Below are positions 1 through 64,000 of a DNA stretch of 64,000 bases, piece after piece; the first letter of the stretch is position 1, and the number at the start of each line of letters is the position of its first letter. Where the stretch lies: positions 128,001 through 192,000 of the forward strand of contig JBNKHE010000003.1 of NCBI GenBank assembly GCA_050290185.1. Direction: 5' to 3'. The position numbers and the translations under genes were made by a program. Under the pieces are notes generated by a model. It saw only the letters and a list, made by a program, of their open reading frames with translations. It had not been told where the DNA came from and did no database searches. The DNA is from Pontiella sp. (lineage in GTDB: Bacteria > Verrucomicrobiota > Kiritimatiellia > Kiritimatiellales > Pontiellaceae).

Positions 1-459
1 AACGGCGAAGAGACCGGCAGGCTTCAATCCTTTCGCAGTCGGATAGCCACCACACCACCCGATACCGAAGTCGCATTGAAGATATTCCGCGACGGCGAGT
101 ATATGAACATTTCGGCGGTCACGCAGGCTATGGGCAGCGAAGGCGCCATGGCGGGCGATGCACCCGGTTCCGGCGCGCTCGAAAAACTCGGATTGTCGGT
201 GCAGGATATGGATGAGGAAACGTTTCGGCGGTGGGGTTATCCGGAATATGGTGTGATGATTTCCGATGTGGTGCAGTATAGTGCGGCTTGGCGCGCCGGC
301 CTCCGCCACGGGCAGATAATCCTGAGCGTGAACCGGAACCGGATTGAAAACGCCGAGGAGTTCACCCGCATCCTGAACAGCTCTGCCGGCGACGGGCGGG
401 TGTTGCTGTTGGTATCCGATGGGCGTGGAGCCCGGTATGTCGTGCTTTCCATGAATTAG
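1..459 (+). CDS. DegP/HtrA (Do)-family serine protease, C-terminal PDZ domains (5'-truncated by window)
   Basis: Frame 1 is open from base 1 (NGEETGRLQSFRSRIATTPPDTEVALKIFRDG). It is followed by a second PDZ-like unit (LGLSVQD...GVMISDV...SAAWRAGLRHGQIILSVN). Confidence 0.8.
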   Translation, partial: NGEETGRLQSFRSRIATTPPDTEVALKIFRDGEYMNISAVTQAMGSEGAMAGDAPGSGALEKLGLSVQDMDEETFRRWGYPEYGVMISDVVQYSAAWRAGLRHGQIILSVNRNRIENAEEFTRILNSSAGDGRVLLLVSDGRGARYVVLSMN

Positions 460-470
460 CTGCCATGCGG

Positions 471-1727
471 TCAGCCCAGAAAGTCCAGGGGCTTGAAGGG
501 TTTTTGCAGGATGGGTTTGCTGTCAACGGCCAGGTGCTTTTCAAGCACGGTAGCGTAGACTGAGCGATAATCTACGGTATGGACGATGTCGCCTTTGTCG
601 AGGTCGGCGGGGCTCAGGCTGGGACGTCTTCCATGCAGGCCGCCTTTCACGGATCCGCCCATGATGAACACGGGCGCGGCGACGCCGTGATCAGTGCCCC
701 CGCTCGCATTTTCCGCCAGGCGCCGGCCGAATTCGGAAAAGACCAACATGCAGACGCGTCCCACCTGATGACTTTTGGTCATTTCGTCCATGAACGCCTG
801 CATGGCATCGCTCCATTCCTTAAGACGGGCGGCATGGGTGCCGGATTGGTTGGCATGGGTATCGAAGCCGCCGTGTGTAAGGTAGTAGATGCGGGTGGGC
901 ATACGGCCGCGAATCAGTTGCGCAACCATCTGCATTTCCTTGGCGAATCGTGCGTTGGGAAAGGAAGTCTGCGGTTTGATTTTGTCCAGAATCTTCTCAA
1001 TCTGCTGCGCACTGGTCTTTGCATCGGATGCGGTATGCTTGAGAAAGTCCAGCGGGCTGATTACTGGATTTCCGGTTGCACCACCACCGGAGAGTTCGGC
1101 AATGGAATCGCCGGCGGTATATCCATTGTCGTCGTCCATACCCATCATCTGCATCATTTCATCCGAAACGTTTTTGTTTTGGATGTTTATCCGGCGCGGG
1201 TCGCTGAAGGTAATGCCTTTGGGCATTGCGGCGGTAAAGACCTGCGGGTTTTGCGTGCCGATGCATATGCCGATACTGGCACTCTCGTGGTTGCAATAGG
1301 TATCGAAATAACGTCCCAGCCAACCATATTGTTCGGTCTTGTTGGCGTCGGAAGCGGTATGCCAGATTTCGGTGGACCGGAAGTGCGAACGGTTCGGGTT
1401 TGGATAACCAACGCCTTCGACGATGCCGAGCTGGCCGGTATCATACACCGTCCTGATCCCTGTGAGCGAGGGGTGTAATCCGGTCAATGCGTCGATCTTC
1501 AGCGCGTCGGCCGGTTTGATCGCCAGTTTCGGACGCGCGTGGTAGTAGTGATCGTTATTGATTGGAACCACGGTATTTAATCCGTCATTGCCCCCGGCAA
1601 GCTGGATGACCACGAGGATGGGCATGTCGTTCTGCAGTTGTTCGGCGGAGCAGCGTTTGGGCCAAGTCATTCCGATGGCTCCGCCCCAGGCTGTCGTGTA
1701 GACAAACCGTCGTCGATTCAGATTCAT
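471..1727 (-). CDS. DUF1501 domain protein with Tat signal
   Basis: N-terminal NRRRF twin-arginine motif. Motifs LVVIQLAGGNDGLN, NRSHF, GGFDTH, SEFGR and GTDHG. Confidence 0.88.
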   Translation of the reverse strand: MNLNRRRFVYTTAWGGAIGMTWPKRCSAEQLQNDMPILVVIQLAGGNDGLNTVVPINNDHYYHARPKLAIKPADALKIDALTGLHPSLTGIRTVYDTGQLGIVEGVGYPNPNRSHFRSTEIWHTASDANKTEQYGWLGRYFDTYCNHESASIGICIGTQNPQVFTAAMPKGITFSDPRRINIQNKNVSDEMMQMMGMDDDNGYTAGDSIAELSGGGATGNPVISPLDFLKHTASDAKTSAQQIEKILDKIKPQTSFPNARFAKEMQMVAQLIRGRMPTRIYYLTHGGFDTHANQSGTHAARLKEWSDAMQAFMDEMTKSHQVGRVCMLVFSEFGRRLAENASGGTDHGVAAPVFIMGGSVKGGLHGRRPSLSPADLDKGDIVHTVDYRSVYATVLEKHLAVDSKPILQKPFKPLDFLG

Positions 1728-1744
1728 GGAGATCCTCCTTTAGA

Positions 1745-3169
1745 CTAAGTCAACTGGAACTGCGGGGTACACATCATGGTACGATAAATGGTGCGAATCT
1801 GTGCATCGGTCCATTGGTTCGAGGGGGGAAGGCTGGACAGATAGGCGGACAGGTTGTTCCGCTCCTCTCCGGCGAGTCGGGACTGATAGACCCGGCGCTC
1901 CAGATAGTTCTGCGCGGCTTCCGTACGGGTGCGGTAATTGCGCGGAAGTATGGTTTCGCCATTCACCGCGGTACGGGCGCCAGCGGATTTTTTTCGCGAA
2001 TTAACCAGGCTGTCAGCGAGGTTGTAGCGCTGCGTCAGTGTTGACGTGGTAATCCATGCATAGCCTCCGTCCCATCCTTTGACGTTTGGTGGCGCAAAAA
2101 GCTCTTGGCCGAGCGATCGCAAGGCATTGAAACAAAGGCCGGGGTTTGGTGGTTCTCTCCCAAGCATGATGCAGGAGCCTGCCAGCCACTGCACCGGGCT
2201 CTTGATTTGGGTACGTAACGCTTTATCGCTATAGAATGCCTCGCTGGAAAAAATAGATTTTAATAGCGGGGTCAGATCATAGCCGTTCCGGCGAAATTCC
2301 TCTGACAGTGCTTCTATAATATCCGATTCCGGATTGTCGTAGGCGAAGAAGCGCCAGAGTTTGGTTACCAGGAAACGCGCGGCCTGCTCCTGGTTGAGGA
2401 TGATCCTGATAATGTCGTTCCCGTCAAAGTTACCTCGCTTCTCGAAAAATTCCTTTGCGCCATTATCGTGAAGTCCGCGTCTGCCGCTGGCGGTAGCATC
2501 AAGGAATTCGTATTTTCGGGGCGCGACCATCCATCCCGTGAAGGCGCGGGCCGCCTCCTTGATGTCCTGTTCCGTGTAATGCCCCTCACCCAACGTGAAA
2601 AGTTCCATGAGTTCGCGCGCAAAGTTTTCGTTCGGTGCTCCTGCTCGCGAGCGCGTATTATCGAGGTAGATCAGCATGGCCGGATCCTGTGCTATGGCCG
2701 TGATCAGATCCTCATAGCTACCCATGGCCAGTTTTCGCAGGGTCTGGTTCTGTAGATACATCATGTAGGTGGTGCGCACTTTACGAATGCTGGTCGCAAA
2801 ATGTCCGTGCCAGAACAGCGCCATTTTTTCCTGTAATGGACAAGGGGTGTTGATCATTTGGCGCAACCACCAGTTCAGCAGATCGCGATGCTGGCGGTTT
2901 TGCTCCTTACGCATGGCATTGCGTTGCTGACGCCGTTGCGCTTCGGGAAGCTGGCGCAGGGCCTTGAAATCGGGTTTGTTTTCAATGCCCGGCACCACCC
3001 AGTCGGGCGGATCAGGTTCGTTCCGGGACTTGAACAGGCCGTTAATCACCTCGGTAAACGGTCGTCTGGCAGCGATGTCAATCTGTTCGGGCGTAGCTCC
3101 AAAACCACTTCGTGCGAGGAGATGAGCGGCGTATTGGTGATTCCACTTGTCCGGAGCCAGCACTTTCAT
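1745..3169 (-). CDS. DUF1800 family protein
   Basis: Motifs HLLARSGFG, EKMALFWHGHFAT, PAMLIYLDN, PNENFARELMELFTLG and PPNVKGW. Start moved to ATG 3169 (MKVLAP), which has an AGGAG RBS. Typical partner of DUF1501. Confidence 0.88.
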   Translation of the reverse strand: MKVLAPDKWNHQYAAHLLARSGFGATPEQIDIAARRPFTEVINGLFKSRNEPDPPDWVVPGIENKPDFKALRQLPEAQRRQQRNAMRKEQNRQHRDLLNWWLRQMINTPCPLQEKMALFWHGHFATSIRKVRTTYMMYLQNQTLRKLAMGSYEDLITAIAQDPAMLIYLDNTRSRAGAPNENFARELMELFTLGEGHYTEQDIKEAARAFTGWMVAPRKYEFLDATASGRRGLHDNGAKEFFEKRGNFDGNDIIRIILNQEQAARFLVTKLWRFFAYDNPESDIIEALSEEFRRNGYDLTPLLKSIFSSEAFYSDKALRTQIKSPVQWLAGSCIMLGREPPNPGLCFNALRSLGQELFAPPNVKGWDGGYAWITTSTLTQRYNLADSLVNSRKKSAGARTAVNGETILPRNYRTRTEAAQNYLERRVYQSRLAGEERNNLSAYLSSLPPSNQWTDAQIRTIYRTMMCTPQFQLT

Positions 3170-3340
3170 CGACCCAATCTCCTTCCATGACAGGCACAAG
3201 GTGGATAAAAGAACGGATTGTGCCATTAGGATATTGTGATGAATTTGACAGACGAGATAAACCACATTCGGTCCCTTGAAAAAAGGGCTTTCTATTTTCC
3301 GGCCATTGGAAATAATGGCGGGCAACAATTTGGAAAACAC

Positions 3341-5875
3341 ATGCGCTATTTCTCTCAAACCATTCTATTGCTTCTTTTCATGTTTTGCGCAGCGGGTTCC
3401 GGTGTTCTGGCGGAGGTCGGAAATCCTTCAAGCGAGCGCTTTCCGACGATCCAGGCTTCGCTGGATGACGGGTTCTTTTCCCTGGCCGAACAGCAGGCTC
3501 GCGGCGTACTCCTGACGGAGCCGAACGAAGCCGACCGGCGCGAGGCCACCCTGTTGCTCGCCCATTCGCTATGGGGGCAGAAGCGCTATTCGGAAGTGCT
3601 CCGTCAGCTGATGGAAGAGGATAACGGGCCCGATATGGCCTATTGGCGTGCCCGCGCTTATTTTGAATTGCGGCAATACGAAAACGCGCTTGATGCATTG
3701 CTGGCGGGTGATGAAGGCATGGAGGGCACCGCTTATGCGCCGGCCGCCCTGCGGCTCAAGGGGCGGATGCAACAGCTTATGGGCCGGCTTGAAGAAGCCG
3801 AAAAAACCTACAAACAGTTTGCCCGCGATTATCCCTGGCATGCCGGTACCGTCGACAACATGCTGGACCTCGCCGATGTCTATCTGGCGCAGGAACGTTA
3901 TTCGGAGGCCAGAAGTCTCTACGAAGCGCTCCTCAAGGAACCGGATGAAACGGGGGCACACCTGGCCCAGCTGAAGCTGGCTCATGTGCTCTATACCACA
4001 GGCGATGCAGGGGACGTGGCTGCCGCTCGTACGCTCCTGGGGACGTTGGCGTCTGACGAAACGACGAGCCTTGCCTACCGCATTGATGCCTATGTCGATC
4101 TGGCGGCGCTAGAAGAGCAGGCAGGAAGATTTGCGGAATCCGTCGCGGATCTGCGCAAGGGAATCGCGCTTTCGCCGGATGCGCGTTTGCGGGTGTCGCT
4201 CAAGTTGTCGCTTGCCCGTATGCTCCTTCGGGCTGATGATATTTCCGGTGCACTGAAACTGCTGGAAGAGTGCCGTACCGAGGCCCCGGACCGACGGGTT
4301 GCTGCGGAGCTTCAGCTTGAAAAGGCCGGGGCATTTTTGCAGGCGGAGCGCTTCGGTGAAGCTGACGAGGCCTATCAGGTGTATCTGGATGTAGCCGACG
4401 ATCCCCAGGGGTTGGCCCGCGCCTATTTCGGCAAGGGGGTTGCGCTCTGGGGACTTGGGCGGTATGTCGAATCGGCTACGCTGTTTGACAAGGCGGAGTT
4501 GGCGCTGACTGATTCCGACGAGAAGGCTGCTGCCTTGATCAAGGCGGGCGACGCCTATTATCAGGCCGGGCGGCTGGATGAATCCGAGAAACGCTACCGT
4601 AGGTTCCTTTCCGAATATGCCGGCAATGAAAACATGCCTGGTGTATTCTACCAGCTTGGGATGGTGCTGGCCAAAATAGGGCGCCGGTCGGAGGCGTTGA
4701 CCACCTTTGACATTGTGGAAACAAGTTACCCGGATAGTTCGTTCGCCGAGAAAGCGGCCATGCGTTCGGCGGATATCATGAGAGCTAATGGGCAATGGGA
4801 AGAAGCCCTTCAGAAGTATACCAGGATCAGTGAAACGTATACCAACAGCGCCGAGGTTGCGCTGGCGCAGCACTATCGTGGTTTGGTGCTCTACCGACTG
4901 GGGCGCTATGCAGATGCGCAGAAGGTGTTTGAATATGAGGCCGAAAACCATCCCGACAGCGAACACGCCCCGCAGGCGTTCTACATGCGCGGGTTCTGCC
5001 TCTATTCCCAGGGGCATGTGGACGAGGCGGTCGAGACCTGCCGGCAGTTCATCAAGACGTATCCGGATACTACGTGGACCCCGGAAGTTATTTTCTGGCT
5101 GGCCGAGCTCTATTTCAATCAGGGGAAGTATACCGATGCCGAGCCGCTCTTCTTGCAGGTCGCCAACGATTTCAAGGAGCATGCGCTGGCGCCGCGCGCG
5201 TTGTACTGGGCCGGGCGTGCCGCGTCGGCGCAGTCTGACTATGTGAGTGCCAATGAACGCTACAGCGCGGTGGCCAAACGGTATCCCGACAGTGATATTC
5301 TACCGCAGGTCCGATTTGCGCAAGGCGATGCGCTCACAGAAATCGGTGAGTTTTCGCGTGCGATCCAGGCGTTCGACGAGATCATTCGGAAATATCCGGA
5401 CAGCGGGCTGGTCAACGCGGCGTGGGGGCGCAAGGGTGACTGCCAGTTTTCGCTGGCCGTGGATAGTCCGGCCCGCTACGAAGAGGCGATGAATTCCTAC
5501 CAAGCCATCTTGGACAGGCCGTCGGCGCCGGACGCTCTCAAGATGGAGGCGGAATACGCGGTGGGGCGCTGCCTCGAGGAGCTGGGCATGTTCGATAAGG
5601 CCTTCAGTCGCTACATGAACGTGGTGTACTCCTTCAAGACGGTTGACCGCACCCCTCATAGCGGGCGGTGGCTTACCCGTTCGGCTTTTGCCGCTGCGGC
5701 GTTGAAGGAAAACGAAGAGGCATGGAAAGATGCCGTTAACATCTACGAGCGGGTGGTCGAAGCCGATGTTGCGGCCAAGGACGATGCCCTCAAGCGTATC
5801 GAGAAAATAAAAAAGGCGAACTGGTTGCTGTTTCAGCAGGCCGAGGAGATGAGCGATGTTGGAACTGATGATTAA
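3341..5875 (+). CDS. Large exported tetratricopeptide-repeat protein (844 aa)
   Basis: Signal peptide MRYFSQTILLLLFMFCAAG. Many CpoB/BamD-like TPR units ending in YPDS/HPDS. Start taken at ATG 3341. Confidence 0.8.
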   Translation: MRYFSQTILLLLFMFCAAGSGVLAEVGNPSSERFPTIQASLDDGFFSLAEQQARGVLLTEPNEADRREATLLLAHSLWGQKRYSEVLRQLMEEDNGPDMAYWRARAYFELRQYENALDALLAGDEGMEGTAYAPAALRLKGRMQQLMGRLEEAEKTYKQFARDYPWHAGTVDNMLDLADVYLAQERYSEARSLYEALLKEPDETGAHLAQLKLAHVLYTTGDAGDVAAARTLLGTLASDETTSLAYRIDAYVDLAALEEQAGRFAESVADLRKGIALSPDARLRVSLKLSLARMLLRADDISGALKLLEECRTEAPDRRVAAELQLEKAGAFLQAERFGEADEAYQVYLDVADDPQGLARAYFGKGVALWGLGRYVESATLFDKAELALTDSDEKAAALIKAGDAYYQAGRLDESEKRYRRFLSEYAGNENMPGVFYQLGMVLAKIGRRSEALTTFDIVETSYPDSSFAEKAAMRSADIMRANGQWEEALQKYTRISETYTNSAEVALAQHYRGLVLYRLGRYADAQKVFEYEAENHPDSEHAPQAFYMRGFCLYSQGHVDEAVETCRQFIKTYPDTTWTPEVIFWLAELYFNQGKYTDAEPLFLQVANDFKEHALAPRALYWAGRAASAQSDYVSANERYSAVAKRYPDSDILPQVRFAQGDALTEIGEFSRAIQAFDEIIRKYPDSGLVNAAWGRKGDCQFSLAVDSPARYEEAMNSYQAILDRPSAPDALKMEAEYAVGRCLEELGMFDKAFSRYMNVVYSFKTVDRTPHSGRWLTRSAFAAAALKENEEAWKDAVNIYERVVEADVAAKDDALKRIEKIKKANWLLFQQAEEMSDVGTDD

Positions 5876-6497
5876 AGGCGGATGGATCATGTGGCCAATC
5901 ATGGCGTGCAGTGTGGCTGCGGCCGCGTTGTTTCTGGAACGCGTGTTTCATCTGCACCGTGCGCAGATTAAGCAGGAAGATTTTCTGAGCGGTATCTACA
6001 CGATCGTCAATCGCGGCAATGTTGCCGAAGCGGTTTCAATTTGCGACCAAACGCCCGGCCCCGTAGCCCATATCGTGCGGGTGGCGCTGCTTCACTCGGA
6101 TGAAGAGCGCCAAGAGCTGAAGCAGACCATTACGAAAGCGGGTCTGGCCGAGGTGCCGCGATTGGAAAAAAACCTGGGCGGCTTGCTGACCATTGCGCAG
6201 ATAAGCCCTCTGCTTGGACTGCTGGGAACGATCATCGGGCTCGTTAGTGTGTTTGCAGGTATGGAGCAGCATGCGCCACTGGCGGAGATCGGCGACCTCT
6301 CGGCCGGCATTTGGCAGGCCCTGCTGACCAGTGCCGTTGGGCTCTGTGTATCGATTCCTTCGTTTGCGGGATACAACTTCCTGCTAAGCCGGGTCGAACG
6401 GATCACCTTGAACATGGATTTTGCGGCGGAAGACATATACCGCTATCTGGTGTATGACCGTGCTGCGGCCGGAGTGTCCAACGATGAAACCATTTGA
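5856..6497 (+). CDS. MotA/TolQ/ExbB proton channel protein
   Basis: GGWIMWPI, SPLLGLLGTIIG and GIWQALLTSAVGL motifs. Confidence 0.9.
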   Translation: MLELMIKGGWIMWPIMACSVAAAALFLERVFHLHRAQIKQEDFLSGIYTIVNRGNVAEAVSICDQTPGPVAHIVRVALLHSDEERQELKQTITKAGLAEVPRLEKNLGGLLTIAQISPLLGLLGTIIGLVSVFAGMEQHAPLAEIGDLSAGIWQALLTSAVGLCVSIPSFAGYNFLLSRVERITLNMDFAAEDIYRYLVYDRAAAGVSNDETI

Positions 6498-6942
6498 TCC
6501 CCATAAACGAAGCAAGGCGCTACGCTCGTTCACGCCGACGCGGAAACGGGTGGGGGTCTTCACGATTGCCGTGGCCTTTTGCGATGCCTCCTTGCTCGCC
6601 TTGGCGTTCTTTTTGGCCGTTTCCCCTTTTGTCCTGCAACCGGGAATAAACATCAACTTACCAAAGTCGCCGCTGAGCGGAGGCGCGCGATTTGATTCTA
6701 TGGTGTTGTCGATCACCCGCGGTGGTTGGTTCTATTTCAACGACAAGCGCCTCGATTCCGACCGTCTTGTTGAAGCCTTGGAGATGGCGGCCCATAGGAA
6801 TCCGGGCATGCCGCTGATCATCGAGGCCGACAAGGATGTGGCGCACGGCCGGGTGGTCGAAGCCTGGAACGCAGCCATGTCCGCCGGAATCGGGCAGATA
6901 TCCATCGCTACGGGAATCGCGGCGCTGGAGGAGGCTCCGTGA
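6484..6942 (+). CDS. ExbD/TolR family protein
   Basis: TM helix with Asp (FCDASLL), GININLP and IIEADKDVAHGRVV. Directly follows exbB. Start ATG 6484. Confidence 0.82.
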   Translation: MKPFDPHKRSKALRSFTPTRKRVGVFTIAVAFCDASLLALAFFLAVSPFVLQPGININLPKSPLSGGARFDSMVLSITRGGWFYFNDKRLDSDRLVEALEMAAHRNPGMPLIIEADKDVAHGRVVEAWNAAMSAGIGQISIATGIAALEEAP

Positions 6943-7673
6943 AGCATTCCCCGTCCAGGGGAATGGTCCTGTCCATTGGAACGGCGGTGCTGATGCACCT
7001 GTTGCTGTTTGCTGTGGCTATACCGGCATATGATGCGGAGTTGCCCTCTATTCCTGTTCCACCCGAGACCTGCTATGCCATGCCTGATGCCAACGAACTG
7101 GTTGATGTGAATACGGTGCGCCTGGTTAATTCTCCAGTCGTTTTTTCGTTGCCGTCGCCGTTGGGCTTCAGCCGGGAGCTGGAGGATCACGATGTACAGA
7201 ACCAGAAAACCTTTACCCCGCTGCACGTCCGTAGCGAATATTTTCTTACGGTGGTTCCCGTTGTGACCGATGCGGGAGACTGTCTGCGTCCTGAACAGAT
7301 GATGATTTCGGCCTCTGTGCGCGAGCCCAGGCTTCCCGTTTCGCCGGCCATGCGGTCTTCTTCGCCGCATTCGAACGCTAAACGCGTGTTGATTTCCCCC
7401 CGTCTGAGCGGGCGCTTGATGGGCGGGGTTGTGTTGCCCTCGGACTTGAACCAAGCGGTAGAAAAGCCATGGGTGGTCCATGCTTCGGTCCGCATCTCCG
7501 AGCAAGGTGCGGTGGAGCATGTCTTTCTGGATGAGCCTCTCGATTCGCCGGTGCTGAACCAGCAGGTTCTGCAGGTGCTTTATGGCCTGCGTTTTCAACC
7601 CGGTCCAGCCATGGAAAGCAGCATCGAAATATACTCTCCTGAAACCGATATCCAGACCGGGAGGACGAAATGA
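6939..7673 (+). CDS. TonB-like energy transducer (putative)
   Basis: N-terminal TM with His (AVLMH), Pro-rich linker, and C-terminal VRISEQGAVEHV...LNQQVLQVLYGLRFQP resembling TonB_C. GTGA overlap with exbD. Confidence 0.55.
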   Translation: MKHSPSRGMVLSIGTAVLMHLLLFAVAIPAYDAELPSIPVPPETCYAMPDANELVDVNTVRLVNSPVVFSLPSPLGFSRELEDHDVQNQKTFTPLHVRSEYFLTVVPVVTDAGDCLRPEQMMISASVREPRLPVSPAMRSSSPHSNAKRVLISPRLSGRLMGGVVLPSDLNQAVEKPWVVHASVRISEQGAVEHVFLDEPLDSPVLNQQVLQVLYGLRFQPGPAMESSIEIYSPETDIQTGRTK

Positions 7674-7900
7674 TCGCGCTGGAACCGGCGACTATTCTGG
7701 TGTTCTTTGTGAGTGTGCCATTGCTGGTGACAGCCGTGTTGGCGCTGTTTTATGCCATGCGTTCGCTGCATCGTCCGATGCGCTCCCATGAAAGCATCTA
7801 CGAATGCGCCCATTGCGGGCATGTCTATGCTATTGCACGTAGCCGTCCCATGGACCGGTGTCCCCGCTGCGGTACGCTGAACGACGCTGTCGGGACATAA
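7670..7900 (+). CDS. Small membrane protein with zinc ribbon
   Basis: One TM helix followed by CAHC...CPRC. GGAGG RBS and ATGA overlap with the upstream gene. Confidence 0.72.
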   Translation: MIALEPATILVFFVSVPLLVTAVLALFYAMRSLHRPMRSHESIYECAHCGHVYAIARSRPMDRCPRCGTLNDAVGT

Positions 7901-7904
7901 TCTT

Positions 7905-9524
7905 CTAGGTTAACGGGCCGCCGGGTTTATCGTTGATGACCGTATCGGCCGCGTTCTGCGAAGGCTCTGGATGGTCGGCCATGTAGTGCAGGCCGCGGGT
8001 TTCCTTGCGCTGTTCGGCGGAACGGATAATCAGCTCTGCAACGTCGGCGATATTGCGCAGTTCGAGCAGGTCGGAGGTGACGAGGTAGTCGCCATAGTAT
8101 TCTTTGATCTCCTGCCGCAGGTTGCGTATACGCGCCCGGGCCCGGGCCAGCCGGCGGTCGGAGCGGACGATGCCGACATAGTCCCACATGGCGGTGCGCA
8201 CTTCGTTCCAGTTGTGTTCAACCACCACCGCTTCATCGGATGAGACCGCTTCGCCGCATCGCCAGGGGGGAATCGGTACTTCTTCACGGAAATCCTGCCA
8301 GACTCTGGAAATTTCAAGGGCGGTTTCGTGCCCGCAAACGAGGGCTTCGAGCAGGGAGTTGCTGGCCAGACGGTTGGCACCATGGAGGCCGGTGCTGGCG
8401 ACCTCGCCGCAGGCATAGAGGCCGGGCAGGGCAGTGGTACCGTTGACCTCGGCCACGACGCCGCCGCAGGAGTAGTGAGCGGCCGGTACGACGGGGATGG
8501 GATCCTTCGCCATGTTTATTCCGTAGTGCAGACAGGCCGCATAGAGATTGGGAAAACGTTCGCGCAAAAATAATTCCGAGCGGTGGGTAATGTCGAGGTA
8601 CACATAGGGGTCGCCGTGCTTCTTCATGACAGAGTCAATGGCCCGGGCGGTAATGTCCCGTGTGGCCAGCGAGCCGCGTTTGTCGAAATCCTTCATGAAG
8701 GATTTCCCCCGGATATCCTTCAGCTCGGCGCCTTCGCCGCGGACGGCTTCGGAAATCAGGAAAGATTTGGCCTCCGGATGGTAGAGACAGGTGGGATGAA
8801 ACTGGACGAACTCCATGTTGCGGACGGGTAACCCGGCCCGCCAGGCCATGGCCACGCCGTCGCCGGTGGCAATGTCGGGGTTGGAAGTATAGGGATAGAC
8901 TTTGCCGAGTCCGCCGGAGGCCAGTACGGTGCAGGCGGCATGGACCGGAAAGATTTCGTTGGAGGTCTTGTCGAGAAGGTAGGCGCCGACACAACGGTTG
9001 CTTCCGGGGTGACCGATCCATTCGGTGGTAACGAGGTCAATCGCCATCAGGTTTTCCCGGATGGTGATATTATCCTGTTCGCGGGCGTGTTCGATCAGGC
9101 CCTGCATCATGGCCTGTCCGGTAATATCGCCGGCGTGCAGAACCCGGCGGTGCGAATGCCCGCCTTCCTGTCCAAGATCATACTCGTTTTCGTAACCCTT
9201 GCGCCGGCGGCGGTCGAACTCAATACCCATTTGTTCGAGTTCCATGATCCGTTCGTAACCACTTCCGACGATATGGCGTACAATGTCGATATCGCTTAGG
9301 CCCTGGCCGGTATTCAGCGTGTCCTGCACATGGGCCTCGATGGAGTCCTTGGGATCCACAACGCAGGCAATGCCGCCTTGGGCATAAAAGCTGTTGCACT
9401 CCGATGCATTGACCTTGCTCGCCACCAGCACGGTGCCGTGTTTGCTCAGTTCCATGGCGGCGGTCAATCCGGCAAGGCCGGAACCGATTACAAGAAAGTC
9501 GACGTTTTTATGGGTGTTATTCAT
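7905..9524 (-). CDS. nadB: L-aspartate oxidase
   Basis: GSGLAG FAD motif, SFYAQGGIA, EGGHSHRR, QFHPT, LISEAVRGEG and GLHGANRLASNSLLE. Confidence 0.95.
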   Translation of the reverse strand: MNNTHKNVDFLVIGSGLAGLTAAMELSKHGTVLVASKVNASECNSFYAQGGIACVVDPKDSIEAHVQDTLNTGQGLSDIDIVRHIVGSGYERIMELEQMGIEFDRRRRKGYENEYDLGQEGGHSHRRVLHAGDITGQAMMQGLIEHAREQDNITIRENLMAIDLVTTEWIGHPGSNRCVGAYLLDKTSNEIFPVHAACTVLASGGLGKVYPYTSNPDIATGDGVAMAWRAGLPVRNMEFVQFHPTCLYHPEAKSFLISEAVRGEGAELKDIRGKSFMKDFDKRGSLATRDITARAIDSVMKKHGDPYVYLDITHRSELFLRERFPNLYAACLHYGINMAKDPIPVVPAAHYSCGGVVAEVNGTTALPGLYACGEVASTGLHGANRLASNSLLEALVCGHETALEISRVWQDFREEVPIPPWRCGEAVSSDEAVVVEHNWNEVRTAMWDYVGIVRSDRRLARARARIRNLRQEIKEYYGDYLVTSDLLELRNIADVAELIIRSAEQRKETRGLHYMADHPEPSQNAADTVINDKPGGPLT

Positions 9525-9793
9525 GACTGTTGCCGGATGGCTTCCTTCTCCGATTCCGCATCGTTTTTAAGTTTTACGATTTGTTCCTGACGGGTCTGCT
9601 GGATAAACGCGGCTTTGGCGGGATCGTTTTCGGAGGTCAGCTGCTGATCGAACATGATTTCGGTTTCGGCGATCTTTGCCTTCATCCTCGAATCAATTTC
9701 GGCGATCGCCGTTTTTTGCTCATCGGTTAGTTTGTTGGATCCGCCGCCTGCGCGTTCCATCGCCAGTTCGTATGCACTCTTAATTCCGCTCAT
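9521..9793 (-). CDS. Small conserved-type hypothetical protein (90 aa, KSAYELAMER N-terminus)
   Basis: ATG 9793 with GGAG RBS and a promoter just upstream. Helical, charged sequence. ATGA overlap with nadB. Confidence 0.72.
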   Translation of the reverse strand: MSGIKSAYELAMERAGGGSNKLTDEQKTAIAEIDSRMKAKIAETEIMFDQQLTSENDPAKAAFIQQTRQEQIVKLKNDAESEKEAIRQQS

Positions 9794-9814
9794 ATACTTC
9801 TCCGTTTTCCTTGG

Positions 9815-9843
9815 AATATACGTACTGCCAGGGACAACTTCAA
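9815..9843 (-). promoter_or_regulatory. Sigma70-type promoter for the small gene-nadB unit
   Basis: The minus strand reads TTGAAG-N17-TATATT, about 20 nt upstream of ATG 9793. Confidence 0.55.
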
Positions 9844-10221
9844 TCGGTAAGCCGCGTTTCCGCATTGTCCGGGTAGACGGTGACGGAGGGCATTCATCAG
9901 GTCCGGCCAGCGAGCGATCTCGCCATGGAATACGATCTTGCAATGGATACCATTGTTATTTTCCGAGGGGGATGCCGGATAGTCCTGAGGTATTTTGAAA
10001 TGGCTGGTTCCTTATGCGATTTCTTCCGGATAAGCGGTTTTCAGAGCATCTGTTTTACATAGTTTTTTGCGATGCGGGTTCTTCGGTTTTTCTGCTTCCC
10101 GATATTCCGGTGGTAATCTTCAGGTCTTCCCCATTGTCTCACCTGGCATATTAACGGGTAAGATCATCAAGTATGGGGGATCGGAAAATTCTATTGGAAA
10201 CGCTGACGTAGAACCGGGTGG

Positions 10222-11301
10222 TCAGTCTTCCATTTGCTGTTTGATGCGCACCTCGACGTCATGTTCGTAAAGTGCGGTCAGGATCTCATCGAGATCGCCT
10301 TCCATAACACGGTCGAGCTTGTATAGCGTAAGGTTGATGCGGTGATCGGTGAGGCGGTTTTGCGGATAGTTGTAGGTGCGGATTTTTTCCGAGCGATCGC
10401 CGGATCCGACCATGGATTTGCGTTCGCTGGCTTCGGCTTCGGCAATCTTGCGTTGCTGGTCGTCGTAGAGCCGGGCTCGCAGCACCTTCAATGCGGCGGC
10501 CTTGTTCTTGTGCTGCGAGCGTTCGTCCTGACACTGAACGACGACGCCGGTGGGGATGTGGGTGATGCGAATGGCGGAGTCGGTGGTGTTAACGTGTTGT
10601 CCGCCCGCACCCTGAGCGCGGTAGGTGTCGATGCGTAGATCTTCGGTGCGCACTTCGATATCAACTTCTTCGGCTTCGGCTAAAACAGCAACGGTGGCCG
10701 CCGATGTATGTACGCGGCCCTGTGTTTCGGTTTGGGGAACACGTTGCACGCGATGGGTTCCGCCCTCGTGCTTCAAGGACTTGTAGACCTCTTCGCCTTC
10801 TACGGTGAAGGAAACTTCTTTATAGCCACCGTCGGAGGGGCTGACATCCAGCACTTTGTGCTTCCATCCTTTGGCGTCGAAGTAGCGCGTATACATGCGG
10901 TAGAGGTCGCTGCAGAAGATGCCGGCTTCGTCGCCGCCGGTTCCCGCACGGATTTCCATGATGACATTGCGGCTGTCGGTGGGGTCGGGGGGGATGAGGG
11001 ACACCATCATGTCGCGTTCGGCCTGTGGCAGTTTTTCCCCGATATCCGCCAGTTCCATTTCCGCCATTTCGCGCAGCTCCTCGTCGGAGCCGGCATCGGC
11101 CAGTATCGCTTCGCTTTCGGCTTTGGCATCGGTTAGGTCCAGAACGGTCTTGGCACACGCGGCCAGATTTTTTTGATGCGCATATTCTCTCATGCATTCC
11201 TGCATCTTATTCGGATCAGAGGAGACCTCGGGCTGCGACATGCGCGTTTCAAGTTCGCGGAGCTTGGATTCGAGCTGGTCGAGATATGCGTGATCAATCA
11301 T
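10222..11301 (-). CDS. prfA: Peptide chain release factor 1
   Basis: [20 protein letters not shown] (PxT motif of RF1), GAGGQHVN and [12 protein letters not shown]. Confidence 0.97.
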
Positions 11302-11338
11302 GGAGACCTACTGGTTGAGGGTAAAATGGTCTGGACAC

Positions 11339-11371
11339 AAAAAGGCCGAACATGCTTTCGCAGGTTCGGCC
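11339..11371 (-). terminator. Intrinsic terminator after rpmE
   Basis: Minus-strand hairpin GGCCGAAC-CTGC-GAAA-GCAT-GTTCGGCC followed by TTTTT. Confidence 0.65.
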
Positions 11372-11387
11372 ATTGCAATCTAGTCGA

Positions 11388-11594
11388 CTAGTAAGTGCCT
11401 TCTGCGAAGCGCTTCTTGAAGCGGTCCACACGGCCTTCGGTGTCGATCAACTTGGCGCTGCCGGTGAAGAACGGGTGGCAGCTGGAGCAGGTGTTGACGT
11501 GCATTTCCTTGACGGTCGAGCGAGTGTTGATCTCGTTGCCGCAGGCGCAGCGAATGACTGCTTCATTATAATTCGGGTGAATATCTTTTTTCAT
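11388..11594 (-). CDS. rpmE: 50S ribosomal protein L31 (zinc-binding type)
   Basis: [23 protein letters not shown] and GRVDRF. Start ATG 11594. Confidence 0.95.
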
Positions 11595-11703
11595 GTCTAA
11601 AATCCTCGTGTTCAATTGGGAGCGTGGTTTTTAAACAAACCGGGCCATGCAACGCAAGGCTAACTTTAGTTTTTTTAGAGGCTTTTGGCCTGTTTTCAGG
11701 GAG

Positions 11704-12651
11704 CTATGTTGCCGAGGGAAGATCTTTGCGCGAGTAGCCGACCTCGGCCAGAACCTTGTCGGTGGTCTGGAAGTGGCACTTGGCGGTATCAAGCAAGATG
11801 CCGGGGCCCTTGTAGGCGACCAGTTTTTCAGCTTCGCGGCGCACTTTCTCGGAGGCTCCTTTGGGGACTTCAAAGCTATATTCCTTACCCATCTTTTTCA
11901 GGGCATAAATAAAACCTGCGCGTGCGAGAATCGAGGCGGCCGCTACGGCGGGGTCGGACTCCGCTTTTGTACGTTGATCCAGTTTGATCCTTCGGCCTTT
12001 GTCCAGAAGAGCCCGTTCTATCTGATGGGTGGGGCCGAATTTGTCGGATAAGGCGCGGGGGCAGTCGGGTACTTTTTCCAGCAGGTTTTCAATGGCGCGG
12101 GCATGCCCCCATGCCAGCATTTTATTAACATTGCGGATTTTCGCATACATCCGGTTGTAGGAGCGCGGACCGATGGTTACCAACGCACATCGGTCGCCTA
12201 GCAGCTTGCGGATATCGCGGGCCATATTCAGCGCGACGTTGTCGGAAGAAATTTTCTTGCTGTCCCGTACCCCCATCTCGCGCAGTTTGTGTACAAGACC
12301 CTCGTCGACATAGGCCGATGCGATTACCAGTGGTCCGAAAAAATCGCCTTTTCCGCTTTCATCAATACCCATATGGGGATTGAACGCTTCGGGATCCTGG
12401 AGGTCTTCGTAGCCGATGATGGCTTCTTTGAGAATTTCGGGTTCCAGTGTGAATGTAATCCATTCCTGGGCGCCCTTTCCTTGAACCAGTAGTTTTCCTG
12501 ATTTGTAAAGGTTTATTCTGCAGTCAGGGATCGAGACTGCAATTTTTGTGTGCGGGACGCTTTCCTGAAGATATTTTGGATTTCGCAACAATGCGGACAA
12601 GGCTTCCTGTTGCTCCTCATCTAATTTGAATGTAAAAGAATTTGTGCTCAT
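11704..12651 (-). CDS. rnhC: Ribonuclease HIII
   Basis: N-terminal LYKSGKLLVQG domain, GIDESGKGDFFGPLV, GVRDSK and VAAASILAR. Confidence 0.92.
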   Translation of the reverse strand: MSTNSFTFKLDEEQQEALSALLRNPKYLQESVPHTKIAVSIPDCRINLYKSGKLLVQGKGAQEWITFTLEPEILKEAIIGYEDLQDPEAFNPHMGIDESGKGDFFGPLVIASAYVDEGLVHKLREMGVRDSKKISSDNVALNMARDIRKLLGDRCALVTIGPRSYNRMYAKIRNVNKMLAWGHARAIENLLEKVPDCPRALSDKFGPTHQIERALLDKGRRIKLDQRTKAESDPAVAAASILARAGFIYALKKMGKEYSFEVPKGASEKVRREAEKLVAYKGPGILLDTAKCHFQTTDKVLAEVGYSRKDLPSAT

Positions 12652-12752
12652 TCAGGAATCCATACTATACAAAAGATGCTTTAGCTAATTAGAAATGGGC
12701 ATAAGTCGGATGAGGACGTTTTTCTGCCGCATTTCGCTTTGGGGTTAAACAG

Positions 12753-13214
12753 GTGAAATTAAACAGGCAATCTCTATCCATAGCAATCATCGGGGCCTTT
12801 TTGCTGACGACGCATGCTGGGGGGGCGCAGCTGAGCGCCGGCGAGGGCATGCCTGTTCCCAGTCATGCCGATGCTGCTGTGATCTTTGCCAAATACTCCG
12901 GCTTGTTCGATGAATATGTGTCAGAAGAAGCATCGCTTAATGAATGTGTTGCATTCTTGAATAGAAATGGAATATATTTCGGACTTCTTGAGGTTGTAAA
13001 TGGGTCCGATTTCACGCTTCACGACTGCGCAAGAGTGATGGGGCAGATGAATCTGGTCTTCTCGGGGGAGGCTGAATATTTGGCCGGCAAGGTAAAGTTA
13101 CCTTCAGGTATTGATTCGTGGGACGAATTCTGTATTTTAAATGATGTGAAGTACGTTCAAGGGTATGAAAGCTTGACGGAAACTCTTGTTATGTTGCGTG
13201 ATTTATTCCAATAG
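12753..13214 (+). CDS. Exported hypothetical protein
   Basis: 153-aa ORF with a signal-peptide-like N-terminus. First gene of the + strand cluster. Confidence 0.65.
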   Translation: MKLNRQSLSIAIIGAFLLTTHAGGAQLSAGEGMPVPSHADAAVIFAKYSGLFDEYVSEEASLNECVAFLNRNGIYFGLLEVVNGSDFTLHDCARVMGQMNLVFSGEAEYLAGKVKLPSGIDSWDEFCILNDVKYVQGYESLTETLVMLRDLFQ

Positions 13215-13277
13215 ATAAACTTGCGGATTAAAGAGTAATGTGGTTGTGTGTATCAAACCTAAATAGAGGATCGTGGT

Positions 13278-13826
13278 ATGAATAGACAAAGTTGGGTAGT
13301 TGCATTGATGGTCGGTTTGCTGACTTTTACCGGAATGGTTAACCAAGCGGATGCGCAATCGGCAGTGCCTGGCGATGTTGCTGCCAAGCTAGCCGCCGCC
13401 GAGGAAGCTGTTGCTCAGGCACGGGATGCCATCTCGAAAGGCAAGGAGCTGGTGGCACAGATTCCTGAAGACTCTCCGTATCTTCCGGAAGTCACCAAGA
13501 TGTTGCAGGCCGCGTCTTCTAATTGGAAGATGGCCGTGGAGTCGCTAAAAGGTGCGACTGAAAGTTCGCTAAAGATTTCTACAGCGTCCACCGAGGCCCT
13601 GTCCAAGGATTACGCATTGCTCGCCAAGGTAAACTCGGATGTAGCCCTCTCTGGTGCGAAGGTGGTTCAAATCGGTTTGGCTTATGTGGAAGCCGTCGCA
13701 ATGAACAAAACGGAAGCACTCGATCTGATTCGCGGCGTGATGCAGGATGCGCTCGCTGCTTCTTCTCAGGTGCAGTTTAACTATGATCGGGTGAAAAGCC
13801 TCATCTCGGAAAAGTACGCTAACTAA
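13278..13826 (+). CDS. Exported Ala-rich helical hypothetical protein
   Basis: GAGGA RBS and signal peptide ending ADA. Confidence 0.72.
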   Translation: MNRQSWVVALMVGLLTFTGMVNQADAQSAVPGDVAAKLAAAEEAVAQARDAISKGKELVAQIPEDSPYLPEVTKMLQAASSNWKMAVESLKGATESSLKISTASTEALSKDYALLAKVNSDVALSGAKVVQIGLAYVEAVAMNKTEALDLIRGVMQDALAASSQVQFNYDRVKSLISEKYAN

Positions 13827-13837
13827 AGGAGCCGGTA

Positions 13838-14413
13838 ATGAAAAAGAATCTATTTTTAAAAAGTGGCGTGCTCGCCCTGTTGTGCGCAACGGTATTTGTT
13901 GGCCAGTCTAAGGCGGCGGGTTTAGAAGAAGCTGCCGGTGTTATGGCCGAGGTTGAATCCATGTCTGTTAGTGCGAAAGCCAATCTGGCCGACGCCGCGC
14001 TCGGTGGGGATACGGAGGCCATTGCTGAAGCTAAGAAACGTTCGGATGCCATCGATGCCGCAGTTGCAGATGCGCGCGAAGCCTTTGCAAAACTGGAAGT
14101 GAACACGAAGAGCGGTGATGCGGATGCTGCTGAAACATCCGAAGATGATCTGGCCGCCGCGTTGGTTCAGGTCAAGGATGCTTTGATGGGTGCGATTCCG
14201 GAATCGATGACTGCGCAGGTTGATAAAAATAAATCCAAGAAGCACGCAGGCGGGAAGCCCGGCAAACCTAATGATCCGCCGAATATCAATGAAGTTCCTT
14301 GGAAGTCGCAGGGCATCAAGGCTTATTACCAAGGTTTGTTCGGAGAGTTTTGGAACGCATCTGCTTTCGGTCATGCAAGTGGCTTTGGCGACCGTGACGC
14401 TACGCCGGAGTAA
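13838..14413 (+). CDS. Exported Ala/Asp-rich hypothetical protein
   Basis: AAGGAG RBS, signal peptide, helical core, Lys/Pro linker and aromatic C-terminal tail. Confidence 0.72.
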   Translation: MKKNLFLKSGVLALLCATVFVGQSKAAGLEEAAGVMAEVESMSVSAKANLADAALGGDTEAIAEAKKRSDAIDAAVADAREAFAKLEVNTKSGDADAAETSEDDLAAALVQVKDALMGAIPESMTAQVDKNKSKKHAGGKPGKPNDPPNINEVPWKSQGIKAYYQGLFGEFWNASAFGHASGFGDRDATPE

Positions 14414-14456
14414 GGGGATCTAGGGTTGAATAACTCGATATAAGGGAGTTTTTATC

Positions 14457-15629
14457 ATGAGTAGTAAAACGTTTTGTTTGTCTGTTGCGGCTGTGTTGGT
14501 CGCGGTATCCGCCTTCTCCGAGCAGGAGCGTGTAATTCGTATTCAGAATCATCTGAGATTTGGTTTGGATGATAATATCTATGTGAATTCCTCCGAGCAG
14601 GATTCGGCCGAAGTTATGGATGTTCTGAATATATCCGGGAAGCTTAATTTTTCGAGCAGGTCTGATGCCGTATTCTCCTATCAACCGGAAGTTCGTTATC
14701 GTTTTGATGGAGATCCGAAAACGGTTACCTTTCATGATCTGTATGGAAAACTCGACCATGCCGTCTCCCAGCGGGTGTTCCTGACGGTTTCTGATCGGTT
14801 GCGGTACCAATTGCGCGATGCTCAGGCGGGTCAGGTTAATCGAACAGATTCCAACTACTTGAACAATGATTTGATGGGTGCGGCAGATATCACGCTGAGC
14901 TCCTTGAGCAAGCTCAAGGTGGGTGGCGGATATGAATTCAGAACGTGGGATGATGACAACTATGGGATGACCCTCGGAAACAACTATGACACATATACGG
15001 CCAGTCTTTCGCTCTTCAGGGAGTTGAGGAAGGGTACGACCCAGGGCATGGTTGGGGTGGAACAGGCTAATACCGAGTATGACGGTAGCCGGGGGAGTTT
15101 TGATAGGACTGCGCTGATGGTGGGCGCAGACCATACCTTCAACCCGAACATGACAGGCTTTGCTCGGGTGGGTGCATCACTTAATTCCATAGATACCGAA
15201 CTGGCGTCCGATGACTCAAGCACCCCGTATGTGGATGCCGGTCTTGACTACAATCCGACGGAAAAAACGAGCTTTAACGGTAATGTTGGCTACTCGGCTT
15301 ACCGTGCACAGAATTCATTCTATAATTCACAGGATCAGTTAATAATTGGGGTCGGTGTCCGTCATGACTTTACCGCGAAGATAAACGTTGCCAGTTCGCT
15401 GTCCTATATCATGAGTTCGTATGATGGTGCCGTGGTAACTCCGGTCGGAACTGTTGGCTTGGATACGAATGACGATTCGTTGCGGTTCAGTGTGCGCGGG
15501 ACTTATCAGATCAACCGCAACAACTTTTTGGAGCTCGGCTATGAGTTTACCGACCGTTCGGTTGATACGACTCTGTTGCCTGAGTTCACTCGAAATCGTA
15601 TGGATATAGGTTGGCGTCTCCGTCTCTAA
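14457..15629 (+). CDS. Outer-membrane beta-barrel protein, polysaccharide-export associated
   Basis: Signal peptide, DDNIY motif near the N-terminus, alternating amphipathic strands and terminal strand IGWRLRL. Adjacent to wzc/wza. Confidence 0.75.
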   Translation: MSSKTFCLSVAAVLVAVSAFSEQERVIRIQNHLRFGLDDNIYVNSSEQDSAEVMDVLNISGKLNFSSRSDAVFSYQPEVRYRFDGDPKTVTFHDLYGKLDHAVSQRVFLTVSDRLRYQLRDAQAGQVNRTDSNYLNNDLMGAADITLSSLSKLKVGGGYEFRTWDDDNYGMTLGNNYDTYTASLSLFRELRKGTTQGMVGVEQANTEYDGSRGSFDRTALMVGADHTFNPNMTGFARVGASLNSIDTELASDDSSTPYVDAGLDYNPTEKTSFNGNVGYSAYRAQNSFYNSQDQLIIGVGVRHDFTAKINVASSLSYIMSSYDGAVVTPVGTVGLDTNDDSLRFSVRGTYQINRNNFLELGYEFTDRSVDTTLLPEFTRNRMDIGWRLRL

Positions 15630-15663
15630 CCGTTCGCTTTCTTTCAGTTTTGATTTGAATGCC

Positions 15664-15701
15664 AAGGTGGTGAAAGTTTACTTTCTCCACCTTGTTTTTT
15701 T
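15664..15701 (+). terminator. Intrinsic terminator-like hairpin between the beta-barrel gene and wzc
   Basis: AAGGTGG-T-GAAAGT/ACTTTC-T-CCACCTT stem followed by G and seven T. Confidence 0.6.
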
Positions 15702-15712
15702 AACTTGGAGTA

Positions 15713-17815
15713 ATGTATATGAGTTCAGAGCCGGAGCAGCAATCAAGCACCCTTCATTTTCTTGACTATTGGCGTGTCATACGTTCGCGAAAAGAAATCG
15801 TTCTGGCTGTAGCAATCCTGGTTGTTATTACAGGTACCGTATATACCTTAATGCTTCCAAATATCTATGAATCACAAGTGAGAATATCCGTTTCTGAAGA
15901 CACTCCTCAGATCAATCCCTTTGCCGCACAACAATCGTATTATTATACCCAATACAATCCCTATTTCCTGCGTACACAGTTTGAAATAATCCAGTCAAAG
16001 CCCATTTTTGATGCTGTTATCAACCGGCTCAACCTGCAGGAAGAGTGGGGGCAGGATGGCGAAAATGTGGCGCGTGAAGTAGCACTTAAGATTTTGGAGA
16101 ACAGTATCGATGTTATTCAGGATAAAGATACTTCTTTGATTCGGATCATCGTACGAACAGACGACCCCGACGAGTCTGCTCGAATTGCCAATGAGCTGGC
16201 CGAAGTCTACAAGGATTCCCGCCTTGAAATTTCCAGCAAAGAGATTCGAGGCGCCCTTGATAACATGGAAGAATCGCTCAAGGAACAGTCCGAGCGCGTG
16301 CTTGCTGCAGAGAAAATGGTGCAGGAAATCAGGGAGTCAAAAGGTATCGCTACTCCCGGCGAGACCACTACGGATATTGATGATTTCCAAATGCAGCAGA
16401 TTCTTGGGGATCGTCTTGCGGCTCAAAAGATCATGGTCGATGCCGGCGAATCCTTGAAAATTCTGGAAGATATGAAGGACAAGGATTTGGTCGATGTGGC
16501 TGCAGCCATTACGCAGGATCCCTTGGTCATGAACTCGATCCAGCAAATACAGGACATTGAAGTTCAGCTTAGTTCTGTCAACGCGGATTTTGGTCCCAAT
16601 CATCCCGAGGTGCAGCGTTATAAGAATCAAAAGCTTCAGGCGGAACAAGCCCTGAAGGACCGCTTGCAGGGGTTGCGAAATCGTCTTCAAACCGAATATG
16701 ATCTGGCAAAAAACAGATTCAATAAACTTGATTCATTGCTGGAAAGTGTAAAGACGACGACTATCGAGGAGCAGGGGGAAAAATATCTGCCATTCCGGAA
16801 AGCCTTGGCTGACCTTGAAAATGAGCGCTTTATCTATAACCAGTTGAATTCCCGGCTCCGTCAGGAAATCATCACGATGAGCGTTCCTCGCCATCCCGTT
16901 GAGATTATTGATACTGCTGAGCCGAATCGTCGTCCTGTTAGTCCCAATCTGTTCATGAATGTGCTGCTGAGCATCTTTGTGGGCATGGGTGCTGGCGTAG
17001 GCCTTGCCTACTTTATCGAATATCTTGATACATCCATCAAGACGGCCGATGATATCGAACGGATTCTCGGTTTGCCTGTGCTGGGGCTTATTCCCCAGAA
17101 AGTCCGGCCATTGATTGAAGAAGGTCCTGACAGCGAACATGCCGAAGCCTACCGTGTTCTTAGAACGAATCTCGCGTTTACCGAGGGAGGGGCGCATCAC
17201 GGGGCGTTCTGTGTGTTGAGTAGTGGTGCCGGTGAAGGTAAGTCTACCACGGTATTTAATCTGGCGTTCGTTTGCGCCCAGCAGGGAGAAAAGGTACTGC
17301 TCATTGACGCTGACTTGCGTCGCCCTGTACAGCATAGCATTCTGGGCGTTTCCAACCGCTTCGGTTTGACCAATGTGTTGCTTCGGGATGTACCTGTTGA
17401 AGAAGCTATCAAGGCGACCAGCGTGCCCAATTTGCACTTCCTGCCCAGCGGACGGTTGCCTAGAACCTCATTGGGAATTCTTGATCCGAAGCGCATCGGC
17501 GAGCTGATCACCAGCCTGAAATCGAAATACGATGTCGTTCTGATCGACACGCCGCCGTTGGTGGGTATCAGCGACTCATCCATCATTGCGAAAGAGGCCG
17601 ATGGTGCTATCATTGTAGTACAATATCGCAAGTATCCCCGCGAAATGCTTGCAAAGGCGCGTCAGATGATTGATTCACTTGGTGTCAAGGTTGTGGGTGC
17701 TGTATTGAATAACATCAATGTGATGCGCGACGATTACTACTACTACTACCATTCGTATTATTCGGATTATTACCGCAGTACTCAGAGCGATCTCTCTGAT
17801 GGAAATGATCTTTAG
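15713..17815 (+). CDS. wzc: Polysaccharide co-polymerase / tyrosine autokinase (Wzc family)
   Basis: Two TM segments around a coiled-coil periplasmic region, EAYRVLRTN, Walker A GEGKST, DADLRRP, IDTPP and C-terminal Tyr cluster YYYYYHSYYSDYY. Confidence 0.9.
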   Translation: MYMSSEPEQQSSTLHFLDYWRVIRSRKEIVLAVAILVVITGTVYTLMLPNIYESQVRISVSEDTPQINPFAAQQSYYYTQYNPYFLRTQFEIIQSKPIFDAVINRLNLQEEWGQDGENVAREVALKILENSIDVIQDKDTSLIRIIVRTDDPDESARIANELAEVYKDSRLEISSKEIRGALDNMEESLKEQSERVLAAEKMVQEIRESKGIATPGETTTDIDDFQMQQILGDRLAAQKIMVDAGESLKILEDMKDKDLVDVAAAITQDPLVMNSIQQIQDIEVQLSSVNADFGPNHPEVQRYKNQKLQAEQALKDRLQGLRNRLQTEYDLAKNRFNKLDSLLESVKTTTIEEQGEKYLPFRKALADLENERFIYNQLNSRLRQEIITMSVPRHPVEIIDTAEPNRRPVSPNLFMNVLLSIFVGMGAGVGLAYFIEYLDTSIKTADDIERILGLPVLGLIPQKVRPLIEEGPDSEHAEAYRVLRTNLAFTEGGAHHGAFCVLSSGAGEGKSTTVFNLAFVCAQQGEKVLLIDADLRRPVQHSILGVSNRFGLTNVLLRDVPVEEAIKATSVPNLHFLPSGRLPRTSLGILDPKRIGELITSLKSKYDVVLIDTPPLVGISDSSIIAKEADGAIIVVQYRKYPREMLAKARQMIDSLGVKVVGAVLNNINVMRDDYYYYYHSYYSDYYRSTQSDLSDGNDL

Positions 17816-17844
17816 CAATAAATGTTTGAAAGAGGTTTGATAGA

Positions 17845-18483
17845 ATGATTCGAATTATATTTTTCCAACTGTTCATAGTAGCATCTATGCTGGTTTCTGG
17901 ATGTGTCGTTCAGCCCGTTAATGGCTCGTCGGTAGGGACTCCGGCTATCGGCGGCAACATGATCGATTCTGCGGCTCCGGGTGAGGCACCCGACACCCGC
18001 CAGATTAAGGCTTATGTACTGAAGCCTCAGGATCCGCTCTATATCCGTTTCAGCGGCATACAAGAACAACAGGTATTGGAAGTGGTGATCGATGAGAACG
18101 GTGAGATTAATCTATTGCATATCCATTCGCCGGTCATGGCTGCGGGACTTACCACTTCGGCGTTGGAAGACAAGATAGAGCGCCTGTACATCGATGGGGG
18201 AATCTACAAAACGGTGTCGGTCAACGTAACCATGACAGCGAAGGCCTACTATGTGCAGGGAGAGGTCAATGCACCGGGCAAGTTCCAGCTTACCAGTGGA
18301 ACGACGCTTATTCAAGCCATTGCCGAAGCCCGAGGTCCGACGCCATTTGCGAGCAAGAAGATTACCATTACACGGCAAGGACAAATCTATAAGTTCAACT
18401 GGAAGGAGCTCTTAGAGGATCCTTCGAAAGACGTAAAGATTGAAGCTGGCGACGTGATCAAGGTTTGGCAATCCTGGTACTAG
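17845..18483 (+). CDS. Short polysaccharide export (OPX/Wza-like) lipoprotein
   Basis: Lipobox LVSGC, Poly_export motif IDENGEINL...AAGLT and one SLBB domain (YVQGEVNAPG). Confidence 0.85.
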   Translation: MIRIIFFQLFIVASMLVSGCVVQPVNGSSVGTPAIGGNMIDSAAPGEAPDTRQIKAYVLKPQDPLYIRFSGIQEQQVLEVVIDENGEINLLHIHSPVMAAGLTTSALEDKIERLYIDGGIYKTVSVNVTMTAKAYYVQGEVNAPGKFQLTSGTTLIQAIAEARGPTPFASKKITITRQGQIYKFNWKELLEDPSKDVKIEAGDVIKVWQSWY

Positions 18484-18510
18484 GCATCACGTCTAAACGC
18501 CGCGAATCCC

Positions 18511-19143
18511 ATGGATAAGCCCCTGTCAAAGGCTAAGCGTATCGGTATCATTGGCGGTTCTTTTGATCCGGTGCATATTGGCCATTTAATCATTGCGCAG
18601 GATGCCCTTGAACGTTTGGAACTGGATGAGGTCGTCTTTGTTCCGGCGGCTATTCCGCCGCACAAGCAGCACCTTCAGCAGGTTGCTCCAAAGCATCGTT
18701 TGAACATGCTCAAACTGGTAACGGAGACCGATCTGCGTTTCTCGGTGTCCGATCTGGAGATTCTTCGAGGTGGCGTGTCATACACGCTGGATACGGTGAA
18801 GTTGCTTCGGGAAGAGCGTCCGGGTGTTGAGTGGGTTTTAATTGTCGGTAGCGATACGCTGGTGGATCTTCATAACTGGTACAAGATTGACGAACTTCTA
18901 GAGCTGTGCGAGGTTGCATCGTTCCTGCGACCAGGCGAAAGTTCAGTGGATGCAATCGTCAGGAAAATCAAGCTGTCAACGGATCGGAAAGAGCGATTAC
19001 TCGCTAATTTAATTGAAGCGCATTTGATCGAGATTTCTTCAACGGAGATTCGTATGCGGGTCGCCGAAGGGCTGGGAATTCGTTATCTGGTTCCTCCGGA
19101 GGTTGAAATGTATATTTGTGAACATGGTTTATATCGGGGATGA
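18511..19143 (+). CDS. nadD: Nicotinate-nucleotide adenylyltransferase
   Basis: GGSFDPVHIGH, PPHK, SYTLDT and ISSTEIR. Confidence 0.95.
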   Translation: MDKPLSKAKRIGIIGGSFDPVHIGHLIIAQDALERLELDEVVFVPAAIPPHKQHLQQVAPKHRLNMLKLVTETDLRFSVSDLEILRGGVSYTLDTVKLLREERPGVEWVLIVGSDTLVDLHNWYKIDELLELCEVASFLRPGESSVDAIVRKIKLSTDRKERLLANLIEAHLIEISSTEIRMRVAEGLGIRYLVPPEVEMYICEHGLYRG

Positions 19144-19505
19144 GGCTGGATGTGGAACAGGAAATAGAAATCATAAATGAGATTGTTGCGTTTTTTGATG
19201 AGCGTAAGGCCGAGGATGTTGTTGTGCTGGATCTGCGCCAGCATGCGAATATTGCGGACTATTTCATCATTGCCACCGGGGCGAACAAACCCCACTTGAA
19301 GGCGCTCTATGACGGCTTACAGCATTGTTTCAAGGAGGCCGGCTTCAAGGATTATCAAAAGGCGGGAGTTCCTGAAAGTGGCTGGATGATCATGGATTAC
19401 CAGGGCATCATGGTTCATATTTTTGAGCGGGATTTGCGCGACTTCTACGATCTGGAAAAGTTGTGGAAGGACGCACCGAGAATGGACGTGGAGGTTGGCG
19501 AGTAA
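19140..19505 (+). CDS. rsfS: Ribosome silencing factor
   Basis: KAEDVVVLD, DYFIIAT, WMIMDY and FYDLEKLW. Standard nadD-rsfS synteny. Confidence 0.92.
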   Translation: MRLDVEQEIEIINEIVAFFDERKAEDVVVLDLRQHANIADYFIIATGANKPHLKALYDGLQHCFKEAGFKDYQKAGVPESGWMIMDYQGIMVHIFERDLRDFYDLEKLWKDAPRMDVEVGE

Positions 19506-20905
19506 TGGCATTCAGAGTTTACAATACCATGAGCCGTGTGAAGGAGGAATTGACCCCTCTCGACGGCAAGCATGTGCGTATGTACACGTGTGGCCCGACC
19601 GTGTACAACTATGCTCATATCGGAAACTTCCGTGCCTACATGTTCGAAGATCTTCTCCGGCGTTACATTAAGTTTTGCGGTTTTGAGGTTACCCAGGTAC
19701 AGAACCTGACCGATGTGGATGATAAAACGATCCGTGCGTCCATTCAAGAGGGCCTCCCGCTCAAAGAATACACAAAGAAGTACATCGACGCTTTTTTTGA
19801 AGATTTAGCAAAGCTCAACATTGAACCTGCGGAGCACTATCCCGCGGCGACCGATTATGTGCCGGAAATGATCCAGCTGATTGAGACGCTTTTCGAGAAG
19901 GGCTATGCCTACCAGTCGGATGATGGTTCTGTGTATTACAGCATCGACAAATTTTCCGAGTACGGCAAACTCGCGCATCTAGACCGCGAAGGGATGAAGG
20001 CAGGGGCACGTGTGGCGCAGGATGAATACGATAAAGACAATGCCGCCGATTTCGCCCTCTGGAAGGCGTATGTTCCGGAAGATGGCGATGTGGTCTGGGA
20101 TTCTCCGTGGGGTAAAGGGCGTCCCGGTTGGCATATCGAATGTTCGGCTATGAGTATGAAACTGCTGGGCGAAAGTTTCGATATCCATACCGGCGGGGTC
20201 GATAACATTTTTCCACATCACGAAGATGAAATAGCCCAGTCGGAAGCCGCGTCCGGCAAGCCGTATGCAAAATACTGGATGCATTGCGGATACTTGGTGG
20301 TCGACGGAAAGAAGATGAGCAAGTCGCTTGGCAATTTCCATACGTTGCGCGAAGTTCTCGATATGGGCTACACCGGCCGGGAGGTGCGCTATGAACTGCT
20401 TTCTTCGCATTACCGCCAATCTCTAAACTTTGCGTTCAAGTCGCTGGATGCCAATCGCGCGGCACTGAAACGCCTCGACGAGTTCTATGCCAACATACTC
20501 GAGGCTGTTGGCGGCGAAACCGTTATGGGAGAACTGCCCGCATGGGCTGTCGAAACCCGCAAAAATTTTACCGCGGCGATGGATGACGACATGAACATTT
20601 CCGGGGCCATGGCTGCTGTCTTCGATACCGTTCACGCAGGCAATAAAGCCTTAGCGGAACAACCCCTGTCCGGCGCGGAAGCGCTTGCCGTGGCCAATCT
20701 TTGGAAGGAGCTCGACTCTGTGCTGGGTATACTCATACACCAGGAAGAGGCGATTCCCGCCGAAGTGCTGGAGCTGCTTGACGCCCGCACCGTGGCGCGC
20801 ACTGAAAAAAACTGGGCGGAATCGGACCGGATTCGCGATGCATTGGCTGAACAGGGCTGGACCGTGAAGGATACCCCTGAAGGCCCAAAACTCAGAAAAC
20901 TCTAG
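19505..20905 (+). CDS. cysS: Cysteine--tRNA ligase
   Basis: CGPTVY, HIGN, GRPGWHIECSAM and KMSKS. Start ATG 19505 (TAATG overlap). Confidence 0.97.
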   Translation: MAFRVYNTMSRVKEELTPLDGKHVRMYTCGPTVYNYAHIGNFRAYMFEDLLRRYIKFCGFEVTQVQNLTDVDDKTIRASIQEGLPLKEYTKKYIDAFFEDLAKLNIEPAEHYPAATDYVPEMIQLIETLFEKGYAYQSDDGSVYYSIDKFSEYGKLAHLDREGMKAGARVAQDEYDKDNAADFALWKAYVPEDGDVVWDSPWGKGRPGWHIECSAMSMKLLGESFDIHTGGVDNIFPHHEDEIAQSEAASGKPYAKYWMHCGYLVVDGKKMSKSLGNFHTLREVLDMGYTGREVRYELLSSHYRQSLNFAFKSLDANRAALKRLDEFYANILEAVGGETVMGELPAWAVETRKNFTAAMDDDMNISGAMAAVFDTVHAGNKALAEQPLSGAEALAVANLWKELDSVLGILIHQEEAIPAEVLELLDARTVARTEKNWAESDRIRDALAEQGWTVKDTPEGPKLRKL

Positions 20906-20907
20906 CC

Positions 20908-21546
20908 ATGAACGGGAAATTCATCACGTTCGAAGGTCCCGAAGGTAGCGGAAAGTCCACACAGATTCGCCTGTTGGCAGAAAAACTTGAGGCGAAGGGG
21001 AAACGGGTGAGTTGCACGCGCGAGCCTGGCGGAACCGCCACGGGTGAAGCTATTCGCAATATCCTGCAGTACGATGCGGTCGGGGAATCGTTGGCTGACC
21101 GGACGGAGCTGCTGCTTTTCACGGCCAGCCGCGCACAGCTGATGGACCAGATGATTCTTCCTGCACTGCATCGGGGTGAATGGGTTTTGTGTGACCGGTT
21201 CATAGATTCCACCATGGCCTATCAGGGTTTTGCGCGCGGCATGGATAGGGACACGCTGTATCGCCTCAACGATTTTGCCATCTACGGACGTAAACCGGAT
21301 CTGACCCTGCTGCTGGATCTTCCCGTTGAGCGAGGCTTTGATCGGTTGAAACATCGTTATGCAGATGGCGCAGGCTCTGCCGACCGTTTTGAACGTGAAG
21401 CCCGCGAATTCCACGATCGTGTCCGGGATGGTTACCACCAGCTTGCCGAGCGCGAACCTGAACGTTTCCGCATGGTCGATTCGGACCGTGCCATAGACGT
21501 TGTTTCGAATGAGATTTGGACCATGGTAAAGGATGCATTGCTGTAA
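20908..21546 (+). CDS. tmk: Thymidylate kinase
   Basis: FITFEGPEGSGKST, REPGG and DRFIDSTMAYQG. Confidence 0.95.
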   Translation: MNGKFITFEGPEGSGKSTQIRLLAEKLEAKGKRVSCTREPGGTATGEAIRNILQYDAVGESLADRTELLLFTASRAQLMDQMILPALHRGEWVLCDRFIDSTMAYQGFARGMDRDTLYRLNDFAIYGRKPDLTLLLDLPVERGFDRLKHRYADGAGSADRFEREAREFHDRVRDGYHQLAEREPERFRMVDSDRAIDVVSNEIWTMVKDALL

Positions 21547-22532
21547 TGATGGATCCGACCGACCTGCATGCTGAAGCTTGGGAAGGGATTCGAACAGGAT
21601 TTGAATCGGGACGGCTGGCGCATGCCTACGTGATTGTCGGATCCCCTCGCGGCAATGCATTGCAGTTTGCGGAATCATTTTTAAAGCTCCTTTTTTGCGA
21701 GTGTGCGGACCGGCCTTGCAACGCGTGCGTAGCCTGCCGCCAGATTGAGGAGCACAAGCACTCGGATACACTCTGGTTGGAGCCGCAGAGCAAGGCGCGC
21801 CAAATCAAGGCCGATGATGTTCGGGTTTTGGTGCGCCGGATATCGCAGACCTCGTTTGAGGGGGGGTGGAAAGCCGGTATCATTTTGGCCGCCGATTGTA
21901 TGAATACCCAATCGGCGAACATTCTCTTGAAAACCCTGGAGGAACCTCCGCCAAAAACATTACTTCTGCTGGTGACGGATTCTCCGCAGAGTTTACTTCC
22001 GACCATCGTGTCGCGCTGCCAGCGGATCGTGTTGTCAACGGGAGGCGATGGAGTGTCGGATGCGGATTGGCGCGCACCTTTGATGGAGATTCTCTATGAT
22101 CTCCCTCCAGCTGGCGGCCTTTCGGCATCTCGGTTGGCCAGTCAGATGAAGGGACTGTTTGATGGGGTCAAGACTGGGATATCGGAGGCGGTGCAAGCGG
22201 ATTTGGGGCAGAGCGAAGAAGCCCTTGATGAATCGAAGGTTAAAGACATTCTTGCGGCTCGCACAAACGCCAAACTAAAGGAAGTGCAGTCCGATGTGTT
22301 CCGGGAAATGCTTGATTGGCAAAGGGATGTTCTCATGCTGGTCAGCGGTGTTGACGCACGGCATCTTATTTTTTCCGATGAGGAAGAGGCGCTTTCAACC
22401 CAGGCAAAACTCCATACCCGGAATTCGGCCATGAAGGCGGTTCAGGTTGTGGAAGGAATGGCACAACGATTGGACCGCAACATTCCCGGCTTGCAGATCT
22501 TCGACGAGGCTTTTCGCCGGTTGGTTATTTAG
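21546..22532 (+). CDS. holB: DNA polymerase III subunit delta'
   Basis: RLAHAY, zinc cluster CNACVAC, LLKTLEEPP and TIVSRC. tmk-holB synteny with TAATG overlap. Confidence 0.88.
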   Translation: MMDPTDLHAEAWEGIRTGFESGRLAHAYVIVGSPRGNALQFAESFLKLLFCECADRPCNACVACRQIEEHKHSDTLWLEPQSKARQIKADDVRVLVRRISQTSFEGGWKAGIILAADCMNTQSANILLKTLEEPPPKTLLLLVTDSPQSLLPTIVSRCQRIVLSTGGDGVSDADWRAPLMEILYDLPPAGGLSASRLASQMKGLFDGVKTGISEAVQADLGQSEEALDESKVKDILAARTNAKLKEVQSDVFREMLDWQRDVLMLVSGVDARHLIFSDEEEALSTQAKLHTRNSAMKAVQVVEGMAQRLDRNIPGLQIFDEAFRRLVI

Positions 22533-22979
22533 CTAGTTCGCCAATCGCTGCACGAGAGCTCGTAGAGCAAGGGTGTAGCCGAATCCCTGGAAGCCCATGA
22601 TTTGTCCAATACAGGCAGGAGCCGTCAGGCTTTTGTGGCGGATCTCCTCTCGCTTGTGGGTATTGCTTAAATGGATTTCCACCGCAGGAACTTCGTCGGC
22701 AACGGCTTTGAGCGCATCGCAAACCCCAAGGCTGGTGTGGGTGAGGGCGGCTGGATTGATGATAATGCCATCATACGTTCCCCGAGTTTCGCCAATCCAT
22801 GTGATGAGTTCGGCTTCGGAATTCGATTGACGGAATACAATCTCAATCTTTCCGCTGAGCTGTGCGGCACATACATTCATTTCCGCTTCGATATCGGACA
22901 GTGTTTCCCTTCCGTAAATCTCAGGTTCACGGGTTCCAAGCAGGTTGAGGTTTGGGCCATTCAGCACAAGTATCTTCAT
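22533..22979 (-). CDS. aroQ: Type II 3-dehydroquinate dehydratase
   Basis: LNGPNLNLLGTREPEIYG, INPAALTHTS and EIHLSN. Start ATG 22979. Confidence 0.95.
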   Translation of the reverse strand: MKILVLNGPNLNLLGTREPEIYGRETLSDIEAEMNVCAAQLSGKIEIVFRQSNSEAELITWIGETRGTYDGIIINPAALTHTSLGVCDALKAVADEVPAVEIHLSNTHKREEIRHKSLTAPACIGQIMGFQGFGYTLALRALVQRLAN

Positions 22980-23010
22980 TTCGTTCTCCAAAAGGTTGGG
23001 AAAAGGTAAA

Positions 23011-23628
23011 TCAGTCGTCGTCCGGAAACAAGAATAGATCGGTCTGCACATCAGCGGGGGCAAGACAGGCGGGATCATCGTGGGTCACGGAGTTCACCCG
23101 CCGGGAAACGGGATGCGCCTCGAGTGCTACTGTTTTTTTAGGAATGTGAAAACGCTCAAGCCAATGATGCCAGTCCGCTTGGGTGAATATCAGGGGCATC
23201 CGGTCGTGGATGCCCCGTATGTTTGCATCCGCGGATCGGGTAATGATGACGCATCGATCGTTAAGCCACAGGCCGGCGAAGGCGAAGATGCGTTTTTCGG
23301 CGGTTTCGAAGCAGTAGGGTTGTTTCCCTTTCCACTCATAGAAACCATTGGCAGGAATGAGGCAGCGGTTGTTTGAGAGGAGACGGTTGAACATGGGACG
23401 CTCAGTCAGTGTTTCGGAGCGGGCATTGATGACGGGAGCGTGGGCATGTGGATGGGAAAAGCCCCAGATGGATTCTCCGGCGCAGTCGGGCCGATCCTGC
23501 CGTATGATGGCGACTTTTTGGGTGGGGGCAATATTGTAGCGGCGATGGAATAGTGGCGGGAGTTCAATTTCGCCAAGTTCCTGGAGAACCTCCTCCCGAC
23601 TTTTGGTTTGGGTAAATCGTCCGCACAT
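23011..23628 (-). CDS. SOS response-associated peptidase (SRAP/YedK family, abasic-site processing)
   Basis: MCGRF N-terminus (catalytic Cys2), YNIAP, INARSET, RCLIPANGFYEW and IHDRMP. Confidence 0.92.
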   Translation of the reverse strand: MCGRFTQTKSREEVLQELGEIELPPLFHRRYNIAPTQKVAIIRQDRPDCAGESIWGFSHPHAHAPVINARSETLTERPMFNRLLSNNRCLIPANGFYEWKGKQPYCFETAEKRIFAFAGLWLNDRCVIITRSADANIRGIHDRMPLIFTQADWHHWLERFHIPKKTVALEAHPVSRRVNSVTHDDPACLAPADVQTDLFLFPDDD

Positions 23629-23764
23629 GGATTACAGATTAATCCTGAAAACGCGGGAATCAACTCGAATCGCTTAACTTGCGTAATAAGTTATGCTTAA
23701 AACATATTGTTTATCTAGTATTCTGGGTTAATGTTTGACCATTAATGCGATTTAGGAGGATTGC

Positions 23765-24646
23765 ATGAAACTTGTTCGTTTTGGAGCCAAAGGAAGGGAG
23801 CGTCCTGGTATCTGGTTGGGTGACGGCCGGATTCTGGACGTGCGTGCATTGGCATTCCACATTGAAGACTATGACGAACATTTCTTTGCGATGGACGGAT
23901 TCCGGCTGCTTGAGGCTTTGCTTGCAGATCCCGGTGCCCGGTTTGTTGATGCGGACCGAGTACGTCTCGGTTCACCGATTGCCCGACCGTCCAAGATTAT
24001 CTGTGTCGGAGCAAATTATTCTGATCATGCCAAGGAGTTCGGACATGCCGTTCCAACGGAGCCGATCCTGTTTTCAAAGGCGCCGTCTGCCTTGAACGGG
24101 CCTTTCGACCCGATTGTGTTACCGTTGGAGTCACAGGTGGTGGATAGCGAAGCCGAGCTGGCGGTCGTGATCGGGCGAACGGCCTCGAAGGTGGCGAAGG
24201 CGGATGCTCTGGATTTTGTGGCCGGTTATACCGTCCTGAACGACGTGACCGAACGGGTGGTCCAAAAGACCAATGGCCAATGGTTTCGGGGCAAGGGCTT
24301 TGATACGTTTTGTCCGATGGGGCCTTTTCTTGTAACGCCCGATGAACTGCCGGATATTGGGGATTTGTCCGTTTGGCAACGCTTTAACGGGCAGATACTC
24401 CAGCAGGGAAATACCGCTGATATGATGTTTGATATCCAATTCCTGATTGAGTATGTCTCGCGGGGGATGACGCTGCTTCCGGGGGATGTGATTTCGACCG
24501 GAACTCCCTCTGGAATCGGTTCGGCACGCAAGCCGCAGGTGCTGATGTCGGACGGCGATGAGGTGGAAGTTGGCGTGGATGGCTTAGGTGCACAGTGCTG
24601 CAGGATCGTATCTCAGGAAATTGCAACCGATTCGGGAAATTCATGA
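23765..24646 (+). CDS. Fumarylacetoacetate hydrolase family protein
   Basis: KIICVGANY, EAELAVVIG, NDVTER, KGFDTFCPMGP and GDVISTGTP. AGGAGG RBS. Confidence 0.92.
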   Translation: MKLVRFGAKGRERPGIWLGDGRILDVRALAFHIEDYDEHFFAMDGFRLLEALLADPGARFVDADRVRLGSPIARPSKIICVGANYSDHAKEFGHAVPTEPILFSKAPSALNGPFDPIVLPLESQVVDSEAELAVVIGRTASKVAKADALDFVAGYTVLNDVTERVVQKTNGQWFRGKGFDTFCPMGPFLVTPDELPDIGDLSVWQRFNGQILQQGNTADMMFDIQFLIEYVSRGMTLLPGDVISTGTPSGIGSARKPQVLMSDGDEVEVGVDGLGAQCCRIVSQEIATDSGNS

Positions 24647-25182
24647 TGAGAGCGGTACTTTTAGCGGGAATCGTGGTCGCCGCAACGTGTGACGTTTCTT
24701 CGGCTGCCGGTTTGTTGCGTAATGCCGGGTTTGAATCCCAGGATTTTACGGGATGGGTTACGAGCGGCAAGGGCTGGACCATTGATAAAGACGTGGTAGC
24801 TGAAGGTACCTGTTCCGCGCTGTGCACCGTTGGCAAGGGAGAGAAGGCGGGAACGCGTGCCTGCCTCCAGAAAATCACTGGAATCGAGGCCAACAGGATT
24901 ATTCAGGTCTCACTGGATGTCTCCGGTACCAATGTTGCACGGACCCCGAACTCCAAAGCCTGTCTGGCCATTCTATGTGTGGATGCCGGCGGCAATGTGC
25001 TCAAGGAATACCGGGCCAGCGTCATCAAGCCGACGAATGCTTTCCAGGAACTAAAAATCGATGATGCTATCGTTCTGCCGACTACCGCCCAGGTCTATGT
25101 CATGCTTGTCGTGGAAGTGTACCAAACGGCATCGAATGACGATTGGTGGCGTTTCGACAACGTGAAGATCGATATTCTCTGA
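24643..25182 (+). CDS. Exported protein with carbohydrate-binding-module-like (CBM4/9-like) fold
   Basis: Signal peptide, LLRNAGFE...W N-terminal motif and terminal FDNV motif typical of galactose-binding-like domains. Confidence 0.6.
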   Translation: MMRAVLLAGIVVAATCDVSSAAGLLRNAGFESQDFTGWVTSGKGWTIDKDVVAEGTCSALCTVGKGEKAGTRACLQKITGIEANRIIQVSLDVSGTNVARTPNSKACLAILCVDAGGNVLKEYRASVIKPTNAFQELKIDDAIVLPTTAQVYVMLVVEVYQTASNDDWWRFDNVKIDIL

Positions 25183-25273
25183 GCCAATCCGACAAACGGT
25201 GCTTCCTTGCCTTGGAAAGGATTGATTTATTGCAACTGTCTGCCAAAATCTCCCCGCATTTTTAATTGGAGAA

Positions 25274-26506
25274 ATGATGAAGTTGCCCTTTTCCCTGTTT
25301 TTGGCATTTAAGTATCTGAAGCCCAAACGATCTTTTATTTCGGCGGTTACCGTTATTTCGATGCTAGGCGTCACCATTGGCGTGGCCGTACTGATTGTCG
25401 TGCTGTCCGTTATGACCGGTTTCGACGAGGTGTGGCGCGACAAGATTCTCGGATTTAACGCGCATATAAGCATCGTTCAACAGGGCGGTATTGTTACGAA
25501 ACCTGCAGGAATTCTGCAAAAGGCATCGGAAATAGAGGGGGTTAAAGGGGTTGCTCCCAGTCTGGAAGGGCTGGTTTTGATTCAGACCGACGACCGGGTT
25601 CATACCCCGATATTGCGGGGGGTGGATCCTGCCTATGAATCTTCCGTAAGCCGCGTTCCGGATAGTATGGTTGCCGGCGAGTTTGCGGTGGATGATGACC
25701 AGATTGTGGTCGGCAGCGATTTAGCCAATCGGTTGAACATCTGGGTGGGCGACAAGCTCACCGTCTATTCACCGCAGAGTTTCGTGGCGGAAGACGAAAT
25801 ACGCCTTCCGCTGGAGTTGACCGTATCCGGCATCTTCCATGTCGGCATGTACGAGTACGATGTAGGCTTCGCATTTACATCGCTGGACACCGCACGTACC
25901 CTTTACGATGTGGATCAGGGCGTACATTCTGTGCAGGTTATGCTGGACAACCCGATGATGGCTGCGCCGATCGCGAATCAATTGCGGGAGACGCTGGGAC
26001 CAAGCTTCTATCCGCGCACATGGATGGAGATGAACAGCCAAATATTCGCGGCATTGCATGTTGAAAAAAACATGATGTTTTTCCTGCTGGCGTTCGTTGC
26101 CTTGGTTGCGGCATTCAGCATTACCAATACCTTGATTACGCTTACGGTCCAGAAGACCCGTGAAATCGGCTTGCTCAAGTCACTTGGTTTTGGAAACGGC
26201 GGCATTACGGGCGTCTTTTTCTGGATGGGGCTGGTGCAAGGTGTGGTGGGGAATGTGCTCGGTGTCGGTCTGGCGATGCTGGTACTTAAATACCGCAACG
26301 AACTGCTGCTGTTCATGTCGAGCGAGTTCAATCTGGAGTTGCTGCCGCCGGAACTCTACCAGCTCAGCAAGCTGCCCGCCCATACGGCCGGATCGGATGT
26401 TGCAATTGTGTGTGGCCTGGTGATGTTCTTTTGCACGATCGCCGGCTTTGTTCCTGCCCTGCGCGCGGCGCGCATGGAGCCGGTTGATGCGTTGAGGTAT
26501 GAATGA
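25274..26506 (+). CDS. LolC/LolE-family lipoprotein-release ABC permease
   Basis: ISMLGVTIGVAVLIVVLSVMTGF, LRGVDP, KTREIGLLKSLG and PVDALRYE. Confidence 0.9.
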   Translation: MMKLPFSLFLAFKYLKPKRSFISAVTVISMLGVTIGVAVLIVVLSVMTGFDEVWRDKILGFNAHISIVQQGGIVTKPAGILQKASEIEGVKGVAPSLEGLVLIQTDDRVHTPILRGVDPAYESSVSRVPDSMVAGEFAVDDDQIVVGSDLANRLNIWVGDKLTVYSPQSFVAEDEIRLPLELTVSGIFHVGMYEYDVGFAFTSLDTARTLYDVDQGVHSVQVMLDNPMMAAPIANQLRETLGPSFYPRTWMEMNSQIFAALHVEKNMMFFLLAFVALVAAFSITNTLITLTVQKTREIGLLKSLGFGNGGITGVFFWMGLVQGVVGNVLGVGLAMLVLKYRNELLLFMSSEFNLELLPPELYQLSKLPAHTAGSDVAIVCGLVMFFCTIAGFVPALRAARMEPVDALRYE

Positions 26507-27795
26507 AAAAGTTGCTGTTCATCACCATATTGCTGGCGACTTTTTCCGCCCGGGCATCCTTCGACTGGGATCCCTTCTATGACAGCGTGACGGGCGCGAA
26601 TGGTGCATCCTATGAGGCATGGCGGCCATTCTATTCGACGTCGGTTGACGGCGAGCGGTGGTGCAAGGATTACTTGTGGCCGCTTTACACCCGGAAAGGC
26701 TTCAAGGATGAGCAATACGGCCGCCTTCTTTTTTTTGGATGGTCGCACGATTTTTCTCCAGAAACGGCTCGTCACCGCACGTGGTTGCTGCCCATCTATT
26801 TTCAGGGAACCTCCCGGGACGGAGAAAACTATTTTGCGATTTTTCCAATTGGTGGAACCATTGATGAGTTCCTCGGCCGCGACAAGTTGTGGTTTGCGTT
26901 GTTCCCGCTGTTTGCCCGTTCGAGCATCAACGATGTCCAAACCACGAGTGTCTTGTGGCCGATTGGGTCCAGGACTTCCGGCGAGCAGATCGAACGGTTC
27001 CGGATATGGCCTCTCTACGGTACGAGCGTACTGGCGGGAGAATTCGAAAAGCGGTTTGTTTTGTGGCCCATCTACTCGTCGGTGAAATACACCAATGAGC
27101 GCAATCCGGGCGGGGGATTCATGCTGGTTCCTTTCTATGGGCGCATTGTGACGGAGAAGGCCGTAAACCAGTGGTTCATTCCTCCACTGTTCCGGTATGC
27201 CCATGGCGATGGACAGCGGATTGTATATGCTCCTTGGCCCTTTATCCAGTGGGCGGATGGCGAGGTGTACAAGCGGTATGTGTGGCCGCTTTACGGCGAG
27301 AAGCAGGTTGGCAACCTGAGACGGCGGTTTCTATGTTGGCCCCTGGCCTGGGACACCAGGGTTGAATATGCCAATCACGAAAAAAACCGTCGCCGTTTGC
27401 TCCCTTTTTTCCACTATGAATCAAAAATTATGACCAAGCCAACCGGTCAATTCGAGGCAGGGGATGTGTCCTCAAGATACTGGAAACTATGGCCCTTGAT
27501 GAGTTGGGAACGGAATGGCGACGTCTCCCGTTTTCGGTTGCTGGAGCCCTGGCCGTTGCGCGATACGGCCGGGATTGAACGAAACTGGGCGCCGATTTGG
27601 ACGCTTTACCGCCGGGAGAAAAGTGCGCATGGTGTCAGCCACCATCTGTTGTGGGGGGTGTACCGGCAAACGAGAGGGGATGAGTGCTTGGAATGGTCCT
27701 TGCTGAAAGGCTTGGCAGGATATAAAAGAATTGGAGAGGAACAGGGTTTCCGCCTGTTTTTTTTTCGGTTCGGTAACAAGGAGACGGTGCAATAA
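26503..27795 (+). CDS. Exported hypothetical protein with aromatic 'LWPLY'-type repeats
   Basis: Signal peptide. More than 15 copies of a [LIV]-[WF]-P-[LIF]-[YF] motif spaced about 17-20 aa apart. ATGA overlap with lolC/E. Confidence 0.75.
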   Translation: MKKLLFITILLATFSARASFDWDPFYDSVTGANGASYEAWRPFYSTSVDGERWCKDYLWPLYTRKGFKDEQYGRLLFFGWSHDFSPETARHRTWLLPIYFQGTSRDGENYFAIFPIGGTIDEFLGRDKLWFALFPLFARSSINDVQTTSVLWPIGSRTSGEQIERFRIWPLYGTSVLAGEFEKRFVLWPIYSSVKYTNERNPGGGFMLVPFYGRIVTEKAVNQWFIPPLFRYAHGDGQRIVYAPWPFIQWADGEVYKRYVWPLYGEKQVGNLRRRFLCWPLAWDTRVEYANHEKNRRRLLPFFHYESKIMTKPTGQFEAGDVSSRYWKLWPLMSWERNGDVSRFRLLEPWPLRDTAGIERNWAPIWTLYRREKSAHGVSHHLLWGVYRQTRGDECLEWSLLKGLAGYKRIGEEQGFRLFFFRFGNKETVQ

Positions 27796-27815
27796 GCAAT
27801 TTTGTCATAGATTAC

Positions 27816-28604
27816 ATGCGGCATCCTGTGCGTTCGGCTGAGCGAGTTGGAGGCAAGGTGTTGCAATTATTCCACGACACCGGCCACGCCATGTACATGT
27901 TGATGGAGGCCGTCTTGTTCATACGTTTTGCATTCGGAAGACGCAGTCGCTATGAGACCGCGACACAGATGTATGTTACCGGGATCAAAAGTCTGGCGGT
28001 TATAACCGTCGTGGCCCTTTTTACCGGCATGATTCTCGCACTTCAGACCGGCTTGGAGCTTCGCCGCTACGGGCAGGAAGTTTATATAGGTTCGGCGGTC
28101 GCCGTTTCCGTGATTCGCGAAATGGGCCCCTTCATGACCGGACTCATCATTGCGGCCAGCGTCGGCTCGGCGATTGCCGCCCAGATTGGAACGATGACCG
28201 TATCCGAGGAGGTTGCGGCGCTGGAAGTGATGAGTATAAATCCGAATCGTTTTCTGGTCATGCCTCGTTTGGTGGCGCTGGCCATCATGATGCCCATTCT
28301 CACGGTCTATACCAATATTCTCGCGATTTTTGGTGGTGCGCTGGTCGGCTCCACGCAATTGGGCGTATCGGTGCGGGCCTACATGGACAACGCCACCCAG
28401 TTCGCGGAAAATAAGGATCTCTATGTGGGGCTCTTTAAGGCTTTTCTGTTCGGTATCATTATCGCCACGGTAGCTTGCCATGAGGGTTTCATGACCACCG
28501 AAGGTGCTGTGGGTGTTGGTAGGGCGACTCGTCGTTCTGTCATTATTTCGTTCCTTGTTATTCTGGTAGTTGGCTACATGGTTACGAGGTTGTTCTACTT
28601 ATGA
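27816..28604 (+). CDS. mlaE: MlaE-family ABC permease
   Basis: FTGMILALQ, REMGP, GSAIAAQIGTM, LVMPR and GAVGVGRAT. Confidence 0.9.
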   Translation: MRHPVRSAERVGGKVLQLFHDTGHAMYMLMEAVLFIRFAFGRRSRYETATQMYVTGIKSLAVITVVALFTGMILALQTGLELRRYGQEVYIGSAVAVSVIREMGPFMTGLIIAASVGSAIAAQIGTMTVSEEVAALEVMSINPNRFLVMPRLVALAIMMPILTVYTNILAIFGGALVGSTQLGVSVRAYMDNATQFAENKDLYVGLFKAFLFGIIIATVACHEGFMTTEGAVGVGRATRRSVIISFLVILVVGYMVTRLFYL

Positions 28605-29365
28605 TCCGCTTTGAAAAAATCACCAAGGTGCTGGGCCGTAGGTCCGTGCTCGATAACATCGATTTTGAGATCGAGGAAGGGGAAACCTTTGTCATTGTGG
28701 GGCTGTCGGGGGCGGGAAAGAGCGTGACGCTTAAGCACATGATCCGGTTGATGCGCCCCGATTCCGGTAATATATTTATCGACGGGGAGAACATTGTTGA
28801 TATAGACCGAACTGCTCTTCGGCGCGTACGTGAAAAATTCGGAGTGCTGTTTCAGGGAGCCGCCCTGCTTCAGTGGATGACCGTCCGCGATAATGTTGCT
28901 CTGCCGCTGCGCGAACATACAACGCTGGATGAGAAGGAAATTCTCAGCCAGGTGGATGAAAAATTGGAGATGTTGAATCTCCGGGATGCTGGCAGCAAGT
29001 TTCCCTCCGATATTTCGGGGGGCATGCAAAAACGCGTGGGTTTGGCGCGAGCGATCATCATGAATCCGAAAATCGTTCTTTATGATGAGCCGACGTCCGG
29101 ACTTGATCCCGTCACATCGCGCCGTATCGATGACTTGATCATCGATATGCGCGATCGGCTCGGTATCACGAGCGTAGTGGTGACGCATGATTTGCATAGC
29201 GCCTTGACGATTGGCTCGCGTATCATGATGCTTCATGAAGGTCGCATCGTAGAGAATGCACCGCCGGCGGATTTCATTCGCTCCAAAGATAAAACCGTGA
29301 GGAGTTTTCTTGAGTCGCAATACATTACAAAAAAAGGCAAATGGGAAGAGTTGATCCATGGATAA
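28601..29365 (+). CDS. mlaF: MlaF-family ABC ATPase
   Basis: GLSGAGKS, FQGAAL, ISGGMQKRVGLARA, YDEPTSGLDP and VTHD. Confidence 0.9.
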   Translation: MIRFEKITKVLGRRSVLDNIDFEIEEGETFVIVGLSGAGKSVTLKHMIRLMRPDSGNIFIDGENIVDIDRTALRRVREKFGVLFQGAALLQWMTVRDNVALPLREHTTLDEKEILSQVDEKLEMLNLRDAGSKFPSDISGGMQKRVGLARAIIMNPKIVLYDEPTSGLDPVTSRRIDDLIIDMRDRLGITSVVVTHDLHSALTIGSRIMMLHEGRIVENAPPADFIRSKDKTVRSFLESQYITKKGKWEELIHG

Positions 29366-30287
29366 ATACAGACGCGAAATCTCCATTGAAATCCTGGTTG
29401 GCCTGTTCATGTTCACTGTGCTGATCTCCCTGGGCGTTTTTACAATCGTACTCAGCCGTGATAGCTTCTGGAAGAAGTCCTATCCATATGAATTTGTGTT
29501 CAGCGAGGTCAGTGGACTGCGCGAGGGCGACAACGTCTATTTGCGTGGTATGAATATCGGACGCGTGAAACAGACCACGCTAGAGGACAGCCAGGTCCAT
29601 GTATATGTCACGCTGGATGTTCCCATTGAATTACGAAGAGGCTACAGCATCGAAGTTGTCAATGCATCGATGCTGGGCGGGAAATACCTTAAAATCTTTG
29701 AAGGACCTGAATCGGCGGACGTGCTGGGGGATCATGTGACTATTCTGGGTTCTCCCCCGGTGGATGTCATCGAGGAACTCAGTGCCGCGGTCAAGGGGAT
29801 CCAGTCGCTTATTGATTCGGTGAATCAAGGGCAGGGCACCTTGGGCAAGCTTTTGAACGACGATACCATTTATGACAACCTCGTTTCGGTCAGCGAGAAC
29901 CTGAAGCGATTGGGCGACCGGATTGAAAAAGGGGAGGGAACCGTCGGCAAGCTCTTTAAAGAGGATGACGTATATAACGATGTACAGACGATGATGTCCA
30001 ACTTTCGGGAAATCAGTGACCGCCTCGTTTCAGGGGAAGGTACGCTGGGTAAGCTGGTGTCCAGCGATTCGGGTATCTACAACGATGTTGGTGCGACCAT
30101 GCAATCGATCCGGAGCATCGCTGAAAAAGTTAATGACGGCGAGGGTACGCTGGGGAAACTGGTGCGCGACGACAAGCTCTATGATGAAACCGCATTGCTG
30201 GTTGAGGATATGCGGGCCGCTATAGACGATCTTCGGGAAGCATCACCTATCACTTCGTTCAGCAGCGTTGTTTTTGGCGCCTTTTGA
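29358..30287 (+). CDS. mlaD: MlaD/MCE-family protein
   Basis: N-terminal TM, MCE domain (VSGLREGDNV, SMLGGKYL) and a helical tail with four GxGT[LV]GKL repeats. Confidence 0.85.
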   Translation: MDKYRREISIEILVGLFMFTVLISLGVFTIVLSRDSFWKKSYPYEFVFSEVSGLREGDNVYLRGMNIGRVKQTTLEDSQVHVYVTLDVPIELRRGYSIEVVNASMLGGKYLKIFEGPESADVLGDHVTILGSPPVDVIEELSAAVKGIQSLIDSVNQGQGTLGKLLNDDTIYDNLVSVSENLKRLGDRIEKGEGTVGKLFKEDDVYNDVQTMMSNFREISDRLVSGEGTLGKLVSSDSGIYNDVGATMQSIRSIAEKVNDGEGTLGKLVRDDKLYDETALLVEDMRAAIDDLREASPITSFSSVVFGAF

Positions 30288-30693
30288 TACTCTTTTCAAC
30301 ACAATGGTGTTTCCTGTGTCCAAACCATAGATGCGGGATTATTTTAATGGTTTAGCGTTTGTATTGTTGAGTAAGTGATGAATAACAATTGACACTTATG
30401 GTATAGTGTTTTAAATGTGTGTGTTTCCTGTTGGATTATTAGAGGAGCCTATTTTACAAGGTGAATGCGTAGAGCTCAGATATTGAATAAGCTACGGTTC
30501 AAGTATATCGGCGATGTGGAGCGTATTCCCTATAGATTTCATTGAGCGGGCAAGTTCAGTGGGGCAAGAGTGTCTGCTTGAAGATTGATAGCTAGTGTGG
30601 ATGTAGGTAATACTTGATTATGGTCGAGGTTTATTACTTGTTTAAGTTAAGTCCTCTGGCTGGGAAAGAGATCGTTAAAACAAGGGTGATGAT

Positions 30694-31854
30694 TTGAAAA
30701 ATAGAAATCCATTTGCAAAGAAGGGCAAGGTGAACAAGGGTGCGCCCAGCGGTTTGGTGATCAGTTTGGCTTTGCACGCGCTGGCATTCTTTGTCGCAGG
30801 TTTGTTCGTGGTCTTCAAGGTCATGAATCCACCCGAACCCGAATTTGAGGCTCCGCCCCCGATCGAGCGTCCGAAAATGAAGCTCAAGAAACCCAAGGTA
30901 AAGGTTAAGAAGAGCTCCCAGCCCAAACCCTCGTCGCGCATTGTGGCAAAGGTCAAGTCGCGCGAAATGCCCGAGATCCAGTTGCCGGACCTGATGGGTA
31001 CCGGAGAAGGACTCCTCGGCGGTACCGGGGTTGGTGGAGAGTTTATGGATCTACCTGAAATCGGACAAATGAGCCTCTTTGGCGGTGGCGTATCCAGTGG
31101 AAACGATTTTGAAGTAAGGTTCTACTGCATGAAGCGGAATAGAGATGGTTCTGAGAATGCGAGGATGTCTCATTCGAACTATTTTAGTATTTTAAGGAAA
31201 TTTGTGAAGGACGGATGGAATACTTCCCTGCTTTCTAGGTATTACCAATCACCCAAGAAACTCTACGCAACGACCATATTTATTCCAATTGTGACCTCCT
31301 GCATGGGACCCGTTGCCTTTGGCGAAAGTCATGAAAATGCGGCATGCTGGGTGGCGCACTACCACGGAAAAATCGTCCACAAAGAAGGGATTACCTTTCG
31401 GTTTTGGGGTATAAGCGATGATGTGCTTACCGTAGCTATTGATGGCAAGGTGGTTCTGGCGGCCAACTTCCCTTGGGATGGCGTAGATGGCTATACGATT
31501 GCTCAGGAATGGTGGGGGAATGAGGCTCCTGGAAGTCGGGGCATGCTTTTTGGAGATGGAAAACTTAAAATGGCCGACAGTGCGTGTGTTGGAAGTCCTT
31601 GGATCACCTTAGAGCCGGGAGAGGCTCATGACTTTGATGCGATAGCAGGGGAAGGGCCCGGCGGGGAGTTTTATGCCATGTTGATGGTGGAGGTTCAGGG
31701 AGAAGACTATGAAATGAATGAATATGGTCAGCCAATGTACCCCGTCTTTGCATTGGAGCCACTTTCCTGGGAACTGCAGGATTCCATCCTGATGAATTTA
31801 TATAAAGATGAAGCCAACGTGACCAACGTTACAACCTTTTTCAACGATCTCTAA
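30694..31854 (+). CDS. Membrane-anchored protein with TonB-like N-terminus and PA14-like C-terminal region
   Basis: TTG start. TM LVISLALHAL, Pro/Lys-rich linker, and FRFWGISDDVLTVAIDGKVV resembling a PA14 core. Confidence 0.65.
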   Translation: MKNRNPFAKKGKVNKGAPSGLVISLALHALAFFVAGLFVVFKVMNPPEPEFEAPPPIERPKMKLKKPKVKVKKSSQPKPSSRIVAKVKSREMPEIQLPDLMGTGEGLLGGTGVGGEFMDLPEIGQMSLFGGGVSSGNDFEVRFYCMKRNRDGSENARMSHSNYFSILRKFVKDGWNTSLLSRYYQSPKKLYATTIFIPIVTSCMGPVAFGESHENAACWVAHYHGKIVHKEGITFRFWGISDDVLTVAIDGKVVLAANFPWDGVDGYTIAQEWWGNEAPGSRGMLFGDGKLKMADSACVGSPWITLEPGEAHDFDAIAGEGPGGEFYAMLMVEVQGEDYEMNEYGQPMYPVFALEPLSWELQDSILMNLYKDEANVTNVTTFFNDL

Positions 31855-31918
31855 TGTCCATACTGTGCATTCAGTGTGAAAATTACTTATTTTAAGGCTA
31901 TGTTAAAGGAATGATCGA

Positions 31919-32692
31919 ATGAACAAGATATACGAATCGGTGTTTGTGTTATTGTTAGTTGCTTACTGTTCCCATGCAGAAATGCGTGCCTGGACGAGCA
32001 AGAGCGGAAAGGTCATTGAGGGAGAATATGTATCGGTGATCTTTGACAATGTACAACTCAAAGACGCAAATGGGGATTTGGTGAAGATTCCCTTGGATCA
32101 ATTCAGCGATGCAGATCGCGCTTACATAGAGCTGTTAAATCCCCCCACTCTTTCCATCGACTATCAAGAATCCGCGCAACCAAGAGAATTTACCGCCGAT
32201 CCGTGGTTCGCCAACGGTGGGGGCAGTCAAATTTTAAATCATCCTATATACTTGATGGATGCATCCTTTGGAGCACTGATAAAACAAAAATCATCCAAAA
32301 AATATAATCATGACTTAACCGTTGAGATGTATATACTTACCGAACAGAATCTGGATCCGGATAAGTATCATATAATCGGGAAGGTTAAGAGTGAACCATT
32401 CCGGTTGACCAAGGAAAATAAGTTTCGCCATGTTTATACTACGCCGGAAACATACAAAATTATTTATTATAATTTATACAGTTCATGGAAGCGTGGAGAA
32501 AAACCAAGCAAATACCTGATACTGGTGCGCGATGAGCTGGGCAATATCATTGAGCACAAGGGCCGGAGTGAATGGCTCTTCAAGAACCTTGATAAACTGG
32601 AAAAGCTTCCGGTCGGTGCATGGATAAACGACAAATGTATTCGCGTTCATCCTACCTCTCCTCCGCGAACCCGTCGGGATCAAACAAACTAG
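31919..32692 (+). CDS. Exported protein with SHD1-like N-terminal domain
   Basis: Signal peptide followed by RAWTSKSGKVIEG...IPLDQFSDADRAYI, which fits the SHD1 pattern. Confidence 0.7.
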   Translation: MNKIYESVFVLLLVAYCSHAEMRAWTSKSGKVIEGEYVSVIFDNVQLKDANGDLVKIPLDQFSDADRAYIELLNPPTLSIDYQESAQPREFTADPWFANGGGSQILNHPIYLMDASFGALIKQKSSKKYNHDLTVEMYILTEQNLDPDKYHIIGKVKSEPFRLTKENKFRHVYTTPETYKIIYYNLYSSWKRGEKPSKYLILVRDELGNIIEHKGRSEWLFKNLDKLEKLPVGAWINDKCIRVHPTSPPRTRRDQTN

Positions 32693-32892
32693 CTGTCTCC
32701 TTGTCGGGAAAGGTTTCATTTTTCCTTCATGGGCTGGTGCCCGGGGTAATCGCCGGGATCCCTCCGTGGTATGGGAATCCATCATGAACTGATGAGCATG
32801 GGCCTGCGATCGCATAGGCGGGAATTTGGCTTGAGTCGAAAGGCCAAATCACTATGGTTGCGCTTCATTTTTAAGGATTGGAACTGAAGCGT

Positions 32893-34194
32893 ATGAAAGA
32901 GATCAAAATCGGTATTCTCGGGTTCGGCACGGTCGGCGCCGGTGTGGTGGAAGGTATTCAGAAAAACGGGACACTGATGGCCGAGCGAACCGGCATCGTA
33001 CCAGTGGTCGCCCGTATTGCGGACCTCGATATAGAGAGTTATCGGGGGGTCATGGTTCCCGAAGGTGTATTGACCACCGATGCCATGGGCGTCATTCAGG
33101 ATCCCGAAATCGATTTGATTGTCGAGCTGGTGGGCGGAACCACCGTTGCGCGCACTTTTACGCTGGCGGCCCTGAAACAGGGTAAGCCGGTCATTACGGC
33201 CAATAAAGCGCTTCTGGCCGATCATGGTGAGGACCTCTACAAAACCGCCCGGGAAAACAATACGGGCATTTACTATGAAGCTGCCGTGGGAGGCGGGATT
33301 CCCATTCTGCGTTCCCAGCGCGCCGGCCTTATAGGCAACCGCATCGAAAGTATCTATGGCATCCTGAACGGCACCTGCAACTATATCCTGACGCGCATGG
33401 AGCGCGAGGGGCTTCCCTTCGATACGATTCTGGCCGATGCCCAGCAACTCGGCTATGCCGAAACCCCGCCGGATCTGGATATTGACGGGATCGACACGGC
33501 GCATAAAGCAGTGGTGCTTGCTTCGATGGCCTATGGCGCGCCGGTGCCTATGAGTGCATGTCCCACTCTGGGGATTCGCGGTCTGGATGAATCCGAAATT
33601 GCCAACGCCGCCGAGCTGGGCTACCGAATCAAGCTGTTGGCCATCATCAAGGACAGCAACGGCGAAGTGGAGCTTTCTGTTGAACCGACCTTGGTTCCGC
33701 GTGAGCATATGGTGGCTTCGGTCAGCGATTCGTTCAATGCCGTTTTTGTGAAGGGCGATATTGTCGACGACACGATGTACTATGGTCGCGGCGCCGGCCG
33801 CCTGCCGACCGGCAGCGCGGTCATCGGCGATATCATGGAAGCAGCCGGCGACAGGCTTAACGAGGTCGGGGTTCCGGTAAGCGTAACCATGATGCTTCAG
33901 AACGAGACGCTGACCTACTGTTCGGCCGAAAACATCGTAAAACGCTGTTATATCCGGTTGAATCTTGAAGACAAGCCGGGCGCCATGGCGCAGGTGATGA
34001 CCATCCTTGGCAATCATAATATCAGCATTGCTTCCGTTGTTCAGAAGGAACGGCACCCGGAGGGGTATGCCCCGGTCGTCATTCTGACTCAGGATGCCAA
34101 GGAGTCCGAGTTCAAGGCTGCGATTGTGGAAATCGAAGCGCTTCCGGTATGTTCCTACCCGCCGGTCCGTATGCGCCTCGAAGACTTCGAATAA
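32893..34194 (+). CDS. hom: Homoserine dehydrogenase (with C-terminal ACT domain)
   Basis: GFGTVG, TANKA, EAAVGGGIP, GILNGTCNYIL, GRGAG and ACT motif EDKPGAMA. Confidence 0.95.
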   Translation: MKEIKIGILGFGTVGAGVVEGIQKNGTLMAERTGIVPVVARIADLDIESYRGVMVPEGVLTTDAMGVIQDPEIDLIVELVGGTTVARTFTLAALKQGKPVITANKALLADHGEDLYKTARENNTGIYYEAAVGGGIPILRSQRAGLIGNRIESIYGILNGTCNYILTRMEREGLPFDTILADAQQLGYAETPPDLDIDGIDTAHKAVVLASMAYGAPVPMSACPTLGIRGLDESEIANAAELGYRIKLLAIIKDSNGEVELSVEPTLVPREHMVASVSDSFNAVFVKGDIVDDTMYYGRGAGRLPTGSAVIGDIMEAAGDRLNEVGVPVSVTMMLQNETLTYCSAENIVKRCYIRLNLEDKPGAMAQVMTILGNHNISIASVVQKERHPEGYAPVVILTQDAKESEFKAAIVEIEALPVCSYPPVRMRLEDFE

Positions 34195-34295
34195 AAAAAT
34201 GCCGCCTGGCCATTCGCTCAACTACATGGAATCCTAGCGGGCAGGCTAGGCGTATTATTCATATATAGCCTATATTTTAAGGAAGGTAAGTTGAT

Positions 34296-35645
34296 ATGAA
34301 AGTTGTAAAATTTGGCGGTTCATCTGTCGCAAACGCAGAACAGATTTCCAAGGTTATCGATATTGTGACGTCCGACGCAGATCGACGGGTTGTCGTGGTG
34401 TCGGCTCCCGGCAAGCGAAGCGGCGATGATACCAAGGTGACTGATCTGCTGATTGCTCTGGCCAACACGGTCATCGAGAATGGCGACTATGAAGCTGCCC
34501 TGCAGGCTGTGGTTGGCCGGTATGCCGAAATCCAGCACGATCTGGATCTGCCGGAAGATATCATTACAACGATCGAATTCGACCTGCGCGGACGTATCGA
34601 GTCCCGCGGCGAGCATCTTCTCCAGTTTATGGACGACATAAAGTCCTCCGGCGAGGATAATAATGCAAAGATAATCGCTGCAGCCTTTGTGGCCAAGGGC
34701 CATCCCGCAAGGTATGTCAATCCGGGTGAGGCCGGCATGCTGTTGAGTGATGAATTCGGCAATGCGGAAGTCCTTCCCGAATCCTACGAAAAGCTGGAAG
34801 CACTGAAGGATGCCTCCGAGATCATTGTGTTTCCCGGATTCTTCGGCAGTACGAAGTCCGGCGAGGTGGCGACCTTTCCCCGCGGCGGGTCTGACATCAC
34901 AGGAGCTATCCTGTCGGCTGCCGTTAAGGCCGATGTCTATGAAAACTTTACCGATGTGGATTCAGTCTATGCCATGGATCCGCGTATTATGCCGAGCGCG
35001 CCGGCCATCGAACTGATGACGTACCGCGAAATGCGGGAACTTTCCTATGCCGGCTTCGGGGTCTTCCACGACGAGGCGATCATCCCGGCGGTTCATGCCC
35101 AGATTCCGATTTGCATCAAGAACACCAACCGTCCGGAAATGCCGGGTACATTGATTGTTCCTGAGCGAAAATTCGAGCAGACCGAGGTGGTGGGGATCTC
35201 CAGTGCCGACGGCTTCTGTTCCATCTATATCGACAAGTACATGATGAACCGGGAAATCGGTTTCGGTCGACGCTTGCTTCAAATTCTCGAAGAAGAAGAG
35301 ATCTCATTTGAGCATACACCGTCCGGGATCGATAACATGTCGGTGATTCTTCAGTCCTCGGAACTGGGTGCCGATAAGGAGAAGCTGGTGGTCGACCGGG
35401 TCATGCAAGAGCTTAAGCCGGATAATGTTACTCTGGAGCATGGGCTTTCGCTGATTATGGTCGTGGGCGAAGGCATGCACTACGCGGTCGGCATGGCGGC
35501 CCGTGCCACCAGTGCACTTGGCGACGCGGGGGTAAACATTGAAATGATCAACCAGGGGGCCTCTGAAATCAGCATGATGTTTGCCGTCAAGGAGCTGGAT
35601 CGCAAGAAGGCCGTACTTGCCCTTGGAAACGCATTTTTCAACTGA
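34296..35645 (+). CDS. lysC: Aspartate kinase
   Basis: KFGGSS, VVSAPG, RGGSDITG, TDVD and two ACT domains. Confidence 0.93.
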   Translation: MKVVKFGGSSVANAEQISKVIDIVTSDADRRVVVVSAPGKRSGDDTKVTDLLIALANTVIENGDYEAALQAVVGRYAEIQHDLDLPEDIITTIEFDLRGRIESRGEHLLQFMDDIKSSGEDNNAKIIAAAFVAKGHPARYVNPGEAGMLLSDEFGNAEVLPESYEKLEALKDASEIIVFPGFFGSTKSGEVATFPRGGSDITGAILSAAVKADVYENFTDVDSVYAMDPRIMPSAPAIELMTYREMRELSYAGFGVFHDEAIIPAVHAQIPICIKNTNRPEMPGTLIVPERKFEQTEVVGISSADGFCSIYIDKYMMNREIGFGRRLLQILEEEEISFEHTPSGIDNMSVILQSSELGADKEKLVVDRVMQELKPDNVTLEHGLSLIMVVGEGMHYAVGMAARATSALGDAGVNIEMINQGASEISMMFAVKELDRKKAVLALGNAFFN

Positions 35646-35731
35646 TTTAAGCGCCAATGGATCTTGGTCGATTTTTTGACATTAGGCCGTTGACTCGCCC
35701 TTGGTGGATAAGTATACATTACGCCCTTCAC

Positions 35732-35818
35732 GCACCCGTGGTGAAATTGGTAGACACGCAAGATTCAGGTTCTTGTGCCAGCAATGGCGTGATGGTTCGA
35801 CTCCATTCGGGTGCACCA
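35732..35818 (+). tRNA. tRNA-Leu(CAG)
   Basis: GCACCCG/CGGGTGC acceptor stem, D-loop TGGTAGAC, anticodon stem CAAGA/TCTTG with loop TT-CAG-GT, long variable arm, GTTCGA T-loop and encoded CCA. Confidence 0.95.
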
Positions 35819-35823
35819 CTTTG

Positions 35824-35854
35824 AAAAAACCCAGTCTTCGGACTGGGTTTTTTT
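35824..35854 (+). terminator. Intrinsic terminator after tRNA-Leu
   Basis: AAAAAA-CCCAGTC-TTCG-GACTGGG-TTTTTTT. Confidence 0.88.
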
Positions 35855-35943
35855 GTGTTCAAGAGGGCGAAATCAGCGGAAAACGTTTTTATGCGCCGAG
35901 GAAAAGCGGTATGTTTCCGGCTCATTTTTTCAGGAGGACTGCG

Positions 35944-38055
35944 ATGGATTTGGATATGGTTAACGAAGAGTGGTTTTTGGGTCAGTTGGAATCGGCCGAA
36001 ACCGACACGACGGAAATGGTTGAAACGTTTGGATTGATGGTGGATGCCGGACGTTCTGGCGAGGCCGATGAATGGGCGCAAAAGCTGTTCCAGAAGCTGG
36101 CTGAAGACGACCAGGTAGACCGAGCCCTTGAAGTCCTGGAATGGATGGCCGGTGTTCGCGGCATAATCAGCGATACAAAAGCATCGGTGGAAAAACTGCT
36201 GTCCAAGGACCGCAACGCGCTCAAGATGGTTGAACCGGCCGGTTTCGGCGGCAGTGTTCCGACCTCCAAATGTTTCAAGCACTTGCGTCACCTGCGTTCT
36301 CTCAAGACGGGTATGCTTTGCTACAACGAAACCTGGGGGTTCGGTGTTATCGAGCACATCGATTTCTTCTATCAGCAGCTTGAAATTGATTTCGAGGGAA
36401 AGGGCGATCACGAGATGGCCTTCAGCTATGCTGCCGAGGCTCTTGAAGTTCTTGACGACGCGCATATCCTGGCCGTCAAGCACAACAACCCTGCAGAGCT
36501 CGAGCGCCTCATTGCTGAAGATCCTGCAGAAGTGGTACGCATGGCCCTGCACAGCTATGGGACCATGTCGGTAGCCCGGCTGATTGAAAAGCTGGTTCCA
36601 TCGGTCGTATCTGAACCCGGCTGGAAAAAGTTCTGGGAAGGGGCTCGTCGGGAGCTCAAGAACGATGCTTCGATAGAGATTCCCAAGAAACGTTCCGATA
36701 ATATCGTGTTCCATAAAAAAGGACTTTCCTATGACGATGGCTGGTTCAAGCTGATCGCTGATGAGCGGGATATCGAAAAGCTGTTCGGGCGTTTCAATGA
36801 GATCGTCGAAAAGAAGATCGACACTTCCAGCGAGTACGCACAGTCAACGCTGTCCGACCGGCTAACCTTCATCATCAAAGGGGCTCCGTCGGCCCGTCCC
36901 GAATGGAAGGCCGAAGGATTCATCTATGCCCGTACGTTCGGGATCGAGCCCTCGGGGCTGGATACAACCCGGCTGATTCATGACCTGATCGAGGGCGATC
37001 TGGTGACCACCCTCGACCGGTTGCCTGCCCGCCAGCTTCAGGCTCTGCTGGCCATTCTCATTGAAAGCGACAAGGAGGCCGTTGTGGCCACCCTGAGCGA
37101 AGTCATTCCCGTGGTCAGCCATCCCGTACTGAATGAAGTCATGTCTTCGCTCATAGCGAATGGGGCCGAGGATGCGGTTCGCGAAATCATGGCTTCGGCT
37201 GTGGCCCGCCGCACCGCCAGTGCTCCGATGCTATTGTGGTGCCAACGGTCTACGGAGCATGTTCAGAAATGGGATCTGATTTCCAAAGGCGATCTGGCAT
37301 TCCGTATTCAAGAGGCGCTCGAAGTTAATGGGGCCGGCGCCATGCTGCGCGCCCAAAACCAGTTGCGCGAGCGGTTCCAGCAGGAGGATTGGCTGCACGA
37401 TGTGATGGATGCCATGACCGAGCAGCAACGCCGCGACTTTATGCGCCGTATCCACGAAGGCCACGGATGGGATGTGCTGGACCGCAAATCGGTGGTTGCC
37501 AAGGTGCTTCGTAAATTCCCGGAACTGCAGGATATCATTCTTCCGTCGGCCGCATCGACACAGCGCAAGGAAGTTCCGATGACTTCCACACGCAGCTATA
37601 CCGCGAAGCAGAAACATCTTGAGCGGATCATGACCGTGGAGATTCCCGAAAACTCCAAGGAGATCGAAGTGGCCCGTAGCTATGGCGACTTGCGCGAAAA
37701 CGCCGAATTCAAGTATGCCAAGGAACGTCAAGGATTGCTGATGGCACAGGGTGCGCAACTGGCCGAGGATCTGGAACGTGTAAAGCCGACCGATTTCGCC
37801 GATAGCGCCACGGATGTGGTAGGTAGCGGTTGCGGTGTCGAGCTGGCCTACGAAGGTGGAAACACCGAAACCTTCTTTATCCTCGGGGTATGGGACCAGG
37901 ACGAAGCCCTGTCGATCATTTCCTCTGAAACGCGCCTGGCCAAAGCCTTGATGGGGCACAAGGCCGGCGACAAGGTTGAGATTCCCGCCGGTGAATGCGA
38001 AATCTCGGCGGTTCTTCCCCTGTCGGAGTCCATTCGACTTTGGATTAAAGGATAG
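35944..38055 (+). CDS. greA: Long-form GreA transcription elongation factor (703 aa)
   Basis: C-terminal ARSYGDLRENAEFKYAKE and IISSETRLAKALMG after a ~550-aa helical extension. AGGAGG RBS before ATG 35944. Confidence 0.85.
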   Translation: MDLDMVNEEWFLGQLESAETDTTEMVETFGLMVDAGRSGEADEWAQKLFQKLAEDDQVDRALEVLEWMAGVRGIISDTKASVEKLLSKDRNALKMVEPAGFGGSVPTSKCFKHLRHLRSLKTGMLCYNETWGFGVIEHIDFFYQQLEIDFEGKGDHEMAFSYAAEALEVLDDAHILAVKHNNPAELERLIAEDPAEVVRMALHSYGTMSVARLIEKLVPSVVSEPGWKKFWEGARRELKNDASIEIPKKRSDNIVFHKKGLSYDDGWFKLIADERDIEKLFGRFNEIVEKKIDTSSEYAQSTLSDRLTFIIKGAPSARPEWKAEGFIYARTFGIEPSGLDTTRLIHDLIEGDLVTTLDRLPARQLQALLAILIESDKEAVVATLSEVIPVVSHPVLNEVMSSLIANGAEDAVREIMASAVARRTASAPMLLWCQRSTEHVQKWDLISKGDLAFRIQEALEVNGAGAMLRAQNQLRERFQQEDWLHDVMDAMTEQQRRDFMRRIHEGHGWDVLDRKSVVAKVLRKFPELQDIILPSAASTQRKEVPMTSTRSYTAKQKHLERIMTVEIPENSKEIEVARSYGDLRENAEFKYAKERQGLLMAQGAQLAEDLERVKPTDFADSATDVVGSGCGVELAYEGGNTETFFILGVWDQDEALSIISSETRLAKALMGHKAGDKVEIPAGECEISAVLPLSESIRLWIKG

Positions 38056-38076
38056 TCACCTGAACGGCGGTTGTCT

Positions 38077-39624
38077 ATGGATCTGGATCTGACTCCCCGG
38101 AAGTATAAGAAGAAAAAAGCGCCGAGGCGCTACCGGACGCCCCGCATACTGAAGAACTGGAACAATCCGTTCCAGTTGGCCATTCTCGGCGTGGCGCTGG
38201 CGGCCTTCGTCGGCTCCTCCGTGGTGGAACGGGTCAAGAGTCGCAACGCCTATACCAGGCAGTTTTCCCTTGCCTCGCGATTGGCCGACGATGTGGCGGC
38301 GTTGGATGAGCAGGTGCTTGCGACTTATCGTGACTTGCAAGCGGTAGTCGACGGGGTGGTGCTGAAGGAGAAATCGGAACAGGAAATTGCACTGGAAAAC
38401 CGGCTGACCGCGCTGAACCGTCAGTTGGACGATGACTATAAGCAGGTGAATGCCTGTTTTTATGCAATGCCGTCCCGTTATCAGTCAAAGTACGAGGTAC
38501 TGCAGTGGTTTATCGATTTTACGCGCGGTTGCATCGAAACTGCTCTCGCAGAGAAAAATTATGAACAGGCTCGACTCTGGTTCAACGATTCCGATCTCAA
38601 TATTCATTTAACGAACCTACAGGCAAGGGTTGAAGGAAAAGGATCCCTTGAAATCCGGGTGGACGACCAGATGGAGGAAGCGGTGGTCATTCCGGTAAAG
38701 TCGGATGGCCCCCGTCTTGTGCCTTGCGACCCGCTCCGGAAGGGTCGCGAATTTCCCCTTGTTGCTTCCGATATCGAGACAGGCTCCTATCTGGTTTGGA
38801 TTACTCTTACCAACGGTACTTTTTCTATTTTTCCCGTCTATGTTGACCATGGAGAACAGAAGCAAGTTGCACTCGTTGCTCCGGGCACGGTTCCCGAGGG
38901 CATGGCCTATGTCCCCGCCGGGCTGTTTTTTTGTGGAGGTGAGGAATCGACAATCTACCGGTATCACCGTAGCGAGCTCCCCGCATTTTTCATAAAGAAG
39001 AAAGAGGTGACCGTAGGCGAATACCTCGAATTCTGGAACCGTCTGGATGACGCCGCAATGAAAGCGGCATGCATGAGCCGGATTCGGTTTGATGATGACA
39101 GCCCATTGCAGAATGCATGGGATGCAAACGGACAGTTGCTGGATGCGCGTTTAAGTCCCGACTATCCCGTGGTCGGTATCACCATTGATGCGGCGGCAGC
39201 ATATTGCGACTGGCTGGGGGCCAGGCTGGAAAAGATTGTTCGACTACCCACTGCGGATGAGTGGGAAAAAGCGGCCCGTGGAGTCGATGGGCGTACCTAT
39301 CCATGGGGCTACGGGTTCCTCCCGGAAGTCGATCTGGCCCTTTGCATGGATAATCCGAAGGGGAAGCAGGAGTATCCGTTATGGGCTCCTCCCGGAAGCT
39401 TCCGGCGCGATGTCTCCGTTTACAACGTTTTCGATATGGCGGGTAATGTGCGTGAGCTGACTTCGACGCCTTGGCCCGGCCGGGAAGGTGTCATGCAGAT
39501 CAAGGGCGGCAGTGCTTTCACATCGTCTGCGAGTCTCCCCTGTGCGTATGCTTCGGATTCGTTTTCCGGGCCTAGTGATGTTGGGTTCCGTTACGTGATT
39601 GAATGGTTGGGAGAAGAACAATGA
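38077..39624 (+). CDS. Membrane-anchored FGE-sulfatase (SUMF1/EgtB/PvdO) domain protein
   Basis: TM and coiled coil, then EVTVGEY, PVVGI, RLPTADEWEKAARG, YPWG, DMAGNVRE and VGFR. Confidence 0.82.
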   Translation: MDLDLTPRKYKKKKAPRRYRTPRILKNWNNPFQLAILGVALAAFVGSSVVERVKSRNAYTRQFSLASRLADDVAALDEQVLATYRDLQAVVDGVVLKEKSEQEIALENRLTALNRQLDDDYKQVNACFYAMPSRYQSKYEVLQWFIDFTRGCIETALAEKNYEQARLWFNDSDLNIHLTNLQARVEGKGSLEIRVDDQMEEAVVIPVKSDGPRLVPCDPLRKGREFPLVASDIETGSYLVWITLTNGTFSIFPVYVDHGEQKQVALVAPGTVPEGMAYVPAGLFFCGGEESTIYRYHRSELPAFFIKKKEVTVGEYLEFWNRLDDAAMKAACMSRIRFDDDSPLQNAWDANGQLLDARLSPDYPVVGITIDAAAAYCDWLGARLEKIVRLPTADEWEKAARGVDGRTYPWGYGFLPEVDLALCMDNPKGKQEYPLWAPPGSFRRDVSVYNVFDMAGNVRELTSTPWPGREGVMQIKGGSAFTSSASLPCAYASDSFSGPSDVGFRYVIEWLGEEQ

Positions 39625-40643
39625 TACGTATTTCCGCTAAGTCTGAACACGCGGCAAAAGCCCTGGCTCTGGTTGAATCGTTGCAGCAACGTTTTGTAGC
39701 GGGGTTGGAAATGCTGGGAGGGGACGCCTTCGAGCGTGTCGAATGGTATCGCGACGAAGGCCTGCATGGCGGCGGGCAACGCTTTGGCGTCTCAGATGTC
39801 TCTTTGTTTGGCCGTGCTTCCGTAAATGTTTCTCAGGTTCAGTACGAAGACGATCCCGGCCGCCAGCTCGGTTCGGCTTCGGCGATCTCCACGATCGTTC
39901 ACCCGAATCATCCGCTGGCCCCTTCCGTTCATATCCACATCAGCTGGACCGAGCAAAAGGGCGGTGCCGGATACTGGCGCGTCATGGCCGACCTTAATCC
40001 GTCCATCCCGGATGACGCGGATACGGAACGTTTTACGGATGCGTTGCGGCAGGCCGCACCGGAGCAATTTGACGAAGCAACGGAGCAGGGAAACCGCTAT
40101 TTTTTCATTCCGTCCCTGGAGCGGCATCGCGGGGTGGTCCACTTCTATCTCGAAAACTATAATACCGGCAGTTTCGCGACTGATCACGATCTCGCTCACC
40201 GTGTAGGCGAGGCCGCCATCGACACCTATCTTTCCATTCTGAAAAAGGCCGTCCATGATGCGTCGGAGCCAACCGAAAAACAGCGGGCGGTGCAACTAGC
40301 TTACCACACGCTCTATTTTCTGCAGGTTCTCACCCTCGATCGCGGCACGACCACTGGCCTGATCGTACACGACCAGAATGACATCGGAATTCTCGGCTCC
40401 CTGCCGCCACGCATCGATAAAAACCTGCTTTCTTCATGGCGTTCACGCATGGTTAATCCGCAGGATCGTCTTCTGGATCAGTTGCTTTCTGCATTGCCCA
40501 ATCAAGGTGTCTGTACCATCGATGAAGAAGTTAAGCAGCAACTTGCCGATGCGGTTCGTGCACACTACAAGGCCTATCCCGAATCGCTCGATCTCCAGGC
40601 ATCTGGAAACTCCACGCCACCCACCATCGACAATCATCGATAA
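39621..40643 (+). CDS. hemF: Coproporphyrinogen III oxidase, oxygen-dependent type (divergent)
   Basis: GGG, RASVNVSQV, ISTIVHPNHPLAPSVH, DLNP, YFFIP...HRGV and DRGT motifs. Confidence 0.78.
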   Translation: MIRISAKSEHAAKALALVESLQQRFVAGLEMLGGDAFERVEWYRDEGLHGGGQRFGVSDVSLFGRASVNVSQVQYEDDPGRQLGSASAISTIVHPNHPLAPSVHIHISWTEQKGGAGYWRVMADLNPSIPDDADTERFTDALRQAAPEQFDEATEQGNRYFFIPSLERHRGVVHFYLENYNTGSFATDHDLAHRVGEAAIDTYLSILKKAVHDASEPTEKQRAVQLAYHTLYFLQVLTLDRGTTTGLIVHDQNDIGILGSLPPRIDKNLLSSWRSRMVNPQDRLLDQLLSALPNQGVCTIDEEVKQQLADAVRAHYKAYPESLDLQASGNSTPPTIDNHR

Positions 40644-40686
40644 CAGTTATTGCCGAAAGCGCGCACGAGCCTGCGTTTGGTTGGTC

Positions 40687-41104
40687 ATCTCCACGCCCAA
40701 GCGAACGCGCGATGGCCATCTGGTTACGCTCCGCCAATGGTGAGCTGTCGCCAGATGATCCAGAACATTGGCAAGCGTCTGTTCATCAAGCGGGTCATGC
40801 ATGTGACCAGCACCTGCAGCACGCGCCCAAAAAGGTGCGGCGGCGATCGACGTCTTCATGGCACAGCTCGATAACCACGAAGGCTAGCAGGGAGACCCGC
40901 GTATACTTAAATGATTGCTCGCTGAAACATTCTGGCCATTTGCTGGTGCCGTTCTCCGGAATGCTGAAAGGTACCCGCGCATGCCAAGTGCTTGAACGCG
41001 GAGGAACTCAAGCGCTACAACGAAACCGGAGTCGAATTTACCTTCCCGACGCAGATGCTCTACGTGAACAGTGTCGAGGTGCGGAGAGTCTGCTTGGAAT
41101 CTAG
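40687..41104 (+). pseudogene. Degraded MscS-family mechanosensitive channel (C-terminal part)
   Basis: Stitching frames gives STPKRTRDGHLVTL / NGELS / QMIQNIGKRLFIKRVMHVT / KVRR / IDVFMAQLDNHEG* / RVYLNDCSL / ILAICW...* / ELKRYNETGVEFTFPTQMLYV. These are MscS cytoplasmic-domain motifs in the expected order, with several frameshifts and stops. Confidence 0.72.
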
Positions 41105-41138
41105 GGGGTGAAGGGGAGGAACTCCCCTCCAGTCGCCG

Positions 41139-43442
41139 CTACTGGTCGCTGGAGCTCAGGTTGGGGGCCAGCAATTCCTCCGCGCGGCCGATCTGCTGCA
41201 GATCGATCAGGTCCGATAGAATGTTCATGGCTTCGCCGAGAATGAGGTCGTCATTCTGATGCTCATCCTGATCTTCCATGAAGGCATTGTTCTGGATGTC
41301 GTCCAGCTCCTTTTCCGCCACGGCTTCTTTCAGCCTGTTCGTCAACGAGAGGGAGATGATTTTCGTGTCGTAGCGTTCTTTCAACCGGTCACGCCTTGCG
41401 AGATAGTTCTGGAACTCGGGATTGTTTTCCAGACGCTCCTGGGACTGATCCGTCAGCATGGGGATGAGTTCGGTCAAGCCTTTCTGCGTCCGATACATAG
41501 CGGGCCTTATCGTATCCCAAGGCAATGCGTGTTCCAGAGAATCCTCGCCCAGACCCATTACATCGAGATAGGAGGGGATTATAATGTCCGGCGTAACGCC
41601 CTTCAATTGGGTTGAACCACCGTTGATGCGGTAGAATCCGGCCGTCGTCAGTTTGAGCGATCCTTTGTGGTCCCCCAGCGGCATCAGGGTCTGTACCGTG
41701 CCTTTGCCATGCGTCTTTTCGTCGCCGACAATGATGGCACGCTTATAATCCTGCAATGCCGCTGCAAGGATTTCGGAGGCCGAAGCGCTGAGCCGGTTGA
41801 CCAGCACAATCATCGGACCGTCATAGTCCACCTCGGGGTCGGCATCCGGAAGTACCTGTATTCCATTACGTTCCTTAACCTGAACAACGGGGCCGGAGCT
41901 GATGAACAAACCTGCGGTTTCTATGGCTTCAACCAGAGAGCCACCGCCATTGTTGCGCAGATCAAGAATCATTCCGTCAATGCCCTGCGTCACTTGTTCC
42001 TGAATCAGCCTGCGGACGTCGGTGGAAGCCCGGCGGGTGTTTTCATCATTCTGGTCGGCTGTGAAATCGGCGTAGAAGTCGGGGAGGGTGATGACGCCAA
42101 TCCGGCGGGTTTTTCCATCGGAGAGTTCAAGGGGCTTTACCTCACCCTTGGCGGCCTGCTCCTCGAGTTTGACTTCATCGCGCATCAGGTCGATCTTGCG
42201 TGTGCGGGAACCGGAGCGGTCGGATGCAGGAATAATAGTCAGTACCACCTTGGTGTCTTTTTCGCCCCGGATCAGTCGGACGGCTTTGTAGAGCGGCCAG
42301 TGCAGAATGCTCACGGGGGCTTCGTCGCCCTGCGCGACCGCAATAATCTTGTCGCCCGGTTTGAGGCGTCCGTCCTGATCGGCCGGTCCCCCGGGGATAA
42401 TGCGCACAATTTTGGCGGTGCCGTCTTCCGGTCGTAGCATGGCGCCAATACCCACCAGCGAAAGCTTCATATTGATGTCAAAGTCCTCGACACTGCTGGG
42501 CGACATGTAGTCGCTGTGCGGATCATAGACCTGGGTAAACGCGGTCAGGTAGCGTTGCAACAGCATTTCCTCGTCAAACGACTCCATGGTCAGCGTGAAC
42601 TGCTTGTAGCGTTCAAGAATAAACTCTTCCGGTGTCATGTCGGCGTCTTCCAGGGAGTCGTCCGATTCAATGGTTGCGGAAGCCGTTGCGTTGGTGTTTT
42701 CGGTGCCGGCTGCGGAAACCGTATTGCTGGAAGAGGACACGGTGTTCGTCTCTTCGGCGTAAAGTTCCTGCGAAACCAGCCGGGCGATATATTCATTCTT
42801 GAGCCGCTTGCGCCAAAGATCATCCCACGCAGCTTCATCCTTCGGCCATGGGGCATCTTTCCGGTCCCACAGGAAGGATTCATCCTTGTCGGTGTCGAAT
42901 CCCTTCTGAAGCTGTTGTTCTACAAAGGTCAACCGGTTTGCGATGCGTTGTTGCAATATGTCGTAGACGTTGCGGGCAAAAGAGATGTCGCCCTTGCGCA
43001 GTTGTTTGTGCAAATCCGGGGCTTCCTGACTGAAGGAATCGATATCGGACTGGAGGAAATAGCTGTGCGTCGGGTCGAGCGAGTCGATGAACAGCTTGAA
43101 GGCATTCGTGGAAATGTGGCTGTCCATGGGTAGCTGGTTGAGATGGAAAACGGGCAGGGAATAGGCCACCGTCCGGCTGATTCGTTTTACGTCGAGATCG
43201 CTTTTGGGGAGGGGCTCGATCGGCTTTTCATCCACTTTGGGTGCCGTTTCCGCGACCACGTTTGTTTCCGTCGTCCCGTTTGTTGCGCTGAAACTTTCCG
43301 ACTTTTCCGAAATATCGTTGGTGATCGTTGGAGGATATGTTTCTGCGGGGTTCTCTTTCGAACTGCATGCAACGAGTGTGATGCAAAGTGCGCTGAGCAG
43401 GAATGTTGCGGATCCCAATGTCAAGTATCTCTTATTTTTCAT
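41139..43442 (-). CDS. prc: Carboxy-terminal processing (tail-specific) protease, lipoprotein
   Basis: Lipobox LVAC, YDPHSDY, PDZ (GIGA), LDLRNNGGG, SASASEI, THGKGTVQ and GGSTQLKGV. Confidence 0.9.
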   Translation of the reverse strand: MKNKRYLTLGSATFLLSALCITLVACSSKENPAETYPPTITNDISEKSESFSATNGTTETNVVAETAPKVDEKPIEPLPKSDLDVKRISRTVAYSLPVFHLNQLPMDSHISTNAFKLFIDSLDPTHSYFLQSDIDSFSQEAPDLHKQLRKGDISFARNVYDILQQRIANRLTFVEQQLQKGFDTDKDESFLWDRKDAPWPKDEAAWDDLWRKRLKNEYIARLVSQELYAEETNTVSSSSNTVSAAGTENTNATASATIESDDSLEDADMTPEEFILERYKQFTLTMESFDEEMLLQRYLTAFTQVYDPHSDYMSPSSVEDFDINMKLSLVGIGAMLRPEDGTAKIVRIIPGGPADQDGRLKPGDKIIAVAQGDEAPVSILHWPLYKAVRLIRGEKDTKVVLTIIPASDRSGSRTRKIDLMRDEVKLEEQAAKGEVKPLELSDGKTRRIGVITLPDFYADFTADQNDENTRRASTDVRRLIQEQVTQGIDGMILDLRNNGGGSLVEAIETAGLFISSGPVVQVKERNGIQVLPDADPEVDYDGPMIVLVNRLSASASEILAAALQDYKRAIIVGDEKTHGKGTVQTLMPLGDHKGSLKLTTAGFYRINGGSTQLKGVTPDIIIPSYLDVMGLGEDSLEHALPWDTIRPAMYRTQKGLTELIPMLTDQSQERLENNPEFQNYLARRDRLKERYDTKIISLSLTNRLKEAVAEKELDDIQNNAFMEDQDEHQNDDLILGEAMNILSDLIDLQQIGRAEELLAPNLSSSDQ

Positions 43443-43589
43443 GAAAGTTCCCGGTTTTTATAAATAAGGGACAACATGCTATGGGTCATTACCATTGGAA
43501 ACAAGTCCGCATTCCCTCTCATATTCCTTCGTTTTTGTATTCCCCCCTGGTTTTTATGCCTGTATTTTCGGGCGCTCAAACTGACTTAA

Positions 43590-45215
<1,626 letters not shown>

Positions 45216-45234
45216 CCGAGCCGTTCGTGTAATT

Positions 45235-45269
45235 ATAAAATGCGGGGTCTAACCCCGCATTTTATTTTT
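45235..45269 (+). terminator. Intrinsic terminator after pgi
   Basis: Perfect inverted repeat ATAAAATGCGGGGT-CTA-ACCCCGCATTTTAT followed by a T-run. Confidence 0.82.
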
Positions 45270-45633
45270 GTACCAAAAATAAAATCGAGGCCTCAATAAT
45301 ACACATATTGCATACATATATCATGTGAATGTGTGCCGCTTTAATCGTGACATTCAGGTACGTTTTTTTTTAGAGCCGCGAACTTTATTGGCCGATATTC
45401 TGCTCATATATGCGTATGTGGGATTGCCTAGGTCTCAGGCAAGCAAGGTGGAATGCTTTAACCTGGCAGTTGGATCACGTATGGAATATCGGGGAAAAAA
45501 TCTGCCAGGCGCTGTTGATTCGTTCAACCTTTCCATTTCGTAAGGTTGTTTTGGTCGTGCTTTATCATGATCAGGTTACCCTGCGCATGGGATTAGTCCC
45601 ATTCTTGAACAGCTGATTTTGAGACTTTAAAAT

Positions 45634-47007
45634 ATGGAATGGATTGAAATAACAGGTGTGGTGGTATTCATCTCGACGGTATTCATCGTTCTGGGAATGT
45701 GGCAGCGGTCTGTCCAGCGGGCCGAGGAGGAACGTCTGGCCGAAGAAGTACGGGCCGCCGAAGAGGAAGGCGCGAACCAGGCGCTTACCCAGCACCCCCA
45801 GATCGATACGAGTCGCTGCTTAGGTTGCGGCAGTTGCGCGGCGGCTTGTCCCGAGCACGGAGTGATTGCTATCGTTGACGGCAAGGCCCGGTTAGTTCGC
45901 GCATCTCATTGCGTCGGACACGGGAGTTGCGAACAGGCCTGTCCCGTCGGAGCCTTGATGGTCGGACTGGGCGATCTCTCTTCGCGGGTGGATATCCCCG
46001 TATTGAGCGACGAGCGCGAAACGACGGTTCCAGGGGTGTTTATTGCCGGAGAACTAACCGGTATCGGTTTGATTCGCAATGCGGTCACGCAGGGGACTCA
46101 GATCACCGACACGATCGCCGGACGTCTCAAGAGGCAGGGCCCGCGATTGGGTGACGAAGGCATGGTCGATATCCTGATTGTGGGATGCGGACCCTCCGGG
46201 ATTGCGGCCACACTGCGCGCCCACGAACTGGGCCTGCGCTACATGACGATCGATCAGGACGATCTGGGCGGTACCGTCCGGAAATATCCCCGCAATAAAA
46301 TGACCCTGACACAACCGGTCGATCTGCCACTGTATGGCCGGATGAAGCGCACCCAGTATTCCAAGGAAGAGCTGATTGCACTATGGGAAAAGGTTTTCAG
46401 AAAAGAGGGGATCGAAGTGCGGACTGGTGTGAAGTTCACCGGTCTGGAACCGCGATCCGACGGTGTGCTTTCTGTGGAGACCAGCGCCGGTTCCGTACTC
46501 TGCCGGTATTGCATTCTCGCGCTGGGCCGCCGCGGTACGCCGCGCCGGTTGGGAGTCCCCGGTGAAGATTCGGAGCGGGTGCTTTACCAGCTCATCGATG
46601 CTGCGGAATACAGGCAGAAGAAGGTGCTCGTGGTGGGCGGTGGCGACAGCGCCATCGAAGCGGCCCTCGCCTTGGCCACCCAGGCCGGTAACACGGTGAC
46701 GCTTTCCTATAGGCGCAACGCGTTCTTCCGAATCAAGTCCAGAAATCGCGAAGGACTGGAAAAAGCCTCCGCGGAGGGCAAGGTCAGCGTGATCCTGAAT
46801 TCGCAAGTGCAACTGATCGACCGGGACTACGTCAAGATTGATGTCAACGACGAAGAGGGCGGCGATCCGGAAGTAAAGCGCGTCGCGTATGACTATGTAT
46901 TCGTCTTCGCCGGAGGCGAACCGCCTTATCCGTTATTGCAGAAGGTAGGAGTCTCATTCGGCGGAGAAGATAAGGCGGAGCCGGACTCGATCAAGGAGGC
47001 GAGCTAG
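45634..47007 (+). CDS. Membrane-anchored 4Fe-4S ferredoxin / FAD-NAD(P)H oxidoreductase fusion
   Basis: N-terminal TM. Cluster motifs CLGCGSCAAACP and CVGHGSCEQACP. TTVPGVFIAGE, FAD motif IVGCGPSG, NAD(P) motif VVGGGDSA and YRR. Confidence 0.85.
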   Translation: MEWIEITGVVVFISTVFIVLGMWQRSVQRAEEERLAEEVRAAEEEGANQALTQHPQIDTSRCLGCGSCAAACPEHGVIAIVDGKARLVRASHCVGHGSCEQACPVGALMVGLGDLSSRVDIPVLSDERETTVPGVFIAGELTGIGLIRNAVTQGTQITDTIAGRLKRQGPRLGDEGMVDILIVGCGPSGIAATLRAHELGLRYMTIDQDDLGGTVRKYPRNKMTLTQPVDLPLYGRMKRTQYSKEELIALWEKVFRKEGIEVRTGVKFTGLEPRSDGVLSVETSAGSVLCRYCILALGRRGTPRRLGVPGEDSERVLYQLIDAAEYRQKKVLVVGGGDSAIEAALALATQAGNTVTLSYRRNAFFRIKSRNREGLEKASAEGKVSVILNSQVQLIDRDYVKIDVNDEEGGDPEVKRVAYDYVFVFAGGEPPYPLLQKVGVSFGGEDKAEPDSIKEAS

Positions 47008-47009
47008 CC

Positions 47010-47909
47010 ATGTCCGAATCGGTCCGTACCCGCGAAAAAACCAGATTTCGAACGCCGGCGATATGGGTGGTGCAATCCCTCGTACTCGGGATCTTTGCCT
47101 GTTTCATTATTTTTCATTGGGACTATTACAGTCTGCCGCGTGCTGAACGGCCCTTTCACGCTGCGCACTCCTCTCTTCGTTCGTCCGGACTGGCCGGACT
47201 TTGGATGGGCGTCGGGGCGGCCTCCCTTTTTGTGCTGAACCTGGGCTATCTGGTACGCAAGCGCCTGATTCGTTTCTCCTGGCTGGGCCCCTTGCGCCAA
47301 TGGATGAACTTTCATGTGGTCACCGGTATTGTCGGGGGCGGTTGCGTGGCCGTGCATATGGCCATGGCCCCGTCCAGTGCCATGGGGACCATGGCCCTGA
47401 TCGCCCTGTGCATTACGGTGGTCACGGGCATTGTCGGCCGCACCATCTACATCCGTGTTCCGCGTTCCGCCGAAGGGCGGGAGCTGGAATTTAGGCAGGT
47501 GAAGGATCAGTTGGAACAATGCCGGCTGGAACTGGAGCTAACCGGCGTCCATGCCAATTGGCTGCATGGTGAAAAACCGCAGGAAGGCGTACGACACACC
47601 AGCTTGATGGGGGGATTTGCTGCCCTTATCGTGGGGGACCGCCAGCGCCGGCACGATTATCGCCAGCTCAGGAAAGAGATTCTGGGCTCGGCGAGACTGA
47701 AGGAATCTGCGGCGCATATTCTTCCGATAGCCCAAGCCTATTGCATGCATTGGCAGTGGTTTGTCCGCTACTATGAACTGCGAAACCTGATCTCCTCCTG
47801 GCGCTTTTTCCATCGCTGGCTGGCGATTCTGATGCTCTTTGTGGTGCTGGGCCATGTGGTTGTGGCGATTCGGTTCGGCGGTCTATCGCTTTTCGGGGGG
47901 AGTCATTAA
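47010..47909 (+). CDS. Inner-membrane protein, probable di-haem cytochrome b (ferric-reductase-like)
   Basis: Several TM helices, two of which carry His pairs at i/i+14 (HVVTGIVGGGCVAVH and HRWLAILMLFVVLGH). Confidence 0.65.
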   Translation: MSESVRTREKTRFRTPAIWVVQSLVLGIFACFIIFHWDYYSLPRAERPFHAAHSSLRSSGLAGLWMGVGAASLFVLNLGYLVRKRLIRFSWLGPLRQWMNFHVVTGIVGGGCVAVHMAMAPSSAMGTMALIALCITVVTGIVGRTIYIRVPRSAEGRELEFRQVKDQLEQCRLELELTGVHANWLHGEKPQEGVRHTSLMGGFAALIVGDRQRRHDYRQLRKEILGSARLKESAAHILPIAQAYCMHWQWFVRYYELRNLISSWRFFHRWLAILMLFVVLGHVVVAIRFGGLSLFGGSH

Positions 47910-49645
47910 TGAAAGTGACCCCAAAAATGATGATGTGGGTTTTCGGACTGCTGACGATCGGCGGGCTGGCCTTGTTTCTCGCCCTGTACCAAAGTTCGCC
48001 GGGACCTCTTACTACAGCCCATGCCACTGCGGTGCCGGGCAACATGATCTGGTCGTGCAAGAAGTGCCACTCCGATGACGGAATGGAATCGGGGTGTTTG
48101 TCGTGCCACGCCGAAATCGCGAACCAACTACACGAAAAAACCGGTTTTCACACCTATCTGCGTACCCAGTCATCCGCCAGTTGCGAACAGTGCCACCCCG
48201 AGCACCATGGGGCCGACTTCCCGCTGGTGAGCGACGTGTCGTGGCAGGGCACGGATACCAATGCATTCAAGCATCCGCAGGTGGAATTCAAGCTGGAGGG
48301 CAAGCACGACGAACTGGCCTGCAAGCAATGCCATACCGAAAAATTCCATGAACCCGTTGTCTTGGCCGATTTTCCTGATCAGGTTCGGACGGATACCATG
48401 CTAGGCCTGAACCAGGAGTGCATCAGTTGCCATGTCGATGTGCACAAGAGCGGCGAGAAGACCCGCGACTGCACCCAGTGCCATGATCAAAATGCCTTCA
48501 AGCCGGCTCCCTTCTTCGATCATAATAAATATTTTGTGCTGGATGGCCCCCATGCCACGGCGGCCTGCGCGGCCTGCCACCAAACCGATGTTGCGCCTGA
48601 GCTGATGGAAGGCGAACGGGATCTGAAGTTCGGACCGGTCAAAGGCAAGAAATGCGCTGATTGCCACGAATCCCCGCACCGTTTTGACAAGCAACTGCAG
48701 GGCGACTGCATGCGCTGCCACAAGGGCACCGATGAAAAATGGGTGATGGGGCAGCGAGGCGTGGATGTAGCCTTCCATGATCACTTCGGATTCGTTCTGC
48801 AGGGCGCGCACGCCAAGGTGGAATGCGCTAAATGCCATGCGCCGGAGCTGGAAACCTATACTGCGCGCTTCCCGGATCCCGCCGCACCCGGTTACAACCG
48901 CCAGGCGGATCAATGCAGCAGCTGCCACAAAGATCCCCACGACGGCCAGTTCAAGGAACACTATCCTTCCTGCGCCCAGTGCCATACCGTGGATCGTTTC
49001 ATGCCCAGTACGCTGGGGCCGGCTGACCATCCCGAACGCTATCCGCTGAAGAACGGCCACGTGGCGGCAGCCTGCAACCAGTGCCACAAGATCGAAGCGG
49101 GCAGTGACGTGCGCCGGTTCAAGGGCACCGCCAGCTCCTGCAAGGAATGCCACGCCAACCCGCACGGAAGCCAGTTCGATAAGGAGCTCGCTCAAAACGA
49201 TTGCACCGCCTGCCATGCCCCCGATTTTTCCACCTTCAAGATCAAGCAGTACAAGCACGAGAACATGCGCGCTTTCTTCCAGGGCAAGGGCCATGCCAAG
49301 GCGGCGTGTATCCAGTGCCATGCCGAGCCCGCCTCCGACCAGGAAATACTTCAGTACCGCGGGACACCGACCACGTGCGCGTCCTGCCACACGGATATCC
49401 ACCGCGGTCAGTTCCTGCAGCTTGGTCAAACGCAGTGCGAGCGTTGTCATGGTTCGTTCGATCAATGGAAAGCAGACCGCTTCGAACATGATCGCGATTC
49501 CAAATTCCTGCTGGATAAGGCGCATGTAAAGGTTGAATGCGCCTCCTGTCACCTTCCTGTAATGCAACCCGACGGCCAGTCGGTTGTCCAATATCGACCG
49601 TTAACCACCCGATGTGAGGATTGTCATGGTTTCCAAAAACAATAA
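47909..49645 (+). CDS. Multihaem cytochrome c (20 CxxCH)
   Basis: N-terminal TM/signal followed by SPGPL. 20 CxxCH motifs counted by hand, in trihaem-like repeats. TAATG overlap with the upstream gene. Confidence 0.92.
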   Translation: MKVTPKMMMWVFGLLTIGGLALFLALYQSSPGPLTTAHATAVPGNMIWSCKKCHSDDGMESGCLSCHAEIANQLHEKTGFHTYLRTQSSASCEQCHPEHHGADFPLVSDVSWQGTDTNAFKHPQVEFKLEGKHDELACKQCHTEKFHEPVVLADFPDQVRTDTMLGLNQECISCHVDVHKSGEKTRDCTQCHDQNAFKPAPFFDHNKYFVLDGPHATAACAACHQTDVAPELMEGERDLKFGPVKGKKCADCHESPHRFDKQLQGDCMRCHKGTDEKWVMGQRGVDVAFHDHFGFVLQGAHAKVECAKCHAPELETYTARFPDPAAPGYNRQADQCSSCHKDPHDGQFKEHYPSCAQCHTVDRFMPSTLGPADHPERYPLKNGHVAAACNQCHKIEAGSDVRRFKGTASSCKECHANPHGSQFDKELAQNDCTACHAPDFSTFKIKQYKHENMRAFFQGKGHAKAACIQCHAEPASDQEILQYRGTPTTCASCHTDIHRGQFLQLGQTQCERCHGSFDQWKADRFEHDRDSKFLLDKAHVKVECASCHLPVMQPDGQSVVQYRPLTTRCEDCHGFQKQ

Positions 49646-51515
49646 GCCAGCGCTAAAGATTGCCGTATGGGTCGTATTCCTGCTCGGACTCGTGGTGGCC
49701 GGGTGCCAGTTTGTTGTGCCCCGCCAGGAATGGAACAAGAAGGCCTGGGGCCCGTTGGTTCCACACACCAAGTTTCCCGGGGATTGCAGTCTTTGCCACC
49801 TGCCGGATCGGTGGGACAAACTGCGTGATGATTTTAGTTTCGATCATGAAAAGGAGACCGGCTATGCGCTTGAAGGCGCCCATGCCGATGCGGCCTGCTT
49901 GCGGTGCCACAACGACCGGGGGCCAGTGGAGGTATATGTGGCACGAGGATGTGCCGGTTGTCACGCCGACCCTCATGCAAGTACGATGGGCCTGGATTGC
50001 GAACGTTGCCATAGCCAAATGACCTGGGAGCCGACGGGGCTAATCGGCGAACATGCCCGTACCCGCTTCCCGTTGATGGGCTCCCATGCCATTGCCACAT
50101 GCGAAAGCTGCCACGAAGGTGCGGCCGCAGGAGAATTCCGCGGCGCACCCTTGGAGTGCGATATCTGCCACCGCGACGATGCGGCTCAAACCACGGATCC
50201 CAACCATGTGGCCAATGGATGGGTTTCAGATTGCCAGCGTTGCCACAATCCCGTGGGTTGGAACGGGGCGAATATCGTGCATGACTTCTTCCCGCTCACC
50301 GGCGGGCATAGCGGGGTGAACTGCGTGCAATGCCATACCACGCCGGGCGATTTCTCCGGGTTGTCGCAGGATTGCTATTCCTGCCATGAGCCGGACTACC
50401 AGAGTGCGCCCAGCCATTTGACAGAGAATTTCTCGCATGACTGCACGCAGTGCCATTCAAAAAATGCATGGACACCTGCCACATTCGACCACTCCTTCTT
50501 CCCGCTCACCGGTGAGCACAAGGGCTTGTCTTGTTCGGAGTGCCATACGGGTGGAACGTATTCGGGATTGTCAACGGACTGCGCTTCATGCCATGGATCC
50601 GACTTCGATAGCGCGCCGAACCATGTGGCCCAAAGCTATCCGCAGACCTGCGAAGATTGTCACAGTACATCAGGCTGGACGCCGGCCTCATTTGATCATT
50701 CCGCTTTTCCGCTGACCGGTGCTCACGCGGATTCAACCTGTGCGCAATGCCATTCGGGCGGTGTCTACGCCGGATTGCCTTCCAACTGCTATTCATGCCA
50801 TGACACCGACTATCAGGGCGCACCCGACCACGTTGCCCTGAACTTCCCGCAAACCTGCGAGCAGTGCCATAGCACCACGGCCTGGACTCCTGCGGCCATT
50901 GATCACTCGTTCTTCCCGTTGACGCAGGGGCATGCTGGCGTGGGTTGTGCAGAATGTCATCAAGGCGGCACCTATAGTGGTTTGTCGCAGGACTGCTATT
51001 CCTGCCATGATAACGATTTCCAAGGCGCGCCTGATCATGTGACCCTGAACTTCTCGCACGACTGCGAGCAGTGCCATACCCGTTCGGCCTGGACGCCGGC
51101 GAGCTTCGATCACTCCTTCTTCCCGCTGACGCAGGGCCATTCCGGACTTACCTGCAACACGTGCCATGAGAACGGGACATACAGCGGTCTCTCGCAGGAC
51201 TGTTATTCGTGTCACCAAAGTGACTATCAGGGTGCGCAGGATCACGCGAGCCTTGGTTTTCCTCATGATTGCACGCAGTGCCATTCGACCTCGTCGTGGG
51301 GATCGGCCAGCTTCTCGCACACCGATTTTCCGCTTCGCGGAAACCACGATGTTTCGTGCACGCGGTGCCACAATACGGGCAGCACGCAGACCTTTACCTG
51401 TCTGAACAATTGCCATGGGAAGAGTTCAACAGACAGCGATCATAGTGAAGTCAGGAACTACAGCTATACATCATCGGCCTGCTACAACTGCCACCCCGAT
51501 GGAAGAGAGGATTAG
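49626..51515 (+). CDS. Multihaem cytochrome c lipoprotein (24 CxxCH + 1 CxxxCH)
   Basis: GAGGA RBS before ATG 49626, lipobox VVAGC, and 24 canonical motifs plus CLNNCH counted by hand. Confidence 0.92.
   Translation: MVSKNNKPALKIAVWVVFLLGLVVAGCQFVVPRQEWNKKAWGPLVPHTKFPGDCSLCHLPDRWDKLRDDFSFDHEKETGYALEGAHADAACLRCHNDRGPVEVYVARGCAGCHADPHASTMGLDCERCHSQMTWEPTGLIGEHARTRFPLMGSHAIATCESCHEGAAAGEFRGAPLECDICHRDDAAQTTDPNHVANGWVSDCQRCHNPVGWNGANIVHDFFPLTGGHSGVNCVQCHTTPGDFSGLSQDCYSCHEPDYQSAPSHLTENFSHDCTQCHSKNAWTPATFDHSFFPLTGEHKGLSCSECHTGGTYSGLSTDCASCHGSDFDSAPNHVAQSYPQTCEDCHSTSGWTPASFDHSAFPLTGAHADSTCAQCHSGGVYAGLPSNCYSCHDTDYQGAPDHVALNFPQTCEQCHSTTAWTPAAIDHSFFPLTQGHAGVGCAECHQGGTYSGLSQDCYSCHDNDFQGAPDHVTLNFSHDCEQCHTRSAWTPASFDHSFFPLTQGHSGLTCNTCHENGTYSGLSQDCYSCHQSDYQGAQDHASLGFPHDCTQCHSTSSWGSASFSHTDFPLRGNHDVSCTRCHNTGSTQTFTCLNNCHGKSSTDSDHSEVRNYSYTSSACYNCHPDGRED
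50274..51311 (+). repeat. Intragenic tandem repeat, five ~207-bp (69-aa) trihaem units
   Basis: Units starting xxH-S/D-F/A-F-P-L-T begin at ~50274, 50484, 50691, 50898 and 51105. Each has three CxxCH. Confidence 0.85.
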
Positions 51516-51546
51516 CGCTGTGGAACCGGAATCCACCCCGTTGGAA

Positions 51547-53226
51547 ATGCCTATGAATACAAGATGCTTTAGATTGAGAGGGAAGGACTGGATCGTGGCG
51601 CTCCTGCTGTCCGTTTCTGCATTGCCATGCGCCTCAAAGGCCGAGATGCAGAATGTTCCGGCGCATATCACGTACCGGATCGAGGAGGGCGTCTATGTGG
51701 ACATTGGCTCCGGCAGCGGATTGGAGCGGGGCATCAAGGGTAGCCTGCTGCTGGAGGACGGCCGTTCCTTCACCTTCGAGGTCATGCAGGCTGCAAACTC
51801 ATCCGCCCTCCTGCGGTTCGGGGAGCAGGGCGTCGATCTTGCCGCCGGCAACGAGATCCTGCGGGTCGAGCTGGTATTCGATGACGCGCAACAGAATAGT
51901 GAGGAAACCCCGGTCATCCCCCCGGCCGCCACCACCGCCGCGCCGGAAGAGCCGGAACCTTTTGTGCCGCTCCTGGAGCGCATGAACAAGATGCCGGCCT
52001 TGACGCAGAGCAAGAATGTGAGCCACGGAAATTTCGGCGTACGGCAAAGCATGCAGACCGGTACCGACAACCAGTTGGACCGGATGGTGACGAGGCTGTA
52101 CACCTCGGGCAGCATCGACCGCATTGAAGGCACCGAATGGAGCCTGAAATGGTCGGGCAGTGCGCGCTACCGCACCGGCGATGCCTACGTCGACCACCCC
52201 GACTACCAGAGCCTCCAGCCGATGATCTACAATCTGATGCTGCAGCATCCCCTGGAGGCGGGCGGCTTTGTCCGGCTTGGACGTTTTTTGCCCTACGAAC
52301 TGCCGGGGGTGGGCTATATTGATGGCGGCCAGCTTGAAGTCTCAAACGGAGGCCTCTTGCGCTTTGGCGTATTGGCGGGCTTGAAACCCGGTCGTGTGAA
52401 TCTCGAAGTAACGGCCGACGAGCCGACCGTGGCCGGCTATACCACGCTGGAGGCAGGCAAGCAGGGATCGTCCTACTATTCCGGTACGGCTGGCCTGATG
52501 GCTTCGCTCTATCAGGGAGAGGCCAATCGTTTTGCTCTGTTGTTCGATCAACGGGCCAGTCTCGGGCCGAAGCTGGATGTCATTTCGACCGCGCAAATCG
52601 ATTTTGGTGTCGCCAATACCACCAACAGCGCCACCCAGCTTTCGCGCTTTGATTTGACGGCATCGTCCCGCATTGCCCGCAATCATACGCTGCGGGCGGG
52701 GATGGATCACTGGGAACGGGCCGATACGCCGTCGGAACGCGATCTACTCACGATCGTGGACAACAGCTTGTTTGATTCGGGCTACTGGCGCTACTGGGTG
52801 GGGGCGCGCCATCGTCTGCCGCTCAAACTGAATCTCAACGAAGAAGTGGCCTACACGGTTTCCGACAACACGGATGCCGCCATGCGGTGGCGCGTGGGAT
52901 TGACGCGCACAGGGTTTTTCCAGTGGACCTCCGCCAGCATTTCGTCCACGATCTATAATCTGGAATCGCAGGGGAACAGCGGTTTCGGCGGATTGCTATC
53001 CGCCTATCTGCCGTTCTGGGACAGCCGGCTTTCGGTGCGTCCGTCCGCCAGCATGCGCTGGCTGGACCCGGACAACGGAGGCGATGGGCTTACCATGTCC
53101 TATTACTCGGTTTACCTTGATGCGCGCATAAACCGAAAGTGGCTGCTTTCCGGCGGCTTGACGCAATCCATTGGCGACGGGGCCGACGCCACATCGTTCG
53201 ATCTCGGTTTACGCTACAGCTGGTAG
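51547..53226 (+). CDS. Outer-membrane beta-barrel (putative porin of the cytochrome cluster)
   Basis: Signal peptide (WIVALLLSVSALPCASKA), amphipathic strands and terminal beta-signal FDLGLRYSW. Start 51547 or 51553. Confidence 0.72.
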   Translation: MPMNTRCFRLRGKDWIVALLLSVSALPCASKAEMQNVPAHITYRIEEGVYVDIGSGSGLERGIKGSLLLEDGRSFTFEVMQAANSSALLRFGEQGVDLAAGNEILRVELVFDDAQQNSEETPVIPPAATTAAPEEPEPFVPLLERMNKMPALTQSKNVSHGNFGVRQSMQTGTDNQLDRMVTRLYTSGSIDRIEGTEWSLKWSGSARYRTGDAYVDHPDYQSLQPMIYNLMLQHPLEAGGFVRLGRFLPYELPGVGYIDGGQLEVSNGGLLRFGVLAGLKPGRVNLEVTADEPTVAGYTTLEAGKQGSSYYSGTAGLMASLYQGEANRFALLFDQRASLGPKLDVISTAQIDFGVANTTNSATQLSRFDLTASSRIARNHTLRAGMDHWERADTPSERDLLTIVDNSLFDSGYWRYWVGARHRLPLKLNLNEEVAYTVSDNTDAAMRWRVGLTRTGFFQWTSASISSTIYNLESQGNSGFGGLLSAYLPFWDSRLSVRPSASMRWLDPDNGGDGLTMSYYSVYLDARINRKWLLSGGLTQSIGDGADATSFDLGLRYSW

Positions 53227-53435
53227 GCGCGGATCCATGCAAGGGGGCATCGGATTCCATAGACAGGTGCTTGTCAGAGAATGGGTGTAAATGCGGCCTG
53301 CAGGTGTGGTAAGGAATGCTATGGGGTACATCATCAGCCTGTTACAACTGTCATTCCAACGGACGGGAATAGCCCGTGGCAGACAGGCATCCCCACACAC
53401 GTCTTTGGGGCGTAAACCCGGTTCGGATAAAGCTG

Positions 53436-54653
53436 CTACCAGCCGCCTAGTTCTTCGGCAAGATCGACGGTGATGGTTTCCGCCATGTATTCGAATTTGG
53501 CGGATTGAAGGGCGGCGTCAAGCATGCGTTCGCGGACGGAGATCAGGTCGCGCACTTGCTCCAGCGGAACGTCGGCCAATACTTCGAGATCTTCATTAAG
53601 CTGCCTGATGACTGGGCCCGTTCGCTTTTTTTGCTCGGCAACCTGCATGTAGTAGGCGTTGGCCATGTCCAACATGACGCGCAGCCGGTCTTCAATGATT
53701 CTGCGTTGCTGGTCCTGGGCCGCAATGAACAGGGCTTGCTGATGCTGGTAGACGGCAATGTCGGGATTGCGGGTGCCCCAGGGGAGCACGATCGAGGTCG
53801 ACAGTTCCCATCCGCTGGATCCGTTGTCATAGTCTACGCGATAGGCGGGCTGGAGATACTTGAGGCGGAAGCCATCCTCCGAACGCGCCGCTTCTTCGGC
53901 CAGCTGCATGGCGCGCAAATCGATCCCGAACTGGCGGTAGTCGGAGCGTTGTTCCAAGGCGGTTTTAAGCAGGGACTTGATTTCAAGCTGCGAAGGTATA
54001 TCGATGACCGCCATCGTGGAAAGCTGTTCCAGATCCGCATCGGGTCCAACGACCATTCTGATGCGCCGCTGCGCATCCAGAAAGTTGTTCCCCAGATCGG
54101 CTTGGTCGTTTGCCAGCGCAAGGTAGGTGCTGTAGAGCCGGGCCCGGTCGCTTACGGCTAACTGGTTCAACGTCACTGCTTGGTCGGCCTTTTTCAGATA
54201 GGGCTCGATGAAACGTATTTCGTTTTCAGTCAGCGCAAGCTGTTGCTTGAGCATACGGTAGGTGCAGAAGTCGCGGTAAATTGCGATGACATCCTTCCAC
54301 TCCAATGTCTTGATCCGCAGTTGTTCGGAGCGGGCGGCAAGGGTCAGTTGCTCATGGAGGCGCTTCTTGCTCCAGCGGCCGGGCAGGTAGACCCGCAGGG
54401 CGAGTCCGACATCTTCGTCGCTGATGCTTGGGCGTAGTTCGAGCCCGTAGTCGGAGCGGGAGCGTGCAAAGGTTTTCGACTGCTCCAATTCCGTCGATTC
54501 ATCGATCAGGGCACCTGCGTTTTGGTTGCGGATCGTGTCGTGGAAAGAAGCCTGTTCCATGAGGGCGCTAAGTGTTTGGTCGGATGTTGCAAGAACCGTT
54601 GAGGAGATGCAGCAGAGTGCGGGGAGAACGATGGCGCAAGTGCGGAGTTGCAT
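53436..54653 (-). CDS. TolC-family outer-membrane efflux protein (divergent)
   Basis: Signal peptide and twice-repeated helix/beta-hairpin pattern (LALRVYLP; LSTSIVLPW). ALEQRSDY motif. TAATG overlap with the HlyD gene. Confidence 0.65.
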   Translation of the reverse strand: MQLRTCAIVLPALCCISSTVLATSDQTLSALMEQASFHDTIRNQNAGALIDESTELEQSKTFARSRSDYGLELRPSISDEDVGLALRVYLPGRWSKKRLHEQLTLAARSEQLRIKTLEWKDVIAIYRDFCTYRMLKQQLALTENEIRFIEPYLKKADQAVTLNQLAVSDRARLYSTYLALANDQADLGNNFLDAQRRIRMVVGPDADLEQLSTMAVIDIPSQLEIKSLLKTALEQRSDYRQFGIDLRAMQLAEEAARSEDGFRLKYLQPAYRVDYDNGSSGWELSTSIVLPWGTRNPDIAVYQHQQALFIAAQDQQRRIIEDRLRVMLDMANAYYMQVAEQKKRTGPVIRQLNEDLEVLADVPLEQVRDLISVRERMLDAALQSAKFEYMAETITVDLAEELGGW

Positions 54654-55666
54654 TATTCCCTCCCAAACCATTGTTCAAAGACGGAGATGTCCGGCACCAC
54701 AACTACTTGTTCGCCGGGCAGCAGATCGCCATCATCGATTTCGATCACAATCCTGCGCCCGCGGAGCAACTGGTCGCTGAATCCCGTGTTGACCGGAAGC
54801 TTGCGGATATCCGCTGTGATGGATTGGACTTCTCCATGGAATATGCTGCGGTTGGCCTCGGTTATGACACGGCAACGTTCGCCGACGGCAAGGTCCACGC
54901 GATTTGCTTCGGGCATGAAGGCAATAACCCGGCGGGTTGAAATATTACTGATGCGTACGACCGGATCGCCGGTTTCAACAATATCGCCCGGCTGGTGAAG
55001 GACTTCGGCAATGACCCCGGTGGTCGTTGCCACCAGACGGCACTGCGACTCCTGAAGCTGCTGGAGGTCGTCGGCATTGAACTGTTCCGCTTCGCTGGCG
55101 GCAATGGCGAGGCGTTCCTCAAGCTGGGCGATCAGATCCGGATAGTGCGGCAACACTTCCTTAATGGCCTCAATTTGCGGTCGGAGATCCTCGGTCTCCT
55201 GCTCCAGTACGAGATGTCTGGCCAGCAGGTCTTTACTTCGTTTCCATCGGGCTTCCAGCACCTTAAGTTCAGCGGCGGTTTTGGCTTGTTCCAGCTTCAT
55301 GCTTTCGAGCTCGTAGCGGATGGAACGGACCTTGTCCCTGGTTTTCATCAGCGAGGCCTGGTCCATCAGCAGATCCGTAGCCAGCGATTCGTTGTCGAGT
55401 TCGCCGATCAGTTGACCGGCTTGGACGGTGTCGCCCATTTCGACCAGCAGGCTCTTGAGCCGGGCGTCTTCCAGCGGCGAAACATATTCATAGATCCGCT
55501 CGGCTGCACCGGGGAACTTGACGCGATACAACCCGCCCGGCAGCAGGACGAGCACCGCAATGGCGGCGGCGATCCATACCAGCCATGGCCATCCGCTGAA
55601 AAACTTGCGGATCAGATGGCGACGTCTTTGCCGCAGGGGAGGACGTTTGAAAGTTTTATTAGTCAT
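54653..55666 (-). CDS. HlyD-family periplasmic adaptor (membrane fusion protein)
   Basis: N-terminal TM. Two lipoyl half-motifs (LVEMGDTVQAGQLI; GVIAEVLHQPGDIVETGDPV) flank a coiled coil. Start ATG 55666. Confidence 0.82.
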   Translation of the reverse strand: MTNKTFKRPPLRQRRRHLIRKFFSGWPWLVWIAAAIAVLVLLPGGLYRVKFPGAAERIYEYVSPLEDARLKSLLVEMGDTVQAGQLIGELDNESLATDLLMDQASLMKTRDKVRSIRYELESMKLEQAKTAAELKVLEARWKRSKDLLARHLVLEQETEDLRPQIEAIKEVLPHYPDLIAQLEERLAIAASEAEQFNADDLQQLQESQCRLVATTTGVIAEVLHQPGDIVETGDPVVRISNISTRRVIAFMPEANRVDLAVGERCRVITEANRSIFHGEVQSITADIRKLPVNTGFSDQLLRGRRIVIEIDDGDLLPGEQVVVVPDISVFEQWFGRE

Positions 55667-55682
55667 GGTGTCTCGTTCTCGC

Positions 55683-56384
55683 TTAAAGTTCCACAGTGGT
55701 GCGTTGCATGACCAGATTGACCTCGGCAATGGTGTCGAGGGCCTCTAGCTTTTTCACGAGGTCAACCTGGTAGGACGGGTCGATCAGCCGTACCTGATAG
55801 GAATATTCCAGCAGGTCGCCCTGAACCGCTTCGCGCATGGCGATAAGCATGTAGGCCGAGCAGCACTCGGCCAGAACCTTGTCTACATCTTCGCGGGCAT
55901 GATCGTCGTCCGCTTCGACAAGAAAACGGAGCATGGCTTCGTAGCGCCGGTGGGTGGCAAACGGTGCCCAGTGGAGCAGGGCAATGACCGAGCTGAGCAA
56001 TATGCATCCCGATACCGCTACGGCAAACATGCCCGCCCCGCAGGCAATGCCCAGACCAAGGGCTGCGAACAGGAACATCATATCGCGCGGATCGCGCACC
56101 ACCGTACGGAAGCGGATCAGCGAAAGCGCTCCCAGTACCCCGATGCCACGGGCAAGGCTGTCGCCCATCGACATCATCACCATACAGGTGATCATGCCGC
56201 CGAGAATGAGCGTGTGGACGAACGATCGCGAATAGGAGAGCGATTGAAAGGTCAACTGGTATAGTTTGGCGATCACCGAGCAAAGCACGAAGCTCAACAG
56301 CATGGCCGATATGACGTGCTGTAGGCTCACGCTCTGCGAGCTGCTTGCCACCGACATTAAATCCAACAATCCTCCCGAATTCAT
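55683..56384 (-). CDS. DUF4956 family membrane protein
   Basis: YSRSFVHTL, GALSLIRFRT and GLGIACGAG, with an ACT-like C-terminal domain. AAGGAG RBS. Confidence 0.85.
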   Translation of the reverse strand: MNSGGLLDLMSVASSSQSVSLQHVISAMLLSFVLCSVIAKLYQLTFQSLSYSRSFVHTLILGGMITCMVMMSMGDSLARGIGVLGALSLIRFRTVVRDPRDMMFLFAALGLGIACGAGMFAVAVSGCILLSSVIALLHWAPFATHRRYEAMLRFLVEADDDHAREDVDKVLAECCSAYMLIAMREAVQGDLLEYSYQVRLIDPSYQVDLVKKLEALDTIAEVNLVMQRTTVEL

Positions 56385-56396
56385 AACACTCCTTGC

Positions 56397-57230
56397 TTAA
56401 TCAAACATAAATTCATCGGAAAAGGGAGCGTCCCCTTTTCCGATCAAAAGGTTTTCCATCCAAATAGCCGTCGAGTACTTGCAGTTGCCGCAACGGATCA
56501 GTTCGAAATGCTGTACCAGTTCCACCATCCACGTCGGAACCTGTTCGGTACATTTGACCTCCAGGACCAGCGTGGAATCCTTGCGGTTTCTTACGATACC
56601 GCTGTCCATGGAAATAAAGCGGCCGCCGTCCCCCCAGTTATAGGCATCGAAGACGGGCTGGTAGCAAAGCTGGGAATCGAAGGTGATCCGGGCGTAATGG
56701 TCGAAGATTCCCGTAAACGCTTCGCGGCAGTAGCGGATGTAAACCTTCGGCTCGGCGCCGATTTCCTGCGTCAACCGCACAAAGTCACGGAAGGCTTCGC
56801 GTTCCTTCACGGAGTTCAGGTTCAGCTCGCTGACATGTCGTTTCAGGATGCCGGGCTTCCAGTCGCTAAAGGGAATGCAGGCGCGCGATTTGATAATACG
56901 GTCATAGTACTTACGTTTGATTTCGAGAAATACCGGTGCATCACCGGGAGGCTTTCCATAGGTGCGTACGCGCAATTTGAAGCGGTGGGTGGCTTCCCAT
57001 TCCTTGGCATGGTGCAGCGACATGGAAGGGGAGTCGTACTGGAGCGTGGTAATGTAATACTTTCCGCCGGCAGCTTCGCAGTGCTTGTCTGTTATGCAAT
57101 AAGGCTTGATGAAATCCTTGATCGGTTCAACCAGCGCGCGCGGTATGATATACTTTGCCTCAAAGCGATCCAGCTCCGTTGAAAAATCGGCTCCATCCTT
57201 AATCGCATTGATATGGCTATTCTTATTCAT
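56397..57230 (-). CDS. VTC-domain polyphosphate polymerase family protein
   Basis: RFEAKY, TLQYDS, KLRVRTY, FLEIKRK, YCREAF, RITFD, VLEVK and CKY tunnel-metalloenzyme motifs. Confidence 0.85.
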   Translation of the reverse strand: MNKNSHINAIKDGADFSTELDRFEAKYIIPRALVEPIKDFIKPYCITDKHCEAAGGKYYITTLQYDSPSMSLHHAKEWEATHRFKLRVRTYGKPPGDAPVFLEIKRKYYDRIIKSRACIPFSDWKPGILKRHVSELNLNSVKEREAFRDFVRLTQEIGAEPKVYIRYCREAFTGIFDHYARITFDSQLCYQPVFDAYNWGDGGRFISMDSGIVRNRKDSTLVLEVKCTEQVPTWMVELVQHFELIRCGNCKYSTAIWMENLLIGKGDAPFSDEFMFD

Positions 57231-57751
57231 AGATATAGATTCATTGATAGCACTTATATATTCCTAACAACTAGCAAAAAAAGGTTAGGACGAACGAACT
57301 GTGAAATAGATGGATTCTAAACTTCGAATAGGGTTGAAGGTCGATATACCAACGCATGCCCATCCGAATTATGCCGGGTGCTCGCGAAACACGTGCATGC
57401 GCGATACCCGCAGCGGTCCTTGGAATGTGGATTAAAAACTGGAAGGTGAAAGTCTGGATGTCCGCGGAACCCGGAAGCCAACTGCATCAGTCCGAACGCC
57501 CGGTGCCGTTCGGGCCGGATATCGTGCTTGAATAGATCTTGTTTGGCGTCATAACTACCATTGTATAAAGGTCTATTGAATATGTTCTGGTCTAATTCTG
57601 TCTGAATGTTAAGGATTGGATAGGTTGACAAAAGGGATGGTTTAAATAATAAAAAAGGCCATTTGCGATCACCTAATTCAAAGTCTAGGCATATAGATAG
57701 TACAACCTTGAACTGGTTGCTTGGTTAACATTGCTCCAAAAGGTGGAAAAT

Positions 57752-60700
57752 ATGCGCCTATCCATTTTCAGTATCGTATGGCTGACAGTGTGCTCGACCG
57801 TCGTGGCGGGGCCGGTTGTGAACGAATTCATGGCCTCAAATCAGTCAATTTATCCAGACAATTGCGATTTTGACGACTATTCCGACTGGGTCGAGCTCTA
57901 TAATTCCGACAGCACCAACGTACCGTTGACCGATTACTACCTGACGGATGATCTGACGCTGCCGCTTAAGTGGAGGATTCCCGCTGGTGGCGTTATTCCG
58001 GCACACGGCTATTTAATGGTGAGGGCCGATGGCTACGATGCCGGACCGGGGGAAACGCATATCCGCGGCTACTGGGACTGGAACAGCACGTTCACCACCG
58101 TTCGGTATCACTCCAGTTTCAAGCTGAGTGCCGGAGGAGAATCATTGGGGATTTTCCATCTAATCAATCCTGCAGCGGAAAACACGCTGATTTCGGCCGG
58201 ATCGACCTGGAAATATCGTGACACCGGCGGCAATCCCGGTGCGGGCTGGATGGGTTTGACGTTCGACGACTCGGCTTGGAGTTCCGGAGCCGCCAAGCTT
58301 GGCTATGGCGATGGTGATGAGGCTACCGTGGTCGATTTCGGACCTGATCAAAACAATAAATACCCGACCACCCATTTCCGGTATCACTTTAATGTAACAG
58401 ACCCTTCGCTGATTGCCGACGTCCGCCTGAACCTGATGATAGATGACGGGGCCATTGCCTATCTGAACGGAATCGAAATTGCCCGTATACGCGTGGCGGA
58501 CGGGATCACCTATCTTGACTATTCCGGCGGAGGATACGGGCCTGATAACCCAAGCGCGTTCGAGTTGATAGATTATACATCCATGCCTTTCCGGGCAGGG
58601 GACAATGTCCTGGCGGTGGAGGTTCATCAGCATGACGGCAGCAGCAGTGATATGGCATTTGATGCAGAATTGATCGTCTTGGAAGTCGTTTCCACCGATG
58701 TTGTTCTGGTCGATGCAATCACTAATTTCCCTGCGCAACTGACGGATGTCTCCTACGGTCGCGATCCGGCTTCCACCAACGGGTGGTCCTTCTTTGCGGA
58801 GCCGACGCCGGAAGGTACCAATTCGACCGAAGCACTCTCGCAATTTGCAGAGGCGTCCGCCGTGACGGCATCGCGGGACAGCGGATTCTACAGTGGGGCC
58901 CAATCCGTCACGTTGTCCAGTGCCGGCGCCGGCGAGACGATTCGCTATACCCTCGACGGCTCCGTACCCACGTCCGGCTCGACGGTCTATTCATCCGCAC
59001 TGCCGGTCGGCAGCACAACCGTTCTGCGGGCGCGGGCCTTCGCATCCGGCAAGATTCCCGGACCCATGCTAACCCGCTCCATCTTCATTGACGAAAATTC
59101 ATCGTTACCGGTTTTCTCCATGGTGGCCGATCCGGAAACCCTGTTTGGGGATACCATTGGCATCTATTCAAATACCCAGACCTATTACAACATCGGCGGC
59201 CAATTCGGATCGGGGTACTACCCGCTCAAAGGTCGTGAAATACCCATTCGTCTGGAAATGTTCGAAGCAGACGAAACCCCGGCGTTTTCCGTCAATGCAG
59301 GCGCCCGTATCGCCGGAGAGAATATTTGGTCCAAGGCGCAAAAGCCGTTCAATATCTACATGCGCTCGAAATATGGCGACGATTTGATCAACTACCAAAT
59401 GTTTCCGGACCAGCCGGTCGCCACTTTTGGTGAAATCAACCTGCGCAACGGCGGCGATGACTGGGAGGCAACCCTGTTGCGCGATGCCATGATGCCTTCC
59501 ATATTCGAGGGTCAGGCTGATGCCGGGCTGTACACCTATCGTCCGGGTATCCTGTTCATCAATGGAGATTTCTGGGGCATCTACAACATCCGCAAGCGCT
59601 TCGATCCAACCTATTTCGCCAACGAACATCAGCTGTCCGAAAGCGAGTATGACCAGCTGAAGTATGCCAATGATTTTCCGAATAATATTTATGCCAGGTT
59701 GCAAGCCGATGCAGGCTCCACGGAAGCCTACGAATCCTTCCTGGCATTCTGCACCACCAACGACACCACGGATCCGGTGGTTTACAGCCAGATCGAAGCG
59801 CAAATGAATATCGACTCCTTCATCGATTATGTCGTTGGTACGGATTACGCGGTAAACACCAGCTGGCAGCACAATCGGGAATTCTGGCGCGGCAATACAC
59901 CCGGCTCAAAATGGCAGTGGATCATCAATGATTCCGACCGGGGATTTGTCACTGGCAACAAAACAGGATCGATAATCGATAATTTCATTGGGAACTACTC
60001 CCTCTTCCAGCGCTTAGACAACAACACCAACTTTATCAACCGCTTGATCCAGCGCTACGCCGCTCATGTGGGCAGCACGTTTAATCCCCAGCGGGTCAGC
60101 GACAAGCTGGATATCCTCACGGCCGAACAGGACGGCGAGGTGGCCCGCCATCAGGCCCGCTGGCCGGGATCCATGGTCAGTCGTACCGCCCAGATCGCCG
60201 ATATCAAGCAATTTGCCGCGGAGCGACCCTCCTACGCCCTCAGCCGGCTGCAGTTGGAGCTGGGGCTTAGCCTCAGCATGGCGGACCTGTCTGTCAACCT
60301 CTCGCACGTCGACGGCGGACGCGTACTGGTTGCCGGCGTGCCGATGGCGCCCGAATACACCAGTGCCGTTGGCATGTTCCTAAACACGCCATTTGAACTG
60401 ACCGCCGAGCCGGCACCGGGCTACGCCTTCGACAGCTGGAGCACGGGCAGCACGAATAGCACCATTGAAATTACGATGGCCGGTGCCCAGACCATTACGG
60501 CCAACTTTACACCCAACGCGGAAACCATTGTGCCTTCGACCATTTCTTCCGACACCACTCTTACTTCTGCGGGATCGCCCTATTCAGTAACCAATGACCT
60601 CGTCGTGGAAGCCGGCCATGTGCTCACCCTTGGACCGGGCGTCCGGCTGAACATGTCCAAGGGCAAGAGCATCGTCGTGTACGGATCGCTGAATGCGGAC

Positions 60701-63004
60701 GGCACCGCCAGCCAGCCTGTGGAGATTGTATCGCGCACCGGCGCACCTTGGGGCAACCTGAGCTTTGTCAATGCCACCGGCCTTTCAACCCTGAACCATG
60801 TCACCATTCGTGATGCCACACCCAGCCGGCAGGATCCGCTGAACCTCAAGGCGGCAGTCTCCGGATACAACTCGGCAATCACGCTCGACCATGCCGACAT
60901 CGAAGCACTCCTTCCGGTATTTGCCCGCTATGGGTCGACGACCTTGACCGACTGCAGCATACATATTCTGTTCACCGGAGACGGGATCAACATCAAGTCC
61001 GGTGACGGCCTGGTGGAGAACAGCACCTTTACCGGGAACAATGCTCCGGATACCGACGCCATCGACTTCGACAACGTGGTCGGGGGGCAGATCCGAGGAA
61101 ATCGCATCTATGCCTTCAGTGGCTTCAACAGCGATGCCATCGACGTGGGCGAGGGGTGCCAGAGCCTGATGGTGGTCAGCAACCGGATCTTCAATGTCTC
61201 CGACAAGGGCATTTCGGTGGGCCAGGCATCCGTCGCCTTCATCGAGCGCAACCTGATTGTTGACTGCGATATGGGTGTGGGCATCAAGGATGCCGGCTCC
61301 ACGGCCTACATCGACCAGAATACCTTTGCCCGCAATAATATCGGGGTGGCTGCCTTCGAAAAGAATGCCGGGGCCGGCGGCGGGGCTGCCTATATCAGCA
61401 ACTGCATCTTTTCGCGGTCCAAGGACGAGCCGGTGTTTGTTGATTCACTTTCCACCCTGACGGCGGACTACTCGCTCTCCGACACCCTCGCACTGGCCGG
61501 AACCGGCAATCTGTTTGCGGATCCGCTTTTCACCGACGACGGCTCGTACGATTTCTCGCTGACGCCCGCTTCGCCGGCGATCGATGCCGGCGATCCCGCG
61601 CATGCCCTGGATGACGATAGTTCCCGTGCCGACATGGGGGCCTACTACACCTTCAATCCCGAGGATTATCCCTACTTCATTCCCAATCTGGTGGTGATCA
61701 ACGAAGTGCTGGCGCACTCGCACGATATTGCGCCGGACTGGATCGAACTGTACAACTCGAGTTCCAAGCCCATTGATCTGGGCGGTTGGTATCTCAGCGA
61801 CGATCCGGACACCCCCCTGAAATATCGTATCGCCGACGGCACCATGCTTCCGGCGAATGGCTATGCCCTTTTTTACGAGGATCTTAACTTCGGGGCCGGA
61901 AGCAGCGACCCCGGCGCACTTGTTCCCTTTGCCCTCAGCGAAAACGGCGATACGGTCAATGTGTTTGGACCGGGTAATGAATTGCGTCCCGACTACACCG
62001 AAAAGGAAACCTTCGGGGCATCACTTCGTGGAGTCACCCGGGGACGCTACTACAAGTCCAGCGCACGCACGTACAACTTCGTGTCCATGCAAGCGGCAAC
62101 GCCCGGAACAGCTAACAGCGATCCGCTGGTCGGCCCCGTGGTGATCAGCGAAATCATGTATCATCCGCCCGTGGGCGAAGCCGAATATATCGAGCTGGCC
62201 AATATCGATACGAATCCGGTTACGCTCTACGACTCCGATGTTGGCGAGGGATGGCGAATGACGAAGGGCATCGACCATGTGTTCCCTTCCGGCAGTCCGG
62301 TTGTGATGCAACCGGGCGAAAAGATCGTTCTCGTGCGCAATGCCACCGCGTTCGCGGCTGCATACAGTGTTCCATCGGGAACCCAGGTCATCCAATGGGA
62401 TGCCGGAGGTCTCGATAACGGAGGCGAAACACTGGAAATATCACTGCCCGGCGATACGAACGGGGTCGGTGTGCTGCAGTTTGTACGAATAGATCGCGTT
62501 GACTTTTCGGATAGTGATCCATGGCCCGTTGGCCCGGACGGCGGCGGTACGGCGCTCACCCGCATCGACGAGCGGGCCTACGGCAATGACTTTTCCAACT
62601 GGCGCGAATCGTCGGTCACCCCGGGGCAGACTGGCTTCCAGGCGTGGTTGGCAATGCAAAGCCTGCCCGTGGGTCAGGATGGTCCGAACGACGATCCCGA
62701 CGGAGACGGCATTAAGACCGCCATGGAGTATGCCTGCGGCACCGATCCGATGGTCTTCTCCACGATGGCCGGGGTGTATGCGATCTTCCCGACGCCTGCA
62801 ACCATTTCCTTCGTACTGCCGGCCGAGCGCGCTGATCTGGGCTATGCCATCCAGAAGGCGACCAGCCTTTCGGTGCCCGATTGGACCGACCTCGTGGGCA
62901 CGGTCTCGCCGAGCGGCGGGCAGACGGCGATCGACGCTGTTGACCCCGCTGTCGGGGATCATGCGTACTATCGGTTGAAGGTTATCCTTTATAACCAGTA
63001 TTGA
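57752..63004 (+). CDS. Large secreted CotH-kinase family protein with lamin-tail domains and a beta-helix (1750 aa)
   Basis: Signal peptide. Three LTD starts (VVNEFMA, VINEVLA, VISEIMY). IRYTLDGSVP FN3-associated domain. CotH motifs NLRNGG, LRD, INGDFWGIY and WQWIINDSD. DAIDFD/DKGISVG beta-helix. C-terminal DPDGDG...YYRL. Confidence 0.85.
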   Translation: MRLSIFSIVWLTVCSTVVAGPVVNEFMASNQSIYPDNCDFDDYSDWVELYNSDSTNVPLTDYYLTDDLTLPLKWRIPAGGVIPAHGYLMVRADGYDAGPGETHIRGYWDWNSTFTTVRYHSSFKLSAGGESLGIFHLINPAAENTLISAGSTWKYRDTGGNPGAGWMGLTFDDSAWSSGAAKLGYGDGDEATVVDFGPDQNNKYPTTHFRYHFNVTDPSLIADVRLNLMIDDGAIAYLNGIEIARIRVADGITYLDYSGGGYGPDNPSAFELIDYTSMPFRAGDNVLAVEVHQHDGSSSDMAFDAELIVLEVVSTDVVLVDAITNFPAQLTDVSYGRDPASTNGWSFFAEPTPEGTNSTEALSQFAEASAVTASRDSGFYSGAQSVTLSSAGAGETIRYTLDGSVPTSGSTVYSSALPVGSTTVLRARAFASGKIPGPMLTRSIFIDENSSLPVFSMVADPETLFGDTIGIYSNTQTYYNIGGQFGSGYYPLKGREIPIRLEMFEADETPAFSVNAGARIAGENIWSKAQKPFNIYMRSKYGDDLINYQMFPDQPVATFGEINLRNGGDDWEATLLRDAMMPSIFEGQADAGLYTYRPGILFINGDFWGIYNIRKRFDPTYFANEHQLSESEYDQLKYANDFPNNIYARLQADAGSTEAYESFLAFCTTNDTTDPVVYSQIEAQMNIDSFIDYVVGTDYAVNTSWQHNREFWRGNTPGSKWQWIINDSDRGFVTGNKTGSIIDNFIGNYSLFQRLDNNTNFINRLIQRYAAHVGSTFNPQRVSDKLDILTAEQDGEVARHQARWPGSMVSRTAQIADIKQFAAERPSYALSRLQLELGLSLSMADLSVNLSHVDGGRVLVAGVPMAPEYTSAVGMFLNTPFELTAEPAPGYAFDSWSTGSTNSTIEITMAGAQTITANFTPNAETIVPSTISSDTTLTSAGSPYSVTNDLVVEAGHVLTLGPGVRLNMSKGKSIVVYGSLNADGTASQPVEIVSRTGAPWGNLSFVNATGLSTLNHVTIRDATPSRQDPLNLKAAVSGYNSAITLDHADIEALLPVFARYGSTTLTDCSIHILFTGDGINIKSGDGLVENSTFTGNNAPDTDAIDFDNVVGGQIRGNRIYAFSGFNSDAIDVGEGCQSLMVVSNRIFNVSDKGISVGQASVAFIERNLIVDCDMGVGIKDAGSTAYIDQNTFARNNIGVAAFEKNAGAGGGAAYISNCIFSRSKDEPVFVDSLSTLTADYSLSDTLALAGTGNLFADPLFTDDGSYDFSLTPASPAIDAGDPAHALDDDSSRADMGAYYTFNPEDYPYFIPNLVVINEVLAHSHDIAPDWIELYNSSSKPIDLGGWYLSDDPDTPLKYRIADGTMLPANGYALFYEDLNFGAGSSDPGALVPFALSENGDTVNVFGPGNELRPDYTEKETFGASLRGVTRGRYYKSSARTYNFVSMQAATPGTANSDPLVGPVVISEIMYHPPVGEAEYIELANIDTNPVTLYDSDVGEGWRMTKGIDHVFPSGSPVVMQPGEKIVLVRNATAFAAAYSVPSGTQVIQWDAGGLDNGGETLEISLPGDTNGVGVLQFVRIDRVDFSDSDPWPVGPDGGGTALTRIDERAYGNDFSNWRESSVTPGQTGFQAWLAMQSLPVGQDGPNDDPDGDGIKTAMEYACGTDPMVFSTMAGVYAIFPTPATISFVLPAERADLGYAIQKATSLSVPDWTDLVGTVSPSGGQTAIDAVDPAVGDHAYYRLKVILYNQY

Positions 63005-63049
63005 AACTGACCGGGTCCGCGCAAATGTGTGAGGATCCGGTGGGTCTTA

Positions 63050-63535
63050 TCATGCGATTTCTTCGCCGGAGGCCAGACATAGGGCCAGCTCTACCGCTTC
63101 CTGGGCAGAATGGGCAACATGGATGCCCGGATCGGGTTGGCCGTTGCGATGAACCTCCCACGTGTTGAGCCCGACCACCGGAATGCCAAGCCGCAGTGCG
63201 AATGCAATTTCCGAGAGCGTGCCGTAGGCTCCGTGAACGGCAATGACGGCGTCGCAGGAGTTGACCAGCATGGCATTACGAACCGGTCCAAGGCCGGTGG
63301 GAATCGCAATGTCAATGAATCCGTTGGCGGCGCTCCGGTCTCCGCCGGGAAGGATGCCGACCGTTTGGCCGCCGGCAGATTTGGCTCCCTCGGCCACTGC
63401 GCGCATCATTCCGCCCAGTCCGCCGCAAAAAAGAGTGGCGCCTGCTTCGGCGATGCAGCGTCCGACTTCAACACCGAGCCCATATTCTGAGTCGGTGGTG
63501 GTATTCGGTCCCAGCACTCCAATATTCGCTTTCAT
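63050..63535 (-). CDS. TIGR00725-family (LOG/DprA-like Rossmann fold) protein
   Basis: CGGLGGMM, TVGILPG, TGLGPVRN and YGTLSEIAFA. Confidence 0.85.
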   Translation of the reverse strand: MKANIGVLGPNTTTDSEYGLGVEVGRCIAEAGATLFCGGLGGMMRAVAEGAKSAGGQTVGILPGGDRSAANGFIDIAIPTGLGPVRNAMLVNSCDAVIAVHGAYGTLSEIAFALRLGIPVVGLNTWEVHRNGQPDPGIHVAHSAQEAVELALCLASGEEIA

Positions 63536-63651
63536 GTCAGGAGTTTAGTGTCTCTGGTCTCGGGTTTCAAGTTCCAGCCTCTGCGCGGTGCAGGTGCTCT
63601 CCGATTATCCGCTTTGACGTTTGTGGAGGAATGGCATACGGTTTTACAACC

Positions 63652-64000
63652 ATGATGAAGGCTTCATATTTCAAACTCCTGATGCTGGGCTGCGCGTTGG
63701 CCTGTGCCGGCTGTGCAACGATGGAGCATCGTAATGGCGGTGTCGCCTATGAAGTCGATATAGACGGAGCCGGCTGGTCGCTTGGGCGGGTGATCCGGGA
63801 ATCGACATCCACATGCAAGTTCGTCGAACGTTCGCCTTCCACGGTGGGTCAACTGCGCCATCGCATGGCAAAGGACCAAAAGGCGATTGAATCGATTCTG
63901 AAGTCGAATGGCTACTATGACGGCACCGTAAACTTATATCTGGACACAACACGTCAACCGGCAAGGGTGGACATCAAGGTCTGGCGGGGAAAGCCGTATC
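63652..64000 (+). CDS. Probable TamA/Omp85-family lipoprotein, N-terminal POTRA region (3'-truncated; not in the ORF track)
   Basis: Frame is open to the window end: MMKASYFKLLMLGCALACAGC (lipobox)...YEVDIDG...LRHRMAKD...LKSNGYYDGTV...GKPY. Confidence 0.65.
   Translation, partial: MMKASYFKLLMLGCALACAGCATMEHRNGGVAYEVDIDGAGWSLGRVIRESTSTCKFVERSPSTVGQLRHRMAKDQKAIESILKSNGYYDGTVNLYLDTTRQPARVDIKVWRGKPY

Follow-up and report, generated by a model that had tools for sequence, protein, structure and literature searches.

The five genes g1 to g5 of a Pontiella sp. contig raise the question of whether one operon could conduct NAD(P)H-derived electrons out of the cytoplasm and as far as the cell surface without need of quinol. 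Coordinates are positions within the window, the whole 64,000-nt stretch of this contig that was analysed. The ORF listing and translations place five ORFs on the + strand between 45634 and 53226 (Table 1), and their junctions and domains are as the initial annotation had described them, close or overlapping and in topological order. Intergenic spacing runs from -20 to +31 nt: g1 and g2 meet at TAG-CC-ATG, g2 and g3 overlap in TAATG, g3 and g4 overlap by 20 nt, and a 31-nt gap separates g4 from g5. Read from this spacing alone, g1–g5 are predicted to be co-transcribed as a single operon, and a terminator-like hairpin lying 3' of the upstream phosphoglucose isomerase gene putatively marks its upstream limit.

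Table 1. Predicted features of the g1–g5 locus (window positions)
Feature	Position	Strand	Basis
Terminator-like hairpin, 14 pairs then T run	45235..45265	+	consensus scan only
g1, membrane-anchored iron-sulfur flavoprotein, 457 aa	45634..47007	+	Pfam/NCBIfam, solved relatives, alignment, hydrophobicity
g1 ferredoxin-like dicluster domain, residues 55-107	45796..45954	+	Pfam Fer4_10/Fer4_7/Fer4_21
g1 two-Rossmann FAD/NAD(P) module, residues 178-445	46165..46968	+	Pyr_redox_3 3.9e-38
g2, 5-TM inner-membrane protein, 299 aa, predicted two b haems	47010..47909	+	alignment, motifs, hydrophobicity
g3, multihaem cytochrome c, 578 aa, exactly 20 CXXCH	47909..49645	+	motif count, Pfam, hydrophobicity
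g4, lipobox multihaem cytochrome c, 24 CXXCH + 1 CX3CH	49626..51515	+	motif count, profiles, repeat scan
g5, outer-membrane protein, 559 aa from ATG 51547	51547..53226	+	homologue starts, AlphaFold2, Foldseek
g5 barrel proper, 22 predicted strands	52018..53220	+	AlphaFold2 model

Cytochromes and a predicted outer-membrane barrel

Together, g3 and g4 hold 44 canonical haem motifs and one CX3CH, matching the approximately 45 c-haems first proposed. This clustering is beyond chance, because the 3.58-Mb genome contains only 15 stop-to-stop ORFs of at least 100 aa with at least three CXXCH, with g4 and g3 ranking as the top two. The g3 protein has a single N-terminal hydrophobic helix followed by a conserved SPGPLxxxHA; we predict a periplasmic location, possibly with an anchor in the inner membrane. 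The g4 ORF (49614-51515) opens at GTG 49614, and the ATG at 49626, with GAGGA 7 nt upstream, is the likely start. A hydrophobic stretch and a lipobox (VVAGC, +2 Gln) precede a sequence made mostly of 69-aa trihaem c7-type repeats (207-nt period), which passes the cut-off of TIGR04257 (46 bits against 40), a trihaem domain that we take to be of the Geobacter GSU1996 type. No solved relative of g4 was found by sequence. Its profile match and regular three-haem repeat recall the polymeric c7-type 'nanowire' cytochromes of Geobacter, but g4 is much longer (24–25 haems), bears a lipobox and adjoins a barrel gene. A cytochrome c maturation system, on which the initial annotation had made its proposal depend, is present in the genome as System II (ResB and CcsA, on contig C8).

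For g5, the ORF opens at 51415, and the ATG common to its homologues, at 51547, is the likely start. The AlphaFold2 model, built from 19 sequences (mean pLDDT 77.9, pTM 0.71, barrel blocks mostly 84–95), follows a signal-peptide-like N-terminus with a small beta domain (model residues 36–111), a disordered linker (113–152) and a large barrel (158–558), for which Foldseek ranked FimD/PapC ushers, TonB-dependent receptors and porins highest (best E 4e-11, TM ~0.4–0.47). No Pfam or NCBIfam family matched g5. The model agrees with the suggestion that the last gene encodes a barrel, and we predict an outer-membrane barrel of 22 strands; that of MtrB has 26. A periplasmic cytochrome, a barrel and a lipoprotein cytochrome encoded in one operon as a trans-outer-membrane wire are also features of MtrCAB, MtoAB, PioAB and the Geobacter OmaB-OmbB-OmcB system, but this cluster belongs to none of their families: the barrel lacks a Pfam match, and the cytochromes score 62.7 and 48.5 bits against DmsE/MtrA TIGR03508, under its cut-off of 192.2. 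They also carry 20 and 24–25 haems, rather than the 8–12 of those systems, which take their electrons from quinol via CymA, ImcH or CbcL.

A flavoprotein beside a PCC3-like membrane protein

The g1 protein begins with a hydrophobic, putatively transmembrane helix (residues ~5–24), and its ferredoxin-like domain carries the motifs C62xxC65xxC68xxxC72P and C93xxH96xxC99xxxC103P. Among 40 relatives, the seven cysteines are kept in 39–40 and H96 in 35. Pfam matches to Pyr_redox_3 and Pyr_redox_2 (residues 179–443) cover a TrxR/YpdA-like FAD/NAD(P) module with the motifs GCGPSG, GGGDSA and SYRR, for which the nearest sequence relatives are the bacillithiol disulfide reductase YpdA/Bdr and TrxR-type ferredoxin-NADP+ reductases (FNRs); the closest solved structures are YpdA/Bdr 7a7b (8.7e-18), thioredoxin reductases and TrxR-type FNRs. 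Against TIGR04018, g1 scores 139 bits (cut-off 339.9). Compared with YpdA/Bdr and the TrxR-type FNRs, g1 adds a TM anchor and a dicluster ferredoxin domain, and it shares with the latter the absence of a conserved CxxC. A role as thiol/disulfide reductase is ruled out, since C290 and C293 are retained in only 8 and 4 of the 40 relatives while the Fe-S ligands are kept in 35–40, leaving no conserved redox-active CxxC. Conserved residues 126–164, preceding the first GxGxxG, suggest that the FAD domain is rearranged. The SYRR...R sequence resembles HRRxxxR of E. coli TrxR, and it is only from this resemblance that NADPH, rather than NADH or another donor, would be read.

The membrane protein g2 bears W98x3H102x13H116 on TM3, T139-G140-xx-G143 on TM4 and W264x3H268x13H282 on TM5, with a conserved cytoplasmic loop of ~115 residues between TM4 and TM5. 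The two i/i+14 histidine pairs reported in the initial annotation are H102/H116 and H268/H282, and alignment of 18 family members found all four histidines, as well as H53, to be invariant. From these features g2 is predicted to bind two b haems. No Pfam family matched g2 at E<=0.01, and weak matches to dihaem-b families recurred among the 18 members (DUF4405 in 17, Ferric_reduct in 13, Ni_hydr_CYTB in 12), with this locus's own g2 matching Ferric_reduct (16.3 against 28 bits) and DUF4405 under the Pfam cut-offs. Haem b binding has been demonstrated for a DUF4405 protein, according to the available portion of PMC11334425. For the g2 structure model (pLDDT 73.6), Foldseek found no solved fold at E<=0.001, and VIA-align returned generic helical matches only, with dihaem CybB (5oc0) at Z 7.5 and rank 23, within helical-bundle noise.

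Every motif set by He et al. 2017 for the "conserved inner membrane protein" of PCC3/PCC4 is present in g2 (PMC5566968). PCC3 porin-cytochrome c gene clusters, predicted from genes only (He, Barco, Emerson, Roden 2017, PMC5566968; Gallionellaceae survey, PMC9900912), share with this cluster a porin, a lipoprotein or extracellular multihaem cytochrome, a ~21-haem periplasmic cytochrome, a conserved membrane protein of ~300 aa whose five TM helices include an SGxxG (TM4) and two WX3HX13H motifs (TM3, TM5), and repeat-rich cytochromes with few residues per haem. By contrast, TM4 of g2 reads TGxxG, the hosts are PVC bacteria rather than Proteobacteria, and the likeness rests on motifs and descriptions, not on sequence homology to the proteobacterial proteins. 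What the cluster adds to PCC3 is a TM-anchored FAD/2x[4Fe-4S] flavoprotein that is conserved and, in some loci, fused to the membrane protein. The words 'flavoprotein' and 'FAD' have zero occurrences in the text of He 2017 (PMC5566968), and no description of a flavoprotein partner for a PCC3/PCC4-type membrane protein was found in the literature searched. The initial annotation could not say whether the architecture had been characterised; judged by its motifs, all but the flavoprotein is the published, predicted PCC3 type (PMC5566968). PCC4 subgroup II is similar in having an Fe-S protein gene directly upstream of the membrane-protein gene, once annotated as fused, and Planctomycetes among its hosts (PMC5566968), but it lacks an extracellular cytochrome, having three periplasmic ones (of 4, 5 and 10 haems), its description mentions no flavin domain, and its Fe-S gene is pfam13247, which is not among the best 25 of 26 Pfam matches of g1.

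Co-conservation, natural fusions and distribution

Across 47 loci fetched around g2 relatives, mostly from Planctomycetota, all five genes occur together in 30 by blastp and in 35 once a g5 HMM is used, so the gene co-conservation that the initial annotation had proposed checking is seen. The flavoprotein was found at 41 loci; among the other six, two reach a contig end upstream (L001, L036), two stop just after g2 (L024, L034), one is without g1 (L020) and one is a spurious match (L047). At two loci (L038, L039) g2, a 16-haem cytochrome and g1 occur without the barrel, which indicates that an extracellular acceptor is not obligatory for the core module.

In six of the 47 loci, g1 and g2 are fused as one ORF, joining the C-terminus of g1 to the N-terminus of g2: L011 from Elusimicrobiota, and L040, L042, L043, L045 and L046 from Planctomycetota. 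None of the six has lost a WX3HX13H motif or the glycine motifs for FAD and NAD(P); both Fe-S motifs were found in four, and the pattern used matched only the first in two. L011 stands apart from the other five in a quick tree, indicating that the fusion arose at least twice. In a separate set of 152 proteins (150 exhaustive-search representatives and 2 from a 'longer' search), 28 carry both g1 and g2 domains, 17 of them near full length, with at least 350 g1 profile positions. These natural fusions give strong Rosetta-stone support for the proposed functional link between flavoprotein and membrane protein, and together with synteny they predict a g1–g2 contact. The features that bear on the predicted topology of the pair agree with one another: a twin-arginine motif is absent from the g1 anchor, basic residues come after its TM helix, g2 starts with a strongly basic N-terminus, and the fusion order fits.

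The cluster is rare in its host lineage: g2 occurs in only 1 of the 13 other genomes of the genus and, across the class, in 3 of the 251 sampled, so that the cluster cannot explain lineage-wide metal reduction. No cultured Pontiella species was among the 47 loci, in a pattern-based scan that can miss them. The initial annotation knew of no extracellular electron transfer in this lineage, a view that is only partly right. The available part of PMC7356697 reports the reduction of ferric citrate, AQDS and S0 by fermenting cultures of Pontiella and Kiritimatiella, and PCC operons are noted in Kiritimatiellaeota bins in the available part of bioRxiv 10.1101/2020.04.01.018762.

Electron input and direction

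We propose, with about an even chance of being right, that this is a PCC3-like wire whose NOX-like input, divided over two proteins, runs NAD(P)H -> FAD -> Fe-S -> haem b, acting as an outward sink for a fermenter with no quinol needed. NAD(P)H would reduce FAD in the cytoplasmic domain of g1; the two Fe-S clusters, which lie ~30 residues from the membrane anchor, would relay the electrons to the b haem on the cytoplasmic side of g2 (H102/H268), and from there they would cross the membrane to its periplasm-side haem (H116/H282). The 20-haem g3, which its N-terminal helix may tether and whose length would suffice to span the periplasm, would then deliver them to the lipoprotein g4, either through the g5 barrel or at it. 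The scheme would amount to an NADPH oxidase/ferric reductase split in two, in which another kind of flavoprotein supplies the electrons and a cytochrome wire, not O2, receives them.

That superfamily (FRD) likewise passes electrons from NAD(P)H through flavin and two stacked b haems on TM3 and TM5 to a far-side acceptor, and MsrQ-Fre is a two-protein system as well, pairing a soluble reductase with a haem protein in the membrane. We count as precedent that E. coli Fre passes NAD(P)H electrons through MsrQ to periplasmic MsrP, for which the authors argue against a quinol donor (available part of PMC12525009). Unlike these systems, which use an FNR-type dehydrogenase domain or Fre, this one has in g1 a TrxR/YpdA-like two-Rossmann protein that also carries a ferredoxin domain, and g2 has five TM helices, falls below the Ferric_reduct cut-off and would serve a multihaem cytochrome.

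Alternatively, g2 could be the quinol dehydrogenase of a quinol-fed PCC3 conduit, with g1 an accessory (alternative input, redox-poise regulator or NAD(P)H:quinone link), which we consider improbable. Ni_hydr_CYTB, weakly matched in the g2 family, is quinone-reactive; CybB is among the weak fold matches; and the genome holds MqnA-family genes, so menaquinone is probably made. This is also the published hypothesis for the PCC3/PCC4 membrane protein (PMC5566968). However, g1 lies beside g2 at 41 of 47 loci and has been fused to it at least twice independently; it is hard to see what a quinol oxidase would gain from being permanently fused to an NAD(P)-type flavoprotein, and a quinone-site motif is not identifiable. 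Inward uptake, from Fe(II), reduced humics, sulfide or a partner cell through the wire, g2 and g1 to NAD(P)+, gains from the reversibility of TrxR-type FNRs. Moreover, PCC3 was first described from Fe(II)-oxidising bacteria, and the published model treats it as a path for electron uptake (PMC5566968). For most donors, however, such flow would run uphill to -320 mV and against an inside-negative membrane potential, with no proton-coupled element visible in g1 or g2, and the nearest cultured relatives ferment sugars and reduce external acceptors (available part of PMC7356697). We regard inward uptake as very unlikely, and the suggestion that the chain works in either direction as doubtful.

A role away from minerals and electrodes, in which the chain reduces soluble or periplasmic substrates or stores electrons for them (O2/peroxide scavenging in an anaerobe, polysulfide/S0) and the barrel serves export or anchoring, would fit the two barrel-less loci, the O2 reduction of NOX-type modules and the reduction of DMSO besides S0, AQDS and Fe(III) by Pontiella isolates (available part of PMC7356697). 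We give it a small chance, as a barrel and lipoprotein-type cytochrome, the hallmark of trans-outer-membrane conduits, accompany the core in 35 of 47 loci. The NAD(P)H-fed outward sink draws support from Fe(III) citrate, AQDS and S0 reduction by fermenting relatives (same source). Outward flow would be electrogenic and dissipate membrane potential, so the pay-off would be NAD(P)+ regeneration rather than respiration in the strict sense; in a sugar fermenter this would allow more acetate and more substrate-level ATP.

Layout, surroundings and conservation of the gene cluster

The initial annotation described five closely spaced or overlapping genes on the plus strand, and we found all five ORFs present with tight junctions: an iron-sulfur flavoprotein (g1), a membrane protein (g2), two multihaem cytochromes (g3 and g4) and a predicted barrel (g5). 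The g1/g2 junction reads TAG-CC-ATG, with AAGGAGG just 5′, and g2 and g3 share a one-base stop/start overlap (TAATG). From its likely start, g4 overlaps g3 by 20 nt; the likely start of g5, common to 19 aligned homologues, lies 31 nt past g4. Because these tight junctions are accompanied by an upstream hairpin and a convergent gene downstream of g5, the five genes look like one transcription unit, as judged on spacing. A promoter scan showed no excess over shuffled sequence (5 found versus 4.1 ± 1.8 expected), and we claim no promoter; an Rfam scan of 45000–53600 gave no match.

Features of the cluster and its surroundings, in window coordinates
Feature	Coordinates	Strand	Detail
GreA/GreB-domain protein	35701-38052	+	784 aa
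Coproporphyrinogen III oxidase gene	39603-40643	+	5 kb 5′ of cluster
Hairpin	45235-45265		14 pairs + T run; 3′ of upstream phosphoglucose isomerase gene
g1 ORF	45634-47007	+	457 aa
g1 second Fe-S motif	45910-45942	+	residues 93-103
g1 conserved segment	46009-46125	+	residues 126-164
g2 ORF	47010-47909	+	299 aa
g3 ORF	47909-49645	+	20 CXXCH
g4 ORF	49614-51515	+	likely start ATG 49626, GAGGA 7 nt upstream
g5 ORF	51415-53226	+	likely start ATG 51547
g5 small beta domain	51652-51879	+	residues 36-111
VTC-domain and DUF4956 genes	55683-57230	-	
CotH kinase-domain protein	57731-63004	+	1757 aa

The flanks of the cluster are ordinary genes, encoding an aspartate kinase, an FGE-sulfatase-type protein, coproporphyrinogen oxidase, a Tsp protease, phosphoglucose isomerase, an HlyD-type protein and a VTC protein, and no mobile-element genes were seen in the ORFs scanned (25274–45215 and 53436–63535). 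The coproporphyrinogen III oxidase belongs to haem synthesis, and its position may be a coincidence. The VTC-domain and DUF4956 genes stand side by side and adjoin the HlyD-type gene, a pairing that suggests a polyphosphate-related function. The 1757-aa protein carries a CotH kinase domain, three lamin-tail domains and chitobiase C-terminal domains along with a beta-helix/NosD region, and the 784-aa protein has GreA/GreB domains confined to its last ~150 residues (630–765), with no Pfam match across the N-terminal ~630.

Searching with g2, we obtained 190 relatives from a word-indexed search, those named coming from Verrucomicrobia, Kiritimatiellales and Phycisphaerales MAGs, and, from an exhaustive profile search of 1.84 billion proteins, 2995 representative clusters at E ≤ 0.001 (1597 at 1e-10, 286 at 1e-30), a large family. 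The surroundings of g2 relatives in species-representative genomes gave 47 loci, mostly from Planctomycetota, with some from Kiritimatiellota/Verrucomicrobiota and one from Elusimicrobiota. The complete five-gene set was recovered in 30 of the 47 by blastp and in 35 with an HMM for g5, a co-conservation whose absence the initial annotation would have counted against its reading, and contig ends truncate most of the incomplete loci (L001, L011, L016, L024, L034, L035 and L036). The flavoprotein gene was found in 41/47 loci, usually directly 5′ of g2, sometimes 3′ of the barrel (L025, L027, L028, L037 and L041) and once divergent (L030). Two loci look degenerate or different, one lacking any cytochrome ORF with at least seven CXXCH (L014) and one having only g2 and an 11-haem ORF (L020). 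Two Pirellulales MAGs (L038 and L039, about 8990–12600) carry a short g2 (209-aa ORF), a 16-CXXCH cytochrome and then g1, with no barrel found within 18.6 kb and 14 kb of sequence. The match at L047, in a Gammaproteobacteria MAG, was spurious, no haem ORFs being present there; we disregarded it in reading the counts but kept it among the 47 throughout. The five-gene feature is real, and its conservation is strong.

Within the window's own class, g2 is present in 3 of 251 sampled genomes, its own genome counted, and in one of 13 others from its genus. A quick maximum-likelihood tree built on g1 and g2 groups the window with three Pontiella/Verrucomicrobiota MAGs (support 100), nested among Planctomycetota (L005–L007; support 100), and places another Kiritimatiellales locus (L009) elsewhere. 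This topology, in which the root is not fixed, would fit lateral spread within the PVC group.

The flavoprotein and its membrane partner

The g1 protein begins with a hydrophobic helix, followed by a dicluster ferredoxin domain (residues 55–107) and a TrxR-like Pyr_redox_3/Pyr_redox_2 module (residues 179–443). Its top curated relatives, YpdA/Bdr, thioredoxin reductase and AhpF, all score well under cut-off (139.4 bits against 339.9 for the YpdA/Bdr model TIGR04018; 77 against 343 for thioredoxin reductase, TIGR01292), and its top solved relatives are YpdA/Bdr (7a7b, 8.7e-18), thioredoxin reductases and TrxR-type ferredoxin-NADP reductases. We rejected a thiol-disulfide reductase because the sole CxxC of the flavin module is not conserved among 40 relatives (C290 kept in 8, C293 in 4). 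From its sequence, g1 seems to join a ferredoxin to an NAD(P) flavoprotein resembling FNR. The ligands C62, C65, C68, C72, C93, C99 and C103 are kept in 39–40 of the 40 aligned relatives, and the second Fe-S motif, CxxHxxCxxxCP, carries H96 at the expected Cys position, a His in 35/40. A His-ligated cluster also stands at the end of a chain in [NiFe] hydrogenases, as their distal cluster, and by analogy that of g1 may be the exit point towards a b haem. A conserved stretch, GGGDSA...SYR(R/K)xxFxRxK, is similar to the NADPH signature found in thioredoxin reductase from E. coli. Residues 126–164, before the first GxGxxG, contain a highly conserved VPGVFIAGELxGIxLIRxA segment that is like the C-terminal FAD-binding motif of TrxR-like enzymes and that HMMER aligned with the C-terminus of 7a76 at an insignificant score; the FAD domain may be circularly permuted.

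For g2, we found no Pfam or NCBIfam match at E ≤ 0.01. It has five predicted hydrophobic helices, of which TM3 and TM5 carry W98x3H102x13H116 and W264x3H268x13H282, the two i/i+14 His pairs noted at the outset; these four residues and H53 are invariant in 18/18 family members. Both WX3HX13H motifs were found in 135 of 152 wider relatives (150 representatives from the exhaustive profile search and two from a 'longer' search). TM4 carries T139-G140-xx-G143, with T replacing the S of the PCC3 motif and both Gly invariant. When the 18 family members were scanned singly against Pfam at E ≤ 1, 17 matched DUF4405 (best 1.6e-05), 13 Ferric_reduct (best 5.8e-06) and 12 Ni_hydr_CYTB, each a dihaem-b membrane family. 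The window's own g2 scores below the curated cut-offs for DUF4405 (PF14358; 15.2 bits against 26.7) and Ferric_reduct (PF01794; 16.3 against 28), and several relatives bear a precomputed PF14358 label; one study shows haem b binding for a DUF4405 protein (PMC11334425). The positive-inside rule would place the basic N-terminus and the 115-residue TM4–TM5 loop in the cytoplasm; H102/H268 would then lie towards the cytoplasmic side and H116/H282 towards the periplasmic one. A Foldseek search of the g2 model against the PDB had no match at E ≤ 0.001 (human NOX5 came no higher than rank 43, prob 0.35), a wide VIA-align comparison gave generic helical bundles (CybB 5oc0 at rank 23, Z 7.5, rmsd 3.4 over 130 residues), and a profile search of PDB sequences gave chance-level rows alone (E ≥ 0.51). 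The ESM Atlas placed g2 beside 'hypothetical protein' clusters of Acidobacteriota, Gemmatimonadota and Myxococcota, which we treat as leads only.

The two proteins form a single ORF in 6/47 loci. The fused forms of L040, L042 and L046 measure 725–759 aa. The glycine motifs for FAD and for NAD(P) are kept in all six fusions, as are the two WX3HX13H motifs; both Fe-S motifs were detected in four and, with the pattern used, the first only in two. The two domains also occur together in 28 of the 152 further proteins, 17 of them covering 350 or more positions of the g1 profile. In the quick tree the fusions from planctomycetes, five in number, cluster together (SH-aLRT 100), apart from the one from Elusimicrobiota, which indicates that fusion arose at least twice. 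Fused-type loci (L040, L042, L043, L045 and L046) are ordered as the g1–g2 fusion, an 18–23-haem cytochrome, a distant g5-like protein (62–122 bits by HMM) and 7–22-haem cytochromes. The fusions join the C-terminus of g1 to the basic N-terminus of g2, which fits a cytoplasmic flavoprotein; we rejected a g1 facing the periplasm, which this geometry opposes and for which the cofactor-loaded domain lacks a twin-arginine signal. Two single proteins combine g2 with haem motifs, P0125 (962 aa) being g2 fused to a 23-CXXCH cytochrome and P0253 (838 aa, a fragment) containing six CXXCH together with g2 and a g1 tail; given the one-base overlap of g2 with g3 in the window, such single cases could be sequencing-error read-throughs.

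Cytochromes, barrel and comparison with known systems

We counted 20 CXXCH motifs in g3 and 24 plus one CX3CH in g4, in keeping with the 20-haem and ~25-haem cytochromes of the initial annotation, and of the 15 stop-to-stop ORFs with at least three CXXCH (at least 100 aa) in the whole 3.58-Mb genome, g4 comes first and g3 second. In g3, a single N-terminal helix is followed by an SPGPLxxxHA motif conserved across homologues, a hint that the helix is retained as an anchor. A lipobox (VVAGC, with Gln at +2) is present in g4; the strict pattern occurs in 22 of 39 homologue ORFs, the four closest included, and many of the others have, by eye, a Cys right behind a hydrophobic stretch. Across g4 residues 207–553, haem sites are spaced 30, 16–17 and 23 residues apart, giving 69-aa trihaem units with a 207-nt period in the DNA, and two stretches match the c7-type trihaem 'nanowire' domain TIGR04257 (46 bits, cut-off 40). 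Against TIGR03508, the model for the DmsE/MtrA-family decahaem cytochrome of MtrCAB/MtoAB systems, g3 (62.7 bits) and g4 (48.5 bits) both fall below the cut-off of 192.2. By sequence search, g3 has a weak solved relative (3ouq, 3.5e-04) and g4 none.

The AlphaFold2 model of g5, built from 19 sequences (mean pLDDT 77.9, pTM 0.71), comprises a small beta domain, a disordered linker (113–152) and 22 strands (158–558), and its Foldseek matches are FimD/PapC ushers, TonB-dependent receptors and porins (from E 4e-11, TM 0.4–0.47), with no MtrB chain among the 50 matches listed, which leaves room for a distant relation to the MtrB/PioB barrel family. We found no Pfam or NCBIfam family match for g5. 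The model supports the outer-membrane barrel proposed for the last gene and predicts one of the usher/TonB-receptor/porin size class, matching no named family. In standard barrel geometry 22 strands give a backbone diameter of roughly 4 nm, and the modelled barrel would in principle be wide enough for a haem chain. The small beta domain has a conserved ITY..GVYVD.G...GL..G, no family match, and might serve for docking in the periplasm or as a plug; the linker ahead of the barrel is rich in Pro, Ala and Glu.

As defined by He et al. 2017 (PMC5566968), the predicted PCC3 type of porin-cytochrome cluster comprises a porin, extracellular and periplasmic multihaem cytochromes (the median for the latter being 21 haems) and a membrane protein. 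This last part is conserved, measures about 300 aa and has five helices, the fourth bearing SGxxG and the third and fifth WX3HX13H; it was proposed to be a quinone-active cytochrome b. A Gallionellaceae survey (PMC9900912) gives the same four parts. The window's cluster matches this type in each described feature: in its 299-aa, five-helix g2 with TGxxG on TM4 and WX3HX13H on TM3 and TM5, in its predicted outer-membrane barrel gene, and in its haem sites as predicted from sequence (20 in g3 versus about 21; 24 CXXCH and one CX3CH in the lipobox-bearing g4). The match is judged on described features, proteobacterial PCC3 proteins such as those of Sideroxydans lithotrophicus ES-1 being compared by description only. 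We regard the cluster as a variant of the predicted PCC3 kind, its value lying in a repeatedly fused flavoprotein partner.

The available He et al. text contains neither 'flavoprotein' nor 'FAD', and the portion of its supplementary text that was covered contains none of 'FAD', 'Planctomyc', pfam07992, pfam13738 and 'pyridine nucleotide'; Supplementary Figure 4, on PCC4 redox gene domains, might show a flavin domain. In subgroup II of the related PCC4 type, the same text places an Fe-S gene (pfam13247) 5′ of the membrane-protein gene (PMC5566968). PCC operons are mentioned without detail for Kiritimatiellaeota bins (bioRxiv 10.1101/2020.04.01.018762). The porin-cytochrome clusters described from Verrucomicrobia (PMC5615132), whose periplasmic cytochromes have 8 haems, differ from the window's set. 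In the literature searched, we found no description of a flavoprotein link to such conduits. Functional analogues of g1–g2 are the NOX/ferric reductases and the split MsrQ-Fre system; NADPH oxidase/ferric reductase, however, has an FNR-type FAD/NADPH dehydrogenase domain, which g1 lacks, its module being TrxR-like.

A candidate electron route and its alternatives

In our favoured reading, which we hold at about even odds, electrons would pass from NAD(P)H through the FAD and two Fe-S clusters of g1 to two b haems in g2, and from there through g3 to g4, at or through the g5 barrel, and on to an external acceptor. Since the cell is negative inside and outward flow would carry negative charge out, such flow would be aided by the membrane potential and would dissipate it; the cell would benefit by regenerating NAD(P)+ as it ferments. 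A bolder reading, tentative and somewhat short of an even chance, is that a split NOX-like enzyme, a TM-anchored NADPH/two-Fe-S flavoprotein docked on a dihaem-b protein, powers a 45-haem wire across both membranes as a quinone-free, membrane-potential-assisted sink for fermentative PVC bacteria, and that PCC3-type conduits generally have in the same pair the entry point at the inner membrane that has long been missing. The Gram-negative extracellular electron transfer routes known to us start from the quinone pool. An electron sink would fit the physiology of cultured relatives, sugar fermenters that at the same time reduce S0, AQDS and ferric citrate 'by an unclear route' (PMC7356697); these isolates are absent from the 47 loci, so the cluster is probably not their route.

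The initial annotation held that a genome without cytochrome c maturation would count against a conduit; on contig C8 of the genome (183–186 kb), ResB adjoins a CcsA-type protein, constituting System II maturation, so this check does not refute the conduit. The genome also has three RnfD/NqrB-family genes, and neither NuoH nor MenA was found in it (95.5% completeness). Its two MqnA-family genes indicate that menaquinone is probably made, which leaves room for a PCC3 that draws on quinol and in which g1 is accessory, a reading that we consider unlikely. We judge it similarly improbable that the cluster is a non-EET reductase or an electron store, and give still less credence to inward electron uptake.

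The link of PCC3-type clusters to metabolism has been a guess since 2017, and a fused NAD(P)H-type flavoprotein offers a concrete hypothesis; its repeated fusion makes the inner-membrane entry point a simple biochemical question. If the outward NAD(P)H-fed reading is true, extracellular electron transfer would be a redox-balancing valve for fermenters and not respiration, and the cluster could bear on Fe(III)/AQDS reduction by Kiritimatiellales and Planctomycetes, with the caveat that the isolates tested there may lack it. A compact NAD(P)H-to-electrode module would be of interest to bioelectrochemistry.

Elsewhere in the genome, a second cytochrome island (C8, about 161–181 kb), directly 5′ of the ResB/CcsA maturation genes, holds seven stop-to-stop ORFs with 19, 12, 11, 9, 6, 4 and 4 CXXCH, and adjacent 4- and 5-CXXCH ORFs on contig C4 (305.1–307.0 kb) are NrfH/NrfA-like by haem count only.

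Follow-up and report, generated by a model that had tools for sequence, protein, structure and literature searches.

The window analyzed here is a 64,000-nucleotide stretch of a Pontiella sp. contig, in which four closely spaced genes on the minus strand face one large gene on the plus strand. The minus-strand unit begins with a VTC-domain enzyme of 277 residues (56397..57230; Pfam PF09359, E 7e-32), followed by a DUF4956 inner-membrane protein of 233 residues (55683..56384; PF16316, E 4e-13), a 337-residue periplasmic adaptor of the HlyD/EmrA type (54653..55666; PF13437, HlyD_3, E 5e-11), and a 405-residue divergent outer-membrane factor with a TolC fold (53436..54653). All five open reading frames lie where the first-pass annotation had placed them, and its description of four linked genes, spaced by 12 nt, 16 nt, and a TAATG stop/start overlap, agrees with the coordinates. 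Its VTC, DUF4956, and adaptor assignments hold up against Pfam. On the other side of a 521-nt intergenic region with divergent genes at either end (57231..57751) lies the gene for a secreted CotH-family protein of 1750 residues (57752..63004, plus strand; PF08757, E 8e-27, plus LTD). We found no sigma-70-like site in this region, and a promoter/terminator scan gave a result at chance level. Contigs from two other DNA runs of the same study (X3 and X4) covered 30 of 30 bins with one letter different, and a single X3 contig spans 57139-58285. The divergent orientation of CotH and cassette is real at this locus but is not a conserved layout: the 16 order-level CotH stretches comprise 4 divergent, 9 co-directional, and 3 convergent cases, and we have rejected the divergent layout as meaningful.

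The two downstream proteins resemble parts of an export system. By hydropathy, the adaptor is anchored in the membrane by one N-terminal segment (residues 22-50) and has a basic tail on the cytoplasmic side; its top PDB profile match is EmrA (4tko, E 1e-26). The TolC-like protein has no Pfam or NCBIfam match, and its identity, also proposed earlier, is upheld by an AlphaFold model (pLDDT 87) that Foldseek relates to CusC/TolC (E 1e-12, TM 0.64-0.66). Its N-terminus resembles a signal peptide, and three cassette relatives match Pfam OEP. A search of the genome contigs with the single protein returned nothing; an alignment-based search returned 29 loci. A 107-row alignment shows no variation at E72, R74, or R87, which lie in the predicted barrel strands; the charge of the barrel is weak evidence, with two invariant arginines and yet an invariant glutamate too. 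As the first-pass annotation had stated, no ABC, RND, or MFS transporter is encoded among the four genes of the unit. Related cassettes contain no ABC or RND match either, and clusters of cassette-neighbor genes include no recurring transporter or pump. The other TolC and adaptor pairs of this Pontiella genome have their own RND or MacAB-type pump in 5 of 5 cases.

The enzyme and its membrane partner

The VTC protein consists of the VTC domain alone, with no hydrophobic or membrane segment; neither an SPX domain nor a fused three-helix membrane domain is found on the 277-residue chain. Profile alignment to PDB 3g3q (E 2e-21) places R87, R89, K105, E224, and K251 on Vtc4 residues R264, R266, K281, E426, and K458, and these catalytic equivalents do not vary across the 136 alignment rows. 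Residues R22, K114, R116, and K226 are basic, as in Vtc4, and the K226 position, which is Glu in hydrolases (PMC4641920), is basic in all 136 rows. Two of the three Glu residues of hydrolase metal site 2 also appear to be Arg or Lys, where the mapping to AtTTM3 E2/E4/E171 was derived from motif register and PMC4641920 rather than from superposition. Counting against a Vtc4-type polymerase is E24, which occupies the position of a hydrolase acidic-patch Glu and persists in 135 of the 136 rows, whereas Vtc4 has T198 there. On these residues the active site looks more like that of Vtc4 than that of a triphosphatase. The earlier expectation that VTC is not merely a triphosphatase is thus supported by the invariant Vtc4-type residues and qualified by the retained E24.

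DUF4956 looks MgtC-like rather than Vtc1-like. It has five predicted helices (residues 21-139) followed by a C-terminal ACT-like domain, an MgtC-like architecture, and an invariant R91-F92-R93 motif. The match to MgtC has an E value of 5e-4 and falls short of the curated MgtC cut-offs (20.9 bits versus 31.4; 17.2 versus 255). In the predicted model (pLDDT 84), the ACT domain resembles the MgtC C-terminal domains 7qa5 (Z 10.3, rmsd 2.4, 90 residues aligned) and 2lqj (Z 8.9, rmsd 3.3, 87 aligned). Profile and fold searches gave no match to Vtc1, Vtc3, or Vtc4, in result lists dominated by the ACT domain, and the membrane part has no outstanding fold match. A complex prediction with two DUF4956 copies and VTC (score 0.07, mark 0.32) was weighed neither way. 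A search of viral contigs for DUF4956 found nothing.

Conservation, outlets, and CotH proteins

Of 35 order-level stretches, 30 show the gene order VTC, DUF4956, adaptor, TolC, and in 3 others a contig edge falls inside the cassette. In the phylum sample, VTC adjoins 57 of 61 DUF4956 genes, and the adaptor directly follows DUF4956 in 25 of 61; 10 of these 25 adaptor loci have no TolC alongside. Synteny of adaptor and TolC with VTC-DUF4956, a matter on which the first-pass annotation had staked its reading, extends across two classes. The co-occurrence of VTC, DUF4956, and CotH, which it had also asserted, turns out to be a stronger link than it could know: VTC and CotH are both present in 32 of 89 order-level genomes, both absent from 52, and discordant in 5, and none of the 40 near-complete genomes is discordant. 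Across the phylum, CotH is present in 57 of 62 DUF4956 genomes; among 84 genomes with CotH, 26 gave a match to neither DUF4956 nor VTC. PPK1 is unrelated to the presence of the cassette (14/34 versus 21/55), and we rejected the idea of VTC as a PPK1 replacement on these counts. A literature search found no paper on the four-gene cassette.

What follows DUF4956 takes three forms: an adaptor (mostly with TolC), a membrane-anchored CotH, or a phosphate porin. These three outlet architectures correspond to three DUF4956 clades and therefore represent few independent events. The adaptor form is found close to secreted CotHs whose tail is sorting-like, and CotH type tracks outlet form: a C-terminal beta-strand tail is present in 25 of 32 CotHs near adaptor cassettes versus 0 of 22 located directly after DUF4956. 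NCBIfam has no named sorting domain for this tail. An OprO/P phosphate porin follows DUF4956 in 5 loci; porins of this family are uptake channels, and OprO is pyrophosphate-selective. Four monoderm loci, which together with two papers make up the monoderm data, have VTC and DUF4956 without adaptor or TolC. On two plasmids from Bacteroidota, DUF4956 is accompanied by TolC or HlyD and, within the plasmid sequence itself, by no VTC.

The CotH protein facing the cassette contains three LTD domains, an Fn3-like domain, the CotH domain (about residues 520-830), a beta-helix, and a sorting-like C-terminal tail. A CotH family profile reaches 5jd9 (E 7e-37); phmmer with the CotH domain alone did not. 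Asp727 is kept at the metal-binding position (D251 of Bacillus subtilis CotH), and Ser704 stands at the position of the catalytic Asp (D228), with both positions provisionally placed on 5jd9 by the 23-residue spacing between them (PMC7821199). Rather than working as a standard kinase, the facing CotH probably has a binding role or acts by an altered chemistry. The earlier view of an extracellular kinase is sustained as to the secreted CotH domain and undercut by the replaced catalytic Asp. A CotH paralogue elsewhere in this genome (contig C3, 257948-263680) has its catalytic Asp intact. The idea that the CotHs of cassette-less genomes are dead enzymes was rejected, as 19 of 20 keep the catalytic Asp in stretches drawn from 17 of 27 CotH-only genomes.

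Candidate functions of the cassette

We tentatively read the cassette as a synthase-coupled polyphosphate exporter serving surface CotH proteins. Judging from its active-site residues, VTC likely makes polyphosphate from ATP, and DUF4956 would take the place of a pump by passing the polymer across the inner membrane. DUF4956 may oligomerize into an anion pore, with the Gly-rich helix 77-89 as its lining and Arg79 and Arg91/Arg93 at its ends, and may bind the membrane anchor of the adaptor. The adaptor and TolC would then carry polyphosphate to surface CotH, which would use or bind the exported product, and a single cassette would serve every CotH paralogue of the cell (four in this Pontiella genome). 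The polyphosphate secretion suggested by the first-pass annotation is thus partly supported: synteny, the missing pump, and the Vtc4-type site speak for it, and the MgtC-like DUF4956, Ser704 of the facing CotH, and published knockouts speak against it. In Streptococcus intermedius, strains without the DUF4956 or CotH gene show a reduction in aggregation of over 50%, a defect not reported for strains without the VTC gene, and the knockouts change Pel in opposite directions, so a simple chain from VTC through DUF4956 to CotH is not shown there (PMC12345266). A broader formulation, which we regard as doubtful, is a split bacterial VTC machine in which a Vtc4-type polymerase feeds an MgtC-like pore and then an outlet matched to the site of CotH (membrane-anchored CotH, adaptor-TolC duct, or phosphate porin). 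On this view, CotHs would be extracellular kinases powered by polyphosphate, and TolC would have in DUF4956 an inner-membrane partner of a new class.

The pattern of aggregation defects, seen without DUF4956 or CotH and not reported without VTC, the retained E24, the two plasmids, and the 4 of 61 phylum loci at which VTC is not beside DUF4956 are also what would be expected if the cargo that DUF4956, adaptor, and TolC export to supply CotH were a small phosphoryl donor (ATP, PPi, or PPPi), with VTC in an auxiliary role, as hydrolase, transferase, or regulator, and not required in every case. The pyrophosphate selectivity of OprO would fit such a donor. B. subtilis CotH uses ATP (PMC7821199). 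Export of a small donor is nonetheless unlikely given how regularly VTC adjoins DUF4956, its 73-89% identity inside the main clade, and the apparent Arg/Lys substitutions in metal site 2; an open duct dedicated to ATP would also be costly.

Less probable still is phosphate uptake or sensing, in which surface CotHs would capture or liberate phosphate compounds, these would enter through the porin or TolC duct, DUF4956 would gate or signal, and VTC would trap them as polyphosphate. Adaptor and TolC assemblies are exporters, cassette presence is unrelated to PPK1, and no phosphate-uptake gene family was recognized by eye among the recurring neighbor clusters. One PhoH gene was seen at cassette locus L125. 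In favor of uptake are the porin at 5 loci, the lack of a catalytic Asp in the facing CotH, the lack of a PPK1 match in this Pontiella genome, where PPK2 is in pieces, and the MgtC/ACT architecture, with MgtC being tied to phosphate metabolism (PMC12345266). It is very improbable that the adaptor and TolC serve an ABC or MFS pump encoded elsewhere, such as a type I system secreting CotHs, with VTC-DUF4956 merely co-regulated: three ABC exporter genes of this genome lack a neighboring adaptor and the adaptor's best structural relative, EmrA, has an MFS partner, but no pump gene recurs next to the cassette, adaptor-clade DUF4956 is unusually conserved with clade-specific residues such as R79, and CotHs, read by eye, begin with Sec-type signal peptides, which type I substrates lack.

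Synthase-coupled polyphosphate export offers a testable candidate answer to what bacterial VTC-domain proteins do and a candidate source of phosphoryl donor for the secreted CotH kinases of non-sporulating bacteria. If true, TolC systems would gain a new class of inner-membrane partner, and bacteria a route for polyphosphate to the cell exterior, with relevance to phosphorus cycling in sediments and to the matrix of biofilms. The four genes of the cassette are small and can be expressed in a laboratory strain.

Comparison with known systems

EmrAB-TolC and type I secretion share with the cassette a membrane-anchored adaptor (as in EmrA, 4tko) and the TolC fold, but the cassette has no ABC, RND, or MFS gene. 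The MgtC family shares the small membrane domain and ACT-like C-terminal domain with DUF4956, which differs in its invariant RFR motif and in being accompanied by VTC, adaptor, or CotH. The accessory cotH-PPP-DUF4956 genes of Gram-positive Pel loci (PMC7112168, PMC12345266) and NELoc-2 of Clostridium perfringens (PMC2879425) bring the same three families together in one locus. However, Pel-type loci have no adaptor or TolC and are tied to Pel genes; the trio was not found outside Pel loci in PMC12345266, whereas here it is common without Pel genes.

In the yeast VTC complex (Vtc4/Vtc3/Vtc1; 3G3Q, 8I6V, 7YTJ), a proposed coupling links polyphosphate synthesis to transit of the polymer through a basic pore in the membrane (PMC9911596). 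The cassette enzyme is likewise a tunnel enzyme and shares its catalytic residues, with E24 instead of T198. In contrast to the yeast complex, the cassette has no SPX domain, encodes enzyme and membrane part in separate genes, has a membrane part that looks MgtC-like rather than Vtc1-like, and adds an adaptor and TolC. A precedent for export by synthase, adaptor, and TolC is BgsA-BgsB-TolC of Sinorhizobium meliloti, in which a polymer synthase stands in for the pump next to an HlyD-type adaptor, and TolC is required (PMC13438883). Common to both is a polymer-making enzyme, putative in our case, encoded with an adaptor and no pump. The glucan of the Bgs system is made by a single GT2 membrane protein (PMC13438883), whereas the cassette would pair a soluble tunnel enzyme with a 233-residue MgtC-like protein to export an inorganic polymer.

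A conserved four-gene unit and its surroundings

The cassette comprises minus-strand genes for a VTC protein (56397-57230), a DUF4956 membrane protein (55683-56384), an adaptor (54653-55666) and a TolC-like protein (53436-54653), beside which a 1750-aa CotH is encoded on the plus strand (57752-63004), and it is real, conserved, undescribed and pump-less. All five open reading frames lie where the first-pass annotation placed them, with gaps of 12 nt and 16 nt and a TAATG overlap, as it described, and the assembly sequence agrees with contigs from two other DNA runs (both from one study). The proposed VTC, DUF4956, HlyD and CotH identities are each named by Pfam. The fourth gene has no match in Pfam or NCBIfam, and its named homologues come from Pontiella and other Kiritimatiellales; its TolC-like identity was upheld by a model predicted from a 107-row alignment (pLDDT 87, TolC repeat present), for which CusC and TolC took the top Foldseek ranks (E 1e-12, TM 0.64-0.66). 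The TolC stop lies 209 nt from the end of an opposite-strand five-gene cluster (45634-53226, plus strand) encoding a membrane protein, an FAD oxidoreductase that carries 4Fe-4S, two multiheme cytochromes whose CxxCH motifs number 20 and 24, and a 603-aa protein that is unmatched in Pfam and has a C-terminal barrel-type aromatic tail. This cluster resembles a conduit of the porin-cytochrome kind for extracellular electron transfer. Translations judged by eye also place a polysaccharide export locus at 14457-18483 (plus strand), with outer-membrane barrel-like, Wzc-like and Wza-like genes.

Across the order Kiritimatiellales, VTC is present in 34 of 89 genomes. Genomes other than G000, the one that holds the window, have 36 matches, of which we inspected 35, and the synteny of adaptor and TolC with VTC, on which the first-pass annotation had staked its proposal, is present in 30 of these stretches, in the order VTC, DUF4956, adaptor, TolC on a single strand; three others stop at a contig edge within the unit, and the last two are a fragment and a stretch with the order CotH-VTC-DUF4956. 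An even sample of the phylum Verrucomicrobiota holds DUF4956 in 62 of 401 genomes. In 60 stretches with 61 DUF4956 genes (7 places already covered and the 3 weakest left out), VTC adjoins 57. The gene after DUF4956 encodes an adaptor at 25 loci (TolC directly next in 14, a contig edge in 1, no TolC in 10), a CotH at 22 and an OprO/P phosphate porin at 5; at the remaining loci, CotH or a CotH-like gene stands in a different arrangement (4), an adaptor lies upstream (1) or none of these is present (4). Of 13 genomes checked, 3 encode a cassette-type TolC at another place, and the remaining 10 gave scores within the ordinary-TolC range only. A metagenome scan from an adaptor-clade seed (best 80 of 319, hence biased, some duplicates) has the adaptor next in 61/68 loci and then TolC in 34/35 long-enough loci. 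The three architectures after DUF4956 are three DUF4956 clades. Among plasmid matches (7/8 inspected), four monoderm loci hold VTC and DUF4956, three with CotH and none with adaptor or TolC. Some loci have further features: in the porin loci, from five genomes (L125-L129), PhoH comes next in L125; L089, L139 and L171 have two ORFs in place of one DUF4956 or adaptor (frameshift or assembly error); and L036, L042, L044, L061 and L201 have, by eye, a mevalonate-pathway-like cluster upstream.

A candidate polymerase and a putative membrane passage

Among tunnel enzyme families, the VTC profile hits that of yeast Vtc4 alone (3g3q, E 2e-21). Equivalents of Vtc4 R264, R266, K281, E426 and K458 are invariant over 136 rows; excerpts of earlier reports state that R264/R266/E426 changes inactivate yeast VTC (PMC9911596), that K458 is catalytic, and that hydrolases need an acidic patch replaced by basic residues in Vtc4 (PMC4641920). 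In the cassette VTC, R22, K114, R116 and K226 are basic (provisionally mapped to AtTTM3 numbers by motif register), but E24, a Thr in Vtc4, is kept in 135/136 rows; judged by these residues, the site resembles that of a polymerase, save for one unexplained acid. PPK1 has no match in G000 (95.5% complete), and VTC may be its sole intact candidate for making polyphosphate (polyP). The match to PPK2 at G000:C5:41587-42049 is divided into three pieces that overlap and includes a stop, so that this gene is probably broken. PMC7356697 reports that exponentially growing Pontiella cells stained negative for polyP.

DUF4956, the sole multi-pass membrane protein that the unit encodes, is modelled as five helices joined to an ACT-like domain, which matches MgtC C-terminal domains. 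Because profile and fold searches, whose hit lists the ACT domain filled, gave it no match to VTC membrane subunits, the likeness to yeast VTC at membrane level is an analogy. The R91-F92-R93 motif does not vary over 136 rows, and R79 occurs specifically in the adaptor clade; the helix bearing them might line a putative pore.

The association with CotH

Within the order, 32 genomes carry VTC together with CotH, 52 carry neither and 5 are discordant, all <87% complete, in a sample where kin are not independent; near-complete genomes have both in 17/40 and one alone in 0/40. CotH matches reach 14 per genome and the cassette is mostly single; PPK1 is unrelated to cassette presence (14/34 vs 21/55). 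In the phylum sample (no species tree, kin not independent), CotH occurs in 57/62 DUF4956 genomes, and 27 CotH genomes have no DUF4956, of which 26 remain after a second search with its own profiles. CotH type follows the gene type after DUF4956, a pattern of few independent events, not dozens, because each of the three architectures corresponds to one DUF4956 clade. LTD domains occur in 37/37 CotHs near adaptor cassettes. An aromatic-basic beta-strand tail, presumably an outer-membrane sorting signal, ends 25/32 complete CotHs there and 0/22 directly after DUF4956, by a pattern set after the sequences had been inspected; the latter start, by eye, with an uncleaved membrane anchor. The CotH beside the cassette has Ser704 at the catalytic-Asp position (reference residues D228/D251, from an excerpt of PMC7821199). 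That Asp is kept in 29/32 CotHs near adaptor cassettes, in the three other G000 paralogues and in 19/20 CotHs from cassette-less genomes. At L131, L135, L140, L147, L152, L173 and L177, membrane-anchored CotHs have Asn there, most with a laminin-G domain.

Readings of the cassette and known systems

Read jointly, these genes could form an export route, a reading we tentatively favour: VTC would make polyP, DUF4956 would let it through the inner membrane, the adaptor with TolC would lead it out, and surface CotHs would use or bind it. Two Bacteroidota plasmids from the plasmid matches, with DUF4956 and TolC or HlyD and no VTC, count against a simple chain, as do Ser704 in the CotH beside this cassette and the catalytic Asp retained by CotHs of cassette-less genomes. 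The only genetics found, from Streptococcus intermedius, does likewise: in the available portion of PMC12345266, aggregation falls by over half on loss of MgtC-ACT or CotH, a comparable fall is not reported on loss of the polyP-polymerase gene, and Pel rises in one of the MgtC-ACT/CotH mutants and falls in the other. A less likely reading is that the module handles a small donor, ATP or PPi for example, and that VTC is accessory; the plasmid and Streptococcus data speak for this and the polymerase-like site against it. An uptake or sensing role is improbable; the ACT-like domain and porin loci speak for it and the adaptor-TolC loci against it.

The claim that the unit holds no pump is borne out for ABC and RND in related cassettes: queries from G000 matched no gene inside any cassette, MacAB-type units nearby bring their own adaptor, and clustering of 2969 neighbouring ORFs found no transporter recurring beside it. 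G000 has three ABC exporters without adaptors, and each of its five other TolC-adaptor pairs sits with a pump of the RND or MacAB type; a partner encoded elsewhere is unlikely (genome-wide queries covered ABC and RND), and as an account of the cassette such a pump, or secretion of CotH by a type I system, is very improbable. In a 1505-aa ORF at G000:C2:216554-221071, an RND pump and a TolC domain are fused.

The VTC-DUF4956-CotH trio was already published as unexplained accessory genes (excerpts of PMC7112168 and PMC2879425); in the open-access literature searched, neither the adaptor-TolC form nor the activity of bacterial VTC was the subject of any paper we found. This analysis adds the co-occurrence of cassette and CotH, the three gene types after DUF4956, E24, the altered CotH and the bearing of the knockout data. 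The cassette resembles yeast VTC in its concept of working and, from an excerpt of PMC13438883, BgsA-BgsB-TolC in layout, but it is a member neither of the eukaryotic VTC complex nor of the ABC/RND/MFS tripartite pumps; on present evidence, it would be a variant of synthase-coupled tripartite export.
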